64,000 bases of DNA, from NCBI GenBank assembly GCA_963736855.1, contig CAVTQK010000015.1:320001-384000 (forward strand). Reading direction: 5' to 3'. The position numbers were made by a program, and so were the translations under genes. The notes under the pieces are model-generated. The model saw only the letters and a program-made list of their open reading frames with translations. It did no database searches and was not told the DNA's origin. Of the stretch, positions 1 through 64,000 are shown piece by piece. This stretch comes from an uncultured delta proteobacterium. Lineage in GTDB: Bacteria > Desulfobacterota > Desulfobacteria > Desulfobacterales > UBA2156. Position 1 is the stretch's first letter; each line of letters begins with the position of its first letter.

Positions 1-260
1 TCACGGGAGACAAGCTCCAGCCGTTGACCGCCGATACCGCCGGCTTCGTTTGCTTCGGCCAGTGCCACTTCCACCCCCTGGTGGATTTCAAGGCCCTGCT
101 GGACGAATTTTCCGGAGAGCGGGTTGATTTCACCGATCTTTATGTTCGATGCCGCGCCAGATTCACTCAAAAAGGATGAAATCAATAAACATATAGCGAG
201 AGCGAGGTGTTTAAAAAGGAGGAAAAAAAAGTTTCGATAATTTTCAGGATTTTTTTTCAT
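1..260 (-). CDS. ABC transporter substrate-binding protein (LivJ/LivK-like), N-terminal part; runs off the window edge
   Basis: Not in the ORF track. Manual translation from ATG at 260: MKKNPENYRNFFFLLFKHLALAICLLISSFLSESGAASNIKIGEINPLSGKFVQQGLEIHQGVEVALAEANEAGGIGGQRLELVSR; signal peptide plus IKIG..PLSG..N..GGI.G..LELV pattern. Confidence 0.85.
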   Translation of the reverse strand, partial: MKKNPENYRNFFFLLFKHLALAICLLISSFLSESGAASNIKIGEINPLSGKFVQQGLEIHQGVEVALAEANEAGGIGGQRLELVSR

Positions 261-380
261 GGCTGAAACCTCCGATATTCACTATTCGGTGTTCGATATT
301 CGAAATTGAAAATAGTACAATAACACCGGCGCTTCACATTAAGGTGATAAAAACATGACTGCACGCTTATATCTGAGGCA

Positions 381-1340
381 TTATGAAAGCGTTATCATGG
401 ATCCCACGCTGTTGAGCACAAACCGGGAGGAAAATTCTTTCTGGAATCGCTGAACGGCCTTCCATCCCGTACAATGCATGGGCACAATGACCTCCGGATC
501 CATATTTTTCAATTCCCGGATCGTGTCGTCATGGATCTTTTCGAAAAACGGCCCGGAGAGATGAAATCCGCCTAGGACCGCGTGAACCTTCTCTTCTCCG
601 GTGGTTTTTTGTGCAAACATGACCGTATTGACGATACCGGCGTGCGCGCAGCCGGAGATGACCACCAATCCCTTGTCCTTGAGTTTTACGACAATCGCCT
701 GGTCTTCGGTGATGGGATCATGCACGAATTTTCCATCTTTCTCCAGAAGCGCGTTGGGCATCCCTTTTTCAAAACCTGTTTTGCGTTCCACTTCGCCAGT
801 GACCATGATCCGGTCGTCTGCAATCAACGTGGGTGTTTTGCTTTCAACAAGTTCGACGTTTTTCTGTTTCAGGTCATCCCGCACCAGGGTTCGGGGCCAC
901 AGTCGCTTGCTTCCGTCGGGTGCCGCGGTATACCGGGGATACACAAAGGCGCCGGGATGAAGCACCAGCGGAATCCGGCCGGGCATTTTATCGAGAATGG
1001 GGTACAGGGCCCCGGTGTGGTCCATGTGTCCGTGACTGATGACAACGGCCTCGATTGCTTCACTGTTGACCCCCAGAAGTTCCATGTTGTGCGGCACGCC
1101 GACTTTGGTGTAGCCCGTGTCGAAAAGGATGGTGTTTTTCCTACCTCCGCTATAAATGGTAATGAGCAGTGACAGACCGTGCTCCGCCAGCAGCGTATCC
1201 GCCAGAATATTTCCGCCTTTGGCCAGCGGCGGCCGTGTGACGATCTCTGAAGGGGGTAAGAGAAGATCAACGTAATTGTCAATCAGCGTGGTGATCTCGA
1301 CACGTTCCGCAGGTTTTATTGAAACCGGCAAACTGTTCAT
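381..1340 (-). CDS. MBL-fold metallo-hydrolase
   Basis: AEHGLS, LFDTG, SHGHMDHTG, SGCAHAG, GGFHL, PMHCTG motifs. Confidence 0.9.
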   Translation of the reverse strand: MNSLPVSIKPAERVEITTLIDNYVDLLLPPSEIVTRPPLAKGGNILADTLLAEHGLSLLITIYSGGRKNTILFDTGYTKVGVPHNMELLGVNSEAIEAVVISHGHMDHTGALYPILDKMPGRIPLVLHPGAFVYPRYTAAPDGSKRLWPRTLVRDDLKQKNVELVESKTPTLIADDRIMVTGEVERKTGFEKGMPNALLEKDGKFVHDPITEDQAIVVKLKDKGLVVISGCAHAGIVNTVMFAQKTTGEEKVHAVLGGFHLSGPFFEKIHDDTIRELKNMDPEVIVPMHCTGWKAVQRFQKEFSSRFVLNSVGSMITLS

Positions 1341-1545
1341 CGTTTTTCCTCCTTTTTATATAAAATCACGAAGCGATTTTATATATATTTCAATTATATT
1401 TATGTAAAGAGATTTGTCCCAAAATCTGCGATTGGTTTTGTCCAAGGCAGTGTGATGGTTTTGGTATCCACTCTTGACGACCGACCCCAACTGCAGGATA
1501 TACTGAGGCCATGGATATCTGCACCATCGGACCGGCTATTTAAAA

Positions 1546-2817
1546 ATGCTTCAAAACCGATATGATGTTGTCATAATCGGCGCAGGCCCCGCGGGTCTTA
1601 TCGCCGCCATTGAATGCGGCCGTCCTGCAAAATCCTTGCTCATTCTCGAAAAAATGCCAAAGCCCGCCCTGAAGCTGAGGATATCCGGCAAGGGACGGTG
1701 CAACATCACAAATAGCGCGGAGATAAAGGAATTTATTGCACATTTCGGCAAGAACGGTAAATTTTTACGGCATGCCTTTGGCAAGTTTTTCAATACGGAC
1801 CTGCTGAACTATTTCGAGGATCTCGGCATTCGCTTCAAGCTTGAACGAGGCGGACGATACTTCCCCCGGAATGACAATGCCCTGGAAATTGTCGATGCCT
1901 TACTCGGCAAAGCTAAAAAACTCAACATTCCCATTGAAACGCATTCCGAAGTAACCGCCATAACAAAACTCCCCAACGGGGAATTCAGCCTGACCATCCG
2001 TCACGCCGCCCCCGGTCCGAATACCCCCCCTGACCGGATGACGGTAAAAGCCGGCAAGGTTCTTCTGGCGACCGGGGGAAAATCTTATCCGAAAACCGGT
2101 TCCAGCGGGGGGGGCTATCCCCTCGCTTCCCGGCTGGGCCATACCATTACACCGCTTTCCCCTTCGCTGGTCCCCATGACGACAGCCGGCGATATTGCTG
2201 GAAAACTTAAAGGGTTGTCCCTGAAAAATGTCAGCGCGAGCGTCTGGTGTGAAGGCCGAAAGGCTGCCGAGCGGTTCGGAGAAATGGTCTTTACGGATGA
2301 TGGTGTATCCGGTCCGATTATACTCTCTTTAAGTCGGACAATCGTATCGCACCTGAATAACAAACGGAGCGTAAAGATTGTTATCGATTTAAAACCCGCG
2401 CTGGAGCATCAAGTGCTTGATCAGCGACTTTTAAGGGAAATCGACCAGTACGGCAGAGAGGAATTTAAATCACTGCTGAAACGGCTCCTGCCGATGAAAT
2501 TCATCCCGGTTTTTATTGAAAAGCTGGGGATACCGGCAGAAACGAAACTCAGCCAGCTCCGTCTTCAGGACCGCAGGCGGCTGCGGCTGCTGCTCAAAGA
2601 GTTTGCGCTGGAAGTCAGCGGGTGCCGGTCGTTTGACGAGGCGATTGTCACGGCCGGAGGCGTCAGTATAAACGAGATCGACCCGCGCACCATGGAATCA
2701 AAACTGGTGAAAGGGTTATATTTCGCGGGAGAAATTATCGACATCGATGCCGACACCGGCGGTTTCAATTTACAGGCGGCGTTTTCAACAGGCTGGCTGG
2801 CCGGGCGGTCCATGTGA
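1546..2817 (+). CDS. HI0933/BaiN-family flavoprotein
   Basis: [55 protein letters not shown]. Confidence 0.93.
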
Positions 2818-2827
2818 GGGAATCGGT

Positions 2828-3172
2828 TTGGCCCGTTTTGATGTTATTATCATCGGCGCAGGCGCTTCGGGCCTGATGTGTGCCGGCACCGCCGGCAGAC
2901 GGGGACGCCGTGTGCTCGTTCTCGAAAAAAATAGCCGAGTAGGGGAAAAAAGCCTGATATCCGGCGGCGGAGGGTGCAATTTTACCAAACTTTATATTGA
3001 ACCCGGCTGTTTTATTTCAGCGAATCCGCATTTCTGTAAATCCGCTTTAAAGCGTTATACCCAGCAAGGACTGTATTTTATCGGCGAGGTCGTCGATGTC
3101 ACCGGTCATCTGGGCGGCTTTAATTTTCAGTGGGCCTGGTCATCGGGGGTTGCGGCTGGGCAGAACGCATAA
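2828..3172 (+). pseudogene. Second HI0933/YhiN-type gene with a large in-frame internal deletion
   Basis: N-terminal ~80 aa (FDVIIIGAGASG..ISGGGGCNFT..NPHFCKSAL) joined directly to the family C-terminus (GLYFIGEVVDVTGHLGGFNFQWAWSSG); 114 aa versus ~400 typical. Confidence 0.8.
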
Positions 3173-3192
3173 AAAAACCTGCTGCGGTTGCG

Positions 3193-3903
3193 ATGACGAA
3201 ACGATTCAATTCAAATACGAGGTACCTGCCGAAAGGGCTTGTGATTCTTTACGAGGACCGGGATATTCTGGTGGTGGATAAGCCGGCAGGTCTCCTGACG
3301 GTCGCTACGGAAACGGATAAACTGCGCACGGTGCACTTTGCTCTGACGGATTATATCCGCAAGGGCTGCGCCAAGTCACGAAAACAGCTTTTTGTCGTAC
3401 ACCGGCTGGACAAGCAGACTTCAGGGGTACTCATCTTTGCCAAGACTGAAACGGCCATGCTCAACTTGAAGAATGGGTGGAAGAAAACTGAAAAAGAATA
3501 TCTGGCGGTGGTTCACGGCAGGCTTGCGGAACACTCCGGCACTGTTACGTCATACCTGACGGAGAACAAGACGAGCCAGGTTGTTTACAAGACGACCGAC
3601 ACTACAAAGGGGAAGCTGTCTCACACCACCTATCAGGTGCTCCGGGAGACAAGGAGATTTTCCCTGCTGGAAGTCCATCCCTTGACCGGGCGAAAGAACC
3701 AGATCCGCGTCCATCTCGCCGATCTCGGTCACCCGGTTGTTGGCGACCGAAAGTACGGAAAAGCCAACGAGCGCTATGACCGCATGGCACTGCATGCCCG
3801 ATCGATCAGCTTTAACCATCCCTTCAGCGGCAAGCGTCTCTTTTTTGAAGCGGAAGTGCCGGAATACTTCAACAAGCTTGTGGGCAAAACAGTTGACAGA
3901 TAG
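3193..3903 (+). CDS. RluA-family pseudouridine synthase
   Basis: VVDKPAGL, VHRLDKQTSG, TGRKNQIRVH, HPVVGDRKYG; start moved to ATG 3193. Confidence 0.92.
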   Translation: MTKRFNSNTRYLPKGLVILYEDRDILVVDKPAGLLTVATETDKLRTVHFALTDYIRKGCAKSRKQLFVVHRLDKQTSGVLIFAKTETAMLNLKNGWKKTEKEYLAVVHGRLAEHSGTVTSYLTENKTSQVVYKTTDTTKGKLSHTTYQVLRETRRFSLLEVHPLTGRKNQIRVHLADLGHPVVGDRKYGKANERYDRMALHARSISFNHPFSGKRLFFEAEVPEYFNKLVGKTVDR

Positions 3904-3930
3904 AGACTATGAAAGATTTTTAGTTCGGCG

Positions 3931-4170
3931 TAGAAGCCCACACTCTGCGGGTGTGGTCATGTGGGATTAGCTGTGCCGGTCCCGCATGGGTACGGCCTAA
4001 AAAGCCGCTCACTGCTATCCTTGAATCGAGTTGTAGCCGCAACGTCGAAAACAAGGAGGTAGCAGTGAGCAGATTTCGCAAGTTATCAAACACGATATGG
4101 CATTGTCAGTATCATATTGTCTGGGTTCCGAAATATCGATTCCACATATTGGATGGATCGTTGCGCGAAT
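3931..4170 (+). mobile_element. tnpA: Truncated IS200/IS605-family element (left-end hairpins plus 5' fragment of tnpA)
   Basis: From GTG 4065 after AAGGAGG: MSRFRKLSNTIWHCQYHIVWVPKYR, the Y1 transposase N-terminus; similarity is lost after ~35 aa; upstream hairpins. Confidence 0.8.
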
Positions 4171-5274
4171 TTACTTCGCGGCTCGGCTTATGGGCAAACG
4201 CACATGAAAGGTCGTGCCGATTCCGATCTGGCTTTCGACGGTTATATCGCCGCCGAGTTTCTTCAGAATACCATAGCAGATGGATAATCCAAGTCCGGTC
4301 CCTTTCCCGACAGGCTTGGTTGTAAAGAAGGGATCAAAAATCCTGTCTATTTGCGCATCGGGAATACCTTGGCCATTATCGCTTATATCGATCAACACCC
4401 AATTTTCTTGAATCCTTGTTTGAATTTCGATGACACCTTCGGCTGGTCCAATGGCGTCCACAGCATTGTTGAGGATATTCAGAAACATCTGCTGCATTTC
4501 GGAAGGAGAAGCCTTAATCATAGGCAGAGAAGGCTCAAATCTGGTTCTAATTACAATTTTGCCGGATTGCAGACGACGCCGGTATGTTGTTACCAATTCT
4601 TCGATTAGGCTGTTGATTTGCACTTCAAAGATCCGTGGGTCGCTTCTGCGAGCAAAACTCAGGAGTTTGTGTGTAATTTCCTTGCAGCGCTCTCCCTGAG
4701 TTTTGATTTTCATCAAGGAGTGTTTCAACTCGTCTAAGTTCTCATTGCGGCTGAAATCTCCATCCTTAAGCAAATCATCAATCCAGCCGGCCTCTTCCAC
4801 CATAATGGCGACCGGGTTGTTGATCTCATGGGCGATGCCGGCCGCGAGATCGCCGATAGGCCCCATAATCTGATCGATTTCCGCATTCCGGATGCGGTCC
4901 TCGTGCTCACTCTTGCGGCGATAGGCCTTAGCGATCTTTTCAACCAGAATTTTGGTGTCGACCGGTTTGAAAAGGAAATCATAGGCACCGAGCTTCATGC
5001 CCTCGACAGCGGTCTCAAGAGTGCCATGGCCCGTTAACATGATCACTTCCACAAGTGGAAGTTTCTTTTTAATCTCACGCAAAGTTTCGAGCCCGTCTAT
5101 ACCGGGCAACATTACGTCTAGGATTACCACATCAATTCTGATGTCATCCAGCAACTTCAAAGCCTCATCACCGGTATATGCTTTGGAAACCGTAAATTCC
5201 CGGAGGGTAAGACGTTCCGCAAGGAAGTTAACCATCTCTACTTCGTCATCAACGAGGAGCACTCTGATATTCAT
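4171..5274 (-). CDS. Hybrid response regulator-histidine kinase (REC-HisKA-HATPase)
   Basis: LLVDDE, LDVMLP, FKP; AHEINNP H-box; N box, [19 protein letters not shown]. Confidence 0.92.
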
Positions 5275-5606
5275 AGCTTATTCCTATAGCGGGAACTAAA
5301 AGACTACCGCCTGAAAAACGGATGATGGTAAGATTTTCCTTTTCGCGATTTGATGTATCTCAGAAATCGTCTTGTATGTCAACTTTTAGCAGGCACTTTA
5401 TATTGTGGAGGATTTCGTGGTGGTTTTAGGGGGATCGGTCGGTTATGCCGGACGAGTCGATGATTCCTGAAAAATCCTGAAAATTCGAGTCATTTTCACC
5501 GAGAATTGCTGTAAGAAACCCTCTCAAATAGACACGGGAGGACTTTTATGCTAAATTTTTTTTAAGGCACGCATCCGAAAAACCCGTTAACCGAAAGAAG
5601 AAGCCC

Positions 5607-6612
5607 ATGACACACTCCTTTAAAGCCATGGTGGTGACGGAAAATCCGCCGGGCACCTTCACCCGCCGAATCACCCAAAAAAGCATCGCCGAACTTCCAA
5701 CGGGGGACGTCTTGATCGAAGTCCGTTTTTCCTCCCTCAACTACAAGGACGCTCTTTCTGCAATCGGGAACAAGGGGGTCACCCGGACTTATCCCCACAC
5801 CCCGGGAATCGATGCCGCCGGCATCGTTGTGGAGGGAAAAGGGAGCGATTTTTCTCCAGGGGATCCGGTCCTGGTCACCGGATACGACCTGGGTATGAAC
5901 ACCTCGGGGGGCTTCGGACAGTTCATCCGGGTACCCGCCGACTGGGTGGTCCGTCTCCCAGAGGGGCTTTCCTTAAAACAAAGCATGATTTTGGGGACTG
6001 CCGGATTTACCGCCGGCCTTTCGGTGAGCAAGATCGTCGCCCACGGCATCCAGACCGGGACAAGGAAAAATCCTGGTGACCGGCGCATCCGGCGGTGTCG
6101 GGAGCATGGCCGTCGCCATCCTCTCCCGAATCGGGTACTCCGTCGCTGCGGCAACCGGAAAAATCGAAGAAGCTGATTTTTTTAAAAGCATCGGAGCATC
6201 GGAAGTCATCCCTCGGGAGGAAATCAAAGACGCGCCCCAAAAGGCGCTCCTCAAAGAACGATGGGCAGCCGTTGTGGATACGGTGGGAGGGGAATATTTG
6301 GCCGCCGCGCTCAAGACCACCGCTTACCGGGGCGCGGTCACTTGCTGCGGGAACGTGGCTTCGGCATCACTTTCCCTCACCGTGTACCCTTTTATTCTAA
6401 GGGGTATCACGCTTTACGGCGTCGATTCGGCCAACAACCCCATGGCACTCCGAAAAGCTGTCTGGGAAAAGCTGGCCGGCCCGTGGAAACCGGATTCTCT
6501 TTTCCGGATCGCTCATGAAATATCGCTCAGTATGCTGGATTCTTATATCGATCGGATCCTCGAAGGAAAACTGAAAGGAAGAACAATAGTCAACTTCCAA
6601 AGCAGTCTATAA
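5607..6612 (+). CDS. YhdH/AcuI-family MDR oxidoreductase, frameshifted near 6051
   Basis: SSLNYKD, PGIDAAG, GTAGFTA in the first ORF; ILVTGASGGVGS, PFILRG in the second; removing one C at ~6051 joins them. Confidence 0.88.
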
Positions 6613-6634
6613 AACGCCGACCCCAAACCGCTCA

Positions 6635-7756
6635 TCAATCCAGGCGCTTCCGGAACCGGTTCACCGCTCCTGCAAAAACCACTCCCCCTAAAACAGCCAG
6701 TTCCAGGAGCTGGGGCCACAATACGCTCATTCCGGTCCCTTTAAGGAAAATGCCCCGGATGATGACCAGAAAATGCCGCAAAGGATCCAGGTGGGTGAGC
6801 CACTGTACTGCCAAGGGCATGTTGGCGATCGGAAACACGAAACCGGAGAGCATGAAAAAGGGGAGGATAAAAAAGAAGTTGGTCATCATTGCCTGCTGTT
6901 GGGTTTTGGACACCGTGGAGATGAAAAGACCGATACCCAATGTGCTCAGCAGAAAAAGTCCTGTCGACCCCAAAAGCAGTAGTGCACTCCCCTCCATCGG
7001 AATCCGAAACCAGAGGATGGCAAAGGCGATCACCATAATCATCTGAGCCTGAGCGATGAGGATGAAGGGAATGGTCTTGCCTAAAATCATCTCCAAAGGC
7101 CGCAAGGGGGTCACGATGAGCTGTTCCATGGTCCCGGCTTCTTTTTCCCGAACGATAGCCATGGACGTCAAAAGGAGAGAAAGGAGCATCACCAAAAAAG
7201 CCACGATACCCGGCACGTAGTAAAACTGGCTGTCCAGATTCGGGTTGTACCAGGTGCGCACCCGAAGGTCGATTTCACCGAATTCGATCCTGCGGCGAAA
7301 GCGATCCCTCAACAGGCGCGTCCCGAACTCGTCCATCACGATGGAGGTATAAGCTATCCGGACAGCGGCCATGTTGCTCATGCTGCCGTCCACATGAACT
7401 CCGATGGCCGCGGTCTTCCCTTTGCGCACCGTGGCCTGAAAGTCCGGGGGGATCCAAATGCCCACGTCCACCCTTCTTTGTAGAAGCAGGCGGTCAAGAT
7501 CCTTAGGATTCTCGAGATGAAAAAGGATCCGGAAAGTCGGGTTGGCGTCGAAGGATTCCAGGAGTCGCCGGCTTTCCGGAGTCTTCGAATGATCCACCAC
7601 TCCCAACCGGATGTCCCTCACATCGGTGGTAACCACATATCCGAAAAGTACGATCTGGATCAGGGGGGCAAGGACAAGGATCGGCCAGTTTCTCTTGTCT
7701 CGAAAAACCTGAATGAATTCCTTGCGTACCAATTCCCTGATGCGGAGCCAACTCAT
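6635..7756 (-). CDS. ABC-2 type transporter permease (YbhR-like)
   Basis: WYNPNL, VREKEAGTMEQL, SGFVFPIANMP; hydrophobic segments. Confidence 0.92.
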   Translation of the reverse strand: MSWLRIRELVRKEFIQVFRDKRNWPILVLAPLIQIVLFGYVVTTDVRDIRLGVVDHSKTPESRRLLESFDANPTFRILFHLENPKDLDRLLLQRRVDVGIWIPPDFQATVRKGKTAAIGVHVDGSMSNMAAVRIAYTSIVMDEFGTRLLRDRFRRRIEFGEIDLRVRTWYNPNLDSQFYYVPGIVAFLVMLLSLLLTSMAIVREKEAGTMEQLIVTPLRPLEMILGKTIPFILIAQAQMIMVIAFAILWFRIPMEGSALLLLGSTGLFLLSTLGIGLFISTVSKTQQQAMMTNFFFILPFFMLSGFVFPIANMPLAVQWLTHLDPLRHFLVIIRGIFLKGTGMSVLWPQLLELAVLGGVVFAGAVNRFRKRLD

Positions 7757-7757
7757 T

Positions 7758-8891
7758 TCACAACCCCTCTTTTTTCAGGGCCCGGATATTGAGGCCCAGA
7801 AGGATCCCCGTCATAGCCGCAAGGACCGCAAAATTTTGCCACATCTGCAGAAAGGAAAGGTGCCTCAGGTAGAGCCCGTTTAGGATATCAATATAATAGG
7901 TCGCCGGTATGATACGTGTGACGAGCTTGAGGAAAACGGGCATGTTCTGCTGAGGGAAGACAAAGTCCGAGAGCAGCAGGGAAGGAAGGTATGTTAAAAG
8001 GATGGCCATCTGGTTGGCAACAAGCTGGGACTTGGTTTTGATGGAAATCAACAGACCGAGGCTGATGGCCACCGAAATGTAAATCATCGACGCCAGGATC
8101 ATGAGCCAGAAGCTCGACTTCATGACCACGCCGAAAAGGACCTGACCCATGAGAATGGCCACCAGCACATCCACCAGGGCGATGAACCAGTAACAAACGG
8201 CCTTGCCGAAAAAAAATTCCGAAGCCCGGATGGGTAGCGACCGGATGGTTTCCATAGTCCCGTTTTCGTACTCCCTGGCGATGACCAGAGAGGTCAGAAG
8301 CGCCCCCACGATCATGATGATGATGGCGACGATCCCGGGGACGATGAAATTTTTACTTTCCAGTTCTTCGTTGAACCAGACCCGGATCCGGGCCTCCACG
8401 GGGGCTTGGATAGGCTCTTGACCCTGACGGTTCAGAAAAGTCACCAATCGGTCTCGATTCCAGCGTCCCACGACGGTGGTGATGTAAGCGCGCGCGTTTC
8501 CGGCGTAGTTGGGATCGCTGCCGTCGAGGATCACCTGAAGGGGGGAGTTCTTTTCGGCTTTCAGATCGGCGGTAAATCCCGGCGGGATGATGATGCCCAT
8601 CGCGGCAAGATTGCCGTCAAGATGCCGGGTCAATTCTGCAGTGGACTCCGGGTACAAGACCACATCGAAATAGATCGAAGCATTTAACCGACGGATCAGA
8701 TCCCGGCTCTCCGGCGTATGCTCATGATCCACTACGGCTGTCGGGATGCGGTCCACGTCCAGGCTCAGGGCGTATCCGAAGAGCAGAATCAGCAAAAAAG
8801 GGATGAAAAAGGCCAGGTAGAGGCTTCTAAAATCCCGGATCAGGTGAAAATATTCCTTGCGAGCAATGGCCGCAATCTTCCGGAAGCTCAC
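7758..8891 (-). CDS. ABC-2 type transporter permease (YbhS-like)
   Basis: LFGYALSLD, WFNEEL, AREYENGTME. Confidence 0.92.
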   Translation of the reverse strand: MSFRKIAAIARKEYFHLIRDFRSLYLAFFIPFLLILLFGYALSLDVDRIPTAVVDHEHTPESRDLIRRLNASIYFDVVLYPESTAELTRHLDGNLAAMGIIIPPGFTADLKAEKNSPLQVILDGSDPNYAGNARAYITTVVGRWNRDRLVTFLNRQGQEPIQAPVEARIRVWFNEELESKNFIVPGIVAIIIMIVGALLTSLVIAREYENGTMETIRSLPIRASEFFFGKAVCYWFIALVDVLVAILMGQVLFGVVMKSSFWLMILASMIYISVAISLGLLISIKTKSQLVANQMAILLTYLPSLLLSDFVFPQQNMPVFLKLVTRIIPATYYIDILNGLYLRHLSFLQMWQNFAVLAAMTGILLGLNIRALKKEGL

Positions 8892-9634
8892 GGTGTGCTC
8901 CGACGCATCAGTGCCACGAAGGCATCGTTTAAATCCGCATCGGGCCTGTCCGGAAGAGCCTTTCGGATGATATCCGACGGACGGCCCATAGCGGCGATTT
9001 TGCCGACGTCGATCATGACGACGCGGTCGCAGTGTCGGGCCTCATCCATGTAATGGGTGGTGACGAAGACGGTGACCCCTTCTCCGGTGAGCCGTCGAAT
9101 GAATTCCCAGAAGTGCCGGCGGGTGATCGGATCGACTCCGGAGGTCGGCTCATCGAGAAAAAGGAGTTGGGGCCGATGAAGGAGTGCACACCCCAGCGCC
9201 AGCCGCTGTCGCCAACCGGGCGGGAGTTCCCGCGCGGGTCGATCCCGGACGGATTCCAGTCGGGTTGCATGAAAAACCCATTCCATGCGCTCTTTCCATA
9301 AGTTTGTCGGCACCTCGTAAATGCCGAGAAAAAAGCGAATATTTTCCATCGGGGTCATGTCCAGGTACAGCGAAAATTTCTGAGACATGTATCCGATGGA
9401 GCGCTTGATGCGTTCTGATTCGGTGAAAATGTCGAATCCGGAAACATGTCCGCTGCCGCTGGTGGGAGTGATGATGCCGCACAGCATGCGGATCGTCGTC
9501 GACTTTCCTGCACCGTTGGGGCCCAAAAAACCGAAGATCTCACGGGATTGAACGGAAAAAGAGACATGATCCACAGCCGTAAAGCTGCCGAACCGCTTGA
9601 CCAGGTTCGTAACGGATACGGCTTCAGAGTGCAA
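8888..9634 (-). CDS. ABC transporter ATP-binding protein (YbhF-like half)
   Basis: GPNGAGKS, GYMSQKFSLY, LDEPTSGVD, TTHYMDE. Confidence 0.93.
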   Translation of the reverse strand: MHSEAVSVTNLVKRFGSFTAVDHVSFSVQSREIFGFLGPNGAGKSTTIRMLCGIITPTSGSGHVSGFDIFTESERIKRSIGYMSQKFSLYLDMTPMENIRFFLGIYEVPTNLWKERMEWVFHATRLESVRDRPARELPPGWRQRLALGCALLHRPQLLFLDEPTSGVDPITRRHFWEFIRRLTGEGVTVFVTTHYMDEARHCDRVVMIDVGKIAAMGRPSDIIRKALPDRPDADLNDAFVALMRRSTP

Positions 9635-10418
9635 ACCGCTCCTCCTTCAGGCGCGGGTCCGCACTTTGGATGCGGTGGACCATCGCTTCTTCCAGGCTGG
9701 AAAAGCCGCTCCGAATCTCAACGGGCGGGGCATCGGCAATAATTCGAGCTTCGTGCAGAACCAGCAGACGGTCGCATCTTTCCCCCTCATCCAGGTAGGC
9801 CGTAGATACCAGGAGGGTCATCCCTGCGGTTTTCATCTCTGTCAAAATCTCCCAGAACTCCTGCCGGGATACCGGGTCTACCCCGTTGGTCGGTTCGTCC
9901 AGGATCAACATCCGCGGTTCATGGATCAGCACGCAGGCCAAGCCCAGTTTCTGTTTCATGCCACCCGACAGGTCCCCGGCTTTTCGATGGACAAAGGGTG
10001 TTAAATTGGAAAAGCCGAGATACTTCTCCCTTCGTCGGACACGCTCGGCTCCGGTGATACTATAGATATCCATGAAGAAATCGAGGTTCTCGTTTACGGT
10101 GAGGTCCGGGTAGAGACCGAACCGCTGGGGCATATAACCGATCATCGCCTTGACGGAAGATCTCTGGGACACCACGTCCATGCCGGAAACGACGACACTT
10201 CCCGAGGTGGGAGAGGTCATGGTTGCGATGATGCGAAGCAGGGTGGTTTTGCCGGCGCCGTCAGAGCCGATCAGTCCGATGACCGCTCCTTCGGCTACCG
10301 AAAAGGAGGCGTCGGAAACAGCGACGACCGCACCGAAGGTCTTGCTGACGTTCCTTGCAACGATTATGGCTTCAGCGGTTTGAAGGCCGTCTCCGGGAAG
10401 ATCATCGAAACCAGGCAT
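9624..10418 (-). CDS. ABC transporter ATP-binding protein (YbhF-like half)
   Basis: GSDGAGKT, LSGGMKQK, LDEPTNGVD, STAYLDE. Confidence 0.93.
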   Translation of the reverse strand: MPGFDDLPGDGLQTAEAIIVARNVSKTFGAVVAVSDASFSVAEGAVIGLIGSDGAGKTTLLRIIATMTSPTSGSVVVSGMDVVSQRSSVKAMIGYMPQRFGLYPDLTVNENLDFFMDIYSITGAERVRRREKYLGFSNLTPFVHRKAGDLSGGMKQKLGLACVLIHEPRMLILDEPTNGVDPVSRQEFWEILTEMKTAGMTLLVSTAYLDEGERCDRLLVLHEARIIADAPPVEIRSGFSSLEEAMVHRIQSADPRLKEERFAL

Positions 10419-11568
10419 CGGCAGGGGTCCCGGGCTTGAGTTCGAAATCGGGATTGGGGATGGAAAGTTTCACCATGAAGACGAGTTTGACCCGTTCCTT
10501 ATGTGTCTGGATGATTTTGGGGGTGAACTCGGCCTGGGGGGAAATGTAGGTTACCGTCCCGGAAAATACCCGGTCAGGAAAGGTATCCACCTTTACATCC
10601 GCCTTTTGCCCGGGCCGGATCTTGCCGATTTCCGTCTCGTCCACGAACACCTTCAGGTCCACCCGGGACAGATCGGCCACGGAAAAGACCTCCTGGCCGG
10701 GGGTTACCACCTCTCCGGGTTCGATGTTCCGGCTGATCACGATGCCGTCAAAAGGCGCCGTCAGTTCCGTGTACTTCAGTTGAACTTCGCCAAGCCTCAG
10801 CGCGGCTCGGGCCGCCTCGACCTGGGCGCTTGCCGCGTTCACTTCTTTTCCCAGGGCTTCGATCTTTGCCAGATTGCTTCGGGCAAGCTTCAACATCGCC
10901 TGACCCTCGGCAAGCCGGGATCTGGCGGCTTCGATCTCCTCGACCCGGAAACCCTCCTCGGCCTGTTTCAGCGATTCCCGGGCGCGCAGATGTTCTTTCA
11001 AAGCCGTTTCGAATCGCAGGGTTGCGATGTCCTTAGCGGACTCGGACACCGCCTTGCCTGAAAAGAGTATATCGTAGCGCTGTTTTTCCTTACGGGCCAG
11101 GTCCAGGCTTGCCTCCGCGGCTTCAACTGCCAGCCTGGCCTTTTCCACATCCTGGGTTCGATATCCGCTCTCGAGGGCCTTGAGATTCGCCGAAAGGGTG
11201 GTAACGCCGGCCTCGGCCCGTGCCACTTCCGCCGGCAGGACCTTTCGGTTGACGGCAAGTTCCACTTCAAGCCGTTCCCGATTCGATTCGGACCGGCGCA
11301 AGTCCGCGGCAGCCTGATCCTTCCGGGCCAGGAAATCGTCCGGATCGAGGGTTGCCATCGTCTGCCGGGAACGGACTGCCTGGCCTTCGTCCACCAAAAC
11401 CCGGGACACGCGGCCGCTGACCTGAAATCCGATGTCCGACGAAACGGCATCGAGTGTGCCCGAATAATACAGTTCCGCGGACCGACGTCGATACTGCCCC
11501 CAAAAGACCAGGGCTCCCACGCCGAACAGCAAAACCAAGAAAGCTCCCAGTATCACGCGTTTTTTCAA
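10402..11568 (-). CDS. HlyD/YbhG-family membrane fusion protein
   Basis: N-terminal TM, lipoyl-like half motifs, coiled coil, AEFTPKIIQT; probable TTG start at 11568 after AGGGGG. Confidence 0.92.
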   Translation of the reverse strand: MKKRVILGAFLVLLFGVGALVFWGQYRRRSAELYYSGTLDAVSSDIGFQVSGRVSRVLVDEGQAVRSRQTMATLDPDDFLARKDQAAADLRRSESNRERLEVELAVNRKVLPAEVARAEAGVTTLSANLKALESGYRTQDVEKARLAVEAAEASLDLARKEKQRYDILFSGKAVSESAKDIATLRFETALKEHLRARESLKQAEEGFRVEEIEAARSRLAEGQAMLKLARSNLAKIEALGKEVNAASAQVEAARAALRLGEVQLKYTELTAPFDGIVISRNIEPGEVVTPGQEVFSVADLSRVDLKVFVDETEIGKIRPGQKADVKVDTFPDRVFSGTVTYISPQAEFTPKIIQTHKERVKLVFMVKLSIPNPDFELKPGTPADAWFR

Positions 11569-11635
11569 GGCGCACCCCCTATGGATGGGAGGCAATGTAT
11601 CCTTTCCTTGTCTCGATTTCAAGAAGAGTCATTTT

Positions 11636-11826
11636 TGATGGTTTCGTAAAAAGCTTTTGCAAGCGAGATTTGAGCATTTTCGGAAAAAGAGATGCGAACG
11701 GCTGAGCGTTAATAATTTCAAGCTGTGTGAGGCGCTTGCGCCGAGTTCTTGAAATTTAGAGAAACCGTGAGCATCTCCCGAAAATGGTCACGAAGCGAGC
11801 AAAAATAGCTATTTACGATTTCATCA
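11636..11826. repeat. ~190 bp imperfect palindrome, MITE/REP-like
   Basis: Nested inverted arms: TGATGGTTTCGTAAAAAGCT/AGCTATTTACGATTTCATCA, CATTTTCGG/CCGAAAATG, GAGATGC/GCATCTC, AATTTCAAG/CTTGAAATT, GGCGC/GCGCC. Confidence 0.75.
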
Positions 11827-11937
11827 TTCTTCAAACCCCGGCTTTCCGTGTTGACGGTCATATCTTCCATTGATATGAAACCCGAGTCGGATTGTCTTGT
11901 TTTCGCAGTTTTCTTTAGCAAGAAAGACGGAAAGCAA

Positions 11938-12525
11938 ATGCTCAAAAACATGCTGAAACGGCTGGGCTGGCCTGCCGACCATATGTCCTTCAAACAGATC
12001 ACCCAGGAATTGTACCGACGCTGGTTTCAGGAACCCCCGGTTGATCTGCCGGGCAAAAGAACTCTGGGTGCGGCTTCTGCTGCGGGCATCGTCTTTGCTC
12101 TGGCAAGAGAAGGAAACCTTAAAGCCTTGTCCTGGGCAGAACCGAGTGCCGGCTTACCGGAAGACACCCCATTGCCTGAGGAAAAAACCCTTTTCTTTCG
12201 TGATTCAAAGTTTATACCCTATCCTCACACGGATCGTCGGAAAACGTCCCGGCTGCCTGGAAAAGACGTCGTCTGCTGGTCTATCCCTGAAAAAGAATGC
12301 GGTACCGGCTGGCTCGTGGATTACTCTTCCGGAGGTATTGCTTTCATCACCGAACAAGAGAGATCCCTCAGAGTCGGAACTGACCTTTTCGCCCAAATCC
12401 AGAGCCGTGCCAACAAGATCCTGGAACTTGGGTCTGGGACGGTGGTGCGCCTCGAGACGTTGACGCCCGATCTCTCCCTGGTCTGCCTTCGCCTCGGTGC
12501 CCAACAACATGGACAGATCCAATAA
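11938..12525 (+). CDS. PilZ-domain protein
   Basis: DRRKTSR (RxxxR) and DYSSGG (DxSxxG); start uncertain. Confidence 0.75.
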   Translation: MLKNMLKRLGWPADHMSFKQITQELYRRWFQEPPVDLPGKRTLGAASAAGIVFALAREGNLKALSWAEPSAGLPEDTPLPEEKTLFFRDSKFIPYPHTDRRKTSRLPGKDVVCWSIPEKECGTGWLVDYSSGGIAFITEQERSLRVGTDLFAQIQSRANKILELGSGTVVRLETLTPDLSLVCLRLGAQQHGQIQ

Positions 12526-12541
12526 TTTTTAAGGAATATCC

Positions 12542-13614
12542 TTGAGCGCGCATCGTTTTTCAACAAAGACCGAAAAGCCCCTTTCCTGGACCTTGATACT
12601 GGTCCTGTTCCTTTTTGCATGCGGGTTTGTGGTCCCGCCTGCCTGCACCGGTCAAATCTACCAATGGCAGGATGAGACTGGTGCGCGTCATTTTTCCGAC
12701 TGCCCTCCACTGGATGACCCGATCAAGGTTCTGGGAGATGAAAAAAGCACGAGTGAACCGTCTTCCGGATCTCCTTCTCTAAAGACTGAAAGCCATGCAG
12801 GGCGGGATGCTTCTCGTAAAGCAAAAGGCGTTTTCTGGAGGATCGAAAGATCCGGTTTGCGTCCCAGCTTTCTGATGGGGACCATCCATGTCGAAGATGA
12901 GCGGGTCTTGCAACTGCCACCGGCCGCCGAGGCGGCCTTCAACGCCGCCGACGCGCTGGTGCTGGAACTAATCCTCAACGAGGTCGCCGTTTTCAAGGCT
13001 GCCGCCGCCATGATCTATATGGACGGCACGGATCTAAAAGCGGTTCTCGGGGAAGATCTTTTTGCAAAAACCGCTGCGGCCATGAAAGACTATGGGCTGC
13101 CGGAAATCGCGCTGAGACGGATGAAGCCCTGGGCGGTCATGTCCGTCCTCACCGTGCCTAAGCCCAAAACCGGCAATTTCCTGGACCTTTCACTTTATCG
13201 CCGTGCGGTTCAATCCGGGAAAAGCGTTTACGGGCTTGAAACCGTGGAAGAGCAGGTCGGTGTCCTCGAATCTCTTCCCCTTAAAGACCAGATCGAAATC
13301 CTTCGGGAAACCCTCGATCAGTTCGAAGTTCTGCCCCGGGTGTTTTCCACCATGATCGAAATGTATCTTGCCGGCAATCTTGATGGACTTGCAGCGCTTT
13401 CGGAACGATTCATTCAGACTCAGGATCGGGGGTTGGTGAAGCGGTTCCTTTGGAGCGCCTCAACGATAACCGGAATCTGCGTATGGTGGAACGCCTGCAG
13501 ACCTACCTGGAACAGGGAAATGCGTTTGTGGCCGTCGGCGCCCTGCACCTTTCCGGAGAAAACGGCTTGCTGCGCCTGCTTGAAGCACGGGGTTACACGG
13601 TTCTTCCCGGATGA
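12542..13614 (+). CDS. DUF4124 + TraB/GumN-family protein, frameshifted near 13450
   Basis: Signal peptide, IYQWQDETGARHFSDCPP, SFLMGTIH, GLETVEEQ; the true C-terminus (RNLRMVE..AFVAVGALHLSGENGLLRLLEARGY) is in another frame ending at TGA 13614. Confidence 0.85.
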
Positions 13615-13632
13615 TTCAGGGCATATGGATAT

Positions 13633-13663
13633 AAAAAAAGCCGGTCGTTGGGACCGGCTTTTT
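13633..13663. terminator. Bidirectional rho-independent terminator
   Basis: A7-GCCGGTC-gttgg-GACCGGC-T5 between convergent genes. Confidence 0.85.
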
Positions 13664-13688
13664 GAATGCTTCTCTAAAACAGAGATCG

Positions 13689-15186
13689 TTAATTCACGAC
13701 CACAATCTTTCCGGCGTCCTGGCCGTCCGAATCGTTGTTCACCCGGTTTGCATCATCAAAGTCGAGGATCACCCCTAAATAATGTGTTCCGGGAGCGACA
13801 CTCTCAGGGATGCTCACCAGGGGCACCGTCACCTCCACGGAAGACAACGGAACAAAAGAGGCCACGAAGGTGTGTCGCTGGATCAGGGTATCCGAGGCAG
13901 AGATGTTTTCATTGTTCGATAGATAGACATTGGCATTCACGGTCCCGCTCCAGGCGGCCGACGACGTGTTGTGGGCCAGATAGGTCATTTCCATCTGTCG
14001 GCCGTCGGAAGCTCCGATCGCCTTGGCAGAGACATAAACCGGGGTCAGATCCACACTTGCCGGAGCCGAAGCGCCGGTCCAGCTTCTGATTGCGTTGAAC
14101 TGACCCTCATCCATCGTTGCACAGCCGGTAATTGTCTGGCGATCGCTGATGGATAAGATGGCATAAACAATCCTTGCACCAGTGTCGGTGTAATAAACAT
14201 ATTCGCTGCTGCCGCTGTGTCCGCCATAACTGGGCTTCAGAAAATACACCTGCTTGGGTAAATCGCTGTAATAGCCGTCATTATAGCCATACCGATAAAA
14301 CAGTGTGTTTCCGGTAAAACCATAGGCCGCCTCTGCAGGATATCCTCCGTTATTCCAAAGGGTACCTAGGTAAAAGTTTTGATCCGTGGTGTATCCGAAT
14401 CCATGCCACCCGGTTGCAGAGCCGATGGGCCGATCCAGGGCGATAACACCTATGTCCCAGTTGAAATCCCCATAGGTGATCCACCCCACGAAAGACAGAA
14501 ATGTTCCAGAAGCCGCCGATCCGTAAGGCGCCCAGTTATCCCGGTAGCCCGGGGTTACCACGATCTGACTGGCCCAGGCTCCCCCGCTTCCGTTATTAAC
14601 GCAATGACCTGCAGTAATGGCATAAGACGGCTGAATCAACGTCCCGGAGCATACATAGTTTCCATTCGGGAAGGTCATGAACAGCTTGGTCAGAACACTC
14701 CAGGGGTATTGCTCGGTATTTCCAACCGCTACAATGTCGGTAAATGATTCCAGGGAATTCTGCAATCGACTTTCGGCATCTGTACCGAGCGATTGATAAC
14801 GCCCGATGCCGGCGACGGTGTGCATCAGCGAGCCGACCGATCCGGAAACGGCTGCAGGATTCAAAACCGTTTCTTTACCGGTCTTGGGGTCGTAGGAAAC
14901 GATCTGCTTCAACAGTTCTGGGATCGACCCCTTGGGCGGCAGCGGGTTGTTTTGTCGGAAAGGGTATCGGCATGGGAAGGTAGCCGGAAAGGTCTTTAGG
15001 GAGGGGATTGACATTCCGCATCGCGCCTTCGTTTCGGGATGAGACTCCGGCAACCACCGTATCATCCACCACCGATGCCACCACCGGAACGACCCGAAGA
15101 ACCTCTGCGGCAGGCAGCGCATTTGGAAGAATCAGACCTGCCAGCAACAAGGGCAATAGACCCACAATACATGATTTCCGAACCAT
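13689..15186 (-). CDS. Secreted V8/glutamyl-endopeptidase-like serine protease with C-terminal Ig/CARDB-like domain, frameshifted near 14921
   Basis: Signal peptide in ORF 14875-15186; CSGTLI..TAGHCV, WDIGVI, GGHSGS triad motifs in ORF 13689-15122. Confidence 0.85.
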
Positions 15187-15244
15187 AATATCCTCCTTCC
15201 TTTGTCTTTTCAGGGTGCTCAGATGAACGGGTAGCGGTCTTGTC

Positions 15245-15625
15245 CTATTGGGTTGACCCGGGACCCTTCTCTTTTTGCTCTTGTGTCGATGTTTCCTGCG
15301 GTGAAGCAGTAGGTTTTGAAAGCTCTTGGGGATTCTCGCCCGTTTTAACAGGGGGGTTTGCCATTGGATTCGGGATCGGCATGGGTTTATAATCCTGGGG
15401 GTTGATGGGCAGTTTCTGGTCTTTTTCGTCTGCCAATACCCCGGTCCCGGTTCCTCCCTGGGTGACCGTGCCCGATGGCTGACCCGATTGGGTCCCCGCG
15501 TCCTTTTGGGATTGGGAACACCCGGTTGACGCCATCACGCCAAGGATTAGAAAATAGGTTAGAAGACCTGTCATCAAGGGGCTGAAGAAAAAAAGCAAAT
15601 GTCTTCTCCTGGAAGTGTTGTCCAT
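15245..15625 (-). CDS. Small Pro/Gln/Thr-rich putative lipoprotein
   Basis: Basic N-terminus, hydrophobic stretch, lipobox-like STGC; shares a motif with the downstream protease. Confidence 0.7.
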   Translation of the reverse strand: MDNTSRRRHLLFFFSPLMTGLLTYFLILGVMASTGCSQSQKDAGTQSGQPSGTVTQGGTGTGVLADEKDQKLPINPQDYKPMPIPNPMANPPVKTGENPQELSKPTASPQETSTQEQKEKGPGSTQ

Positions 15626-15990
15626 GGGAAATCATCCTTTCGGGAAAGATTTTGCCGGTTTGCGGCTTCCAACTAAAATTAACTTGCAGGTATCAATGTA
15701 ATTTTTTACTTTAACAGGTCGGAATTGTCAAGAAAAATGACACGTCCTATAAAAAAAGCATTCTCCCTGGAAAAACCAGCGACGTATCGGCTCATTCAGG
15801 GCTTGAAACATACGACGCACATGGATAAGAATAAAGCGTAGATACTTCTGTTGCCGGTGCATTAAGATTTCAATCTCCAAGTTGCCATAAAGGTGAAATC
15901 GGAAAAAGGCGGAGAAAAATCAGCATCCAGTTTCCGAAGCAAGAATAACAAAATGTCTAAAATCTCTTCAGCCATGGAAAGGACGGCCCA

Positions 15991-17333
15991 GTGAAGCCCA
16001 TCGTCGCCATCGTCGGGCGTCCCAACGTGGGAAAATCCACGTTGTTCAACCGGATCACCCATAAACGGGACGCCCTGGTGGATGGCATTCCCGGTGTCAC
16101 CCGGGACCGGCACTACGCGGATGCGGCGTACGACGAACGGGAATTCACTCTGGTCGATACCGGCGGTTTCACGGACGCGGATGCAGAGGGGTTTGCCGCC
16201 GACATCGTCGAACAGATCGCGGCGGCGGTGCAGGAAGCCGATGTGGTCATCCTGGTGCTGGATGGGAAAGGAGGCATATCCCCTTTTGACCATGACGTGG
16301 TGCGTTTCCTGCGACCGGCACAAAAACCGCTCCTTTTTGCCGTCAATAAGATCGACGGCCCTGACCAGGAAGACCGGCTCCACGATTTCCACGCCCTTGG
16401 AGCCGACACCCTTTTTCTCTTTCGGCCGAACATGGATACGGCATCCACGATTTCATGGACCGCCTCATCTTGGAGCTGGATCGGATCGAGACCAAGCCCG
16501 AACCGGATTTCCCGGAAGCACCCATCAAACTAGCCGTAGTGGGAAAACCCAACGTGGGAAAATCCTCACTCATCAACCGGCTTCTCGGAGAAGACCGTTT
16601 GCTCGTCAGAGACACGCCGGGAACCACGCGGGATGCCATCGACTCCTTGCTTCGAATAAATGAAAAAGCGTATTTGTTCATCGACACGGCCGGAATCCGC
16701 CGCAAGTCAAAAGTCGACGACAAGCTGGAAAAGTTTTCCGTGATCAAGGCGCTCAGAAGCCTTGAACGGTGCGATGTGGCCCTGGTGATGCTGGATGCCG
16801 AAGAAGGGGTGACCGATCAGGACATTCGGATCGCCGGATATGCCCATGAACGGGGATGCGCCATCCTTTTGCTTTTCAACAAATTCGACCGGGTTCAAAA
16901 GGACACCGGATCGGCCCGGAAACTGGTCCAACGCCTCCGTTCAGAGACCAAGTTTTTAGGTTTTGCACCGATTTTATCGGTTTCAGCCAAAACCGGTTTC
17001 CGGGTCAAACGGATCTTCGATATGGTCGATGAAATCTATCGGCAATATTCCCTCCGCACCGGAACCGGAACGGTCAATCAGATTTTCCAGGAAGCGGTTG
17101 AAAGAAAGGAACCGCCGCTTCATCAGGGCCGACGAATCCGGTTTTATTACGCCACCCAGGTATCCACCAAACCCCCCACATTCGTTGTTTTTGTCAACTA
17201 TCCCGAGGCGGTCCACTTCTCCTATAAGCGATATCTCATCAACCGGATCCGGGACAGGAGCCGGCTCGATAAAACCCCCATCCGCATCCTGTTCAGGAAG
17301 CGCACCGGAAAAAAACGCCGTGGATCTGTTTGA
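15991..17333 (+). CDS. der: Ribosome biogenesis GTPase Der, frameshifted near 16417
   Basis: Two G domains (GRPNVGKS, DTGG, NKID; GKPNVGKS, DTAG, NKFD) plus KH-like C-terminus; adding one base restores ..LSAEHGYG. Confidence 0.95.
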
Positions 17334-18687
17334 CATCCAAAAGGAACGGGAATCCCCGGATCATGTCCCTTTGGCGGAACGGATGCGGCCGAAAAGCCTC
17401 GATGAACTCATGGGGCAGGATCACGTGACAGGATCCGGAGGATTGATCCGGCAGGCCGTCGAGAAGGACCGGATCTTTTCCATGATCCTGTGGGGGCCCC
17501 CCGGATGCGGCAAAACCACCCTGGCCAGAATCATCGCCCGTCAGACGCGCTCCCATTTCCTCCAGTTTTCGGCCGTCCTCTCCGGCGTCAAGGAGATCCG
17601 TGCGGTAATTGACGAGGCGCGGGTCCAGCGACTTTCCGGAAAAAAAACCATCCTTTTCGTCGATGAGATCCACCGATTCAATAAGGCTCAACAGGACGCC
17701 TTTTTACATCACGTGGAAAGCGGGCTGATTACCCTGATCGGCGCCACCACGGAAAATCCGTCCTTCGAGGTGATTCCTCCTCTGCTTTCCCGGTGCCGGG
17801 TCATCACCCTCAAGGCCCTCTCTGAGGAAGCCATCGGCCGGATCATCGACCGAGCTCTTTCCGATGATCATGCGGTCCTTGCAAAAATAGGCATACTTTT
17901 GGAACCGGAAGCCCGCAATCATCTGATCCGCATCGCCGACGGGGATGCCCGTTCAGCCCTCAACGGCCTGGAGCTGGCCGCATCGGTGGTCTTTCCTCAA
18001 ACCCAGGGTTTAAAGACCGAAAATAGGATCATAATCCGCATCGAAGACCTGGAACAGGCTCTCCAGAAAAAGGCTTTATTATACGACAAGAGCGGGGAGG
18101 AACATTACAACCTGATATCGGCCTTGCACAAAAGTTTAAGAGGAAGCGACCCGGATGCGGCCATTTACTGGCTGGCCCGCATGTTGGCCGCAGGGGAAGA
18201 CCCGCTTTACGTCGCCCGAAGAATGATCCGATTTGCGGCAGAGGATATCGGCTGTGCCGATCCCCAGGCCCTGACCCTTGCCGTGAATGCTATGGAGGCA
18301 TTCAAGTGCATCGGACCTCCGGAAGGAGAGCTGGCGTTGGTCGAAGCCGCTGTTTATCTGGCCACAGCTCCAAAAAGCAACAGTCTTTATACCGCCTACT
18401 CAAAAGCCCGGAAGGCTATTCAGGAGACCGGCGCTCTGCAGGTCCCCCTTCACATCCGGAACGCCCCCACACCCCTCATGGAGGCCTTAGGGTATGGAAA
18501 AGGGTATCGGTACGCCCATGACTTTGAAAACGCCGTTGTCGACCAGAATTATCTTCCGGATTTACTCAAGGGGAGACGTTTCTACCATCCTACGGGGAGA
18601 GGACACGAGGCGACCATCCAGAAACGCCTGGAAACGTGGCAGGCTCTTTTGAAAACCGGGCAAAAGGAGCCCAAAGAAAACTCCTAG
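17320..18687 (+). CDS. rarA: Replication-associated recombination protein A
   Basis: [40 protein letters not shown]; probable GTG start 17320. Confidence 0.95.
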
Positions 18688-18691
18688 CGTT

Positions 18692-19477
18692 TCAACCCGG
18701 ATCCTGGGTATCAAAGACAAATCTGCATAGTGGCCCTTTCCGGACGGAAGGACCTTCCGGATAAAAAGTCTGTTCCACGAAAACAACTCGGCCGACATGC
18801 TCTACCAGGACGACCGTGGAGGAGCGTGTCCCGTAAGTGGGGCTTTGGATGAAGATGGGTGAAAGGATCCGTTCCCATTCAAGACCGGCCCCGGTATCCG
18901 GAAGATCGGCATCCGGTGGTTGCTCACGATCCTGAAGAACCCAAAACAGCCTTTTTTCCATTCCTTCCTCGCCGCCGCCGATCGCTTCGCCGAACAGGCG
19001 GATGCCTCGGCTTACTTTGGGCCAGGGAGTGTCAAGGAGTCGATTACTTAAACCATGGATCCCGGGGGAGATCTGTCGGATGCCGTCGCCCCGGCTGGAA
19101 AAACAGAAAAGACCGTAGCTGTCGCCCGTAATCAGATTGAAGGCGTTGTAGGCATCTTTATTCTTTGCCACGCGTCGGAGGTAGGTTTCGGCGGACGAAT
19201 TTTCAAATAAAAACCGGCTGACCAGCATTCCCCGGGATTTCGCCTCGATGCAAAACGATTTTGGATCCCGGTAATTGGTCACGGCGGCAAGGCGTCCCTT
19301 ACGGGTCATTCCAAGCCAAGTCCCTCCCAACTTCAAGTCGCGCCCGGCCAGAATATAGGGGGCTTCTTCCCAGAAGACCGCTGCTTTCGTAGGGCGGTCG
19401 TAGAACTCGTCCCGGTTGGCCGCAAGGATCAGCCGATATCTAGGATGGGCCTTATATGCCAGCAGGATCAGACACAT
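18692..19477 (-). CDS. NRDE/TANGO2-family protein
   Basis: MCL N-terminus, ANRDEFY, GGTWLG, YGTRSST. Confidence 0.95.
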   Translation of the reverse strand: MCLILLAYKAHPRYRLILAANRDEFYDRPTKAAVFWEEAPYILAGRDLKLGGTWLGMTRKGRLAAVTNYRDPKSFCIEAKSRGMLVSRFLFENSSAETYLRRVAKNKDAYNAFNLITGDSYGLFCFSSRGDGIRQISPGIHGLSNRLLDTPWPKVSRGIRLFGEAIGGGEEGMEKRLFWVLQDREQPPDADLPDTGAGLEWERILSPIFIQSPTYGTRSSTVVLVEHVGRVVFVEQTFYPEGPSVRKGPLCRFVFDTQDPG

Positions 19478-19480
19478 GGA

Positions 19481-20344
19481 TTATCCGTCATGTGCGTCCG
19501 GATTTTTTGCCTCTATGGCATTATAAATATTAATAAATTCATATAGTTCAATGGTTTCCGCCCGACGTTTCGGATCGATTCCGGCACGATCCAGGATCTG
19601 TCCGGCCATTTCCGCGTTCAAGCCCAGGCCGCCCTGGGACAGGGCGTTTTTCAGGGTCTTGCGCCGCTTTCCAAAGGCCGCCTGGACGATTTTAAAAAAC
19701 TGCCTTTCTGCCTCGGGTTCAAGCGGGGTTTCTTCATGAAAAACGATCTCCACAACCCGGGAATCCACCCTGGGCCTTGGGAAAAAAAGGGAGGAAGAAA
19801 CATCGAGCAACCCCCTGACCCTTGCGCAATACTGGATCAGGACCGAGAGCCTCCCCCGTGTTTTTTTACCCGGCAATGCCGTGATCCGGTCGGCGACTTC
19901 CTTCTGGAGCATCAAGACGGCCCTTGAAATTCCCTTTCTAACACCAACGAGTCGTACAAGGATCGAACTCGAGATGTTGTAGGGAAGGTTTCCCAGGACC
20001 ACCAGCTTTTCCCCGGCCGCATCGGCGAATTTTAAAATATCCAACTTCAGGATGTTTTCTTCAACAATTGTGACGTTGGTGAATCCATGAGATGATATTT
20101 CGGCTTTAAGCAGGTCGATCAGCCGTCGATCCGTTTCCACTGCGATCAACCGCCCGGCACGTCCGGCAGCCGGAACCGTCAATGCTCCCAGGCCGGATCC
20201 GATTTCCAGAACCGTGTCACCGGTTCCGATTTCAGACAGCAAAACAATCCGCTCCGCCGCTTTCGGATCGGTCAGGAAATGTTGTCCGAGCGTTTTTTTC
20301 GCCCGGATATTTTGGGTGTGGAGCAATGTCCTGGGTGAGGTCAT
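19481..20344 (-). CDS. rsmA: 16S rRNA adenine dimethyltransferase
   Basis: KKTLGQHFL, LEIGSGLG, NLPYNISS, FFPRPRVDS, RRAE; probable start 20344. Confidence 0.95.
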   Translation of the reverse strand: MTSPRTLLHTQNIRAKKTLGQHFLTDPKAAERIVLLSEIGTGDTVLEIGSGLGALTVPAAGRAGRLIAVETDRRLIDLLKAEISSHGFTNVTIVEENILKLDILKFADAAGEKLVVLGNLPYNISSSILVRLVGVRKGISRAVLMLQKEVADRITALPGKKTRGRLSVLIQYCARVRGLLDVSSSLFFPRPRVDSRVVEIVFHEETPLEPEAERQFFKIVQAAFGKRRKTLKNALSQGGLGLNAEMAGQILDRAGIDPKRRAETIELYEFINIYNAIEAKNPDAHDG

Positions 20345-20583
20345 AGATGATAAAGTCCTTTGAGCATTCACCATAAAAAGCGCTGCTTTGCATGTCAAGA
20401 AAATTGAGTTTTTTTCACAGGTTGGGAAATAGCAGGATCTGCACCTGAATTGTTTAATTCCAGATGTCATCCTCGCCAGGTTTTTCCAAAATACTTGAAA
20501 TGTATAATTTTATATGTTAGCCAAAGACCTTTTGACTTTTCATGCCCATCATTTGACACTCCGCGCGAAAGGATGCGACCCCG

Positions 20584-21018
20584 ATGACGGCGAAAAAAGA
20601 ACTGCAACTGGCATACGGGATAGGCATTGTCTTCCTGGTCATAGGGATCCTCAGTTATGCCGCCTTTTCCGCCAAACCGCCAGAGGAGCCGGTTCGAATC
20701 ATGTTCAAGGTCACGGCCGGCAAGGTCTTTTTCACCCATAAGACTCATACGGCTGAAGGCGGATATGGGATAGACTGTTTCACCTGCCACCATCACCCGG
20801 AAGGTGACGATGCGGCACTAAGGGCCTGTGGCGACTGCCACAGTCCGTCGGAAGAAAGAAAAACCGCATCCGCAAGCTGCCGGGAATGTCACGATGAAGG
20901 AGAACTGGACAGCGAGGAGACTCCGAAGCGTGCCGATGCCTTCCATGATCAGTGCACCGGATGTCATAAGGAAAAAGATGCGGGCCCCAAAGAATGCTCG
21001 GAATGCCATGTCCTGTAA
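20584..21018 (+). CDS. Membrane-anchored multiheme cytochrome c3 (5 CxxCH)
   Basis: N-terminal TM; CFTCH, CGDCH, CRECH, CTGCH, CSECH; VFFTHKTH. Confidence 0.92.
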   Translation: MTAKKELQLAYGIGIVFLVIGILSYAAFSAKPPEEPVRIMFKVTAGKVFFTHKTHTAEGGYGIDCFTCHHHPEGDDAALRACGDCHSPSEERKTASASCRECHDEGELDSEETPKRADAFHDQCTGCHKEKDAGPKECSECHVL

Positions 21019-21081
21019 GGACCGAATGGATTCAACAGCGATGCCCATGAAGACCGAAGGGAAGAACCGAAGGAGTCATCC

Positions 21082-22374
21082 ATGATCAAACGATCCTTTC
21101 TGGGGCTTTTGAAGCCGAAATTTGAAGTGCAGCGGATTCCTCTGGCGCCGGCTGAAATTCAGGAGATTCCGATTCCGAAGCAAGTCACACTCATGTTGAA
21201 AAAGCCGAAGGATCCGATACACGCAGCCGACACGGTGGCCCTTGCCAAAGGGGATCCGATCCATACCGGCCAAAAAATCAGCCTTTCTTCGGACAGCAGC
21301 ATCTATGTGATCTCATCGGTCACCGGAACGGTCAGCGATGTGTCGCCTTTCGCCGGGGATTTCGGAACCACCTACATCGCCATCTCCATCGATGTTACAA
21401 AAGAGGATGTTTTTGACGAGGCTTTTACTGACCGAGCCAAAAGCCCCGACCTGGCTTTTTCCAAAGAATACCTCCAAGCCTTGCCGGGAAGCCCGCCCTT
21501 TTCGGCTTTTTTCGATAAAGAAAAGCCGATACAAATCCTTTGCATCACAGGAATCGATGCGGATATTCTTTCTATGACCCGGCGGTACGTCCTGCTTCAT
21601 CAAATAAGCGAACTCAGAAAGGGGATCCAGGCGCTCAAAGGGATCACACAGGCCGATCGGATCGTCCTTGCTGTCCCTCAGAACACAGACTCGGAAATCG
21701 GCGACCTGGGCGCGGATGTCCGGGTGGTTGACGCCGGATACCCCGATACGCTCCCCCCACTGTTGGCACGGAAGCTTTTCGGGCAGACGGTGCCGGCTGA
21801 AAAGACCTGCGAAGACCTTGGAATCACATTTTTCAGCGCCGAAGCCGTGGCCGCTCTGGGAGGTGTTTTGGAGAGCGGGAGATGTCCGGTTAATAAAGTC
21901 CTGACCGTCACCGGAAAAGACGAAAGGCCAATCATGGTCTCGGCGCGGATCGGAACTCCGGTCAAAGAGATTTTCAGCGCGCTGGGAATTACCACGGGCA
22001 ACCTCGATCGTATCGTCTTTGGCGGTCCAATGACCGGGTCGGCCATCTATTCCGAGGACCAGCCGATCCTGCCCGACACCGACGCAATTCTGCTTCAGGA
22101 CAGGACCCGGATTCCTCCCGTCTCCCATTATCCTTGCATCAACTGCGGCGAGTGTATACGCATCTGTCCTGCTAAGATACCCGTCAATATGCTTGTGCGT
22201 TACCTCGAAGTCGGACGATACGACGAGGCTGCGGACCTGTATGATTTGCATTGCTGCATCGAGTGCGGCCTGTGCAGCTATGTCTGTGTTTCAAGGATGC
22301 CGATCTTCCAGTATATCCGCCTGGGGAAGCATGAACTGAAGCGGATGCATGCAGTGGGGGTCAATCATGCCTGA
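21082..22374 (+). CDS. rnfC: RnfC-like subunit (divergent)
   Basis: SSVTGTV, GGPMTG (SLBB), CINCGECIRICP and CIECGLCSYVC; operon context. Confidence 0.88.
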   Translation: MIKRSFLGLLKPKFEVQRIPLAPAEIQEIPIPKQVTLMLKKPKDPIHAADTVALAKGDPIHTGQKISLSSDSSIYVISSVTGTVSDVSPFAGDFGTTYIAISIDVTKEDVFDEAFTDRAKSPDLAFSKEYLQALPGSPPFSAFFDKEKPIQILCITGIDADILSMTRRYVLLHQISELRKGIQALKGITQADRIVLAVPQNTDSEIGDLGADVRVVDAGYPDTLPPLLARKLFGQTVPAEKTCEDLGITFFSAEAVAALGGVLESGRCPVNKVLTVTGKDERPIMVSARIGTPVKEIFSALGITTGNLDRIVFGGPMTGSAIYSEDQPILPDTDAILLQDRTRIPPVSHYPCINCGECIRICPAKIPVNMLVRYLEVGRYDEAADLYDLHCCIECGLCSYVCVSRMPIFQYIRLGKHELKRMHAVGVNHA

Positions 22375-23327
22375 TCAGAAAAAATTCATCGTTTCCCACG
22401 CCCCGTTCTGGCACGACGGAAGCAACATAACCACCCGGAGCTATCACACTATGATCGCTGCCCTGCCCGCGGCGATCTTTGGAGTGGTCCGTTACGGCAT
22501 TCCGGCCATCGGGGTCATCTCCCTGGCGGTTTCATCAGCAATCATCTGGGAATACCTGATAAACCGAATCACTTGCAGGCCGGTCACCATCGGAGACGGG
22601 AACGCGGCGCTCATCGGCCTCCTTCTGGCCATGCTGCTCCCAGCCACATCCCCCTGGTGGTTGGTTGTCATTGGAACGTTTGTGGCCATAGTCGTCGGCA
22701 AACAGATTTATGGGGGCATCGGGGGAAATCCGTTCAATCCCACGCTGGTGGCTATTGCCATTCTCTTATTGTCCTGGAAAGACCTTTTGGACTTCGATGA
22801 AGCCCTCCTGAATTATGAATTCAATTTTACCATGACTTACCCCCTTGCCGACCTTAAAGCATTTCGGCACTTCGGCTGTGGAGGGTTTCACCACGGGCCA
22901 GCTCTTGCTGGGAAATCAAATCGGAGGCATCGGCTCCACCTTCGGTCTAGGCCTGATCGCGGGGGGGATTTATCTGATCTTGCGAGGGTTTATTCGCTGG
23001 GAAATTTCCGCTTCTTTTCTGGCAGGAATCCTGGTCACCTCCCTGATTTTCAACCTTGTAAACGGAGCCCGTTACGCTGGCCCGGCCCTTCACCTTTTCT
23101 CCGGCTATACCCTGATCGGAGCGTTTTTCCTGGCCACGGAAGACTCTTCATCCCCGGTGAACTTTCTTCCGATGTTGCTCTTCGGGGCCGGAGGCGGAAT
23201 TCTGACTGTGCTTATTCGAAACATCGGCGTCCATATCGATGGTGTGATGTTCGCCCTGCTCATCATGAACATCGCCAATCCGCTTCTGGATAAAATCAGA
23301 CCCAAGGCACTTGGAAAGGTGAGCTGA
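22367..23327 (+). CDS. rnfD: RnfD subunit, frameshifted near 22858
   Basis: GKQIYGGIGGNPFNP in the first ORF; GAFFLATE..SSP, FALLIMN in the second. Confidence 0.9.
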
Positions 23328-23328
23328 C

Positions 23329-23922
23329 ATGCGCGAGATGATCAAAATGGTGGTTGTGCTGACCGTCCTGTGTGCGTTTTCCGGCGGTCTTCTCGCCGCA
23401 CTTCGCGACGGAACCAAAGAACGGATCGAAATCCAGCAACTGGAATTCGTCAAGGGACCGGCCATTCGCAAAATCCTCGAAGGGGCCTCCAACGACCCGA
23501 TCAAGGACCGGTTTAAAATAAAGGCCGGGGAAACCGAAAGGACCTTCTTCGTCGGCATGTTCGACGGAAAACCCGCTACCGTGGCCTATGAAGCATCCGG
23601 AAAGGGGTTCGGAGGGGAAATCGGAATGATGGTCGGCGTAAACCTTGAGGATGACAAGATTGTGGGGGTAGGGGTCACCACTCACAGCGAAACCCCCGGG
23701 ATCGGGGCCAGGGCCCAGACCGACCCAAAGTTCGCCAGCCAATTCAAAGGCCTGCTGCTTACCGAGGAATTGAAGATCAAAGGAGACGGCGGAAAGATCG
23801 ACGCCATCTCCGGGGCCACCGTCACCTCAAAAGGGGTGACTGCCGGCGTGAACGATGCCGGTAAGTTCTATAAAGAAATCAAACCTCAACTTGCCGAAAA
23901 AGTAAAATCCTTCCAAAAGTAG
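23329..23922 (+). CDS. rnfG: RnfG subunit
   Basis: GFGGEI, HSETPGIG, DAISGATVTS covalent-FMN motif. Confidence 0.93.
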   Translation: MREMIKMVVVLTVLCAFSGGLLAALRDGTKERIEIQQLEFVKGPAIRKILEGASNDPIKDRFKIKAGETERTFFVGMFDGKPATVAYEASGKGFGGEIGMMVGVNLEDDKIVGVGVTTHSETPGIGARAQTDPKFASQFKGLLLTEELKIKGDGGKIDAISGATVTSKGVTAGVNDAGKFYKEIKPQLAEKVKSFQK

Positions 23923-23932
23923 GGAGTCATTC

Positions 23933-24526
23933 ATGGCAAAAACACTAACTCAGGAGTTCACCAAGGGCCTTTGGGCCGAGATTCCTCCGTTTCGGCTTGT
24001 GCTCGGATTGTGTCCGACACTGGCCGTGACGAAAACCGTGGAAAACGCCATCGGAATGGGGATTGCCGTCATCTTCGTACTGACCGGCTCCAATATACTG
24101 GTTGCAGCCCTCCGTAAAATTATCCCGAATAAGGTAAGAATCGCCTGTTTTATTATCGTTATTGCCACCTTTGTCATCGTCGTCGAGCTCCTGATGCAGG
24201 CATATACTTATTCTCTTTTCTTGAAGCTCGGCATTTTTATTCCACTCATTGTTGTTAACTGCATTCCTCTCGGAAGGGCCGAGGCCTTTGCCTATAAAAA
24301 TGGTATTGCCGCATCTACGGCGGACGGACTCGGACTCGGTATAGGATATGCCCTCTCGCTTACCGTCCTGTCCGCGGTACGGGAAGTTTTCGGTAACGGC
24401 ACCTTTTTGGGAACGACGGTTTTCGGCTCGTCTTTTCAGCCGTTCAAATTCATGGTGGAAGCCCCGGGGGCATTTGTCTGTCTCGGATTGATGCTTTGCA
24501 TTATGAACGCCATGGGAAAGAAATAG
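23933..24526 (+). CDS. rnfE: RnfE subunit
   Basis: LGLCPTLAV, IPLIVVNC, GRAEAFA, PGAF. Confidence 0.95.
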   Translation: MAKTLTQEFTKGLWAEIPPFRLVLGLCPTLAVTKTVENAIGMGIAVIFVLTGSNILVAALRKIIPNKVRIACFIIVIATFVIVVELLMQAYTYSLFLKLGIFIPLIVVNCIPLGRAEAFAYKNGIAASTADGLGLGIGYALSLTVLSAVREVFGNGTFLGTTVFGSSFQPFKFMVEAPGAFVCLGLMLCIMNAMGKK

Positions 24527-24536
24527 GAGAAGGTTC

Positions 24537-25112
24537 ATGGGCGATTACATCCAGATGATCATTGGTTTTATTCTGGTCAACAACATTCTGCTCATGCAGT
24601 ACCTGGGAAACTGCCCGTTTCTCGGGACATCCAAACGGATGGAAACGGCCGTAGGAATGGCGATGGCGGTGGTTTTTGTTCTGGTCATGGCGGGCGCCAT
24701 CACCTGGGCCACCGAAATGTATCTGCTTAAGCCACTGGGCCTTGAATATCTGCGGACCATGTCCTTTATCGTGGTGATCGCGTCGCTGGTCCAGTTTGTG
24801 GAGATGTTTTTGAAAAAGAGCGTCCCGGCACTCTACACGGGACTTGGAATCTATTTGCCTCTGATTACGACCAACTGTGCGGTATTGGGCGTTTGCCTGA
24901 TCAACATCAAAGAAGAATACAATTTTATGCAGACCATCGTTTCCTCGTTTGGTTACAGTTCCGGCTTCGGATTTGCCCTGATCCTCTTTGCGGGTGTCCG
25001 GGAACGCATACTTCTGGGCCGGGTTCCGAAGGCCCTTCAGGATACTTCAATCGGATTGATCACGGCTGGAATGCTCTCTCTGGCGTTCTTCGGTTTCAAG
25101 GGGATGATATAG
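24537..25112 (+). CDS. rnfA: RnfA subunit
   Basis: NNILL, LGNCPFLG, LPLITTNCAVLG. Confidence 0.95.
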   Translation: MGDYIQMIIGFILVNNILLMQYLGNCPFLGTSKRMETAVGMAMAVVFVLVMAGAITWATEMYLLKPLGLEYLRTMSFIVVIASLVQFVEMFLKKSVPALYTGLGIYLPLITTNCAVLGVCLINIKEEYNFMQTIVSSFGYSSGFGFALILFAGVRERILLGRVPKALQDTSIGLITAGMLSLAFFGFKGMI

Positions 25113-25121
25113 GAGGAAGGT

Positions 25122-27188
25122 ATGACTGAAGCGCTTGCCTTTATGCTGGGCCTCGGTGTGATCTGTGGATCCATCCTGAGTATTGCCTCAAAAATATTCT
25201 ATGTCTATGAAGATCCGAGAAAGGCGGAAGTCGAGGGGTTTTTAGCCGGAGCGAACTGTGGAGGATGTGGCTTTGCAGGGTGTGCCGCCGCCGCCGAAGC
25301 GGTCATAACCGGAGAGGCGCCCTCCAGTGTCTGTATCGTGGGGGGGCCGGAATCCGCAGCCAACGTGGCCCGGGTCATGGGCGTGGATGCCGGAACCGCC
25401 GAACCCAAGCTCTCTTCCAGTAAATGCGATGGCGGAAACCGTGCGGAAGATAGTTATTTTTACGTGGGAGTCGACTCCTGCCAGGCCGTATCCGCCTTTT
25501 TCGGAGGGAAGAGGAAATGCGACGTCGGATGTCTTGGATATGGAGACTGTGTACGGGCCTGTCTTTTTCACGCAATCAAAATCGGCCCGGAAGGGTTTCC
25601 CGTCATCGACGAAAGAAAATGCGTGGGCTGCGGAGCGTGCGAGCGTGCCTGTCCCAAACAGGTCCTTTCCGTAACCACGATCAGAGATCGGTTGTTGCAC
25701 TTCAACCGGGAGGACGATTGCCTGGCCCCCTGTCAGCAGACCTGCCCGGCCCAGATCGACATTCCTCTCTACATTGCCCAGATCAAAAATGGGGATTACG
25801 AAGGGGCGGTAAGGACGATTCGGGATCGAAACCCGTTGCTTCTTTCCTGCGGCAGGGTCTGTCCACATCCCTGTGAAAATTTTTGCCGTCGGGGAATCGA
25901 AGATGAAGCGGTCTCCATCAACCAGCTGAAACGCTTTGTGGCGGATCGGGAAATGAATTCCGGCAGCCGGATCTCCATCCCCTGTGCCCCGCCCACCGGC
26001 AAGAAAGTGGCGGTTATCGGCGGCGGTCCGGCCGGGTTGACCTGCGCTTATTTCTTGAAGAGGCTGGGTCACAACGTCAGCATTTACGAGGCCATGCCCA
26101 AGCCGGGGGGTATGATCCGTTACGGAATTCCCGAATACCGGCTCCCCAAAAAAGTTCTTGACTGGGAGATCGAAGGAATCCTCAATCTCGGAATCAGGGT
26201 CCATACCAATGTCAAACTGGGAATCGATTTTGATATCCCCTCTCTGGTCGCCGGAGACTATGACGCCATCTTCCTGGGCGTCGGCGCATGGAAAGACTAC
26301 TCGCTCAAGATTGAAGGTGAAGACCTCTCCGGGTGCCATACCGGAATCGATTTTCTGTCTCGTATCGCTTCCGGGGAATCTGTCCCCATTGGAAAGAGGG
26401 TGGCGGTGGTCGGCGGCGGCAACACGGCCATCGACTGTGTCCGCACCCTGATAAGACTCGGCGCCGAGGAGGTCTCCATCCTTTACCGACGGACACGAAA
26501 AGAGATGCCGGCCAATGTGGTGGAAATTGAAGCAGCGGAACACGAAGGGGTCAAATTCATCTTCCTTGCCGCGCCGGTCAGAGTTCTGGGGGATGATCAG
26601 GGAAGGGTTGCCCACCTGGAATACCTCAAGATGGAGCTTGGTGAACCGGATGCCAGTGGAAGGCGCCGGCCGGTCCCGATAAAAGGATCCGAAACTCTTC
26701 TTCCGATCGACATGGTAATTTCCGCCATCGGTCAAGAGCCCGATATGACCTTCAAGGGAGAAGGAAAACGAGCCCAATCGCTGAAAACCACACGATGGAA
26801 TACCATCGCGGTCAATCCTGAAACCTTGCAAACGAATATACCGTATATTTTTGCGGCAGGCGATGCTGCCACCGGACCTTCACTTGTCGTGGACGCCATC
26901 GGGGGGGGAAGACAGGCGGCAAGATCGATCCACCTCTATTTAAGCGGCAAAGCGGTCACCCCACCGGAGAAGTCACTTTTCAAACGCCACATTCCAGGCA
27001 CCCTTTTCGATTCCGTTCCCGGAATCCGCAAAATTCCGAGGGTGCCGATGCCCGAGTTGCCTGTCGGGGAACGGGTCTATTCCTTCGTTGAAGTGGATCA
27101 GGTCATCTCCGAACAAGACGCCAAAAAGGAATCCTCCCGTTGTCTGAATTGCGGTAGAATATGCTACGACAAGGATGTAGCGGCATAA
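25122..27188 (+). CDS. rnfB: RnfB fused to a GltD/NfnB-like Fe-S flavoprotein
   Basis: GANCGGCGFAGC, CDVGCLGYGDC, CVGCGAC, then APCQQTCP, GRVCPHPCE..C, GGGPAG, RYGIPEYRLP, GGGNTAID, YRRT. Confidence 0.92.
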   Translation: MTEALAFMLGLGVICGSILSIASKIFYVYEDPRKAEVEGFLAGANCGGCGFAGCAAAAEAVITGEAPSSVCIVGGPESAANVARVMGVDAGTAEPKLSSSKCDGGNRAEDSYFYVGVDSCQAVSAFFGGKRKCDVGCLGYGDCVRACLFHAIKIGPEGFPVIDERKCVGCGACERACPKQVLSVTTIRDRLLHFNREDDCLAPCQQTCPAQIDIPLYIAQIKNGDYEGAVRTIRDRNPLLLSCGRVCPHPCENFCRRGIEDEAVSINQLKRFVADREMNSGSRISIPCAPPTGKKVAVIGGGPAGLTCAYFLKRLGHNVSIYEAMPKPGGMIRYGIPEYRLPKKVLDWEIEGILNLGIRVHTNVKLGIDFDIPSLVAGDYDAIFLGVGAWKDYSLKIEGEDLSGCHTGIDFLSRIASGESVPIGKRVAVVGGGNTAIDCVRTLIRLGAEEVSILYRRTRKEMPANVVEIEAAEHEGVKFIFLAAPVRVLGDDQGRVAHLEYLKMELGEPDASGRRRPVPIKGSETLLPIDMVISAIGQEPDMTFKGEGKRAQSLKTTRWNTIAVNPETLQTNIPYIFAAGDAATGPSLVVDAIGGGRQAARSIHLYLSGKAVTPPEKSLFKRHIPGTLFDSVPGIRKIPRVPMPELPVGERVYSFVEVDQVISEQDAKKESSRCLNCGRICYDKDVAA

Positions 27189-27499
27189 AAAAGCTGGATA
27201 TCATTGATGTGGAACGTCTTCTCGGACGAGTGACCGAAGATCCGCAGAGCATACACGAGGAGGTCAAAGAGGTCTTTTCGATCCTGGCGGATACCACCCT
27301 CGATTTCAGGGACCGGAAACTGAAGGAGTTTGGAATTACCGTCACGGTGGAAGATGTTCGGATCGCTTTAAATTGGCTTTTAGCTTATTTTCGTTCCGGC
27401 CAAATTCCACAAACCGATCACCAGATCAGGCATGACCTTTTCGAGACATGGATAACCCATCTCAAAGCGGCTGAAAAAAGCACCTCCACCGACAGTTAA
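27161..27499 (+). CDS. Hypothetical protein
   Basis: Fills the gap after rnfB with protein-like composition; start uncertain (possibly GTG ~27209). Confidence 0.55.
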   Translation: MLRQGCSGIKKLDIIDVERLLGRVTEDPQSIHEEVKEVFSILADTTLDFRDRKLKEFGITVTVEDVRIALNWLLAYFRSGQIPQTDHQIRHDLFETWITHLKAAEKSTSTDS

Positions 27500-27500
27500 A

Positions 27501-28493
27501 CTACCCTTTACGATCCCGCGTGTTTTTATCCTGCAGCATGGATTCCCTTAAGGAGCCGATCAGTTCCTGCATGTCTTTGGGGATGGGGGCTTCGAATTGA
27601 ATGGGTTCAAGGGTCGTTGGGTGGATGACCCGAAGCCGCCAGGAATGGAGCATCTGACGCTTGACGGCATGAAGAACGTTGGCCTTAAGGGGGATTTGTT
27701 TTGCCCGTTTACTTCGCTTGCCGTATAGCGTATCTCCCGCCACCGGATGCCCTAACATCGCGCAGTGCACCCGGATTTGGTGTGTCCTCCCGGTTTTCAA
27801 TTCGATTTCCAGGAGCGTCGCGCCGGAAAAGCGTTCCCGGATGCGCCATTCGGTCTGCGCGACCCTCCCCTTCGGGCTCACTGTGGACATGCGCTTGCGA
27901 TCCCTGGGGTGCCGGCCGATGGGAAGCGAGATGCTTCCTTCATCCGATTCGATGGCACCGCAGACGACGGCCAGATAACATTTGATCACCTGTCGGGACT
28001 TGAACTGGCGGACCAGATGTTGGTGCGCATCCGAAGTCCGGGCCACCAAAAGCAGCCCTGAGGTATCCTTATCGAGCCGGTGAACGATCCCAGGGCGGGC
28101 CGGATCTCCCACTTTTTGGATTTCAGGATAACGGAACAAGAGTGCGTTGACCAGTGTTCCTGTTAGATGTCCCGGGGCCGGATGGACGACAAGCCCCTGG
28201 GGCTTGTTCAACACGATGAGCGTTTTGTCTTCATAGACGACATCGAGATCTCGAGGTTCCGGCAAAAGGGATTGTTGGGGCAAAGCGAGGATTATCCCGC
28301 TGATACGATCTCCTTTTTTGATCCGATATGCGGGTCGTCGCATGGCTCCATCCACACGGATCTGGCCTGAAAGGATCAGACGCTGTGCCTGGGTCCGGGT
28401 GACGCCGGGGATTTGTGTGGCAACATATGCGTCAAGACGGACCGCTTTTGCTTCTTCGGCAACGGTAATGCTGAAAGAAGTTACGCCCGTCAT
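27501..28493 (-). CDS. rluD: RluD-like 23S rRNA pseudouridine synthase
   Basis: S4 domain RLD, NKPQGLVVHPAPG, RPGIVHRLDKDTSG, TGRTHQIRVH. Confidence 0.9.
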   Translation of the reverse strand: MTGVTSFSITVAEEAKAVRLDAYVATQIPGVTRTQAQRLILSGQIRVDGAMRRPAYRIKKGDRISGIILALPQQSLLPEPRDLDVVYEDKTLIVLNKPQGLVVHPAPGHLTGTLVNALLFRYPEIQKVGDPARPGIVHRLDKDTSGLLLVARTSDAHQHLVRQFKSRQVIKCYLAVVCGAIESDEGSISLPIGRHPRDRKRMSTVSPKGRVAQTEWRIRERFSGATLLEIELKTGRTHQIRVHCAMLGHPVAGDTLYGKRSKRAKQIPLKANVLHAVKRQMLHSWRLRVIHPTTLEPIQFEAPIPKDMQELIGSLRESMLQDKNTRDRKG

Positions 28494-28512
28494 GGCGACT
28501 TACAAGAAAAAA

Positions 28513-29061
28513 TTACTGGGGTGAGAACAAGGATTCGATTTCGGAGAGGATCGTTTTTTCATCCGTATTTTTTGCGGTCGACAGCTCTTTTACCAGAAGA
28601 CCTTGGGCAGTATCGTAGAGTTTGCGTTCGCCGAAGGAAAGATCCTTTTCGAGCTTTAAAAGATAAAGATCCCTGAAGACTTTGGCCACATCATAAAGTG
28701 ATCCGGTCTTGATCTTTTCCATGTATTCTCTGTATCTGCGGTTCCAGGTCTGATTTTCCAGCGAGGCGTCCCGCTCTTCCTGCATGACTTGGTAGACTTT
28801 TGGAATATCATTTTCACTGATGACATCCCTCAATCCTACCGATTGTACATTTCGGGTCGGAATCATGATCACCATGCCGTTTTCGAGGACTTTCATAATG
28901 AAAAAATCCTGTCTTTCTCCATTGATCACGCGGTTTTCAATGGCGTCGATCCGACCCACACCATGGGCGGGATAAACCGCCAGATCTCCAACCTGAAAAC
29001 AATCGACTCTTGGATTGCCGATGAACGTGTCGACTCTTACCTCACCTTTGCTTTTGCCCAT
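28513..29061 (-). CDS. carD: CarD-family transcriptional regulator
   Basis: FQVGDLAVYPAHGVG, WNRRYRE, LSFGERK; start uncertain. Confidence 0.93.
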   Translation of the reverse strand: MGKSKGEVRVDTFIGNPRVDCFQVGDLAVYPAHGVGRIDAIENRVINGERQDFFIMKVLENGMVIMIPTRNVQSVGLRDVISENDIPKVYQVMQEERDASLENQTWNRRYREYMEKIKTGSLYDVAKVFRDLYLLKLEKDLSFGERKLYDTAQGLLVKELSTAKNTDEKTILSEIESLFSPQ

Positions 29062-29137
29062 ACCATCTCCGCTTGATCTGTTGAAAATACGCCGTTATTG
29101 ATCTGTTTACCACAGCTTCCCACCGGGATCAAGCGAT

Positions 29138-29175
29138 AAAAAAGGATTGGCGCAACTTTGCGCCAATCCTTTTTT
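29138..29175. terminator. Rho-independent terminator after hppA
   Basis: AAAAAAGGATTGGCGCAA-ct-TTGCGCCAATCCTTTTTT perfect inverted repeat. Confidence 0.9.
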
Positions 29176-29198
29176 GAAGGTTTAAAGAAGATGCCGGC

Positions 29199-31211
29199 TT
29201 AAAGTAGGAACGGCACCATCAGCAAGGCCACGACGTTGAGGATCTTGATCATCGGGTTCACAGCGGGACCGGCGGTGTCCTTGTACGGATCGCCTACGGT
29301 GTCGCCGGTGACGGCCGCCTTGTGGGCATCGCTTCCCTTACCGCCCAGATGACCGTCCTCGATGTATTTTTTCGCATTGTCCCAGGCCGCACCGCCCGTG
29401 GTCATGGATATGGCCACAAACAGCCCGGTCACGATGCTACCGATCAGAAGACCTCCCAATGCCACCTTGCCCAACAGGAAGCCCACCACCAACGGAGCCG
29501 CGACGGGAAGAAGAGCGGGAATCATCATCTCTTTGAGGGCAAACTTAGTGACGATATCCACGCATGTCCCGTAGTCGGGTTTGGCTGTGCCTTCCATGAT
29601 CCCAGGAATTTCCCGGAACTGTCGCCGAACCTCTTCGACGACCGCGCCGCCGGCTTTTCCTACCGCTTTCATGGCGATGGAGGCAAACAGGTAAGGCAAT
29701 AATCCGCCGATGAAGAGACCGATGATGACGTTCACATCTCCGAGATCGAACCGGATGGCACCGCCCTTGCCTCCTTTGACGGTGAACTCATAGACATAGC
29801 AGGCAAAAAGAACCAGCGCCGCCAACCCTGCCGAACCGATGGCGTACCCCTTCGTGACGGCTTTGGTGGTGTTTCCGACCGCATCCAAAGGATCGGTGAC
29901 GGCCCGGACACTCTCGTCCATGTTGGCCATTTCCGCGATACCCCCGGCATTGTCGGTGATCGGGCCGTAAGCATCGATGGCAATGACCATGCCGGTCATG
30001 GACAGCATGGCCATGGCCGCAGTGGCAATTCCATAGATTCCGGCAAAATGGAATGCCGTATAGATACCGACGCAGATCGCCAAAACGGGCAGGGCAGGGG
30101 ATTGCATGCTTAGGGCCAAGCCTGCAATGATATTGGTGGCATGCCCGGTGGTGGATGCCTCGGCAACCGCTTTAACCGGGGCATATTTGCCGGTATAGAA
30201 TTCCGTGATGATCACGATGATCACGGTGAGCAGAATACCGACCATGGATGAATAGAAAATGGCCATGGGTGTGATGTTTTCAAGCCCGACCATGAGTTTT
30301 CTGGACGCAAAATAAAACCCGATGATAGCTATAATGGCGGAGCCGAACATCCCTTTATACAGGGCGCCCATGATGTATTGGCTTGCACCGAGACGGACGA
30401 AAAAGACCCCGATGACCGAGGCGATGATGGAAATGGCACCGAGCACCAAGGGAAATTCAGTGGCAATGGCAATCTTGGGGAACATGAGGTGGCCCATCAG
30501 CATGGCAGCCACAGCCGTGACGGCATAGGTTTCGAACAGGTCCGCGGCCATGCCTGCACAATCCCCAACGTTGTCTCCCACGTTGTCGGCGATAACCGCC
30601 GGGTTTCTGGGGTCATCCTCGGGAATCCCGGCCTCGACTTTCCCCACCAGGTCCGCGCCCACATCCGCGCCCTTGGTGAAGATACCGCCGCCTAATCGCG
30701 CGAAAATGGAAATGAGGCTTCCGCCGAAGCCCAATGCCACCAGCGCGACGACATCACGGGTAAAGTGGTAATAACCAGAGACGGCGGTCAGGGCAAGGCC
30801 CGCCACGATCATGCCGGTGACTGATCCTCCTTTGAAAGCCAGGGACAATCCGGCAGCGAGCCCTTTCTTGGCGGCTTCAGCAACCCGCACGTTGGCAATG
30901 ACGGAAACCCGCATCCCGATGTATCCGGCCGCATAGGATGCGACGGCCCCAATTAAAAATCCGACGGCCGTTTTGGCGCCCATGAATACCAAAATGATGG
31001 CGAAAATGACGATACCGGCAATCGCCACGCTTTTCAGCTGCCGGTTCAGATAGGCGATGGCGCCTTCTTTAATTGCGGCAGAGATCTCCTGCATCCGCGC
31101 GTCTCCGGCAGGTGATCCTTTGACGATACTGGCGACGATCATCGCATAAGCCACACCCACAAGACCCACAAACGCGCAAACCAACGGTATGTTCTTGACT
31201 ACATAATCCAT
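29199..31211 (-). CDS. hppA: Membrane-bound pyrophosphatase (K+-independent H+-PPase type)
   Basis: [35 protein letters not shown]. Confidence 0.95.
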
Positions 31212-31230
31212 TCTTCCCTCCGTTTTTCCG

Positions 31231-31812
31231 TTAGCGTGAAACCTTTGTTTTGTTGTTGTTAAATCGGTTCATTCCCTCCTTCGTGCCGTGGCAGAGGATG
31301 CATAGGACCGCCTCTTTTGCCTTTTGAACGACTTTCTCCAGAATCGCACTTTCATCCGGACCAAAGTCTCCCAGCACATAATCCGTAACGCTTGTCGCAC
31401 TCTCTGGACGCCCGATACCCACACGGATGCGAATGAACCGGTCGCTTTCCAGGGCATCCATCAGCGACCTGACTCCTTTGTGTCCTCCATGCCCTCCTTT
31501 CTCTTTAATTTTTATGTTTCCGAGAGTGATGTCGATGTCATCGTGGATCACCAAAACCGCTTCACTCGATATATTGAAATCGTTACACAACCGCCGAACC
31601 GATTGACCGCTTCGATTCATATACCCCTGGGGTTTTGCGAGGATGACGTCGTATCCCTCAATGATTCCGGTTCCAAAAACAATCTTCTCCGCCCTTTGGT
31701 TGATCGGGATTGAAAATTGATCTGCCAGTGCGTCAAGAACCTTAAAACCGGTATTGTGGCGGGTTTTCCGATACGCCTTTCCGGGATTTCCCAGCCCGAC
31801 CACCAGATACAC
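31231..31812 (-). CDS. pth: Peptidyl-tRNA hydrolase
   Basis: [30 protein letters not shown]; probable GTG start 31812 after GAGGA. Confidence 0.95.
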
Positions 31813-31840
31813 GCATCCGTCCTCATCGATAGGTTCCGGT

Positions 31841-32500
31841 TTAAGCTTTCCCTGTGGCGGGTTCACCGGTTTCTTCTTCGGCCGCACCCTCTTCAACTGC
31901 CTCTTCTTCGGCTTTTTCTCCCGGTTCGGGTTCCGCCAACTTCGGAGTGACCACGGTCACCACTGTATAATTGGTTTCAGCCGGTATCTCGATATGACCC
32001 TGAGGAACAATTTCCTTGACATGGATGGCATCCCCGATATCCAAGGGCGCCACATCGATCTCGATGGAATCAGGAATCTCCATGGGCAGGCACAGGATTT
32101 CAATCTCCCGCCGGATGATCTGAAGTATCCCGCCGTTTTCAACGCCCTTGGCCTTCCCTTTGGTTATCACCGGCACGCTTACTCGGATCTTTCGATTCAT
32201 ATCGATCTCGTAGAAATCGATATGAAGAAAATTTCTCGATACCGGATCGCGTTGAATGTCTTTGATCATGACCGTCCGGGATGTGGTGCCTCCGTCTTGA
32301 ATTGAAAGATTGAAAATCGATCGACCCGCCGATTTCCGCTTAAGTACTCGATCCAAGCTGCTGATCGAAATGGTCAATGGGACCGGTTGACTGCCAGGCC
32401 CGTAAAGCACCGCAGGAAGCTTTCCCTCTCTCCGGAGTTTTCGGGCGACGCCCTTTCCGACCGCTGTTCTGGCGGTTGATGTCAATTCCAGTATTTCCAA
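31841..32500 (-). CDS. rplY: 50S ribosomal protein L25/Ctc
   Basis: LRREGKLPAVLYG, HIDFY, acidic tail. Confidence 0.95.
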   Translation of the reverse strand: MEILELTSTARTAVGKGVARKLRREGKLPAVLYGPGSQPVPLTISISSLDRVLKRKSAGRSIFNLSIQDGGTTSRTVMIKDIQRDPVSRNFLHIDFYEIDMNRKIRVSVPVITKGKAKGVENGGILQIIRREIEILCLPMEIPDSIEIDVAPLDIGDAIHVKEIVPQGHIEIPAETNYTVVTVVTPKLAEPEPGEKAEEEAVEEGAAEEETGEPATGKA

Positions 32501-32528
32501 AAGTGAATCCTCCTTTTAATTCTTTTAC

Positions 32529-33467
32529 TTATACAAATAAAGATGTGACGGATTCTCCGGTATGGCTCCGGATGATCGCCTCGCCCACCAATTCCGCTAT
32601 GGATAGCACTTGGATTTTTTTACACAAACGGGCGTTTTCATTCAGCGGAATGGTATCCGTTACGATCACGGTATTGATGCGGGATGTGTTAATACGATCC
32701 ACTGCCGGTCCTGAAAGCACCGCGTGTGTACAGCAAGCATGCACCTCACGGGCGCCGTGATCCATCAAGGCGTATGCCGCCTCGGTCAGGGTTCCTGCTG
32801 TGTCTACCATATCATCTACGATGATGGCGATCTTTTTCTTCACATCTCCGATGACAGCCATGGCTTTGGCCATACTGGGGGCATCCCTGCGCTTGTCGAC
32901 GATGGCTAATCCCGCGTTGAGCCTTTTAGCAATGGCTCTGGCTCTTTCGGCGCCACCGGCATCCGGAGAAACAATGACGGCATCCTGATTAAAATTACCT
33001 TTTAAATAGTTGATGGTAACCGCAGCGGCAAAAAGGTTGTCCACCGGGATAGTAAAAAAACCCTGGATTTGGCCGGCGTGAAGGTCCGTTGTAATCAATC
33101 GGTTGGCCCCGGCCACAGTTATAAGATCTGCCACCAGCTTGGCACTGATGGGTACTCGCGGGGCCACCTTCTTGTCCTGACGAGCGTACCCATAATAAGG
33201 GATCACTGCCGTAATACGTCGGGCCGAAGATCGATTGAAGGCATCAATCATGAGGAGCAACTCAACGAGATTGTCGTTTACCGGAGGACAGGTGGACTGA
33301 ATCACAAAAATGTCTTTTAATCGGACGTTTTCCTGAATCTCGATTTGCACTTCTCCGTCGCTGAATCGCTTGACCTTTGCCCCACCGAGGGGAACTTTCA
33401 AGTATGCGCAGATTTTTTGCGCCAGTTCAGGATTGGAGTTTCCTGAAAATATTGCAAAATCATCCAT
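32529..33467 (-). CDS. prs: Ribose-phosphate pyrophosphokinase
   Basis: [38 protein letters not shown]. Confidence 0.97.
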
Positions 33468-33518
33468 CTAAGCCGCTTTCTTTCTCAGCATTCCCCGTAC
33501 CATGCCATTTAAAGGCGG

Positions 33519-33593
33519 TGGCTGGGGCGGGAGGATTCGAACCTCCGAATCCAGGAACCAAAATCCTGTGTCTTACCACTTGACGACGCCCCA
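33519..33593 (-). tRNA. tRNA-Gln (anticodon TTG)
   Basis: Reverse complement TGGGGCGTCGTCAAGTGGTAAGACACAGGATTTTGGTTCCTGGATTCGGAGGTTCGAATCCTCCCGCCCCAGCCA; cloverleaf with CCA; classic ispE-tRNA-Gln-prs synteny. Confidence 0.97.
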
Positions 33594-33641
33594 ATTTGTA
33601 TACCCGTTGTGTCCAAATGTCCTCAGGAATTCCCACCTGCT

Positions 33642-34520
33642 TCATACGATCATTTCGGCAAGAAAAAAACTCCACCCGGGTCTATCTGTCAGGGTATTTT
33701 TCGCCTTCAAAGCCCTATCTCGGGTATCGAACAGTCCAAAGACGGTGGGACCGCTCCCTGTCATGAGCGCACCGATTGCACCCTGAATCATCAACGCTTC
33801 CTTCATGTGAGGCACTTGCTCATGGCGTTTCGCTGTCACCCGCTCCAAGTCGTTATAAAGATGGTGTCTGGGATCAAATTCGCCTTTTGTAAAAGGTATC
33901 TCTTTAGTTTTTCTTTCAGGTTTTGTCAATCCCAAATCTAATTCCTGAAAGATCTCGGCGGTGGACACGCTGAAACCCGGAAATATCAATATAAGAAAAA
34001 AAGGAGTCAGTCCGTCATATGCTTCGAGAATCTCACCGACACCGGTGGCCACGGCCGGTTTTCCATAAATAAAAAACGGGACATCCGCGCCGATGGAAAG
34101 CCCCGCGGCAAAAAGGTCGGACAAAGGGATCGCGTTTCCAAAGTGCCTGTTGAGACCTAAAAGGACCGATGCGGCGTTACTGCTTCCGCCCCCTAATCCG
34201 GCGCCCACCGGTATGCGCTTTTCGATAACGATCCGGACACCTCCCATCTCGCGCCGAACATCTTGGCCCACTCGATCCCAAAACGCTACTGCAGCCCGAT
34301 AGGCCAGGTTGGACTCATCCTGCGGAACACGCGCGTCATCGCAGGTCACGGAAAGCTCCCTCCCGCTGAAATCGAGCGTGAGCGTGTCGTAAAGATTCAC
34401 AGGGCACATGAGGGTCACCAGTTCGTGGTAACCGTCTGGACGCTTTCCGATAATATGTAAAAACAGGTTGATTTTGGCCGGTGACCGGATTTTCAGAGGC
34501 TTACCCTTTTTCCTTGACAT
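33642..34520 (-). CDS. ispE: 4-diphosphocytidyl-2-C-methyl-D-erythritol kinase
   Basis: SPAKINLFL, IPVGAGLGGGSSNAA, GADVPFF, MTGSG. Confidence 0.96.
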   Translation of the reverse strand: MSRKKGKPLKIRSPAKINLFLHIIGKRPDGYHELVTLMCPVNLYDTLTLDFSGRELSVTCDDARVPQDESNLAYRAAVAFWDRVGQDVRREMGGVRIVIEKRIPVGAGLGGGSSNAASVLLGLNRHFGNAIPLSDLFAAGLSIGADVPFFIYGKPAVATGVGEILEAYDGLTPFFLILIFPGFSVSTAEIFQELDLGLTKPERKTKEIPFTKGEFDPRHHLYNDLERVTAKRHEQVPHMKEALMIQGAIGALMTGSGPTVFGLFDTRDRALKAKNTLTDRPGWSFFLAEMIV

Positions 34521-34911
34521 ACATGAGTCTTAAATCATGGAGAATGTTTTTCAGAAGGCTCTCTTCATCCGCTTCCAGATTTCCCTGTGTCTTATTTTCA
34601 ATGATTCCTAAAATATCGATGGTTTGTTTCGCCAATCCCAAGCTCTTAGTTTTTTCTCCGGTTGCCGGATTCTCGATGATGCCCAAGTGTACCAGGGCTG
34701 AGGAATGTAACGAAAGAATGAAGGTGGCGAAATTAATCTCCGGCAGCTGGGGCTCCTTTTCCGGAACCATTTTGGAGTCAATAGCCCCGGGTCCCCGTTT
34801 AGCCTCTTTCTCGGGTTTTGCGGAAGTTTCGGTTTTTTTCTCTTCCCCGGGCTCCTCCTGGCTGGAAAACCTTCGGTCTTTGACGACAAAATCCTTTTTC
34901 TCTTCGGCCAT
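34501..34911 (-). CDS. DUF1844 domain protein
   Basis: FATFILSL..ALVHLG..NP, AKQTIDILG..KTQGNL. Confidence 0.9.
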   Translation of the reverse strand: MAEEKKDFVVKDRRFSSQEEPGEEKKTETSAKPEKEAKRGPGAIDSKMVPEKEPQLPEINFATFILSLHSSALVHLGIIENPATGEKTKSLGLAKQTIDILGIIENKTQGNLEADEESLLKNILHDLRLMYVKEKG

Positions 34912-34981
34912 TTCCGATCTCCTATGCTGATCGCAGGTGGTGTTAGAAACTTGTATCTACACTCCAAAACCGCGTTTTTAT

Positions 34982-36562
34982 CTATAAAGAAAACGGGTAG
35001 ACCAAATTGATAAGCGGAAGAGACTTCAACTCTTCCAGAACGGAATCCGGAATCTGGGTGTCCGTCCTCAAATAAATGATATTATTATTTCCATATCGAT
35101 CTCGTCCGACCTGCATCTGGTTGATATTGATCTGATGTCTCCCCAAAGTCATTCCCACACTGCCGATGGCGCCCGGCTTGTCCTGATTATTGATCAGCAA
35201 CATATGACCCTCAGGGGTCAGCTCAAGACGGAAATCGTTGATTTTAACGATCCTAACATCCATTTTTCCGAAAATCGTTCCCGCAATCGTATTGGTTATT
35301 TCCGTGGAGACTGCTTTGACCGTGATCAGGTTGATGTAATCTTCCGCATCGGGACTGGTCGTTTCTTTGACCTTTATTCCTCGTTCTTTGGCAATTACCG
35401 GCGCATTGACGAAATTCACCGCATCCTTCACCATGGGTGTCAAAAGCCCTTTGAGGATCGATGTCGTGACAGGTGTAAGATCCAAATCCCGGAAATCTCC
35501 ATTGTAGACGATACCCACTTCCTGAATCGGGCCTTTGGTCAGCTGAGCCTGTAACATCCCCATTCGTTCTCCAAGGGTAAGAAATGGACCGAGCCGGACC
35601 AGGAGTTCCCCGGAAACAGAAGGAACATTCACCGCATTGACGATGGTATCATGTTTGAGATAGTCGATGATCTGTCTGACCACATCCACGGCCACATTTC
35701 TCTGCGCTTCCTCGGTCGAAGCGCCCAGATGCGGGGTTCCAATCACGCAATCCAATGTGAAAAGCGGTGAGTTTCCGGGGGGTTCGGTCTCGAAAACATC
35801 CAGGGCCGCACCGGCCACCTTACCGCTTTTAATGGCGTCAAACAGGTCCTTTTCGTTTACGATACCGCCTCGTGAGCAATTGATGACCATCACCCCGTCC
35901 TTCATCTTTGCAAAGGCGTCCTTATTGAGCAATCCCAGGGTGCTTTTCATCTTGGGGACGTGGACGGTAATATAATCGGCCTGTGGATACAACGATTCCA
36001 GGGTGACGGCCTCAAAACCATCGGCGCCGATGCGTGCCGGTGTAACATATGGATCATACACAACCACGCGCATTTTCAAACCCCTGGCTCGATCCGCGAC
36101 GATGGATCCGATTTTGCCATACCCGATCAACCCAAGGGTTTTATTGAAAATTTCCTTCCCCTGAAGTTTTTTCTTCTCCCACCGGCCATCTTTCAGGGAG
36201 GCGGTACCTTGGGGGATGTTGCGGGTGAGGGCGAGCATCATGGCGATGGCGTGTTCGGCGGTGGTGACGATATTCCCGGTGGGAGTATTCATTACCACGA
36301 TTCCTCTCTTGGTGGCGGTCGGTATGTCCACATTGTCCAGACCGATCCCGGCCCGGCCGATGACCTTCAACCGTGAAGCCGCCTGGATGATGTCTCCGGT
36401 CACCTTCGTGGCACTGCGGATAATCAATGCGTCGTATTGGCCGATAATCTCCTTCAACGCGTCCGGGGAAAGTCCTGTTTTGACATCCACTTCAATACCC
36501 TCTTCCGCTTTAAGCATATCGATTCCAGCCCCTCCCAGGTTGTCACTCACCAGTACTTTCAT
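34982..36562 (-). CDS. serA: D-3-phosphoglycerate dehydrogenase
   Basis: IRSATKVT, GRAGIGLDNVD, GYGKIG, TPHLGAST, C-terminal ACT domain. Confidence 0.96.
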   Translation of the reverse strand: MKVLVSDNLGGAGIDMLKAEEGIEVDVKTGLSPDALKEIIGQYDALIIRSATKVTGDIIQAASRLKVIGRAGIGLDNVDIPTATKRGIVVMNTPTGNIVTTAEHAIAMMLALTRNIPQGTASLKDGRWEKKKLQGKEIFNKTLGLIGYGKIGSIVADRARGLKMRVVVYDPYVTPARIGADGFEAVTLESLYPQADYITVHVPKMKSTLGLLNKDAFAKMKDGVMVINCSRGGIVNEKDLFDAIKSGKVAGAALDVFETEPPGNSPLFTLDCVIGTPHLGASTEEAQRNVAVDVVRQIIDYLKHDTIVNAVNVPSVSGELLVRLGPFLTLGERMGMLQAQLTKGPIQEVGIVYNGDFRDLDLTPVTTSILKGLLTPMVKDAVNFVNAPVIAKERGIKVKETTSPDAEDYINLITVKAVSTEITNTIAGTIFGKMDVRIVKINDFRLELTPEGHMLLINNQDKPGAIGSVGMTLGRHQININQMQVGRDRYGNNNIIYLRTDTQIPDSVLEELKSLPLINLVYPFSL

Positions 36563-36869
36563 AGTCCCTCTCTTTTATTTCGGATTTTAGATTTGACACA
36601 TAACCCATTTTATTTAAGAAAAAATATCTGAAGATTCAATAGAATTTTGGATATCCTCATAAGCATCTCTGAAAGATGGCAACGAGGGTGTCTGTTCGCT
36701 ATCAGAAAGTAAACCCTGCAGTTGCATAAAAAACAGGATAAGGTATAGGAAAAAAGAATGATAACAGGGCATTTGAATACGTTTAGGCATGGTTCGCGAA
36801 TAAACTTTTAGTGACTTCTAAAATAAAGAAAAAATTTGTCAGGCTTTTACAACAACAGGGTAAGTCCCG

Positions 36870-37586
36870 ATGAAAACGCAACATGAAGATTTCGTCTCAT
36901 GGCCTCCTTTGGTTACCGGCACTTTGATCCGCAGATATCAACGCTTTTTGGCCGACGTGACCCTTGATGACGGCCGAACCGTCACCGCTCATTGTGCCAA
37001 CTCAGGGAGCATGAAAGGGTGTTCGGATCCCGGAAGCCCCGTTTATTTATCGGTATGCGACAACCCAAAACGGAAATTGAAATACACATGGGAACTCATC
37101 CGAATGCCGGGCACCCTCGTCGGAGTGAACACCCTGATCCCTAATCGGCTTGTGCCCCTGGCCATAAAGGCCGGTGGGATCGAAGCCCTGAAAGGATATG
37201 ACCGCATTACTCCCGAAGTTCGGGCATTCTCTTCCCGAATCGACCTTCTCCTGGAAAAGGAATCGCATCCGAAATGTTTCGTGGAAATTAAAAATTGCAC
37301 CCTGGTTCAAGACGGGATCGCAGCATTTCCGGATGCCGTCACCGAAAGAGGTCGAAAACATCTGAATACGCTTCAGACGCTGATCCGTCAAGGGAATCGT
37401 TGTGTCATTTTTTTTCTCGTTCAAAGAACAGATGCCCGCAAATTTCAACCTGCGGACTGGATTGACCCAGTATACGGAGAAACCCTTCGTACCGCCCATG
37501 CCGACGGTGTTGAAATCCTGATTTATGATGTCAAGATCAATCTGAAGAAAATCGCTTTGAAAGGCCCGCTTCCTTACTGTCTATAA
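36870..37586 (+). CDS. sfsA: Sugar fermentation stimulation protein / nuclease SfsA
   Basis: RRYQRFLADV, HCANSGSM, FVEIK, FPDAVTERGRKHL. Confidence 0.95.
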   Translation: MKTQHEDFVSWPPLVTGTLIRRYQRFLADVTLDDGRTVTAHCANSGSMKGCSDPGSPVYLSVCDNPKRKLKYTWELIRMPGTLVGVNTLIPNRLVPLAIKAGGIEALKGYDRITPEVRAFSSRIDLLLEKESHPKCFVEIKNCTLVQDGIAAFPDAVTERGRKHLNTLQTLIRQGNRCVIFFLVQRTDARKFQPADWIDPVYGETLRTAHADGVEILIYDVKINLKKIALKGPLPYCL

Positions 37587-37678
37587 ACTATCCTGCTTTT
37601 TCTCATTTATTTTCTCCCGATAAATGCGCTTTTCAGCTTTCAGACTGTTTCCTTAACGGTACGTCGATATCGTTGCGT

Positions 37679-37707
37679 TTGACTTTAATAGCCTGTTGAG
37701 ATATATT
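37679..37707 (+). promoter_or_regulatory. Sigma70-type promoter
   Basis: TTGACT-N17-TATATT upstream of the enhancer-binding protein gene. Confidence 0.6.
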
Positions 37708-37835
37708 ATTAAAGATAAAATCAGCATTCTCGACCGAAAACATCTATTAGTAGAATATAGCACAAACTTGTCTTGGTTTCTCCTTTATAACGTATCATGC
37801 TGTAGGAAAAATGGTCTTTTGAGAAAGGCCCTGCT

Positions 37836-39170
37836 TTGAGTATCGATCGGTTCATATCCAGTCGAAAAACCCTGGAACGGGTTTTGGATAACCTCAAGGA
37901 AGGAATCATCGCCCACGACTTGAAACGGCGGATTCTGTTTTTTAATAAAGAAGCCGAACGGGTTACCGGGTTTTCCCGGGAAGAAGTCCTGGGAAAAGAC
38001 TGCCACGAGGCGTTCGGAGGGCCTTTTTGCGGGGAGCATTGCGCCTTTCTTTTTGAAAATCCCACCCTATTCGATCGGAACGAATACACGCTTCATATCA
38101 CCACTAAAACTGGTGAGATCCGGGTGATCGACATGAGCGTTTCCGGCATGGACGACGGAAATGGAGACTTTTTCGGAGTCCTGGCTTCTTTTCAAGACAC
38201 GACGAACCTAGTGGATCTTCAGATGAAAACCGGAAGGCTGACCGGTTTTTCCGGCATCATCGGAAACCACCCCAAGATGTTGCAGGTTTTTCAGCAAATC
38301 CGGAATGTTGCGGGATACGACTATCCGGTGAACATCTATGGGGAAACGGGCACGGGAAAAGAACGGGTGGCTTCGGCCATCCACCAGGAAAGTCAACGGG
38401 GCAATAAACCCTTTGTACCCATCAACTGCGGAGCCATTCCGGAAGGGCTCATCGAGAGCGAGCTTTTCGGGCACATCAGGGGAGCGTTTTCCGGGGCCAT
38501 CCGGGACAAAAAAGGCCGCTTAGAGCTGGCAAACGGCGGCACTCTTTTTTTGGACGAAATATCGGAACTGTCCAAACCCATGCAGGTCAAGTTATTGCGG
38601 TTTTTACAGGAAGGAACCATCGAAAAAGTCGGGGCGGAAAAAACGACCGTCGTGGATGTACGGGTTATCAGCGCCACCAATGTCGACCTCAAGCAAGCGG
38701 TCTTGAAAAAAACATTCCGTGAAGATTTGTATTACCGACTCAATGTGATTCCCATTCATATCCCCCCCTTAAGGGAACGAAAGACCGATATTCCGCTTCT
38801 GATCGAACATTTCCTCAAGGAAGCCTCTCAAACCTATTCCCAAAGCCGGCTTAGGGTTTCACGGAGAGCGCTGTCCTGTATGATGGACTATGACTGGCCC
38901 GGAAATGTCAGAGAACTCCAGAACGCGGTCCAGTTTGCTATCGTCAAATGCAACGGCACAGAAATCCGGCTCGGAGATCTCCCCTTGGAGCTGAAAGACG
39001 GCAAATCCAGGACAATGCGGCGGGGCCCCGCTCGGAAACTGGATGTGTCTCAGGTACGCCATGCCCTCAAACAGGTGGCCGGAAACAAATCCAGGGCTGC
39101 CACCCTCCTGGGTGTAAGCCGAGCTACTCTTTATCGTTTTCTGGACCGTTACCCGAATATTTCTCACTAA
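37836..39170 (+). CDS. PAS-domain sigma54-dependent transcriptional activator (OrpR-like)
   Basis: PAS with C-x8-C-x3-C, GETGTGKE, GAFSGA, LFLDEI, WPGNVREL, Fis-type HTH. Confidence 0.92.
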   Translation: MSIDRFISSRKTLERVLDNLKEGIIAHDLKRRILFFNKEAERVTGFSREEVLGKDCHEAFGGPFCGEHCAFLFENPTLFDRNEYTLHITTKTGEIRVIDMSVSGMDDGNGDFFGVLASFQDTTNLVDLQMKTGRLTGFSGIIGNHPKMLQVFQQIRNVAGYDYPVNIYGETGTGKERVASAIHQESQRGNKPFVPINCGAIPEGLIESELFGHIRGAFSGAIRDKKGRLELANGGTLFLDEISELSKPMQVKLLRFLQEGTIEKVGAEKTTVVDVRVISATNVDLKQAVLKKTFREDLYYRLNVIPIHIPPLRERKTDIPLLIEHFLKEASQTYSQSRLRVSRRALSCMMDYDWPGNVRELQNAVQFAIVKCNGTEIRLGDLPLELKDGKSRTMRRGPARKLDVSQVRHALKQVAGNKSRAATLLGVSRATLYRFLDRYPNISH

Positions 39171-39177
39171 CCGGAAA

Positions 39178-39211
39178 AACAAAGGGCCTCCCCTAAAGGA
39201 CGCCCTTTGTT
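39178..39211. terminator. Terminator hairpin between convergent genes
   Basis: AACAAAGGGC...GCCCTTTGTT. Confidence 0.75.
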
Positions 39212-39234
39212 CTATCAATTCAAGTCCAGACGCC

Positions 39235-41205
39235 TTAGGCCACTTCAAGCTTCTGTCGATCGGCCATATCCATAAGGACCCGGTCCCTGGCTTTGTCAAT
39301 GCCCAGGGCTTTTCGCTTTTTATCGATGTGTTCGATCATCATCCGGGCCATTTCATACGGATCCGGCGTGAACCCCCACTTACCCAGGCCCTGTTTTTCC
39401 AGCCCGTTAAAAAGCAGATCGTAAAATTTTGTATTTTCAACGATGGGGAACGTTACACCAAAAACGGTGAAGACCCCGGAGGCGACAAAATATTGACCGA
39501 TACTGATCGCTTTTTCACTCATCCACTCCGGAGCCGCCCCGGCCACCGGCAGATCAGCGATGCTGTTTCCCAACCCGCCTGTCTTTACCATTTCTGCGCA
39601 CGCGATCAGGATCCGGCTGTTATCCACACAGGAGCCGATACCGAGTACCGGAGGCATTCCGACGGTTTCGCAGACTTCACGAAGGCCGGGGCCGGCCAGG
39701 ACCGCCGACTCGGGCGTCGTGAGACCTGCCTTGGCTAAAGCGATCTGGGAACAACCGGTCTGAACCACCAGGACATCGTTTTTAATCAATTCTTTGACCA
39801 GTTCCACATGCACATAATCTTGTTTCACCCGAGGGTTGGTGCATCCCACCACGCCGGCCACACCGCGGATCCGTCCATTGATGATATTGTCGTTCAAGGG
39901 TGTGTAGGAAGACCGGAACGTTCCGCCCAGCATGTACTGAATATATTCATGAGAAAAACCGTGTACACCGATATCGCGTCTCTTGGGAATTTCAATCTTG
40001 GCCTTTCGGTTTTTGAACCGGGTTATGGCCTTGATGACTACTTCATCGGTGCATCTCTTGGGGTCATGTTCGTGAAATTCGATGTGAGTCGCCCCTTCGA
40101 TATGGCATCTCGGGTTCGTGGTAATCAGGTAGGTCCCGTAACAGTCGGCCACTTTTGCAAGCCCTTGTTTAATGCACTGAACGTCCACACACATGACATC
40201 CACGGCCCCGGTAATCAGCACCGCCTCGGTGGACATGAAATTGCCGGCGTGCGGAATACCGTGCCTCACCAAAACCTCCGCTCCGGAACAGCACATTCCG
40301 ACAAGGTTGATCCCTTTGGCCCCGGCCTTTTTTGCCTCTTCGAGCAGGGATGGTTCCCGGACCGATTCGATCATCGACTCGAATAAATTGGGTTCATGAC
40401 CATGGATAATGACGTTGACATGATCCTCCTTGAGAACACCCATATTGACTTCGATGGAAACCGGTGAAGGAGTACCGAAAAGGATGTCCGAAATCTCGGT
40501 TGCCACCATTGAACCGCCCCAACCGTCCGCTAGTGCGGTTCGACTGCACTGTTTGGTCATGTTCTCATAGTGCTGGTCGACCCCCATGTGGGTTCGGTGC
40601 ATGATTTCCATGATCTCTCTCATGGCACCCCTTGGGACGATGCCGAGTTTTCTCCAGGTTTCGAGAGTTTTTTCCGGCACCCGATTGACAAATGGAATCT
40701 CTCCTTCAACTTGAGTATAGGTTCGCTCCAACTCTTTATATAGATCCTTTGCGATATCAATAACTTCCCGCCCTTCGGTTTCGATGCCGACCGACTTGGC
40801 CACTTCCTCAAGTTTAACGGTGTCTTTAATTTTGTAATCTTGAATTTTTCCATTGACGACGTCACGGAAAAGGTCGAGCATGCTCATCCCGTGATCCGTA
40901 TGAGCTGCACATCCCGCAGCCACCATCCGGGCGAAATTCCTCGACATGATGGTATCGATGGTTGCCCCGCAGACTCCGACTTTGCTGTAGGGATCCTTGG
41001 CATTCAGCCTGCAGGGTCCCATGGAACAATGCTTACAGCAGGCAGAATCCGCCCCGATGGGGCAAGCCTTCATGCTTGCCGCCCTGTGAAATGCGGTTTC
41101 AACGCCGTCTCTTTCCGCTTTATCCAGCATTTGGGCAGTGGCTTCACATGTGGTAACATCCCTGATGTTAATTAATTCTTTTTTTTCCTTTTTTTCTTTC
41201 TCCAT
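39235..41205 (-). CDS. cooS: Anaerobic Ni,Fe carbon monoxide dehydrogenase catalytic subunit
   Basis: CCKHCSMGPC..GVCG, HGHEP, GMCC, DVQC, VVGC, TGC, GSCVDNSR, SEKA. Confidence 0.96.
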   Translation of the reverse strand: MEKEKKEKKELINIRDVTTCEATAQMLDKAERDGVETAFHRAASMKACPIGADSACCKHCSMGPCRLNAKDPYSKVGVCGATIDTIMSRNFARMVAAGCAAHTDHGMSMLDLFRDVVNGKIQDYKIKDTVKLEEVAKSVGIETEGREVIDIAKDLYKELERTYTQVEGEIPFVNRVPEKTLETWRKLGIVPRGAMREIMEIMHRTHMGVDQHYENMTKQCSRTALADGWGGSMVATEISDILFGTPSPVSIEVNMGVLKEDHVNVIIHGHEPNLFESMIESVREPSLLEEAKKAGAKGINLVGMCCSGAEVLVRHGIPHAGNFMSTEAVLITGAVDVMCVDVQCIKQGLAKVADCYGTYLITTNPRCHIEGATHIEFHEHDPKRCTDEVVIKAITRFKNRKAKIEIPKRRDIGVHGFSHEYIQYMLGGTFRSSYTPLNDNIINGRIRGVAGVVGCTNPRVKQDYVHVELVKELIKNDVLVVQTGCSQIALAKAGLTTPESAVLAGPGLREVCETVGMPPVLGIGSCVDNSRILIACAEMVKTGGLGNSIADLPVAGAAPEWMSEKAISIGQYFVASGVFTVFGVTFPIVENTKFYDLLFNGLEKQGLGKWGFTPDPYEMARMMIEHIDKKRKALGIDKARDRVLMDMADRQKLEVA

Positions 41206-41321
41206 GTTTCCTCCATAGATAAGGTCGGTTTGAATTCGGGTTTAGCACCTGCAAGAAGAGCATGACAGCCGCTTACGTATTGTCCTGTTGAAAACGAAAC
41301 TGTGAAAAAGAACTTTTACCC

Positions 41322-41376
41322 TTGACAATTAATAATAATTACTAATAACATTATTGCTCAAGGAATCTTTTGTCAA
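41322..41376. promoter_or_regulatory. Overlapping divergent sigma70 promoters with AT-rich Fur-family-like operator
   Basis: Plus: TTGACA(41322)-N18-TAACAT; minus: TTGACA(41376)-N17-TAATGT; TAGTAATTATTATTA on the minus strand at 41330-41344. Confidence 0.55.
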
Positions 41377-41602
41377 GAAGATTCGAAGCAGAAAATTTTA
41401 GCGCCCTGATTCAATTCGACAGAGAATGTGGGTTTGTTTAAGTCACAACCATTTTAATTTTCGATGCTTTCGTGAACCCGGTTAGCTCGCCTCATTGAAA
41501 AGATACCCTATAAAAGATTGTGAAATGATAAGATTTGTGAAAAAATCTTTTAAATCGGTTTAAAAAAAGGACCACAAAGAGATCACTGAAAGGAGGAAAA
41601 AT

Positions 41603-42187
41603 ATGAAACGTTTTTTGGCATCTCTCATTGCCGCATGTTTTTTCTTTGCGACCGGCTCGGCAGCATCGGAATCCCAAGGGCCTGCAGTGGGCCAGGCGCT
41701 CCCCGATTTCAATCTGAGGGTTCCGGACAATGCAAAATTACGTTCTTATTTGGGGGTTGAAGGAAAAACCACTTTTACAATACCGGATATCCAATCAGAA
41801 ATTGTTATTATTGAAATTTTTAGCATGTACTGACCGTTCTGTCAGAGGGAGGCTCCCTCTATCAATCGTTTTTTCGAGATGATCAACATCGATACGTCTC
41901 TTAAAAATAAGATGAAGTTTATCGGTATCGGGGCTGGTAACAGCGCCGCCGAGGTGGAAGTGTTTCGCAAAAAGTATCAGGTTCCTTTTCCTCTTTTCGA
42001 AGACGGGGATTTTACCATCCATAAAAAAATCGGAGAAGTGCGAACCCCCTACTTCATCGGCGTCCGAAAAAATCCAGATGGAACCCATTCGGTCTTTTAT
42101 TCTAAACTCGGAGGATTCGAAAGCCCTGAAAAATTCTTGAACCGGATCCTTGAGGCAGCCGGTATCCGGAAAGGAGGTACTTCATGA
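41603..42187 (+). CDS. Exported TlpA/redoxin-family thioredoxin-like selenoprotein (UxxC)
   Basis: ORFs 41603-41833 and 41879-42187 are in one frame, separated only by TGA 41831: [16 protein letters not shown]; later RTPYF cis-Pro motif; SECIS-like hairpin. Confidence 0.88.
41844..41860 (+). promoter_or_regulatory. Candidate bacterial SECIS element
   Basis: AGAGGGA-GGC-TCCCTCT hairpin starting 10 nt after the UGA; G at the start of the loop. Confidence 0.75.
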
Positions 42188-42780
42188 GACGATTTTTCAA
42201 CCTGGCGTTTTTCCCTTTTCTGCTGATCCTTTTATCCGGAGTTTCATTTGCCGCATCCGAGGCTTTTAAAGATACGATTTTCAACCCCGGTAAACTCAAA
42301 CCCGTTGACAGCGTTCTGAAAGTCAAGGTAGGGGATACGGCCCCCGATTTCGCTCTCATCAATCTTCAAGGCAAGAAGGTATCCCTCAATTCTTTTAAAG
42401 GAATTAAAAATGTTGTTCTTTCCTTTGTTCCTGCCGCCTGGACCCCGGTATGTTCGGATCAGTGGCCCGGGTATAATATCGCCAAGGACCTTTTTGAAAT
42501 GCACAACGCTGTGCTTTTAGGGATTACGGTGGACAATGCTCCCACGCTTTTTGCCTGGACCCGACAAATGGGAGAGCTTTGGTTCGAGGTCCTTTCCGAC
42601 TTCTGGCCTCATGGGGCGACAGCCGATCAGTATGGAGTTTTGCGCACAGACGGCACCAGCGAACGGGCCCTCTTCGTCATCGATAAAAAGGGGATCTTAC
42701 GGTATATTGACGTGCATGATATTAATCAGAGACCGGATTTTGGGGTCCTGATGAAGGAACTGGAAAAACTCGATCCATGA
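42184..42780 (+). CDS. Peroxiredoxin, AhpE-like, with signal peptide
   Basis: [32 protein letters not shown]. Confidence 0.9.
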
Positions 42781-42819
42781 GCGGACCCCCGCCTCCTGAA
42801 CGGTGCAAGGGGTTTTTGG

Positions 42820-45042
42820 ATGACCGAAATGCAACAAGAGACAGAGAATCGGCCTAATCACCTGATCCGCGAAAAGAGCCCTTACCTGCTCCAACACGCC
42901 TACAATCCTGTGGACTGGTACCCCTGGTCGCCGGAAGCTTTGGTGCGGGCCAAAACAGAAGACAGGCCCATACTCCTTTCCATAGGTTATTCGACATGCC
43001 ACTGGTGTCACGTTATGGAGCGGGAATCATTCAGTGATTCCGAGATCGCCGGTCTCATGAACGATCATTTCGTCTGCATCAAACTGGATCGGGAAGAACG
43101 ACCGGACCTGGATCAAATGTACATTACGGCGGTATCAGCGATCCGTGGATCCGCTGGATGGCCCCTGAACGTTTTTTTGACCCCCGACCTGAAACCGTTT
43201 TACGGGGGTACTTATTTCCCACCCGAACGCCGGCCCGGTATGGCTTCCTGGAAGGACATCCTTGAGCTTCTGGCAAAAGCCTGGAAAGACCCGAGTCAAC
43301 GGGAAAAGATAAAAAATTCTGCCGATGAACTCGATACCCTGATCCGGAAGCACCTGGTTGGAGATAAGACGACTTCCCCCATGGAAGCACATCTTTTGGA
43401 GGAAGCTTACCAGACTTTAAAAAAGCGGTATGATCAGGCATGGGGAGGCTTTTCCCCGGCCCCGAAATTTCCCTCCCCGCCCGTCCAGGCGTTTCTGTTC
43501 TACTATTTTAACAGGACTCGGCAAAACGGAAGCGGTGGATCCAATAGGGGTCAACAGGCTCTGGAAATGGCCCTGCATACCCTGAAAAGTATGGCCGAAG
43601 GAGGTATTTACGATGCGTTGGGGGGAGGATTTCATCGGTATGCCACCGACAGCCGGTGGCGCATTCCCCATTTTGAAAAAATGCTTTACGACAATGCTCA
43701 ACTGGTACTTAACTATCTTACAGCGTTTCAAATTACCCGAAACTCATTTTTTAAAAAAATCGCCGAGGAAACACTTGCTTGGGTTGATCGAGAAATGACA
43801 CATCCCCGGGGCGGATTTTACAGCGCCCAGGATGCCGACAGCCTCCAACATCCTTCAAAAAGCGGGAAAAGATCCGCTGAATCCGCCGAAAAGCGGGAAG
43901 GGGCGTTTTACATGTGGATACTGTCCGAAATTGTTGAAGCACTCGGCGAGAAAGAGGCGGCGCTTTTTTCGTACCACTATGGTGTCCTGCCTGCCGGAAA
44001 TGCCCTTGAAGATCCCCACGGGGAGTTTTTCGGAAAAAATATCCTCTTTCAAGCCCACACCCCTAAAGAAACCGCACAGCGGTTTCAGATATCGGAAGAA
44101 TCGGTCGAGGCGATTCTTGATGCAGCCCGAAACCGCCTCTTAAAGGAAAGAGATCGACGGCCCAGACCCCATGTCGACGACAAGATCATCACGGCATGGA
44201 ACGGGCTCATGATTTCCGCCTGGGCCCTGTCGTATCAGGTTCTAAAGAACGCATCTTATTTATCCCGGGCCAAGGAAGCGGCGGAATTCATCTGGAACCA
44301 TCTTTACGATGAAAAAGAGAAGCGTCTTTTCCGGATTTGGCGGGAAGGAGAACGTAAAATTTCCGGTATGGCGGAAGATTACGCCGCTTATATCCAGGGG
44401 TTGCTCGACACCTACGAAGCTGACTTTGATATCCAATGGCTTCACCGGGCCTCAACCCTTGCCCAAATTCTGATCGATATCTTCTTTGACTCAGAGCATG
44501 GGGGTTTTTTCATGAACCCGGTATCGGATGAGGAACGCGCCACTGTCCGAATCAAAGAAATCCATGACGGAGTCATCCCATCGGCGGCTTCCACGGCAAC
44601 ACTGGCGCTGTTTCGGCTCTACCGGTTTACCCAAAAAAAAGCGTTTCTTGAGGCAGCCGAAGCCACCGTTCAATCTGTGGTCCCAACCATGCGTCAAAAC
44701 CCCATCGCCGCACCGTTGATGCTGACGGCCGCAGAATACCTTCTGGAAAAATCCCTGCAGATCATCCTTGCTGGAGATCCGAAAGATCCAGTAGCTCTCC
44801 AAATGCTTGAAGTCGCTCATGCCTTATATCATCCGGGTAAGACTCTGATTGTTGTAAACAACCAGACCAGTCGGATGCAATGGGCAAAATGGCTTCCTTT
44901 TATCGCCGACATCCCTCTTGAAGACGAAAAACCAACGGTCTATTTGTGCAAAGATCATACCTGTTCGTTACCTATCGAGACCTCGGAAGCCCTTAGGAAT
45001 ATTCTCGACTCTGACAAGGAGCCTGGATCAAGCGAACCATAA
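42820..45042 (+). CDS. YyaL/SPATA20-family thioredoxin-domain protein
   Basis: [39 protein letters not shown]. Confidence 0.95.
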
Positions 45043-45255
45043 CGGCGTTTTTTCGTTTCCCAGAATCCTTGATTTCGAACTTTTTAAAGGCGTGTGAGTG
45101 CAAAGCCAAAACGCGGGCTTGTAAAGAAAGGCGCTAAAGCTTATGGTATAACCCATATCGGTTTGCTTTCCCGATTTTTTTTGGTTCGGGATCTGAACTC
45201 CCCGAGTCTGCTCGAAGTCCAATAAAATGCATTTTAAACAGGGAGGAAAACAAGC

Positions 45256-45510
45256 ATGAAGAACCCTAAGGTGAAGCTATTTGCTCTGAGCACCTGCAGC
45301 CATTGTAAATCCACAAAAAAACTGCTGGATGACTGTACTGTCGAATATCAGGTAGTGGATGTGGACCTCTTGCAGGGAGATGAGCGGAAAGCCATCCTGG
45401 AGGATGTGAGGAAGATCAATCCCAGTTGTTCCTTCCCCACCGTCATCATCGGCGACAAGGTGATTGTCGGATACAAAGAAAACGAAATCAAGGAGGCGCT
45501 GGGTCTGTGA
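45256..45510 (+). CDS. Glutaredoxin/NrdH-like protein
   Basis: STCSHC, SFPT, IVGY; strong RBS. Confidence 0.92.
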   Translation: MKNPKVKLFALSTCSHCKSTKKLLDDCTVEYQVVDVDLLQGDERKAILEDVRKINPSCSFPTVIIGDKVIVGYKENEIKEALGL

Positions 45511-45842
45511 TGGATGTCCAAAAACTGTATCATCATCTTAAGGAGATTCAGGAAAAAAAAGGTTACCTTTTCAACCAGAACCGGGAAAGGGTTTTCGAGC
45601 TTCTCGAAGCCCTTTTGATCAACAAGGAACGTTACGGTTATATGGCCTGTCCCTGCCGGTTGGCCTCCGGAGACAAAGAAAGGGACAAAGATATCATTTG
45701 TCCTTGTGTGTACCGAGAACCGGACGTTCTGGAATACGGGAGTTGCTACTGCAACCTTTACGTTTCAAAAGAGTGGGATGAGGGAAAGATCGAACACCGC
45801 TATGTGCCGGAAAGACGCCCACCGGAAAAGATTGGAATATAA
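45510..45842 (+). CDS. Ferredoxin-thioredoxin reductase catalytic subunit-like protein
   Basis: CPCR, CPC, CYC motifs; TGATG overlap with the upstream gene. Confidence 0.92.
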   Translation: MDVQKLYHHLKEIQEKKGYLFNQNRERVFELLEALLINKERYGYMACPCRLASGDKERDKDIICPCVYREPDVLEYGSCYCNLYVSKEWDEGKIEHRYVPERRPPEKIGI

Positions 45843-45847
45843 TCTCC

Positions 45848-47074
45848 CTACCCCCCAAAGTCATCGAAGGCAATCATCTCCTTTTCTACCCCGGCGTTGT
45901 CTAGCATTTCCTGGACCGCCTTGAGCATCGGAGGAGGTCCGCATAAATAAAATTCGATTTCCGTGGGATCCGGGTGGTTTTTCAAATATTGCTCGTATGC
46001 CGCCTGGTGGATATAGCCCGTCAAGCCCTCCCAGCGATCCTCGGGTTCGGGATCAGAAAGCGAAACGACGAATTTGAAATTCGAGTAATGCTTCTCCAAC
46101 TCCCGGAATTCTTCTTCGTAGAACAGCTCCTTTTTTGAACGGGCGCCGTACCAGAATGACATCTTGCGCTCTGTCCTCAACGTGAGAAGCTGATGAAAAA
46201 TGTGGGCCCTCAGCGGCGCCATACCGGCCCCGCCGCCGATGAAACACATCTCCCGCCCGGTGTCTTTGATAAAAAAATCTCCGTAGGGTCCGCTGAGAGT
46301 CACTTGATCTCCGGGTTTCAACGTAAAAAGATAGGAAGATGCGATTCCGGGGGGAATTTCCAATTCCCCGGGTGGCGGCGTGGCGATTCGGATGGTAAAT
46401 ATCAACTCCGGCTCCTCCGGGGTGTTGGCCAGAGAATAGGCGCGAAAAATCGGTTCTTCTGCTTTTGCCTTAAGCCCCCAGAAATCGAAACGATCCCACA
46501 CCTTTTTATAAGTTTCCCCTACATGGATCTCCCGGTAGGACCGTTCATATTCGGGAATATCGATCTGAACATAGGCCCCGGTTTTGAAATCCATCCTTTC
46601 GTTTCCTTCAAGTTTCAGCCTCAGTTCCTTGATGAAAGAAGCCAAATTCTCGTTGGAAACCACGATGGCGCTGTATTTCTTGATGTTGAAGATCTCCTCG
46701 GGGATGCGGATCTTCATATCTTCTTTGACTTTGAGCTGGCATGCCAGACGGATGCCGTTGTTTTTTTCATCCCGGCTCAGATGAGCCAGTTCAGTGGGAA
46801 GGATATCCCTTCCTCCGGCTTCAATCCGGCATTTGCACAAACCACAACTTCCTTTGCCGCCGCAGGCCGACGATAGCAAAACGCCGTTTTGGGTCAATGC
46901 GGAAAGGAGTGTTGCGCCCGTGGGGGTTTGAATACTTTTAGCCGGATCCTCGTTGATGACAATGGTCCGGTCCCCCTTGATGACGACTTTTGCCTCCACC
47001 AATAGAAGGGCGATGACCATCAATCCGATGACGCCGGCAAAAACCGCCAGTGCTATGACCCAGGTCTCCAACAC
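45848..47074 (-). CDS. nqrF: Na+-translocating NADH:quinone reductase subunit F
   Basis: SACGGKGSCGLC, RLACQ, RAYS, GGGAGMAP, YLCGPP, DDFGG. Confidence 0.95.
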   Translation of the reverse strand: MLETWVIALAVFAGVIGLMVIALLLVEAKVVIKGDRTIVINEDPAKSIQTPTGATLLSALTQNGVLLSSACGGKGSCGLCKCRIEAGGRDILPTELAHLSRDEKNNGIRLACQLKVKEDMKIRIPEEIFNIKKYSAIVVSNENLASFIKELRLKLEGNERMDFKTGAYVQIDIPEYERSYREIHVGETYKKVWDRFDFWGLKAKAEEPIFRAYSLANTPEEPELIFTIRIATPPPGELEIPPGIASSYLFTLKPGDQVTLSGPYGDFFIKDTGREMCFIGGGAGMAPLRAHIFHQLLTLRTERKMSFWYGARSKKELFYEEEFRELEKHYSNFKFVVSLSDPEPEDRWEGLTGYIHQAAYEQYLKNHPDPTEIEFYLCGPPPMLKAVQEMLDNAGVEKEMIAFDDFGG

Positions 47075-47089
47075 GGCTCACCTTTTCCG

Positions 47090-47698
47090 CTACAATGAAA
47101 TTCCCGCAAACAACATGAAACCGATGGCCATCAAGCCGGTAGTGATCATGTTGATGGCAAAACCCTGCAATCCCACCGGCACATCGGCGTAACGAAGTTT
47201 CTTCTGAATGGCGGACATGGCAATGATGGCCAGAGCCCAGCCAACCCCCGAGCTGGCGCCGTAGACAACCGTCTCGGTGAAAGAATATTGGCGCTCCACC
47301 ATGAACAGTGCAACACCCAGGATGGCGCAGTTGACGGTGATCAGGGGGAGGAAAACCCCCAAGGATGCATACAGGGCCGGGGAATACCGATCGATGACCA
47401 TTTCCAGAGCCTGCACGATGATGGCAATGGTGGCGATAAAAAGAACCAGCTTCAGGTAGCTCAAATTCACCTCGGGAAGCCCTGCCCAGGCGAGGGCACC
47501 CGGCGCCAGCAGATGGTTATATATGAGCCAGTTGACCGGTGTGGTGACAGTCAGCACAAAAATTACCGCAACGCCAAGCCCGGCGGAGGTCTTCATGTTC
47601 TTGGAAATTGCCAGAAAGGAGCACATCCCTAAAAAATAAGCCAGAAGGATGTTGCCCACAAAAATCGAATTGACGGCGATGCTGATCAGATTTTCCAT
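47090..47698 (-). CDS. nqrE: Nqr subunit E
   Basis: [19 protein letters not shown]. Confidence 0.95.
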
Positions 47699-47737
47699 GA
47701 ATGGCAAAACCCTGTTTTTTCCGATTTTCGGAAGCGG

Positions 47738-48385
47738 TTATCTTCCCTTTTTCTTTGAAAGCAACGTATGCTCCAGCCAGACGAACAGCCCGATAATGAT
47801 GAAAGCCCCGGGGGCAAGCCGCATCAATCCATTGTTCATGTACCCTGCCTCATAGAAATAAGCGGGGATGACCGGATAGCCGAACAGCGCCCCGGCTCCC
47901 AGTAATTCCCTCAAGAATGCGACACCGACCAGCACCGAGCCGTATCCGATGCCGTTTGCCATACCGTCCACAAAGGACTTCCAAGGCGGGTTGGAGAGGG
48001 CATACCCCTCCGCGCGACCCAGCACGATGCAATTGGTGATAATCAACCCGACGAAAACCGACAGCTGGCGGCTGACATCGTACATGAAGGCTTTCAGGAA
48101 TTCATCGGCCAGAATCACCAGAGTCGCGATCACGCTGACCTCCACCATGATTCGGATGTTTCGGGGAATTGTGCGCCGCATCAGGGAAATGACGAGGCTG
48201 GAAAATGCCACCACCAACGTCAGCGAGATGCTCATGACCAGAGCGGTCTTCATTTGCACGGTTATGGCCAGAGTCGAGCAGATCCCCAGAATCTGCTTGG
48301 AAATGGGGTTGGCTTCCCACAAGGCGCGGACAATGGCCTTGAAGGATTGACTCCTGCGGAAAAGCGGTATGAGGTTTCGGGTCAT
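47738..48385 (-). CDS. nqrD: Nqr subunit D
   Basis: QILGICSTLA, VGLIITNCIVLGRAE; start may be 48415. Confidence 0.95.
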   Translation of the reverse strand: MTRNLIPLFRRSQSFKAIVRALWEANPISKQILGICSTLAITVQMKTALVMSISLTLVVAFSSLVISLMRRTIPRNIRIMVEVSVIATLVILADEFLKAFMYDVSRQLSVFVGLIITNCIVLGRAEGYALSNPPWKSFVDGMANGIGYGSVLVGVAFLRELLGAGALFGYPVIPAYFYEAGYMNNGLMRLAPGAFIIIGLFVWLEHTLLSKKKGR

Positions 48386-48434
48386 CCGATCACTTCGATT
48401 CTTGCTTCGGTTCATCTTGTTTCTGCTTCTGTCT

Positions 48435-49142
48435 TCATTTCACACTTGATATCATATGCTTTCTGAAACGGATCGACACCGGTTCATAATTTTCCAAAAC
48501 CTGGCGGACTCCGGCTGTCAGATATCGCCCTGTTAATGTGGCGCCGCTGATTCCGTCCACGTAGTGGGAGAGCATCTCATCCGAAACAAAATTTTTAGCG
48601 GCCCCCCGGGTGATGCTGACGGAGACAAATTCACCTTCTTTGTTGATGATCTTTTTCCCGATCCAATTTTTCTGAAACCATTCCTTTTCGATCTCTCCGC
48701 CCAGGCCGGGAGTCTCAGCGTGCTTGAAGACAGTGAATCCGGCGATGGTAACCCCATCGTTTTCGAGGGCCAGATATCCGTAGATCTTTCCCCACAACCC
48801 CCTCGACTCCACAGGGACTGCATAGTTTCGTATCTTTTGGCCGTCAAGCCGGACGTAAAGGGCCAAATCGGCCTCCTTCCGCCTTTGAGTATCCACCAAG
48901 TCTCCTGCCGGGGTCACCCAAAATGTTCGAATATTTTGGTCATAGATCCTTTCGATATCGCTTTCAGAGAGGATTTTCCACGTTTCAATCAAACCGACGG
49001 CTTTTAAAATGTTGCGTTTTTTTTCTATGCGCATGTTGTTTTGCTGCAGGTCCTGCAACCCTGTGGAGGCTGCCGTGAGCAATGTGCTGCAAACCAAACA
49101 AAGGAGACCGGCAAAAAGGAGAGAACGAAGGCGCTCAGACAT
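48435..49142 (-). CDS. nqrC: Nqr subunit C
   Basis: GLWGKIYGYLAL, HAETPGLG, DGISGATLT. Confidence 0.95.
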   Translation of the reverse strand: MSERLRSLLFAGLLCLVCSTLLTAASTGLQDLQQNNMRIEKKRNILKAVGLIETWKILSESDIERIYDQNIRTFWVTPAGDLVDTQRRKEADLALYVRLDGQKIRNYAVPVESRGLWGKIYGYLALENDGVTIAGFTVFKHAETPGLGGEIEKEWFQKNWIGKKIINKEGEFVSVSITRGAAKNFVSDEMLSHYVDGISGATLTGRYLTAGVRQVLENYEPVSIRFRKHMISSVK

Positions 49143-50319
49143 TGGGCACCCGTCTTTTCAAGCGAATCTTGATTTCGATCTCATCAAACAACGGCGCAAA
49201 GATATTCATGAAAAGGACTGCCAATCCCACCCCTTCCGGAAAGGCCGGATTGAAAACCCGTATCAATACGGTAAGGACACCGATACAAAATCCAAAGACC
49301 CAACGAGCCCCTTGCATGTGGCAGGAGGAGACCGGATCGGTGGCCATGTAAGCAAATGCGAACATGGATCCGCCCATGACAAGATGATAGAAGGGGTTCA
49401 GGGAAAGATACGGCATCGAATTCGGACCGGCAATCATGTTGAGGATTCCGGCTGTGGTCAGCAGTCCCAGGATACAACCGATGATGATGCGATAATTGGC
49501 GATTCCCAGAAGGATCAAAAATCCCGCGCCGATGACACATAAAAAGGTGGCGGTACCGCCGATGCTTCCCGGGTATAGGCCGAAAAAAAGTTTAGTAAAG
49601 GTGTAACCCGTATCGGAAAGCACCACATGGACATCTTGCATCTTCTCTATGTTGCCGGCTATCGACAAAGGTGTGGCGCCTGAAAAGGCATCCACGGCAG
49701 CCGTTTTGCCGTCGATGAGGAGTGTCCAGACCGCATCCCCTGAGATCTGGGCCGGATAAGCGAAATACAGAAAAGCCCGACCGGTGAGCGCCGGATTCAG
49801 GAAGTTCCGCCCCGTTCCCCCGAAAATCTCTTTGCCGATCACGATACCGAAAGAAATACCCAGGGCCGCCTGCCAGAGGGGTATTGTCGGCGGAAGCGTC
49901 AGAGGCAGGAGGGTGCAGGTCACCAGTACGCCTTCGGATATGGGATGTCTTCGAATGACGGCAAACACGACTTCCCATGTAAATCCCACCGCAAAGACCA
50001 CCGCCACGATAGGCACCACTGCTTGGAAGCCTATGAAAACGGCACGCAGAAAATTCGGAGAATGACCGGATGCCAGAAGCGCTTGGCAACCCACGTTGTA
50101 AACGCCGAATCCATAGTGAGGAAGGAGGGCGACGATGACCAGCATCATATACCGTTTAACATCCAGGCTGTCCCGGACGACCGGAGCCGTGGCGGTGAAT
50201 CGCGGCCTTGTCACAAATACCGACTCCAGGACTTCATACAGGGGTGCAACCCGTTTCAGGGAGCCGTTTTGATCAAAGGCCCTGCGGAGCGATTCGAATA
50301 GCGTCTTTTGGGTACTCAT
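49135..50319 (-). CDS. nqrB: Nqr subunit B
   Basis: GKEIFGGTGRNFLNPAL, DAFSGATPL, MATDPVS. Confidence 0.95.
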   Translation of the reverse strand: MSTQKTLFESLRRAFDQNGSLKRVAPLYEVLESVFVTRPRFTATAPVVRDSLDVKRYMMLVIVALLPHYGFGVYNVGCQALLASGHSPNFLRAVFIGFQAVVPIVAVVFAVGFTWEVVFAVIRRHPISEGVLVTCTLLPLTLPPTIPLWQAALGISFGIVIGKEIFGGTGRNFLNPALTGRAFLYFAYPAQISGDAVWTLLIDGKTAAVDAFSGATPLSIAGNIEKMQDVHVVLSDTGYTFTKLFFGLYPGSIGGTATFLCVIGAGFLILLGIANYRIIIGCILGLLTTAGILNMIAGPNSMPYLSLNPFYHLVMGGSMFAFAYMATDPVSSCHMQGARWVFGFCIGVLTVLIRVFNPAFPEGVGLAVLFMNIFAPLFDEIEIKIRLKRRVPNV

Positions 50320-51659
50320 CGGTGCACCATCTCCTTATAAAAATCTGCTCTGGCGGTTTTCAGTATTTGGGCCAGATCGATTTTGGATGGGCATACATGG
50401 GAACACAGTCCGCATTCAACGCAATCCAGAATGCCATGTTTCAGGGCTTCTTCCATTTCATTGATGATGATGGTCTTGTAGGCAAACTGTGGCAGGATAT
50501 CCACCGGGCAGACGTCGGCGCAATAGCCGCATCCGATACACGCACGTTCCTCCCCATGGTAACGGCCATCGACGGTCATAGGAGCAGGATTGAGACGCGA
50601 TAAGAAGGCCCTCGAATAAGTAGGTTTGCGATATCCGGGTTTAAAAAGCGCCAATATTTCAGCCTTCTTGTCATTGGGAAGGACGGCCACGGCGGTTTCA
50701 TGGAAACTGAGATAGCCGTCGCCGGGCTCCGGATAACCGGTAAAGAGACCTCCCACCACAAAGCAGTGGTCGCCGTTGATGGTTCCGAATTGGGCGATGT
50801 GGTTCAACGGTGCACCCATCCGGGTTTCGACATGACACGGATGTTTGACGTCTGGGCCTGCCAAGACAATGGTTCTTTCCATGGGATATCGCCCGTCCCG
50901 GAGGAGACGCGCCAAAAGAAGCACATCCTGGCCATGAATATACCAGGTTCGCTTTTGATTGAGGTCGATCTTGGTCCGATATAAAAAGACCCCCGCATCC
51001 CCGCAAGGATATTTCCCGGATACCGTGTGGGTGGCTATCTTATGTAAGAAATCGGGGGCATCGTTTCCGGATGGCAAGACAACATCAACATTTGCCGCCA
51101 GCCTTTTCAGCGCCCGGATGCCGAATTGAAAAAGGTCCTCCCGGCCTCTGAGATAAACTGAGGGTTCCGGCTCAAAAGGCTCCTGAGTCCCCATGGTGAC
51201 GATGATCCCGGGAGGCTCGCCGTGGTAAAAAGGAATGTTTTTAAAAGGGAGTTCTCGAATCAAGGCCCACAAGCCTCCCTCCTGGATTCGGGTAACCAGA
51301 TCTTTTGTATCCATCGTATCGAGGGTAGCCTCTGAAATCGAACTAAAGGTCTCATCCCCCTCTTTGGAGTCGAGCCGGATGACGATCGCTTCGAGGACCC
51401 GGCGGGGTCCGAAGCGGACAGTCTCCACTTTTCCTGAGCCGGGGGATCGAAATTTCAAATCCGGCCGGTGCTTTTCTGAGAACAGAAGGGATCCCACCTT
51501 AACGGAATCCCCTTCTCTGACAGCTAGGCGGGGTTTAATAAAGCGAATATGCTTAGGGACAAGAGCCACCCTTTCAGGGGCTTCGAGCCTTTGGAGTTCC
51601 AACGACGGCTTTCCGGCCGCTTGGAGGTTAAACCCTTTTTGGATCCGGATGAATTTCAA
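50316..51659 (-). CDS. nqrA: Nqr subunit A with C-terminal 2x[4Fe-4S] motifs
   Basis: IQKG..L...GKP, SPGSG, GPRRVL, then CIGCGYCADVCP and CVECGLCSHVCP; probable TTG start 51659. Confidence 0.9.
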   Translation of the reverse strand: MKFIRIQKGFNLQAAGKPSLELQRLEAPERVALVPKHIRFIKPRLAVREGDSVKVGSLLFSEKHRPDLKFRSPGSGKVETVRFGPRRVLEAIVIRLDSKEGDETFSSISEATLDTMDTKDLVTRIQEGGLWALIRELPFKNIPFYHGEPPGIIVTMGTQEPFEPEPSVYLRGREDLFQFGIRALKRLAANVDVVLPSGNDAPDFLHKIATHTVSGKYPCGDAGVFLYRTKIDLNQKRTWYIHGQDVLLLARLLRDGRYPMERTIVLAGPDVKHPCHVETRMGAPLNHIAQFGTINGDHCFVVGGLFTGYPEPGDGYLSFHETAVAVLPNDKKAEILALFKPGYRKPTYSRAFLSRLNPAPMTVDGRYHGEERACIGCGYCADVCPVDILPQFAYKTIIINEMEEALKHGILDCVECGLCSHVCPSKIDLAQILKTARADFYKEMVHR

Positions 51660-51890
51660 GTGTTTTGATCCTGATAAGTACCATTTGATCAATTGAAGGT
51701 GATCTTTTACCATTCTCCCGCTCGATTTACAACCAGCCACATGCGAGCAACTAATTTCAGTTCAAGACTTTCGGCCTTGACTTTTAAAGTCTTTGCCATC
51801 ATAGTAATTTTTGAATGTGAAAATGTTCCCTATTTTAATTGCCCGTTTCAATTCATCTTTTTTCCTTATTTTATCAAGAAGGAGCAATAA

Positions 51891-52103
51891 ATGGTCATGG
51901 GGGAAAAACATTTTAAGAAGGTATGTAAATGTCAACACTGCGGCAATGAGGCGGAAATGCTTGTCACCTGCACTCTGGAACACTCCCATGAGGAGGCGCA
52001 CAGCGAGACAGCACCCGAGGCAAACCCTGATAAAAAGCGCCTTAAAGGCAAAGGAATTTGCACCTCCTGCGGAAATGAAGCGGATATGTGGATCGATCTT
52101 TAA
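51891..52103 (+). CDS. Small zinc-ribbon-like protein with duplicated CxxCGNEAxM
   Basis: AAGGAG RBS; CQHCGNEAEM and CTSCGNEADM. Confidence 0.8.
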   Translation: MVMGEKHFKKVCKCQHCGNEAEMLVTCTLEHSHEEAHSETAPEANPDKKRLKGKGICTSCGNEADMWIDL

Positions 52104-52188
52104 GATCGAAATAATGGATCCACAAAACGCATGGAGACCGGGTTCGGCCCTCTCCGAATAAAGAAAGAATGACGGAGAAGTAGAGCAA

Positions 52189-53367
52189 ATGGAAGAATGC
52201 CAGACGGCGATCAACACAGGTCTTAGGGGAATCCCGATCGCCAGCACCCGCATCAGCGACGTGGACGGAAAGGCGGGACGCCTCATTTACCGAGGTTATT
52301 TGGTACAAGATTTGGCCCAATCCGCCACCTTTGAAGAAACGATCCACCTTTTACTTTACGAAAAGCTTCCGGACAAGTCGCAGCTTGCCCGGCTTTACAA
52401 AGATCTTTCCCAAAATCGATACCTTGCTCCGGAATTGATCTTGGCATTGAAAACGCGTCCCAAGAATGCGCTTCCCATGGATATCCTTCAGGCCGCTATC
52501 CCGATGCTGGCGAATCACGATCCGGATATCGGCAACACTTCCAGAGCGGCTTTCATCCGAATGGCCATCCGTCTGATTGCCAAGCTTCCCGTTGTGGTTG
52601 CGCTTTGGGATCGCATTCGAAAAGATCAGCCTCCCATCGATCCGGATCCCGAACAGGGAATCGCCTTCAATTTTTTATATATGCTCACCGGAAAGGTTCC
52701 GGATGCCGAAGTCGTGCGGTTTTTTGATATCGCGCTGATTTTGCATGCGGAGCATTCCTTCAATGCCTCCACCTTTGCCGCCCGGGAAGTCGCCTCGACG
52801 CGGGCTCACATGTATGCCGCGGTGGCGGCCGCCGTAGGGTCCCTTTCCGGCGAACTTCACGGCGGTGCCAATGCCCGGGTCATGGAAATGCTCAAACAAA
52901 TCGGAACCATCGATGCCATCGAAGGCTTCGTCCAAGAAGTGTTGAATTCCGGTGGTCTCATCATGGGGCTTGGTCACGCGGTGTATAAGACCGATGATCC
53001 CAGGGCTCATATCCTCGCCCCCATGTCCAGAACCATGGGAGAGCGAACCGGCGAAATTAGTTGGTATAACATATCCAAAAAACTTGAAGAAGTAGGAAAA
53101 GCGGCTTTTTTAAAACGCAAAGGTAAAGAAATCTATGTGAACGTCGACTTTTATAGTGCCTCTCTTTATTATGCTATGGGAATTCCCATCGACCTGTTCA
53201 CTCCAGTTTTCGCCATCGCCCGAATCGCAGGCTGGACCGCCCACATCATAGAAGAGCATTTCGGGGATGCAGCAGGAAAACCGGTGCTCTATCGACCGGA
53301 GTCCAAATATATCGGTGAATACTGCGGACCCGATGAGTGCGCTTACATCCCAATCCAGCAGCGCTGA
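52189..53367 (+). CDS. Citrate/2-methylcitrate synthase
   Basis: LIYRGY, HAEHSFNAST, LHGGAN, MGLGHAVY, DPR, NVDFY. Confidence 0.93.
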   Translation: MEECQTAINTGLRGIPIASTRISDVDGKAGRLIYRGYLVQDLAQSATFEETIHLLLYEKLPDKSQLARLYKDLSQNRYLAPELILALKTRPKNALPMDILQAAIPMLANHDPDIGNTSRAAFIRMAIRLIAKLPVVVALWDRIRKDQPPIDPDPEQGIAFNFLYMLTGKVPDAEVVRFFDIALILHAEHSFNASTFAAREVASTRAHMYAAVAAAVGSLSGELHGGANARVMEMLKQIGTIDAIEGFVQEVLNSGGLIMGLGHAVYKTDDPRAHILAPMSRTMGERTGEISWYNISKKLEEVGKAAFLKRKGKEIYVNVDFYSASLYYAMGIPIDLFTPVFAIARIAGWTAHIIEEHFGDAAGKPVLYRPESKYIGEYCGPDECAYIPIQQR

Positions 53368-53480
53368 GATTGAGTGCATTCCGTTTCAGCGTTTTAACTT
53401 GACCAGGTCAAATATATAGTGGTAGGAATTATTCTTGAAATAGAAATCGAAAAAATCGCTCATTTCATGGATACAGCCGG

Positions 53481-53978
53481 TTGAACGCACCGTTGATAAA
53501 AGGTAATTTCCCTCCGGGTTTGGAAAATAGGTTATTTCCAGAGGCATCCAAACCGAAGATCCGAATGACCCGTCAACGACAGGTTATTTTGGATGAACTC
53601 AGGAAGATGAATTCGCACCCCAGCGCCGATGAGCTTTACGTTTGTGTGCGAAAACGACTTCCTCGCATCAGTCTGGGGACGGTGTATCGGAATCTCGAAA
53701 TTCTTTCTGAAATGGGTCGGATCCAGAAACTGGAAACAGGGGGAAGCATCAAGCGCTTCGATTGGAACCCGTGCAAACATTATCATATTCGATGTGTCGC
53801 CTGCGGCCGCATCGATGACGCCCCTATTGCCCCGTTAAATCAAATTGAAAACGAGCTTTATGGCTCAACAGTCTTTACCATCATGGGTCATCGTCTCGAA
53901 TTTACGGGGCTCTGTCCGGCATGCTCGAAAAAAAACCTTTCCTCATCGACATCAGTTGGATTTCAGGATCTCCATTAA
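53481..53978 (+). CDS. Fur-family regulator (PerR-like by context)
   Basis: MTRQR, HPSADE, SLGTVYRNL, HYHIRCVACG, CPAC; start uncertain. Confidence 0.9.
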   Translation: MNAPLIKGNFPPGLENRLFPEASKPKIRMTRQRQVILDELRKMNSHPSADELYVCVRKRLPRISLGTVYRNLEILSEMGRIQKLETGGSIKRFDWNPCKHYHIRCVACGRIDDAPIAPLNQIENELYGSTVFTIMGHRLEFTGLCPACSKKNLSSSTSVGFQDLH

Positions 53979-54326
53979 CCACCTTTTCACCTCGTCCGTG
54001 AGGGAGTAAACACCCCGGTTCCATCCGATTGTTTCCATGAACCGATCCCCAACCGGCTTGGGCATCCGGATTTTAGCAAGCTCTTTTGCCTCTTCGGAAT
54101 TTCTTCGGATGAGATAGATTACCGGCTCAGCCTCCCATGTGTTAATGACGAAATAGAAACTGACATCTTGCTTGGAGCGGATCACGTAATTTCCCCGAGC
54201 CCAGTTATTTCCCCACTCCAGATAGAGCCTGACTGCATCTTCATGGGTCATGTTCCAGTCGATGGCATTAACCAGGGTTACATCCTTTGCGATATCTTCC
54301 AGTTGCATCATCATTTGATCTCCCAT
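53952..54326 (-). CDS. DVU0772-family protein
   Basis: IDWNMT.EDAV.LYLEWGNN, YFVINTW, LIRRNSE; family recalled, not searched. Confidence 0.8.
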   Translation of the reverse strand: MGDQMMMQLEDIAKDVTLVNAIDWNMTHEDAVRLYLEWGNNWARGNYVIRSKQDVSFYFVINTWEAEPVIYLIRRNSEEAKELAKIRMPKPVGDRFMETIGWNRGVYSLTDEVKRWLMEILKSN

Positions 54327-54361
54327 CTTTCAATGAATCCATTGGCTTTGGCAGTTAAGTA

Positions 54362-54377
54362 AGCAAATATAATGCCA
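54362..54377 (-). promoter_or_regulatory. Sigma54 -24/-12 promoter
   Basis: TGGCAT-TATAT-TTGCT on the minus strand, ~35 nt upstream of the DVU0772-like ORF. Confidence 0.75.
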
Positions 54378-54772
54378 TTAATTCTTTTTGTTTCTGTTCT
54401 AACCGTCCGGCATTTTGTTCTTAAATAAGCTGGATTTTGTTAAAAAAGTGTATCATGATACAAAAATGTCTTATTATAAATAGAACATATACATTATCAA
54501 ACGATTTCAAGGTCTTTTTAACGATTGAAAGTTATCGATGTCTTTTTCTGTCTCATAAATAGACATCGGATCATCGAAACGGAAAATTCAAAAACCTCAA
54601 GAGGATACGATTTTTTCCGAAAAAACCCGCTTTTCCATGGGAGTTACATTTCATTTTCAGGTGTCCCTTAACCATTTTTCTCAATCTTAATGGACAGATA
54701 ATAAAACCATGAATTCCGACAACCTGACCACCTGCCATATAAATGAGCGGTTTTAGCCCAGATCGGAAAATC

Positions 54773-54788
54773 TGGCACAAAAATTGTA
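54773..54788 (+). promoter_or_regulatory. Sigma54-like promoter of the rubrerythrin operon
   Basis: TGGCAC-AAAAA-TTGTA; the -12 GC is replaced by GT. Confidence 0.55.
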
Positions 54789-54894
54789 TTAAACTTTATT
54801 ATGAAATATTTGGCAATCCGAAGTAATTCTCTTTTCCGGGCCTTTGAAGTGGCCAAAACTCTATTCTTTTCAATTTTTTGAGGACCATTTTGCT

Positions 54895-55107
54895 TTGAAA
54901 CGTTGCGACCATAATATCCAAGAGACGTTTCAGCTGGCGGACCGAATGCTCGATCTGGCCAATAAAGGGGATGCCGAGCGAGAGGATGTGGGGTGTGGGA
55001 TCCTCTATGGCGTTTTAAGAGATTCGGCCTATAAACTTAAAAAATTGGCCGAAAAGGAAAAACAGGCGCATATCCAAAAAGGTTGGTGGAAGCAAAGGAA
55101 TCGTTGA
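54895..55107 (+). CDS. Small helical hypothetical protein
   Basis: GAGGA RBS plus TTG; GDAEREDVGCGILYGVLRDSAYKL. Confidence 0.75.
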   Translation: MKRCDHNIQETFQLADRMLDLANKGDAEREDVGCGILYGVLRDSAYKLKKLAEKEKQAHIQKGWWKQRNR

Positions 55108-55150
55108 ATTTTTCAACCCCGATTATAAATCGTTCAAAGGAGGTTGTAGC

Positions 55151-55726
55151 GTGGCAAATCTGAAAGGAACCCAAACAGAAAAAAATCTCTTGACAGCCTT
55201 TGCGGGAGAATCCCAGGCAAGAAACCGATACACCTATTTTGCCGGTCAGGCCAGGAAAGACGGCTACATTCAGATAGCCGACATTTTTTCTGAAACCGCC
55301 GACCAAGAAAAGGAACACGCCAAGCACTTCTTCAAGTTTCTTGAAGGCGGCGAATTGGCCATTGCCGCGGCCTTCCCCGCCGGAACCATCGGGACCACTC
55401 TTGAAAACCTAAGAGCCGCTGCCGCAGGAGAACATCATGAACACACTGAAATGTATCCCGGTTTCGCCAAAACAGCCAGGAAAGAGGGGTTCGAGGCAAT
55501 CGCCTATGTTTTCGATGCGATATCCGTAGCGGAAAAACAGCACGAAAAACGATACATGGATCTCGCCAGAAACATCGAAGCCGGACGGGTTTTCAAGAGA
55601 GACAAACCGGTCACTTGGAGATGCCGGAATTGCGGGTATCTCCACCAGGGGAATGAGGCGCCGGGAATATGTCCGGCCTGCACCCATCCCCAGGCCCATT
55701 TTGAGCTTTTGGGTGAAAATTGGTAA
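55151..55726 (+). CDS. rbr: Rubrerythrin
   Basis: AFAGESQARNRY, EKEH, EKQH, WRCRNCG..CPAC. Confidence 0.96.
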   Translation: MANLKGTQTEKNLLTAFAGESQARNRYTYFAGQARKDGYIQIADIFSETADQEKEHAKHFFKFLEGGELAIAAAFPAGTIGTTLENLRAAAAGEHHEHTEMYPGFAKTARKEGFEAIAYVFDAISVAEKQHEKRYMDLARNIEAGRVFKRDKPVTWRCRNCGYLHQGNEAPGICPACTHPQAHFELLGENW

Positions 55727-55769
55727 TTTTATAAAGCAAGAATAACCAAAAAAAATTAAAGGAGGAATC

Positions 55770-56144
55770 ATGGCCAATCGACTCGAAATTTACAAATGTG
55801 ATATTTGCGGCAATATCGTCGAGGTGCTTCACGGCGGAAAGGGTGAACTCGTTTGCTGCGGCCAACCCATGAAGTTAATGGTCGAAAATACCGTCGATGC
55901 CGCCAAGGAAAAACACATTCCGGTGATCGAAAAGACGACCGGCGGTACAAAAGTGAAAGTGGGCAGCGTCCCTCATCCCATGGAAGAGAAACATTACATC
56001 GAATGGGTAGAGATCATCTCAGACGGCAAGGTCTATCGACAATTCCTCAAACCCGGCCAGGCCCCGGAGGCGGTTTTCAACGTTCAGGGAACTTCCATGA
56101 CGGCTCGGGAGTACTGTAATATTCATGGACTTTGGAAAGGATAA
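55770..56144 (+). CDS. dfx: Desulfoferrodoxin (superoxide reductase)
   Basis: [33 protein letters not shown]. Confidence 0.96.
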
Positions 56145-56149
56145 TCTTC

Positions 56150-56668
56150 ATGATTTCGGAAAAGATTGAATCCGCATTCAACGAACAAATTAATGCCGAG
56201 CTTTACAGCGCCTACCTGTACCTTTCCATGTCGGCGTATTTTAAATCCACCAATCTGGATGGATTTGCCAACTGGATGTACGTTCAGGCTCAGGAGGAGC
56301 TGATGCACGCCATGAAGTTTTATACTTTCATCCATCAACGCGGTGGTCGGGTGACCTTAGGACCGGTAGCAGCCCCACCCACCCATTGGGAGTCTCCTGA
56401 GGCTGTATTTAAAGAGGTTCTGGCCCATGAGCAAAAAGTCACAGGCCTGATTCACGGTTTGGTGGAGACCGCTCTACTCGAGCACGACCATGCCGGAAAT
56501 ATCTTCCTGCAATGGTTTGTGACGGAGCAGGTGGAAGAAGAAGAAAGCGCCAACTCCGTACTTCAGAAGTTGAAGTTTCTCGAGGGGGCAAAGGGCGGGC
56601 TTTTTATGATCGACCAGGAACTATCCCAGAGGACCTTCACCCCTCCGGGGGCGGAAGCCTCTACATAA
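56150..56668 (+). CDS. ftnA: Non-heme ferritin
   Basis: EQINAELYSAYLY, QEELMH, HEQKVT, LQWFVTEQVEEE. Confidence 0.94.
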   Translation: MISEKIESAFNEQINAELYSAYLYLSMSAYFKSTNLDGFANWMYVQAQEELMHAMKFYTFIHQRGGRVTLGPVAAPPTHWESPEAVFKEVLAHEQKVTGLIHGLVETALLEHDHAGNIFLQWFVTEQVEEEESANSVLQKLKFLEGAKGGLFMIDQELSQRTFTPPGAEAST

Positions 56669-56872
56669 AGTCACTGAATCGAGGCGGGACTCGCCAGGCC
56701 ATTCTTCATCGGTGCACTGCGAGTTCCGCTTTTAAAGCGTCTGAATAAAACCGCAGCGAATCTTCGGCGTGAGGATTTTCTAAGACCTCGCTAACCCACG
56801 GTCCCGCCACAGCGGGACAGGGAAGGTGCTCGCTATTGCGGTTCAGCCGACGCCGTAAAGGAGGAAAATACC

Positions 56873-57037
56873 ATGAACAGCTGGAAATGTGGCAACTGCG
56901 GCTATACTTTTGAAGCCGAGAATCCCCCCAACGAATGTCCATCCTGCAAACAGATGTGTGAATTTTTGAACAATACATGTTATACACCCGATTGCGCGGC
57001 CCAAGGAATAGACCAGAGAATTGGAAAAAAGGAGTAG
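56873..57037 (+). CDS. Rubredoxin-like small protein (54 aa)
   Basis: Below the ORF cutoff; AAGGAGG RBS; MNSWKCGNCGYTFEAENPPNECPSCKQMCEFLNNTCYTPDCAAQGIDQRIGKKE. Confidence 0.88.
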   Translation: MNSWKCGNCGYTFEAENPPNECPSCKQMCEFLNNTCYTPDCAAQGIDQRIGKKE

Positions 57038-57042
57038 CCCGC

Positions 57043-57480
57043 ATGTCAAAAGCACTGATCGTTTATGTATCTCGGACAGGAGAGACCCATGAAATCGGGA
57101 ACCTCATTGCGGAAGGTCTGAGGATGTCCGGTATCGAAACCTCGGTTTTGGAGGCAAAAGCCATCCAAAAGGAATCGAATCTGGAAGGGTATGAAGCCCT
57201 AGTTCTTGGCTCGGCCACTTATCATGGAGACATGATGCAGGGTATGAAAACACTTCTGTTCATGGCTGAAAAGGCCAAACTCGAAGGAAAAGTCGGTGCC
57301 GCCTTCGGAGCATTTGGATGGAGCGGAGAGGCGCCCGATCGCATTTACGATACCATGCAACACATCTTTAAGATGAGAATGGTCGGCCAACCCCTGAGGC
57401 TGAAGTCAAGCCGATTACAAGGCGGAGTCAAGGCCGCCCAGGACTACGGAAAAGAGATCGCTAAAAAAATAGGAGCGTAG
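57043..57480 (+). CDS. Flavodoxin-domain protein
   Basis: YVSRTGET, LGSATY, AFGAFGWSGEA. Confidence 0.92.
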   Translation: MSKALIVYVSRTGETHEIGNLIAEGLRMSGIETSVLEAKAIQKESNLEGYEALVLGSATYHGDMMQGMKTLLFMAEKAKLEGKVGAAFGAFGWSGEAPDRIYDTMQHIFKMRMVGQPLRLKSSRLQGGVKAAQDYGKEIAKKIGA

Positions 57481-57541
57481 ATTTTAAGTTGGTTCTTATA
57501 TCAGTTGAACTCTTATCTTGAAACCTTACAAGGAGGAAGCA

Positions 57542-57727
57542 ATGACAACCCCCCAACATTGTCCCGGATTTCATGGATTTAAAAATCTCAAGTCATTTAC
57601 TTGTAAATGTCCAAAGTGCGGTAAGGAAAAAGAGATTTTTTCAGACGAATTTGATAAAAAACATGTCTGTTCCGGGTGTGGAAAGGAAATCGACTTCACC
57701 CAGTGCACGCTGATCGGCCAAGCCTAA
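57542..57727 (+). CDS. Small Cys-rich zinc-ribbon protein
   Basis: AAGGAGG RBS; HCPG..CKCPKCG..EIFSDE..CSGCG..C. Confidence 0.8.
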   Translation: MTTPQHCPGFHGFKNLKSFTCKCPKCGKEKEIFSDEFDKKHVCSGCGKEIDFTQCTLIGQA

Positions 57728-57947
57728 GGTGTTCGGCGTATTGCCGTATCCCTTGAGGTCGGCCCAGGATCCTAACTCTTTTTAACATGGGATCCCTCGA
57801 ATCAATTTCGTCATCGGCGTTGGATTAGGGGGGAAACCATGAAAGGAAAGTTTTATTATAAAGATGCCCTTGCCGTTGAAAGGCAAAAGCTCTTTTTGGA
57901 AAATATTCACGGATGACCATATATCGGAGTTGGAAGCATATCCATGG

Positions 57948-58313
57948 ATGCTTTTTAAAATGCGCTCGATCAAACCATTGAGTCTGACGTTTCTTTTTTT
58001 TGCTTTGATTCTTGGTTCGGGATCGGCAGTCGATGCTGAGAATAAGGGAGCCAAAGAAATCTTGCTCAATGGCGGTACCAGCGGTCCTGTTCCTTTCCCC
58101 CATCAACGCCATCAAGAAATTATCGGAGATTGTATGGTCTGTCATAGCCTTTTCCCGCAGCAATCCAGAGCCATTGATGAACTTAAAAGGCAGGAAAAAT
58201 TGGCTAAAAAACAAGTGATGAACCAGTCGTGTACCCAATGCCATCGGGCAAAACAAGCGGCCGGCGAATCAAAATACGGCCCGATTACCTGTTCCCAGTG
58301 CCATCGAAAGTGA
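57948..58313 (+). CDS. Triheme cytochrome c3/c7-family protein
   Basis: Signal peptide, VPFPHQRH, CMVCH, CTQCH, CSQCH; start 57948 or 57960. Confidence 0.9.
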   Translation: MLFKMRSIKPLSLTFLFFALILGSGSAVDAENKGAKEILLNGGTSGPVPFPHQRHQEIIGDCMVCHSLFPQQSRAIDELKRQEKLAKKQVMNQSCTQCHRAKQAAGESKYGPITCSQCHRK

Positions 58314-58320
58314 ATCGAAC

Positions 58321-59304
58321 ATGAGGATTCTCGGTATTCAAGGCAGCCCCCGGAAAAAAGGAAATACCCGGTTTTTACTCGATCTGTTTCTTGAGGAAGC
58401 CCGAAAATTAGGGGCAACCACCCAAGTCATTGACGTGGATAAACGGAATATCATGCCATGCAAGGAGTATACCGTTTGCGAGAAAAAAGGCTTCTGTCCA
58501 ATCGACGACGATATGAAAAAAGAGATTTACGCCCTTCTAAGAGAGGCGGAAATGGTCGTGCTGGCCACACCTATTTTCTTCTATAATACCACGGCTCAGC
58601 TCAAGGCCCTCATCGACCGGTGTCAGACCCTCTGGGCCCGTAAATACAAACTCAAGCTGATCGATCCGGGACAAAAATACCGAAAGGGATTCCTTTTGGC
58701 TTTGGGCGCTACCAAGGGGGCCAACCTTTTTGAGGGGGTCAAACTCACGACGAAATATTTCTTCGACGCCATCGGCTCCGGTTTCAACGGCAGCCTGACA
58801 TACTCCCGGATCGAGCATCTCGGGGATATGGAGAAGCATCCGACCGTTCATGAAGATGTTCAAAGAGAAGTTCAAAGTCTGCTATCCGGTATGACTGGCC
58901 GAAGACGGATCCTTTTTGCCTGCAAGGAAAACGCCTGCAGGAGCCAGATGGCCAGCGCCTTCACCCAATACCTGGCTGGAGACCAAATAGAGGTATTAAG
59001 CGCCGGGACTCAACCTGCGGAAATTCCCAACCCTATGATGATCGAAGCGATGCAGGAAAAGGGGATCGATATGGGCTTCCGAAAAACGAGGCGACTGAAC
59101 GAGGGAATTGATTCTTTAGAACCGGAAGTGATCATTACCATGGGGTGCGGTGAAGAATGCCCGTATATTCCGGGCGTAAAAATGGAAGACTGGGATCTTC
59201 CGGATCCGGCCGGTCAATCCATCGATTTCATGCGACAGGTCCGGGACGAGGTTGAAAAACGGGTGGTCGCGTTGATACAACAGGTATCCGACGGGATCCT
59301 TTAA
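58321..59304 (+). CDS. Fusion of an Isf/NADPH-dependent FMN reductase-like domain and an ArsC/LMW-PTP domain
   Basis: [21 protein letters not shown]; then [32 protein letters not shown]. Confidence 0.9.
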
Positions 59305-59336
59305 TAAATCCAATTGAAGGGAAAGGAGAGAAGGCA

Positions 59337-59498
59337 ATGGCTCGATACGTTTGCACCATTTGTGGCTATGTGTACGATCCGGCACAAGGCGATCCGGACA
59401 GCGGAATCAAACCCGGGACCAAGTTCGAGGATCTGCCTGATACTTGGGAATGCCCGGTCTGTGGGGCTTCCAAGAGCGACTTCGAGAAAGAGGAATAG
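59337..59498 (+). CDS. rub: Rubredoxin (53 aa)
   Basis: Below the ORF cutoff; [53 protein letters not shown]. Confidence 0.97.
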
Positions 59499-59623
59499 CC
59501 GTTTCAAAAAGCAAAGAATGCCCTTTTTGCCGCAAGGTTTGTGGCGCAAAAAGGGCATTCGATCATTTTGGAATGGCCGCCATTCCATTTCACTAATAAC
59601 CGCCTTAAAGTAAGGAAAGGACC

Positions 59624-60817
59624 ATGAAACCCATCGAAATCGCCAAAGATATCTATGACGTCGGCGTCACCGATTGGAATATCCGGGATTTTCACGGTTA
59701 TTCCACTTATCTGGGAACAACCTACAACGCTTTTCTGATATTAGACGAAAAGATTGTTCTCATCGACACCGTCAAAAAGGAATTCGCGGACCAATACCTG
59801 GATCACATTGCTCAGGTTATCGATCCGAAAAAAATCGATATCGTCATCAGCAATCACACGGAGATGGATCACTCCGGTTCCCTGCCCAGAGTCATGCACC
59901 GTATCGGGGAAGATAAACCGGTCATCTGCTCCAAGATGGGACTTAAAAATCTTTCCCTGCATTACCGTCAAAAGTTCAACTATAAAGACGTGGAAAACGG
60001 AGAAATGCTCTCCATCGGTAAGCGGACCCTGACCTTCCTGGAAACCCGGATGCTCCACTGGCCCGACAGCATGTTTACCTATATCAAAGAGGATGGGATC
60101 CTCATTTCCAGCGATGCCTTCGGGCAGCATTATGCCGGCTGGCAGAAATACGACGATCAGATCGGCGACGCCATTATGGCGCACGCCAAGAAATATTTTG
60201 CCAATATCCTGCTTCTTTACAGTCCCAAAATACTAAAGCTTGTCGAAACCGTCACCGAAGCGGGTTTGAATATCCGTATGATCTGCCCGGATCATGGCAT
60301 TATATGGAGGAAAGACCCCAAAAAGATCATCAACGCCTATGTCGAATGGAGTCAACAGATACCTCGAAAGAAGGCACTCGTGATCTATGATACCATGTGG
60401 CACAGCACCGAAAAGATGGCAGAAGCCATTGCCGATGGGCTGATCTCGGAAGGGATCGACACGACCGTCATGCATCTCCGGAAATGGCACCGAAGCGATA
60501 TCATGACCGAGGTTTTAGATGCCGGCGCGGTGATCGTAGGATCCCCCACCCTGAACAACGGACTGTTTCCCACAGTGGCCGATTTCTTGACCTATATGAA
60601 AGGGCTGAAACCCAAAAACAAGATTGCCGGCGCTTTCGGATCCTATGGCTGGAGCGGCGAATCGGTCAAGTTCATTCATCAGGAGCTTGAATCCATGAAG
60701 TTTAATGTCATGGAACCCGGAATGAGAATTCAGTATGCACCGGATCCTGAAGGAATCAAATCCTGCACCGAATTCGGGAAACAGATAGGTCAAAAGCTCA
60801 AAGCCACGACACCCTAA
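59624..60817 (+). CDS. fprA: Flavodiiron protein (FprA / rubredoxin:oxygen oxidoreductase)
   Basis: GTTYNAF, HTEMDHSG, HWPDSM, DAFGQH, PDHG, C-terminal flavodoxin domain. Confidence 0.96.
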   Translation: MKPIEIAKDIYDVGVTDWNIRDFHGYSTYLGTTYNAFLILDEKIVLIDTVKKEFADQYLDHIAQVIDPKKIDIVISNHTEMDHSGSLPRVMHRIGEDKPVICSKMGLKNLSLHYRQKFNYKDVENGEMLSIGKRTLTFLETRMLHWPDSMFTYIKEDGILISSDAFGQHYAGWQKYDDQIGDAIMAHAKKYFANILLLYSPKILKLVETVTEAGLNIRMICPDHGIIWRKDPKKIINAYVEWSQQIPRKKALVIYDTMWHSTEKMAEAIADGLISEGIDTTVMHLRKWHRSDIMTEVLDAGAVIVGSPTLNNGLFPTVADFLTYMKGLKPKNKIAGAFGSYGWSGESVKFIHQELESMKFNVMEPGMRIQYAPDPEGIKSCTEFGKQIGQKLKATTP

Positions 60818-60853
60818 AGAGATATTCCAGGAAAAGTACATAAGCAGGCCGGC

Positions 60854-61045
60854 ATGAAGATTCCCGTCGTCGAGCTGAGCGAATGCATTCTCTGTGGCGT
60901 CTGCGTAGACGTCTGCCCGGAGGTCTTTTTACACAACCCGGCGGATTACATCGAGGTGGCCTCTATGAAATATTACCCAGAGGAAGAGGTGAACGAGGCC
61001 ATCAAGAATTGCCCTGCCCGATGCATTTTTTGGGACAAGGAATAA
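60854..61045 (+). CDS. Single-cluster ferredoxin
   Basis: CILCGVCVDVCPEVF..AIKNCPARCI. Confidence 0.92.
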   Translation: MKIPVVELSECILCGVCVDVCPEVFLHNPADYIEVASMKYYPEEEVNEAIKNCPARCIFWDKE

Positions 61046-61113
61046 CGAGACGGCATGTCGGAACCAACCCAAGGATGTGTCTTTCACGGAAAAAATTCAG
61101 GCACTAGGCGATC

Positions 61114-61794
61114 ATGAAAGCATTCAAAGATCAGATTGCCAAACTTCTCGAAAGCGATCCCTTTGAAAACGGGCTTTCCCAAATCCTGAATATGCCTCCG
61201 CGACGGGTGATCAACCCTCTTCTCTCTTTTTTATATAGCACCCGGGAAGAAATCCGATGGCGTACGATTACCGCCATTGGAGCCTTGGTGGCTGACCAGG
61301 CCGACATGGACCTGGAAGGGGCCCGGGTGGTGATGCGCCGACTCATTTGGAATCTCAACGATGAATCCGGCGGAATCGGCTGGGGATCCGCAGAGGCCAT
61401 GGGAGAAATATGCGCCAAAAGCGAACGCCTCGCTTGCGAGTTTGCCAAGATCCTTGTTTCTTATATCGATCCGAAGTGTAACTTTATCGGGAACGAAACC
61501 CTGCAAAGAGGTCTGTTGTGGGGCATCGGCCGAATCGCCCAGGTCCGTCCGGAGCAACTTTCAGGAGTAGCCGTCCTTTTGATTCCATTTTTCAATGCCG
61601 AAGATCCCATCCTTAGGGGGCTTGCCGCCTGGGCGTCTTTTTCGTTGAAAGATCCCCTTCTGGCACCTTATCTTGCCGCATTATCCGAAGATATGTCATC
61701 CATCACCCTTTTCATTAACGCTAAACCGAAAACGATGCGGATCAAAGATCTATCTTTATTAGAGGCAGAAAAAGCAAAGATGTATAATCGCTGA
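61114..61794 (+). CDS. HEAT-repeat protein (DVU0298-like)
   Basis: ARVVMRRLIWNLNDESGGIGWG.AEAMGE; family recalled, not searched. Confidence 0.8.
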   Translation: MKAFKDQIAKLLESDPFENGLSQILNMPPRRVINPLLSFLYSTREEIRWRTITAIGALVADQADMDLEGARVVMRRLIWNLNDESGGIGWGSAEAMGEICAKSERLACEFAKILVSYIDPKCNFIGNETLQRGLLWGIGRIAQVRPEQLSGVAVLLIPFFNAEDPILRGLAAWASFSLKDPLLAPYLAALSEDMSSITLFINAKPKTMRIKDLSLLEAEKAKMYNR

Positions 61795-62075
61795 AGAGTC
61801 AATTGATAAGAACTATCTATTACACGGACGGACTGAACACGGGAAAGAGCCTAGTGGCCGCCCTGCGCAGCAAGATCCCGGACCAACTCGACGCCGGGGA
61901 TCAGATTCTGCTGCCGCAGCTCGACCTGACCGATCCCTACCACCGCGCCAAGGCCAAATCCTGAACTTGGACATTCTCTTCCAGAAAGGTAACGATGCCC
62001 ATTCTTCGGGGAAGCGATAAAAGGGCCTCATCCCTCGACAGAACGCTGTGTAACATTGCCCTATTACCATCGCCT

Positions 62076-62104
62076 TTGACACAAAATAATCCTTTCCATA
62101 TCAT
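62076..62104 (+). promoter_or_regulatory. Sigma70 promoter of the yeeE-like pair
   Basis: TTGACA-N17-TATCAT. Confidence 0.7.
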
Positions 62105-62238
62105 CACTTTATACAACTGCAAGTCCTTAGTCGGACGTCTTTTCGGCCATTACTGCCATCGGGATTCGAGGTCGCGGTTTTGGAATGGATTGGAGCCGCG
62201 CTGAGCAGAGGAAAACCAAGCCAAGAAAGGAGGCACGG

Positions 62239-62766
62239 ATGGAACCAGAGAACGGCAAAAGAGGGTGGAATCCCTATGTTGCCGGCGCGCTGACAGGGCT
62301 CCTGCTGGTCTTTTCCGTCTGGTTTACGGGGAAGTACGTAGGGGCATCCACAACCTTCGTCAGGTCCGCCGGTTACATCGAAAGGATCTTTAACGAGGAA
62401 CGGGTGGCCCAGATCGCTTACTTCAAGAAGGAACTCCCAAAGATCGATTGGCAGTTTCTGTTTGTCATCGGCATCTTCTTCGGGGCCCTCGCGGCTTCGA
62501 CAACTTCCCGGTCCTTCCGCTGGCAGGCCGTCCCTTCCCTCTGGGAAGGCCGTTTCGGACCGACTGTCCCGAAGCGGGCCGTGATCGCCTTCATCGGCGG
62601 CGCCGTGGCCATGTTCGGAGCCCGCCTTGCCGATGGGTGACCGAGCGGACACGGACTGAGCGGTTCGCTTCAGTTAGCAGTCAGTGGCTATATCTCTTTG
62701 ATCTGTTTTTTTGTGGGCGGGATTGCAATGGCCCGCAGTCTCTACCGAGGAGGGAATAAATCATGA
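62239..62766 (+). CDS. YeeE/YedE-family sulfur transporter subunit, probable selenoprotein
   Basis: WNPYVAG..FGARLADG-U(TGA 62638)-PSGHGLSGSLQLAVSGYISLICFFVGGIAMARSLYRGGNKS; extended stop overlaps the next ATG; AAGGAGG RBS before 62239. Confidence 0.9.
62654..62675 (+). promoter_or_regulatory. Candidate bacterial SECIS element
   Basis: ACTGAGCG-GTT-CGCT(T)CAGT hairpin with a bulged U, starting ~14 nt after the UGA. Confidence 0.75.
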
Positions 62767-63290
62767 GCGAGCTCGTCTATGGTTTCATAACCGGGATCAT
62801 TTTCGGCTTTCTCCTTCAGAAGGGGCGGGTCATCCGCTATGACAAACAGATTGGCGCCCTGCTCCTCGAGGATATGACCATTGTCAAATTCATGCTGACC
62901 ACGATTCTTGTGGCCATGGTGGGGGTCCACCTGCTTGTGGATCTGGGGTTGGCAAAGCTCTCCCTAAAGCCGACGATCCTCGGGGGGAATGTCATCGGAG
63001 GTCTGATCTTCGGACTCGGTTGGGGCCTTCTCGGTTACTGTCCCGGCACCCAGATGGGCGCCCTTGGCGAGGGGAGATGGGATGCCATCTGGGGAATCAT
63101 TGGCATGATCACCGGAGCGGCGCTTTTCGCCGAGGTTTATCCCGGACTGAAGGCGACGGTTCTGACTTGGGGGGATTACGGCAAAGTGACAATCCCCCAG
63201 CTTCTGGGAATCAACCATTGGCCCGTTATTGCGGTCATGGTCGTGCTGGGTCTACTCCTGTTTAGATGGTTTAAAAAGAAAGGCCTCTAA
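62763..63290 (+). CDS. YeeE/YedE-family sulfur transporter subunit
   Basis: GIIFGFLLQ, GGLIFGLGWGLLGYCPGT, GEGR.D. Confidence 0.92.
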   Translation: MSELVYGFITGIIFGFLLQKGRVIRYDKQIGALLLEDMTIVKFMLTTILVAMVGVHLLVDLGLAKLSLKPTILGGNVIGGLIFGLGWGLLGYCPGTQMGALGEGRWDAIWGIIGMITGAALFAEVYPGLKATVLTWGDYGKVTIPQLLGINHWPVIAVMVVLGLLLFRWFKKKGL

Positions 63291-63320
63291 ATCGGAATAC
63301 GCACACCTATTGTTCAATGC

Positions 63321-63350
63321 GGAACGGCCGGGATGATCCCGGCTGTTTCC
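63321..63350 (+). terminator. Terminator-like hairpin
   Basis: AACGGCCGGGA-tga-TCCCGGCTGTTT after the yeeE pair. Confidence 0.6.
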
Positions 63351-63520
63351 CCGCCTCTCTCGGCCAACTTTCGCTAAGAGCGTTGCCGATACCCTATGCC
63401 AAAAAGGTTTGAATGGCGACGGTAGCGCGGGGTACTGCCGTTGAATTTCTTGAGGCCAAACTGAAATAATCCTTCAGGCTTTCCCAACCGCAGTGGCTTA
63501 AGTCGGATTACAGCTTGTGG

Positions 63521-64000
63521 TCAAACAGAAAATAGCGCCTGAGGATCTTGGGGACACTCATCACCAGATGGAAGTGCAGGACGGCTTTGATGACATTGCC
63601 GCATAGCCATTTGCCGAACTTTGAGTTCCTGGATCTCACCGGCTTCCAGGTCGGGTTTCAAGGTCTTTTCCTCCCTGCCCCAAATAGAACCTGACCGGTA
63701 CATTCCTGAACTCCTTTTTACCCATATTCTGAATCTTTGCCGTAACGATAACCTCTTCCCCCAATGAAGGGGTCATGTTATTCACATTCAACTCAGTGAG
63801 CACTAGGTCGGTGGGAGGTTCCGGCGCTCGGGGAGGTTCGATGGGGCGGACGGAAGGTAGCGGCAGAAGAGGTGCCGTCGGCTTCATGGAGGGCTCCTTC
63901 CGGACAACTTCATGATGTTTGATGAAGATCTCCTGACTTCCGGCATTATCGTCCGTCTTGGATTTCTGGATTGCCCCGTCCGGATTGACATGGGCGATTA
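63521..64000 (-). pseudogene. 3' part of a multi-CARDB (Ig-like) surface protein, frameshifted and apparently truncated
   Basis: Open from the window edge: IAHVNPDGAIQKSKTDDNAG, Pro-rich linker, TDLVLTEL..GEEVIVTAKIQNMG..VPVRFYL; frame changes near 63680. Confidence 0.65.

Follow-up and report, generated by a model that had tools for sequence, protein, structure and literature searches.

The window analysed here is a 64,000-nucleotide stretch of the genome of an uncultured delta proteobacterium (assembly GCA_963736855.1, contig CAVTQK010000015.1, positions 320,001 to 384,000). It contains an Rnf-type operon in which a cytochrome gene stands ahead of rnfCDGEAB, with the following features:

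20584..21018, + strand: pentaheme class III cytochrome c, membrane-anchored (Rnf2 cytochrome, DhcA-like position); motifs, PF02085
21082..22374, + strand: RnfC, FMN/NADH loops degenerate, both [4Fe-4S] motifs kept (22135-22170, 22255-22287); alignments, motifs
22367..23327, + strand: RnfD, FMN-Thr replaced by Tyr, riboflavin ligand Asn kept and Asp replaced by Glu, split by a probable assembly frameshift; alignment
22838..22840, + strand: Tyr codon at the flavinylated-Thr position (TYPL for ATPL); alignment
22848..22851, + strand: single extra base shifting the rnfD frame, likely an assembly error; independent runs, relatives
23329..23922, + strand: RnfG, flavinylation motif SGAT intact (23809-23820), family RnfG_DVU2794; NF045876 at 261 bits, cut-off 205
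23933..24526, + strand: RnfE, both cluster cysteines and pump residues equivalent to A. woodii R67, L103, V106 and E115; alignment
24537..25112, + strand: RnfA, both cluster cysteines and residues equivalent to Y105, L108 and T111; alignment
25122..25691, + strand: RnfB part with membrane anchor, B8-type cluster motif (25257-25283) and one ferredoxin domain; domain and motif searches
25692..27188, + strand: fused NfnA/StnC/GltD-type domain with two Fe-S motifs, FAD motif GGGPAG, NADP motifs GGGNTA and YRRT, and C-terminal RCLNC; structure matches, motifs

The initial annotation of this operon had named four deviations from canonical Rnf (a leading pentaheme cytochrome, RnfC without FMN/NADH motifs, RnfD without the covalent-FMN motif and RnfB fused to an NADP-type flavoprotein) next to an intact RnfG SGAT and four intact RnfA/RnfE cysteines, and motif, domain and alignment checks bore out all of these observations. 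The cytochrome (144 aa, 15.7 kDa, pI 5.6) has a single hydrophobic helix from residue 9, five CxxCH motifs and five further histidines, and matches Pfam Cytochrom_CIII (PF02085) above its cut-off (E 1.6e-11). Three RnfC loops are changed in alignment to 8ahx, 7zc6 and 9eri (GIVGLGGAxFPT to ALPGSPPF, NxxECEPYL to TGIDADILS, YPQG to YPDT), removing the canonical FMN/NADH site, and the RnfC model nonetheless keeps the entire fold (TM 0.75-0.80 to solved RnfC). RnfD lacks the covalent FMN threonine and also the FMN contacts Arg130 and Glu185 (C. tetanomorphum numbering). In V. cholerae NqrB the same Thr-to-Tyr change leaves the protein without its FMN and breaks the electron path, according to the accessible part of PMC12901251.

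An assembly error is the likeliest source of the rnfD +1 frameshift. Both 4/4 independent runs and 3/3 aligned relatives lack the extra base, rnfD being intact in L001 (RnfC 90% identical) and in relatives of the same genus. The base lies past the lost motif, 3' of the Tyr codon. The earlier sequence-only reading had overlooked this frameshift; der and a TraB-like gene in the window also look frameshifted.

The remaining subunits retain what the canonical enzyme has, namely the RnfG flavinylation motif, the RnfA/RnfE cysteines and pump residues and the RnfB B8 motif. An ApbE gene is present elsewhere in the genome, outside the operon. Ion pumping sits in RnfA/E, with RnfD merely conducting electrons, in the available text of PMC11889175. 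RnfB as a whole (25122-27188, 688 aa) joins the N-terminal RnfB part to the FAD/NADP domain, whose best solved relatives are the NfnA/StnC-type chains 9bov_A, 8oh5_C and 9n5u_A (E 1e-128 or better). Bifurcating NfnL has a Glu ligand at the FAD-proximal cluster and a partner NfnS; RnfB carries Lys270 at the NfnA K165 ligand position, as do 57/62 fused domains with Lys there, and the operon holds no nfnS. Counting against the NADP reading, the YRR motif is lost in 14/62 fused domains.

By these features the operon is a member of the published Desulfobacteraceae 'Rnf2' membrane redox-pump variant of sulfate-reducing bacteria. The long NAD(P)-binding RnfB, the RnfC without NADH site and the cytochrome of Rnf2 are already in print, as is the proposal of a different mode of action (accessible portions of PMC5109826 and PMC11887813). 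The window RnfB is near the ~700 aa of Rnf2, with Pyr_redox_2 at 294-595 carrying the nicotinamide-binding motifs; its RnfC scores under the Pfam cut-offs for both Complex1_51K and SLBB; and its small acidic cytochrome resembles that of D. multivorans Rnf2 (15 kDa, pI 5.3; PMC5109826, in part). Named Desulfobacteraceae and Desulfonema limicola MAG operons that are built alike group with it in the tree at 100/100. Its subunits score as Rnf, and it has neither the NqrF subunit nor the flavinylated NqrB of Na+-NQR; the true Nqr of this genome also lies in the window (45848-51740). A tblastn search of the genome gave only these two loci and no further Rnf of the canonical kind. QrcABCD, DsrAB, TmcA and a [NiFe] hydrogenase are encoded as well.

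The deviations are not chance, the same states recurring in 98/129 scored operons. Loss of the RnfD FMN-Thr and of the RnfC motifs occurs together in these 98, and an intact RnfC with a degenerate RnfD was found in 0/129. Excluded from the counts were L079 and L081 (duplicates of L002 and L008), L077 (partial), the short loci L018-L047 and operons without RnfC or RnfD sequence, and L170 was scored separately. Operons degenerate in both subunits form a single clade (33/33 rows, support 100/100, rooted on Nqr), while no motif is lost from the canonical Rnf1 paralogues found in the same order. The clade includes short-RnfB operons, one of them matching 12/12 published D. alaskensis rnf primers; the D. 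alaskensis primer was absent from the first 167 loci, and L168, matching 1/12, was dropped.

The initial annotation had asked whether the RnfC/RnfD losses co-occur with the RnfB fusion, and the answer is not one-to-one. All fused-RnfB operons are doubly degenerate (60/60), but 22/82 doubly degenerate operons have a short RnfB, and in the tree the short-RnfB rows nest inside the fused ones, so strict coupling was rejected. An AU test rejected one fused clade but placed two rows of unknown RnfB among the others, and was not relied on.

Among 101 degenerate RnfD sequences Arg130 is kept in 0 and Glu185 in 4, whereas Thr, Arg and Glu are invariant in 32/32 canonical RnfD. Tyr (51) is the residue most often found in place of the Thr. 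Flavinylation of the Tyr or of a shifted Thr was discarded as an explanation; the column is occupied by Y, E, A, P, D and others, with T/S in 9/101 only and none in an AT motif. Because the riboflavin-site acid is kept in 98/101 and the Asn in 69/101, part of the wire from RnfD to RnfC may still be selected. Both RnfC [4Fe-4S] motifs are present in 98/98 clade operons; beyond the Fe-S domain, conservation in clade RnfC is limited to scattered Gly/Pro and a handful of other residues. Of the operons with degenerate RnfD, 98/101 have an intact RnfG motif. The pump residues R67, L103, V106, E115, L108 and T111 and the cysteines RnfE C108, RnfA C25 and C113 are kept in 92/92 clade operons, the fourth cysteine being covered by separate motif scoring.

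A multiheme cytochrome gene precedes rnfC only in doubly degenerate operons, 65/82 against 0/30 with intact RnfD. These counts were corrected by hand, since the script missed the L157 decaheme gene and L013 and L121 lack upstream DNA. Among the doubly degenerate operons whose upstream DNA is covered, 15 lack a neighbouring cytochrome gene, which counts against a cytochrome reading. In a set of 51 genomes picked by the analyst, QrcD was found in 27/31 clade genomes versus 0/20 with intact RnfD, and c3 in 31/31 versus 9/20. QrcD was detected by NCBIfam; PF14589 gave no match anywhere, controls included. Because the clade has a single origin, the co-occurrence with Qrc and c3 amounts to one event in a lineage of sulfate reducers.

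Modelling of the complex, a check proposed in the initial annotation, predicted an interface between cytochrome and RnfD. RnfD, RnfG and the cytochrome with 4 hemes were modelled from the relative L004, whose cytochrome is a four-heme orthologue, with our own alignments and with ligands, which differs from the tool calibration; the proteins are thus those of a relative and not of the window. The cytochrome-RnfD score was 0.73, against 0.00 for the best of 3 controls, the score mark being one reached by 116/157 solved pairs and 2/215 mismatched pairs. Contact agreement was 79% or more and the partner pLDDT 80 or more. The anchor meets RnfD at helix 44-63 and the heme domain meets it at the linker 142-166, adjoining Y158, which puts the predicted dock of the cytochrome next to the place where RnfD has lost its FMN site. 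On the other side of the balance, the model gave no confident cytochrome-RnfG contact, in itself neutral for electron hand-over, and scored 0.00 once RnfD was replaced.

Genetic data come from D. alaskensis, whose operon type is doubly degenerate. Rnf and Qrc are required there on the same five donors, three of them oxidised in the cytoplasm (PMC4215793), and published mutant data from 49 experiments give rnfC versus qrc fitness correlations of r = 0.86 and 0.85, although a common dependence on ion-gradient energy could also produce such co-fitness. The rnfC and rnfD mutants are strongly impaired, about as sick as those in rnfG, rnfA and rnfB. A dhcA mutant (one insertion strain) had no phenotype on Rnf-requiring donors, and its authors conclude that dhcA is not part of Rnf electron transport (PMC4215793). 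These mutants, like the kept RnfC clusters, count against a cytochrome reading.

By its motifs the window enzyme is very probably not a textbook ferredoxin:NAD+ Rnf, and the model Desulfovibrio Rnf is probably not one either. Somewhat better than an even call is that the operon encodes a reversible ion-pumping oxidoreductase between NADP(H) and the periplasmic cytochrome c3 pool. NADPH would bind the FAD domain fused to RnfB, apparently non-bifurcating and NfnA-type by its motifs, and single electrons would leave the RnfB clusters for the cluster of RnfA/E. There Na+ or H+ would cross with the electron if coupling is as in A. woodii. The RnfG FMN would swing to RnfD as in canonical Rnf, and would there meet not FMN-D but the cytochrome at its predicted dock on the RnfD periplasmic linker, to which it may hand over the electron. 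Cytochrome c3, Qrc and menaquinone would then carry the electrons on to sulfate reduction; with H2 as the donor, flow would turn inward to NADPH, or to ferredoxin in short-RnfB relatives. RnfD would be a scaffold, RnfC possibly a stabilising cap, and the operon cytochrome perhaps an optional adaptor replaceable by soluble c3. The initial annotation had proposed that the RnfC/RnfD arm is bypassed while RnfG, RnfA/E and RnfB link the cytoplasm to the periplasmic cytochrome pool. Its non-textbook reaction is supported, and the link to the cytochrome pool is the best supported reading (dock, Qrc, pump residues). Bypass is plausible for the electron wire, but RnfC and RnfD are not unused or dispensable, as the sick mutants and the predicted dock indicate.

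A rather unlikely alternative keeps the U-shaped wire with fewer flavins. NADPH or ferredoxin would enter at RnfB, the RnfG FMN or a heme would occupy the FMN-D place and reduce the RnfD riboflavin, and the RnfC [4Fe-4S] pair would serve a cytoplasmic partner other than NAD+, with the cytochrome a side branch. Retention of the RnfC clusters (98/98) suits such a wire, but the window NqrA also keeps both cluster motifs, so retention need not mean a wire. The alternative is close to a remark in the accessible text of PMC5109826, that an RnfC partner other than NAD is still to be identified; clade RnfC has no obvious conserved partner surface outside the Fe-S domain. In models of Nqr/Rnf-like complexes without the RnfD Thr, the flavin of RnfG gets as far as the flavin site in the membrane (PMC11334425, in part), and the riboflavin-site acid persists. 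However, a bulky Tyr occupies the Thr position in 51/101, the change that blocks NqrB flow (PMC12901251, in part), and Asn124 is replaced in 32/101, including the D. alaskensis-type operon, and N123A kills A. woodii Rnf (PMC11889175, in part). The requirement for rnfC and rnfD but not dhcA favours the wire, which leaves the need for Qrc on cytoplasmic donors unexplained.

Improbable, too, is an Nqr-like NADPH (or ferredoxin):menaquinone oxidoreductase in which the fused domain would stand in for NqrF and the flavin-less RnfC for NqrA, with menaquinone reduced directly at RnfD. The architecture is like that of Nqr in taking in NAD(P)H on the RnfB side and in having a C subunit without FMN, the next match of the RnfC model after RnfC is NqrA, and the RnfD model matches NqrB at Z 31-35. 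Yet NqrB needs FMN for quinone reduction (PMC12901251, in part), and the window NqrB keeps its FMN motif (SGATPL) within a full Nqr. Qrc should moreover be unneeded on malate, fumarate and ethanol in D. alaskensis, where it is required. Very improbable is an ordinary ferredoxin:NAD+ Rnf whose motifs have diverged, which is how Desulfovibrio Rnf is usually taken and what most genome papers suppose; six subunits with intact folds, the contribution of D. alaskensis Rnf to proton motive force (PMC4841214) and its modelling as ferredoxin:NADH by Price et al. (PMC4215793) stand against three changed RnfC loops, loss of the otherwise invariant RnfD Thr, Arg and Glu, and Rnf1 paralogues in which every motif is kept. 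That the operon is private to this genome or decaying, as the frameshifted rnfD and lost motifs might suggest, is scarcely credible, the losses being clade-wide, the extra base absent from all four runs, frameshifts appearing in other window genes and six strains having proteomes in which Rnf2 is constitutive and abundant (PMC11887813, in part).

The favoured reading, cytochrome reduction by an NADP(H)-linked pump, bears on a wider question. Rnf2 is core-genome in complete-oxidising sulfate reducers (PMC11887813, in part), which drive much seabed carbon turnover. Desulfovibrio energy models assume ferredoxin:NAD+ activity of Rnf, and PMC4215793 also notes the need for Qrc on cytoplasmically oxidised donors and lets formate reach ferredoxin only via H2. 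We tentatively suggest, at slightly less than even chances, that the main Rnf of sulfate-reducing Desulfobacterota, Desulfovibrio included, is not ferredoxin:NAD+ but a one-way-across-the-membrane ion pump between NADP(H)/ferredoxin and periplasmic cytochrome c3, with a cytochrome on RnfD in place of the lost flavin. It would be the missing route from cytoplasmic donors to c3, Qrc and menaquinone, and from H2/formate to ferredoxin/NADP+. If so, both puzzles of PMC4215793 would share one answer and sulfate-reducer electron-flow maps would need redrawing. The RnfC/RnfD losses in D. alaskensis-type Rnf make the cytochrome reading testable in a genetically tractable organism.

The window operon itself is one more member of a described variant. 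Compared with Rnf2 of the Desulfobacula toluolica Tol2 type (PMC5109826; PMC11887813; Wöhlbrand 2016 Proteomics as cited; accessible text), the gene set is identical and there is no essential difference, with a ~700-aa RnfB with nicotinamide-binding sites, an RnfC without NADH-binding function and a small acidic cytochrome (~15 kDa) common to both. In the portions accessible, Rnf2 descriptions call the RnfB-fused domain NAD-binding and RnfC domains missing, whereas the window domain is NADP-type and NfnA-like and its RnfC has lost only motifs; they treat Desulfovibrionaceae Rnf as ordinary Rnf1, whereas the same RnfC/RnfD losses were found here. The Rnf2 text searched has no mention of RnfD FMN loss, and papers outside that search may state it or a cytochrome link. 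The searchable literature likewise yielded no joint RnfC/RnfD clade, short-RnfB members, kept RnfA/E pump residues in the clade, cytochrome-RnfD dock, QrcD co-occurrence or rnfC/qrc co-fitness.

Canonical ferredoxin:NAD+ Rnf (A. woodii 9eri, C. tetanomorphum 7zc6, A. vinelandii 8ahx) shares six subunits and folds, the B8 cluster motif, the RnfA/E cysteines, the pump residues and the RnfG flavin site with the window operon, which lacks the RnfC FMN/NADH motifs and the RnfD FMN-Thr, Arg and Glu and has an FAD/NADP domain on RnfB and an extra cytochrome. The dhcA-rnfCDGEAB-apbE operons of Desulfovibrio (Oleidesulfovibrio) alaskensis and D. vulgaris have the same gene order and RnfG family (NF045876), share the RnfC and RnfD motif losses and belong to the same clade by nearest tree relatives; they differ in a decaheme instead of a pentaheme cytochrome, in apbE inside the operon and in the 289-aa short RnfB of the D. 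alaskensis-type locus. In Methanosarcina acetivorans Rnf-MmcA a cytochrome gene likewise stands ahead of rnfCDGEAB, NAD(P) is not used and RnfG-to-cytochrome transfer has been proposed (PMC4023990), but that system is archaeal, with an unrelated final carrier, methanophenazine, and a short RnfB. The fused domain has the Lys ligand position and the FAD and NADP motifs in common with NfnA/StnC, the NADPH-oxidising module of Nfn-Bfu transhydrogenases. Such domains in Rnf are remarked on, without analysis, in PMC12018979. Judged from sequence, the window domain would feed the RnfB clusters, whereas NfnA/StnC feeds the BfuB flavobicluster.

The Rnf operon of the window comprises seven genes:

20584-27188, one orientation: cytochrome gene, then rnfC, rnfD, rnfG, rnfE, rnfA and rnfB

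The initial annotation had proposed that this operon is possibly rewired, on the strength of four deviations from ordinary Rnf, and all four deviations were borne out. The leading cytochrome is a pentaheme protein with five CxxCH motifs, five further histidines and one N-terminal hydrophobic helix. RnfC lacks the FMN/NADH motifs, and end-to-end alignment to solved RnfC chains places ALPGSPPF, TGIDADILS and YPDT at the three loops that canonically read GIVGLGGAxFPT, NxxECEPYL and YPQG. Both [4Fe-4S] motifs are present in the protein, and its AlphaFold model (pLDDT 88) retains the whole fold (TM 0.75-0.80). RnfD lacks the covalent-FMN motif, with Tyr at the canonical FMN-Thr position; Arg130 and Glu185, named as FMN contacts of RnfD (PMC9588780), are also absent. 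RnfB, at 688 aa, is fused to an NADP-type flavoprotein domain; among solved structures, its best relatives are chains of the NfnA/StnC type. This domain has the Lys ligand of NfnA and not the Glu of NfnL, and is therefore probably a simple NADPH-oxidising flavin that does not bifurcate. The SGAT motif of RnfG and the cysteines of RnfA/E are intact, as had been claimed.

One extra base at 22848-22851, inside rnfD and 3' of the Tyr codon, had been overlooked. It is absent in four of four independent runs and in three of three aligned relatives, and is therefore likely an assembly error. Two other genes, named here by their motifs, suggest that the assembly holds more indel errors: presumably der (EngA), a GTPase gene at window positions 15991-17333, is split over two frames, and a presumed TraB/GumN-like gene at 12542-14089 runs into unrelated sequence.

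The host genome (3.9 Mb, 100% complete), whose nearest named relatives are Desulfobacterales MAGs, is that of a sulfate reducer and encodes DsrAB, QrcABCD, TmcA, a 16-heme cytochrome, an [NiFe] hydrogenase and ApbE. No second Rnf was found in this genome by tblastn. The window also carries the following genes:

29199-31211, minus strand: probable gene for a membrane-bound pyrophosphatase-like protein, judged by its sequence and lying 2 kb away from the Rnf operon
39235-41205, minus strand: anaerobic CO dehydrogenase catalytic subunit, scoring above the cut-off
45848-51740, minus strand: complete nqrABCDEF operon
52189-53367, plus strand: citrate synthase II-like gene adjoining the nqr operon

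The NqrA encoded here has two CxxCxxCxxxCP motifs, and the flavinylation motifs of NqrB and NqrC are intact. One relative has a canonical rnfC-rnfD pair (L012:3-2344, minus strand) head to head with its Rnf2 operon.

Operons were scored at loci L001-L017 and L048-L167 and in the window, with two duplicates and one partial locus left out. Among the 129 operons with both RnfC and RnfD, 98 lack both motif sets (C-D-), 27 keep both and four lack only those of RnfC; loss of the RnfD motifs alone was seen in none of the 129. The suggested co-occurrence with the RnfB fusion holds in one direction, as all 60 fused operons are C-D-, and fails in the other, with 22 C-D- operons having a short RnfB without the added domain (112 operons with RnfB). 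A multiheme gene lies 5' of rnfC in 65 of 82 C-D- operons (15 lack one where the upstream DNA is covered, and in two it is not covered) and in none of 30 operons with the RnfD Thr intact. When RnfE+RnfA from 50 rows are placed in a tree with Nqr as the root, all 33 rows of C-D- type fall into one clade (100/100), and the 98 losses therefore represent one event. Loss of the C and D motifs is the primary change, with the RnfB fusion and the cytochrome as variable add-ons.

The YRR motif is lost in 14 of 62 fused RnfB domains, which keep the FAD motif and mostly also lack GGGNT:

Fused RnfB without YRR: L070, L092, L094, L099-L101, L105-L107, L110, L115, L151, L156, L163

Judging from their motifs, these domains may work with some partner that is not NADP(H). 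Two genomes carry two or three C-D- operons each (L149, L150 and L151 in G392; L155 and L156 in G393), with decaheme or pentaheme cytochromes and NADP motifs intact or degenerate. A separate Rnf group with the gene order G-E-A-B-C-D (L126, L127, L128 and L131) has degenerate RnfC FMN/NADH loops, an intact RnfD Thr and no adjacent cytochrome; to go by these sequences, the NAD site was lost independently in this group. No QrcD was found in the four genomes of this group that were checked. L137 also belongs to the group, its RnfD being cut off.

The pump half of the complex is intact. In A. woodii the ion crosses via RnfA/E while RnfD merely conducts electrons (PMC11889175), and the key A. woodii RnfA/E residues are present in the window and, except at one Tyr/Phe position, in 92 of 92 operons of the clade. 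A laboratory Thr-to-Tyr change in NqrB removed FMN and interrupted electron flow (PMC12901251); Tyr is the commonest natural state at the RnfD Thr position (51/101). We infer that the complex may be an NADP(H)-periplasmic cytochrome pump, in which RnfG would hand electrons over to heme, C and D would have a structural role, and the operon cytochrome might be redundant with soluble c3. An exit from RnfG to a cytochrome has precedent in M. acetivorans (PMC4023990). Specificity for NADP(H) and the direction of the reaction are likewise putative. NADPH lies at about -320 to -370 mV and the c3 hemes at about -200 to -350 mV, so the reaction between them should be near equilibrium and reversible.

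Periplasmic partners agree in distribution: QrcD occurs in 27 of 31 C-D- genomes versus 0 of 20 D-intact genomes and c3 cytochromes in 31 of 31 versus 9 of 20, the genomes having been chosen by us and being kin rather than independent. In each of the 17 genomes selected because their operon has no cytochrome, c3 is encoded elsewhere. A complex model built with sequences from the relative L004, combining RnfD and RnfG with the cytochrome and its four hemes, scored 0.73 versus 0.00 for the best control. In the calibration, which is unlike the present job, the mark was attained by 116 of 157 solved pairs and by 2 of 215 mismatched ones. Contact agreement between runs was at least 79% and partner pLDDT at least 80. 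The cytochrome is predicted to sit on RnfD, with its anchor on helix 44-63 and its heme domain beside Y158, against the periplasmic linker (residues 142-166); we know of no solved RnfD-cytochrome pair. In canonical Rnf this linker is the docking place of RnfG (PMC9588780).

The RnfG of the window scores above the cut-off of a family built on D. vulgaris DVU2794, and the 12 rnf primers that Table 1 of PMC4841214 gives for D. alaskensis G20 all find their match in locus L170. This locus encodes a decaheme cytochrome, RnfC without the three loops, RnfD whose Thr site reads MLINPL, an intact RnfG, an RnfB of 289 aa and ApbE. All 20 other loci fetched from its order share the C-D- state, so the D. 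alaskensis Rnf, the sole one of this kind to have been studied genetically, is probably not an Fd:NAD+ enzyme, as which it has been modelled (PMC4215793). According to the same source, both Rnf and Qrc are required on H2 and formate and also on fumarate, malate and ethanol, three donors that are oxidised in the cytoplasm. Over the 49 experiments of its supplement, rnfC fitness correlates with that of two qrc genes (r = 0.86 and 0.85), versus 0.30 with floxD and -0.13 with dhcA, the operon cytochrome gene.

Some of the data speak against the pump and would suit a shortened U-shaped electron wire still working through RnfD and RnfC. Loss of dhcA (one strain) leaves the cells healthy where Rnf is required, mutants in rnfC and rnfD are impaired to about the same degree as those in rnfG, rnfA and rnfB, and Rnf and Qrc fitness differ on pyruvate fermentation and lactate/sulfite. 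On formate and H2 the rnfD mutant is described as less affected than the rnfA mutant (PMC4841214); the pooled fitness data give no clear gap between the two. RnfC cluster motifs are kept in 98 of 98, although the window's NqrA keeps motifs of this type too, and 98 of 101 RnfD have an acid at the riboflavin site, although the Asn of that site is replaced in 32 of 101. The L004 model contains no cytochrome-RnfG contact, and in published models of two-subunit relatives without the RnfD Thr, the flavin of RnfG comes up to the flavin site in the membrane (PMC11334425). Because of these mutant, motif, model and donor-difference points we hold the shortened wire to be unlikely rather than negligible; the NADP(H)-cytochrome pump is the preferred reading.

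A variant of this kind has been described as Rnf2 of the 'D. toluolica Tol2-type': its RnfB binds NAD and measures roughly 700 aa, its RnfC is without the NADH-binding part and needs a different partner, and its cytochrome is acidic, with a mass of 15 kDa. The source (PMC5109826) refers to Wöhlbrand 2016 for a proposed different mode of action that was still to be tested. Rnf2 is in the core genome of Desulfobacteraceae and constitutive in six strains, while Desulfovibrionaceae Rnf is classed as the ordinary type, Rnf1 (PMC11887813). Our literature search found no statement on RnfD FMN loss in sulfate reducers, its extent or a cytochrome-RnfD contact, which literature beyond the search may hold. 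With the clade-wide RnfD loss and the proposed periplasmic link, an open question of sulfate-reducer bioenergetics becomes testable in a tractable strain. As an object the window operon is not new; it is a member of the described variant.

Follow-up and report, generated by a model that had tools for sequence, protein, structure and literature searches.

An in-frame TGA almost certainly read as selenocysteine in a half-size YeeE/YedE transporter gene of an uncultured delta proteobacterium

Towards the 3′ end of the window, by which we mean the whole stretch of 64,000 nucleotides that was analysed, lie two adjacent genes of the YeeE/YedE family, here called gene A and gene B, and the first of them contains an in-frame TGA. 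The locus thus raises the question of whether this codon ends the protein or is read as selenocysteine (Sec), and of what such a residue would do in a membrane transporter. The preliminary description had placed the TGA at the position of the family Cys, and its coordinates hold: the codon lies within the motif FGARLADG-U-PSGHG, at the invariant Cys of the family, and homologs have either TGA or a Cys codon there. The 41 further open codons and the ATGA overlap with the partner gene that had been described were both confirmed in the sequence, the overlap (62763-62766) joining the end of read-through gene A (TGA 62764-62766) to the ATG of gene B (62763), and the proposal that the tail encodes another hydrophobic helix agrees with the AF2 model, in which the tail forms the last long helix. 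Read through from its ATG at 62239, gene A encodes 175 aa, the same length as gene B, with a single TGA in the motif GUPSG. The ordinary Cys ascribed to the partner is encoded by TGT within GYCPG. In the public collection, the product of gene A is 133 aa long and ends at the TGA, and its cluster has 10 members, each of 132-151 aa; the reading proposed here would correct this annotation, since proteins that stop at the TGA lose the essential residue and the last helix.

Table 1. Positions of the two genes and of their candidate signals in the window
Feature	Position	Strand	Basis
Sigma-70-like promoter candidate, TTGACA-17-TATCAT (11/12 match)	62076..62104	+	consensus match only; 135 nt 5′ of gene A
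Shine-Dalgarno AAGGAGG, gene A	62227..62233	+	sequence; also upstream of homologs L048, L068 and L074
Gene A, predicted PmpA/YedE1E2-type half-size YeeE/YedE subunit with Sec134	62239..62766	+	PF04143, 84.3 bits (cut-off 27)
In-frame TGA, predicted Sec134 at the YeeE Cys293 position	62638..62640	+	homolog codons and Sec machinery of the genome
Putative bacterial SECIS hairpin, loop GUU (62663-62665)	62654..62675	+	local fold -9.4 kcal/mol; one bulged U on the 3′ side
Shine-Dalgarno GAGGAGG, gene B, within the read-through part of gene A	62747..62753	+	sequence
Gene B, predicted PmpB-type half-size subunit, 175 aa, Cys93 (codon 63039-63041)	62763..63290	+	PF04143, 61.8 bits

The promoter scan gave 2 sites in 2 kb, compared to 1.1 expected from shuffles, and upstream regions of the homologs showed no conserved motif except the ribosome-binding site. 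Rfam gave no match to an upstream regulatory RNA at E up to 1 within 54000-64000, and the sole match of the terminator search was inside gene B, below chance. Directly 3′ of the DVU0298-family gene upstream, an open stretch of about 57 codons (61791-61964), which may be a small gene or what is left of one, has no common in-frame start codon near its beginning and no paralog in the genome.

The codon was compared in a homolog set of 90 loci including this one, of which 88 cover the site. TGA was found in 49, TGC in 31 and TGT in 8, with no other codon, and removal of a duplicate left 87 distinct loci, 48 with TGA and 39 with Cys. TGA/Cys pairs, the pattern sought among homologs, thus extend to 88 of 88 covering loci, and the hairpin discussed below is conserved in all 48 distinct TGA loci. 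We regard this conservation as decisive sequence evidence for a predicted Sec. On a quick tree, the TGA label needs 4 changes, compared to 28.8 when shuffled, and seven Cys members from Desulfovibrionaceae, all without the hairpin, fall within TGA branches at nodes with a support of 82-85. In Syntrophorhabdus, one member has TGC but keeps a full SECIS-like hairpin (L058:4400-4445); it is sister to a TGA member and probably represents a recent Sec-to-Cys change.

A sequencing error was also considered: an independent public contig (run X1) covers the entire stretch and differs from it by 19 substitutions, all of them outside the TGA and the hairpin, and so likewise reads TGA rather than TGC or TGT. 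Two RNA runs hold contigs that are short pieces of this or a related sequence, from which level and strand are not readable. In a sample of the host phylum, a B-like gene was found in 139 of 401 genomes, and TGA occurs in 36 of 86 gene A matches from 80 genomes chosen for strong gene B matches. Twenty of those TGA-flagged loci were examined; 18 have the TGA at the Cys site, 17 of which fold the same hairpin, and the other 2 are natural stops. The Sec form would therefore be common in the host phylum rather than a rarity of five genomes. Within the host family its distribution is patchy, since the gene A query had no match in 5 congeners and 6 other genomes.

The preliminary description had reported a hairpin at 62655-62674 with a loop starting with G and a bulged U. 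The hairpin and the G of the loop stand (Table 1), while the bulged U is not a conserved feature, as homologs show U, C or no bulge. Bacterial SECIS elements, as quoted in PMC13188914, have a loop of 3-9 nt with G in one of the first two places, a stem of 4-16 bp, a distance of 16-37 nt from the UGA and a minimum free energy of -7.5 or lower. With a 3-nt loop, G as its first base, a 9-bp stem and a distance of 22 nt, the hairpin agrees with all four structural constraints, and its local fold energy also lies within the published model. Using a test that requires at least 4 pairs with bases 26-27 in the loop, which was defined after the TGA set had been seen and applied to loci whose kin are not independent, the hairpin was found in every one of the 48 TGA loci, compared to 4 of the 39 Cys loci and 3 of the 16 Cys loci with an identity of at least 49%. 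Mean hairpin energy was -10.6 in TGA loci and -3.7 in Cys loci. Over 40 distinct rows, pairing in the structure amounts to 91.4%, a value attained in none of 500 shuffles and compared to 24-48% in slid controls. Pair 18:37, for example, is AU in 14 rows, GC in 12, CG in 6, GU in 2, UA in 2 and unpaired in 4, although such covariation counts are inflated by kinship. All 48 TGA loci use AGC for the Ser at +7, compared to 8 of 16 close Cys loci, while Gly at +3 and +5 in TGA loci is encoded by all four codons.

Fold z-scores around the UGA of gene A were 0.12, -0.47 and -0.86, and -1.79 for the isolated hairpin. A competing hairpin (~62643-62670), which pairs bases of the first codons after the UGA, is the minimum-energy fold in the 63-nt window and in both 50-100 nt windows from the UGA; with a ribosome at the UGA, those bases would be covered and the SECIS thereby freed. 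As a background, all six frames of this genome hold 4163 TGA-ended open frames of at least 120 codons, of which 1512 stay open for at least 35 codons further, 26 are followed by such a hairpin and 19 show both. Since the open tail and the hairpin are thus each weak alone, the case for Sec rests on conservation. Eight of the 19 background frames with both features cluster at about 735000-787000 of contig C15 in this genome (G000:C15), a region that looks very GC-rich and may be foreign or mis-binned DNA.

The machinery for Sec incorporation, whose presence had been named as a check, is found in the genome with selA, selB, selC and selD. Profile matches for selA (617 bits), selB (381) and selD (374) are all over their cut-offs, a tRNA-Sec is present, and selD carries its own TGA. 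Family searches in this genome also gave four mvhD-like and four fdhA-like genes with a TGA in a plausible motif and a hairpin behind it; three of the 12 TGAs listed from these searches look like frame breaks rather than Sec codons. Among the other genomes, selB was found in 44 of 47 with TGA, the remaining three, in which only selB was looked for, being assemblies whose completeness is not stated, and in 18 of 23 tested with Cys. Since selB is also frequent in Cys-carrying genomes, it does not discriminate between the two groups.

Could the TGA instead be a true stop, a sequencing error, or a codon read as Cys or Trp without a SECIS? Public gene callers do stop there, an open tail of 41 codons is common by chance, and the query had no match in the 11 other genomes of the host family. 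On the other hand, TGA recurs in 47 other distinct loci with a conserved protein downstream, the independent contig shows the same codon, the hairpin tracks the codon, and a stop would delete an essential residue together with the last membrane helix, so we consider these explanations very improbable. We are almost certain that the TGA of gene A encodes selenocysteine, at a site that YeeE requires for sulfur transport, and the sequence comparisons leave us nearly sure that translation would continue from UGA 62638 into the last helix and couple to gene B.

Sec-containing YeeE/YedE proteins have been in selenoprotein lists since at least 2016. Reviews, PMC9312934 among them, have an entry for such a family (PF04143, GUxSG, one Sec), and the supplement of PMC5029168 counts 5 organisms for it. 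Since the catalogues list the family, gene A is a mis-annotated member of it and not a new kind of protein, and the earlier caution that similar proteins may already be annotated was well placed, the family being catalogued as a predicted selenoprotein with the same GUxSG motif. Gene A shares with it a PF04143 score over cut-off, the GUPSG motif and one Sec, and differs only in organism and in breadth, with dozens more genomes here; that the catalogued representative, WP_012471001.1, is of the same half-size form is suggested by the motif. No experimental study of a Sec-containing YeeE protein was found in a literature search that covered few subscription journals. The term YeeE/YedE is absent from the main text of the GOS paper cited for the family, and deep-Sep and BSepDB (one long supplement) gave no YeeE/YedE match.

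The two-gene transporter proposed at the outset is supported by the PF04143 matches of both genes and by a half-to-half match to the single-chain YeeE of S. thermophila (TsuA/YeeE; 6LEO, 6LEP and 8J4C). Residues 69-169 of gene A align to 238-328 of 6LEO (E 7e-5) with U134 on Cys293, and residues 7-119 of gene B align to 5-122 (E 1.5e-9) with Cys93 at Cys91, the Cys22 position being without a Cys. The AF2 model of gene A (pLDDT 81.9) has helices at 12-30, 36-51, 71-89, 110-130, 135-144 and 148-170, and places residue 134 in a loop before the short helix. VIA-align ranked 6LEP and 8J4C best for this model (6LEP 187-328: Z 7.9, rmsd 2.4, 137 aligned), compared to Z 4.9 for the next unrelated fold; Foldseek gave nothing at E 0.001, with a YeeE match at E 6.1. 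Alignment and model thus indicate that gene A is the C-terminal half and gene B the N-terminal half of YeeE. According to PMC7449682, Cys293 contacts thiosulfate on the periplasmic side, and C91A and C293A fail while C22A works. Very probably the two halves come together as a single YeeE fold, in which Sec134 takes the place of Cys293 on the periplasmic side and Cys93 that of Cys91 in the centre. PMC11582611 describes an equal half-to-half match for PmpA/PmpB and proposes a heterodimer, and together with the match of the halves we infer one here. The gene B Cys is invariant in 26 of 26 aligned partners. Of the 88 loci, 87 have a partner next to gene A, each with its Cys, and the remaining locus is at a contig end. 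Two apparently fused or altered forms were set aside: L055 resembles an in-frame A-B fusion, with an N gap at the joint, and L047 has a frame change in the gene A tail, so neither is evidence of an A-B fusion.

The nearest described systems are PmpA/PmpB of Serratia and YedE1E2 of Cupriavidus pinatubonensis (PMC11582611, PMC10812762), likewise two adjacent half-size genes, each with one essential Cys position matching Cys293 or Cys91 of YeeE. They are about 130 aa, with four membrane helices each in the PmpA/PmpB type, compared to 175 aa each for genes A and B, in which Sec replaces one Cys, the host is anaerobic and the window has no adjacent persulfide dioxygenase gene. The likeness is drawn from the half-size gene arrangement and the Cys positions, and the tested YedE1E2 proteins come from aerobes. 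In PMC10812762, which reports the only transport tests of a split pair that we found, with proteins of C. pinatubonensis and S. meliloti, YedE1 and YedE2 import zero-valent sulfur together and not alone, both Cys are essential and ROS falls; a Cys-persulfide relay was suggested. PMC12998232 ties other YedE genes to sulfur disproportionation. Since zero-valent (sulfane) sulfur is what the closest split-type pairs with transport tests take up, thiosulfate is not our first guess for the substrate.

We therefore favour, with a probability of roughly 60%, that the pair imports sulfane sulfur by a covalent Sec/Cys relay, the sulfur being cleared by a reductase or rhodanese and possibly serving redox defence. 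The two genes would form an operon encoding an inner-membrane transporter of the PmpA/PmpB (YedE1E2) type. SelB, bound to the hairpin 22 nt downstream, would bring Sec-tRNA to UGA 62638, and translation would continue through the short helix and the last membrane helix before coupling into gene B. The selenolate of Sec134 would then attack the S-S bond of sulfane sulfur (polysulfide, S0 or persulfide), from where the sulfur would be handed on covalently, first to Cys93 and then to a thiol in the cytoplasm, to be cleared by a CoA-disulfide/persulfide reductase or a rhodanese, possibly as part of the redox defence of an anaerobe. The pKa of Sec is given as 5.2 (PMC13188914), which would make it a poor hydrogen-bond donor and an anionic nucleophile better suited to S-S attack; a selenolate at the substrate-contacting site thus favours the covalent model over the hydrogen-bond relay of PMC7449682. 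A Sec at a transport site would also offer a spectroscopic handle (77Se NMR, Se X-ray absorption).

Neighbouring genes point towards this proposal, within limits. No rhodanese, TusA/YeeD, reductase or other sulfur-handling gene was found beside the pair in the 64-kb window, and the closest CoA-disulfide-reductase-like gene of this genome is on another contig. In other genomes, such a gene lies directly 3′ of the pair at 14 TGA loci, 2 Cys loci and 2 of 18 further TGA loci, and a rhodanese-fused reductase lies two genes upstream of the pair at a third further TGA locus. These reductase neighbours score under NCBIfam cut-offs and are mostly from Syntrophorhabdaceae, and are therefore not independent. 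Distant Cys pairs sit after MBL-rhodanese or tandem-rhodanese genes. The CoA-disulfide-reductase-like flavoprotein conserved directly after gene B at other loci is 459-500 aa as called (L053, L058, L060-L063, L065, L067-L070, L072-L074, L096, L155 and L157). Oxygen-defence genes also recur. Upstream in the window, a cluster for oxygen defence and redox functions (55151-61794) encodes a rubrerythrin, a desulfoferrodoxin, a ferritin-like protein, a flavodoxin-like ORF, a c3/c7-type cytochrome, an FMN reductase fused to an ArsC/LMWPc domain, an FprA-like protein, a ferredoxin and a DVU0298-family protein. Rubrerythrin was found near 5 TGA loci, and di-haem peroxidase, catalase and a TGA-containing PrxU flank L172-L174, while at most TGA loci the neighbours are unrelated.

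Three other functions were weighed, all of which take Sec as real. In the first, an unlikely but still sizeable alternative, the pair would be a thiosulfate channel like TsuA, in which the ion travels intact along the two chalcogen residues and no covalent chemistry takes place. The fold and the two essential positions are as in S. thermophila YeeE (PMC7449682), and the genome carries dsrA, so thiosulfate could be useful to the host. However, TsuA/YeeE is one polypeptide of 330-350 aa in which three Cys are conserved, whereas the protein here is split, with the C-half gene first and no Cys22, and genes A and B score far below the TsuA models (46.6-55.6 of a cut-off of 400 and 31.2-39.1 of 645), although these penalise half-size proteins. 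YeeD/TsuB, which E. coli TsuA requires according to PMC11582611, is not adjacent in the window, and the S-H...S bonds to the anion described in PMC7449682 would be ill served by a selenolate.

Somewhat less likely again is that the pair is no bulk importer but a membrane redox or signalling relay, either a sensor like SoxT1B or a shuttle for sulfur or electrons in oxygen defence. SoxT1B is described as a signal transducer in PMC11582611, and the pair lies 1.4-7 kb downstream of the rubrerythrin, desulfoferrodoxin, ferritin-like and FprA-like genes, in keeping with the rubrerythrin and peroxidase neighbours noted at other TGA loci. Most loci have no defence neighbours, though, and no regulator gene is recurrently adjacent. 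A promoter candidate of its own precedes the pair, which may therefore lie near the upstream cluster by chance. Import of a selenium compound appears improbable. Other YedE proteins have been linked to selenium transport (PMC9312934, PMC11582611), and the selenium-associated YedE proteins share with genes A and B the superfamily and a selenium link; those proteins are full-length and thought to handle Se, whereas genes A and B are Sec-containing halves that score far under the cut-offs of TIGR04112 (38.4 of 200) and NF033796 (31.4-34.2 of 350). A separate TIGR04112 gene, albeit frameshifted, lies on contig C11 of the genome, and no sel gene was found among the recurring neighbour clusters scanned. 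A Se importer whose own synthesis depends on Se would also fail in Se starvation.

That TIGR04112 gene (L019:912-2224) encodes a full-length YedE lying in two frames (270 and 209 bits), which reflects a frameshift or an assembly error, and is followed by a short ORF labelled TusA/YedF-like by look, with no family match at a strict threshold. Just 3′ of the Sec pair at L172 and L173 is a PrxU peroxiredoxin with an in-frame TGA (NF040737, 407 bits; L172:4097-4825 and L173:4173-4895), and a di-haem peroxidase-like gene lies just before the pair at both loci.

Sec is also predicted in the other half of distantly related split pairs. The first sign of a TGA in a B-type motif was a contig end matched in the search of public contigs. 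At least 11 B-like matches with TGA were then found among those listed for the phylum sample, in which 10 matches are unlisted; 9 of the 11 have the TGA at the Cys91 site, as GL-U-PG or GY-U-PG in three families, and 2 have it elsewhere. All 9 loci show a hairpin as well, and their A halves have Cys (L140-L148, e.g. L144:3555-4091, L141:3547-4107 and, on the minus strand, L143:3552-4094). These motifs fall outside the single row (GUxSG) that the review table gives for the family. No pair with two Sec was found among the 88 loci, 15 regions examined for Sec in the B half and 20 further TGA-flagged loci. Separate recruitment of Sec at the Cys293 and Cys91 sites would mark both as covalent nucleophiles, and a wider, tentative proposal, which we hold to be possible rather than probable, is that split YeeE/YedE proteins are membrane-embedded sulfurtransferases in which the Sec form of anaerobes feeds a reductase-cleared persulfide pool for oxygen and peroxide defence. 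If true, natural Sec/Cys, Cys/Sec and Cys/Cys pairs would allow the covalent relay to be tested against the published hydrogen-bond model. Four genomes (those of L149, L151, L152 and L153) contain two split YeeE/YedE pairs within 3-8 kb, and three of them (L149, L151 and L152) combine a Sec pair with a Cys pair.
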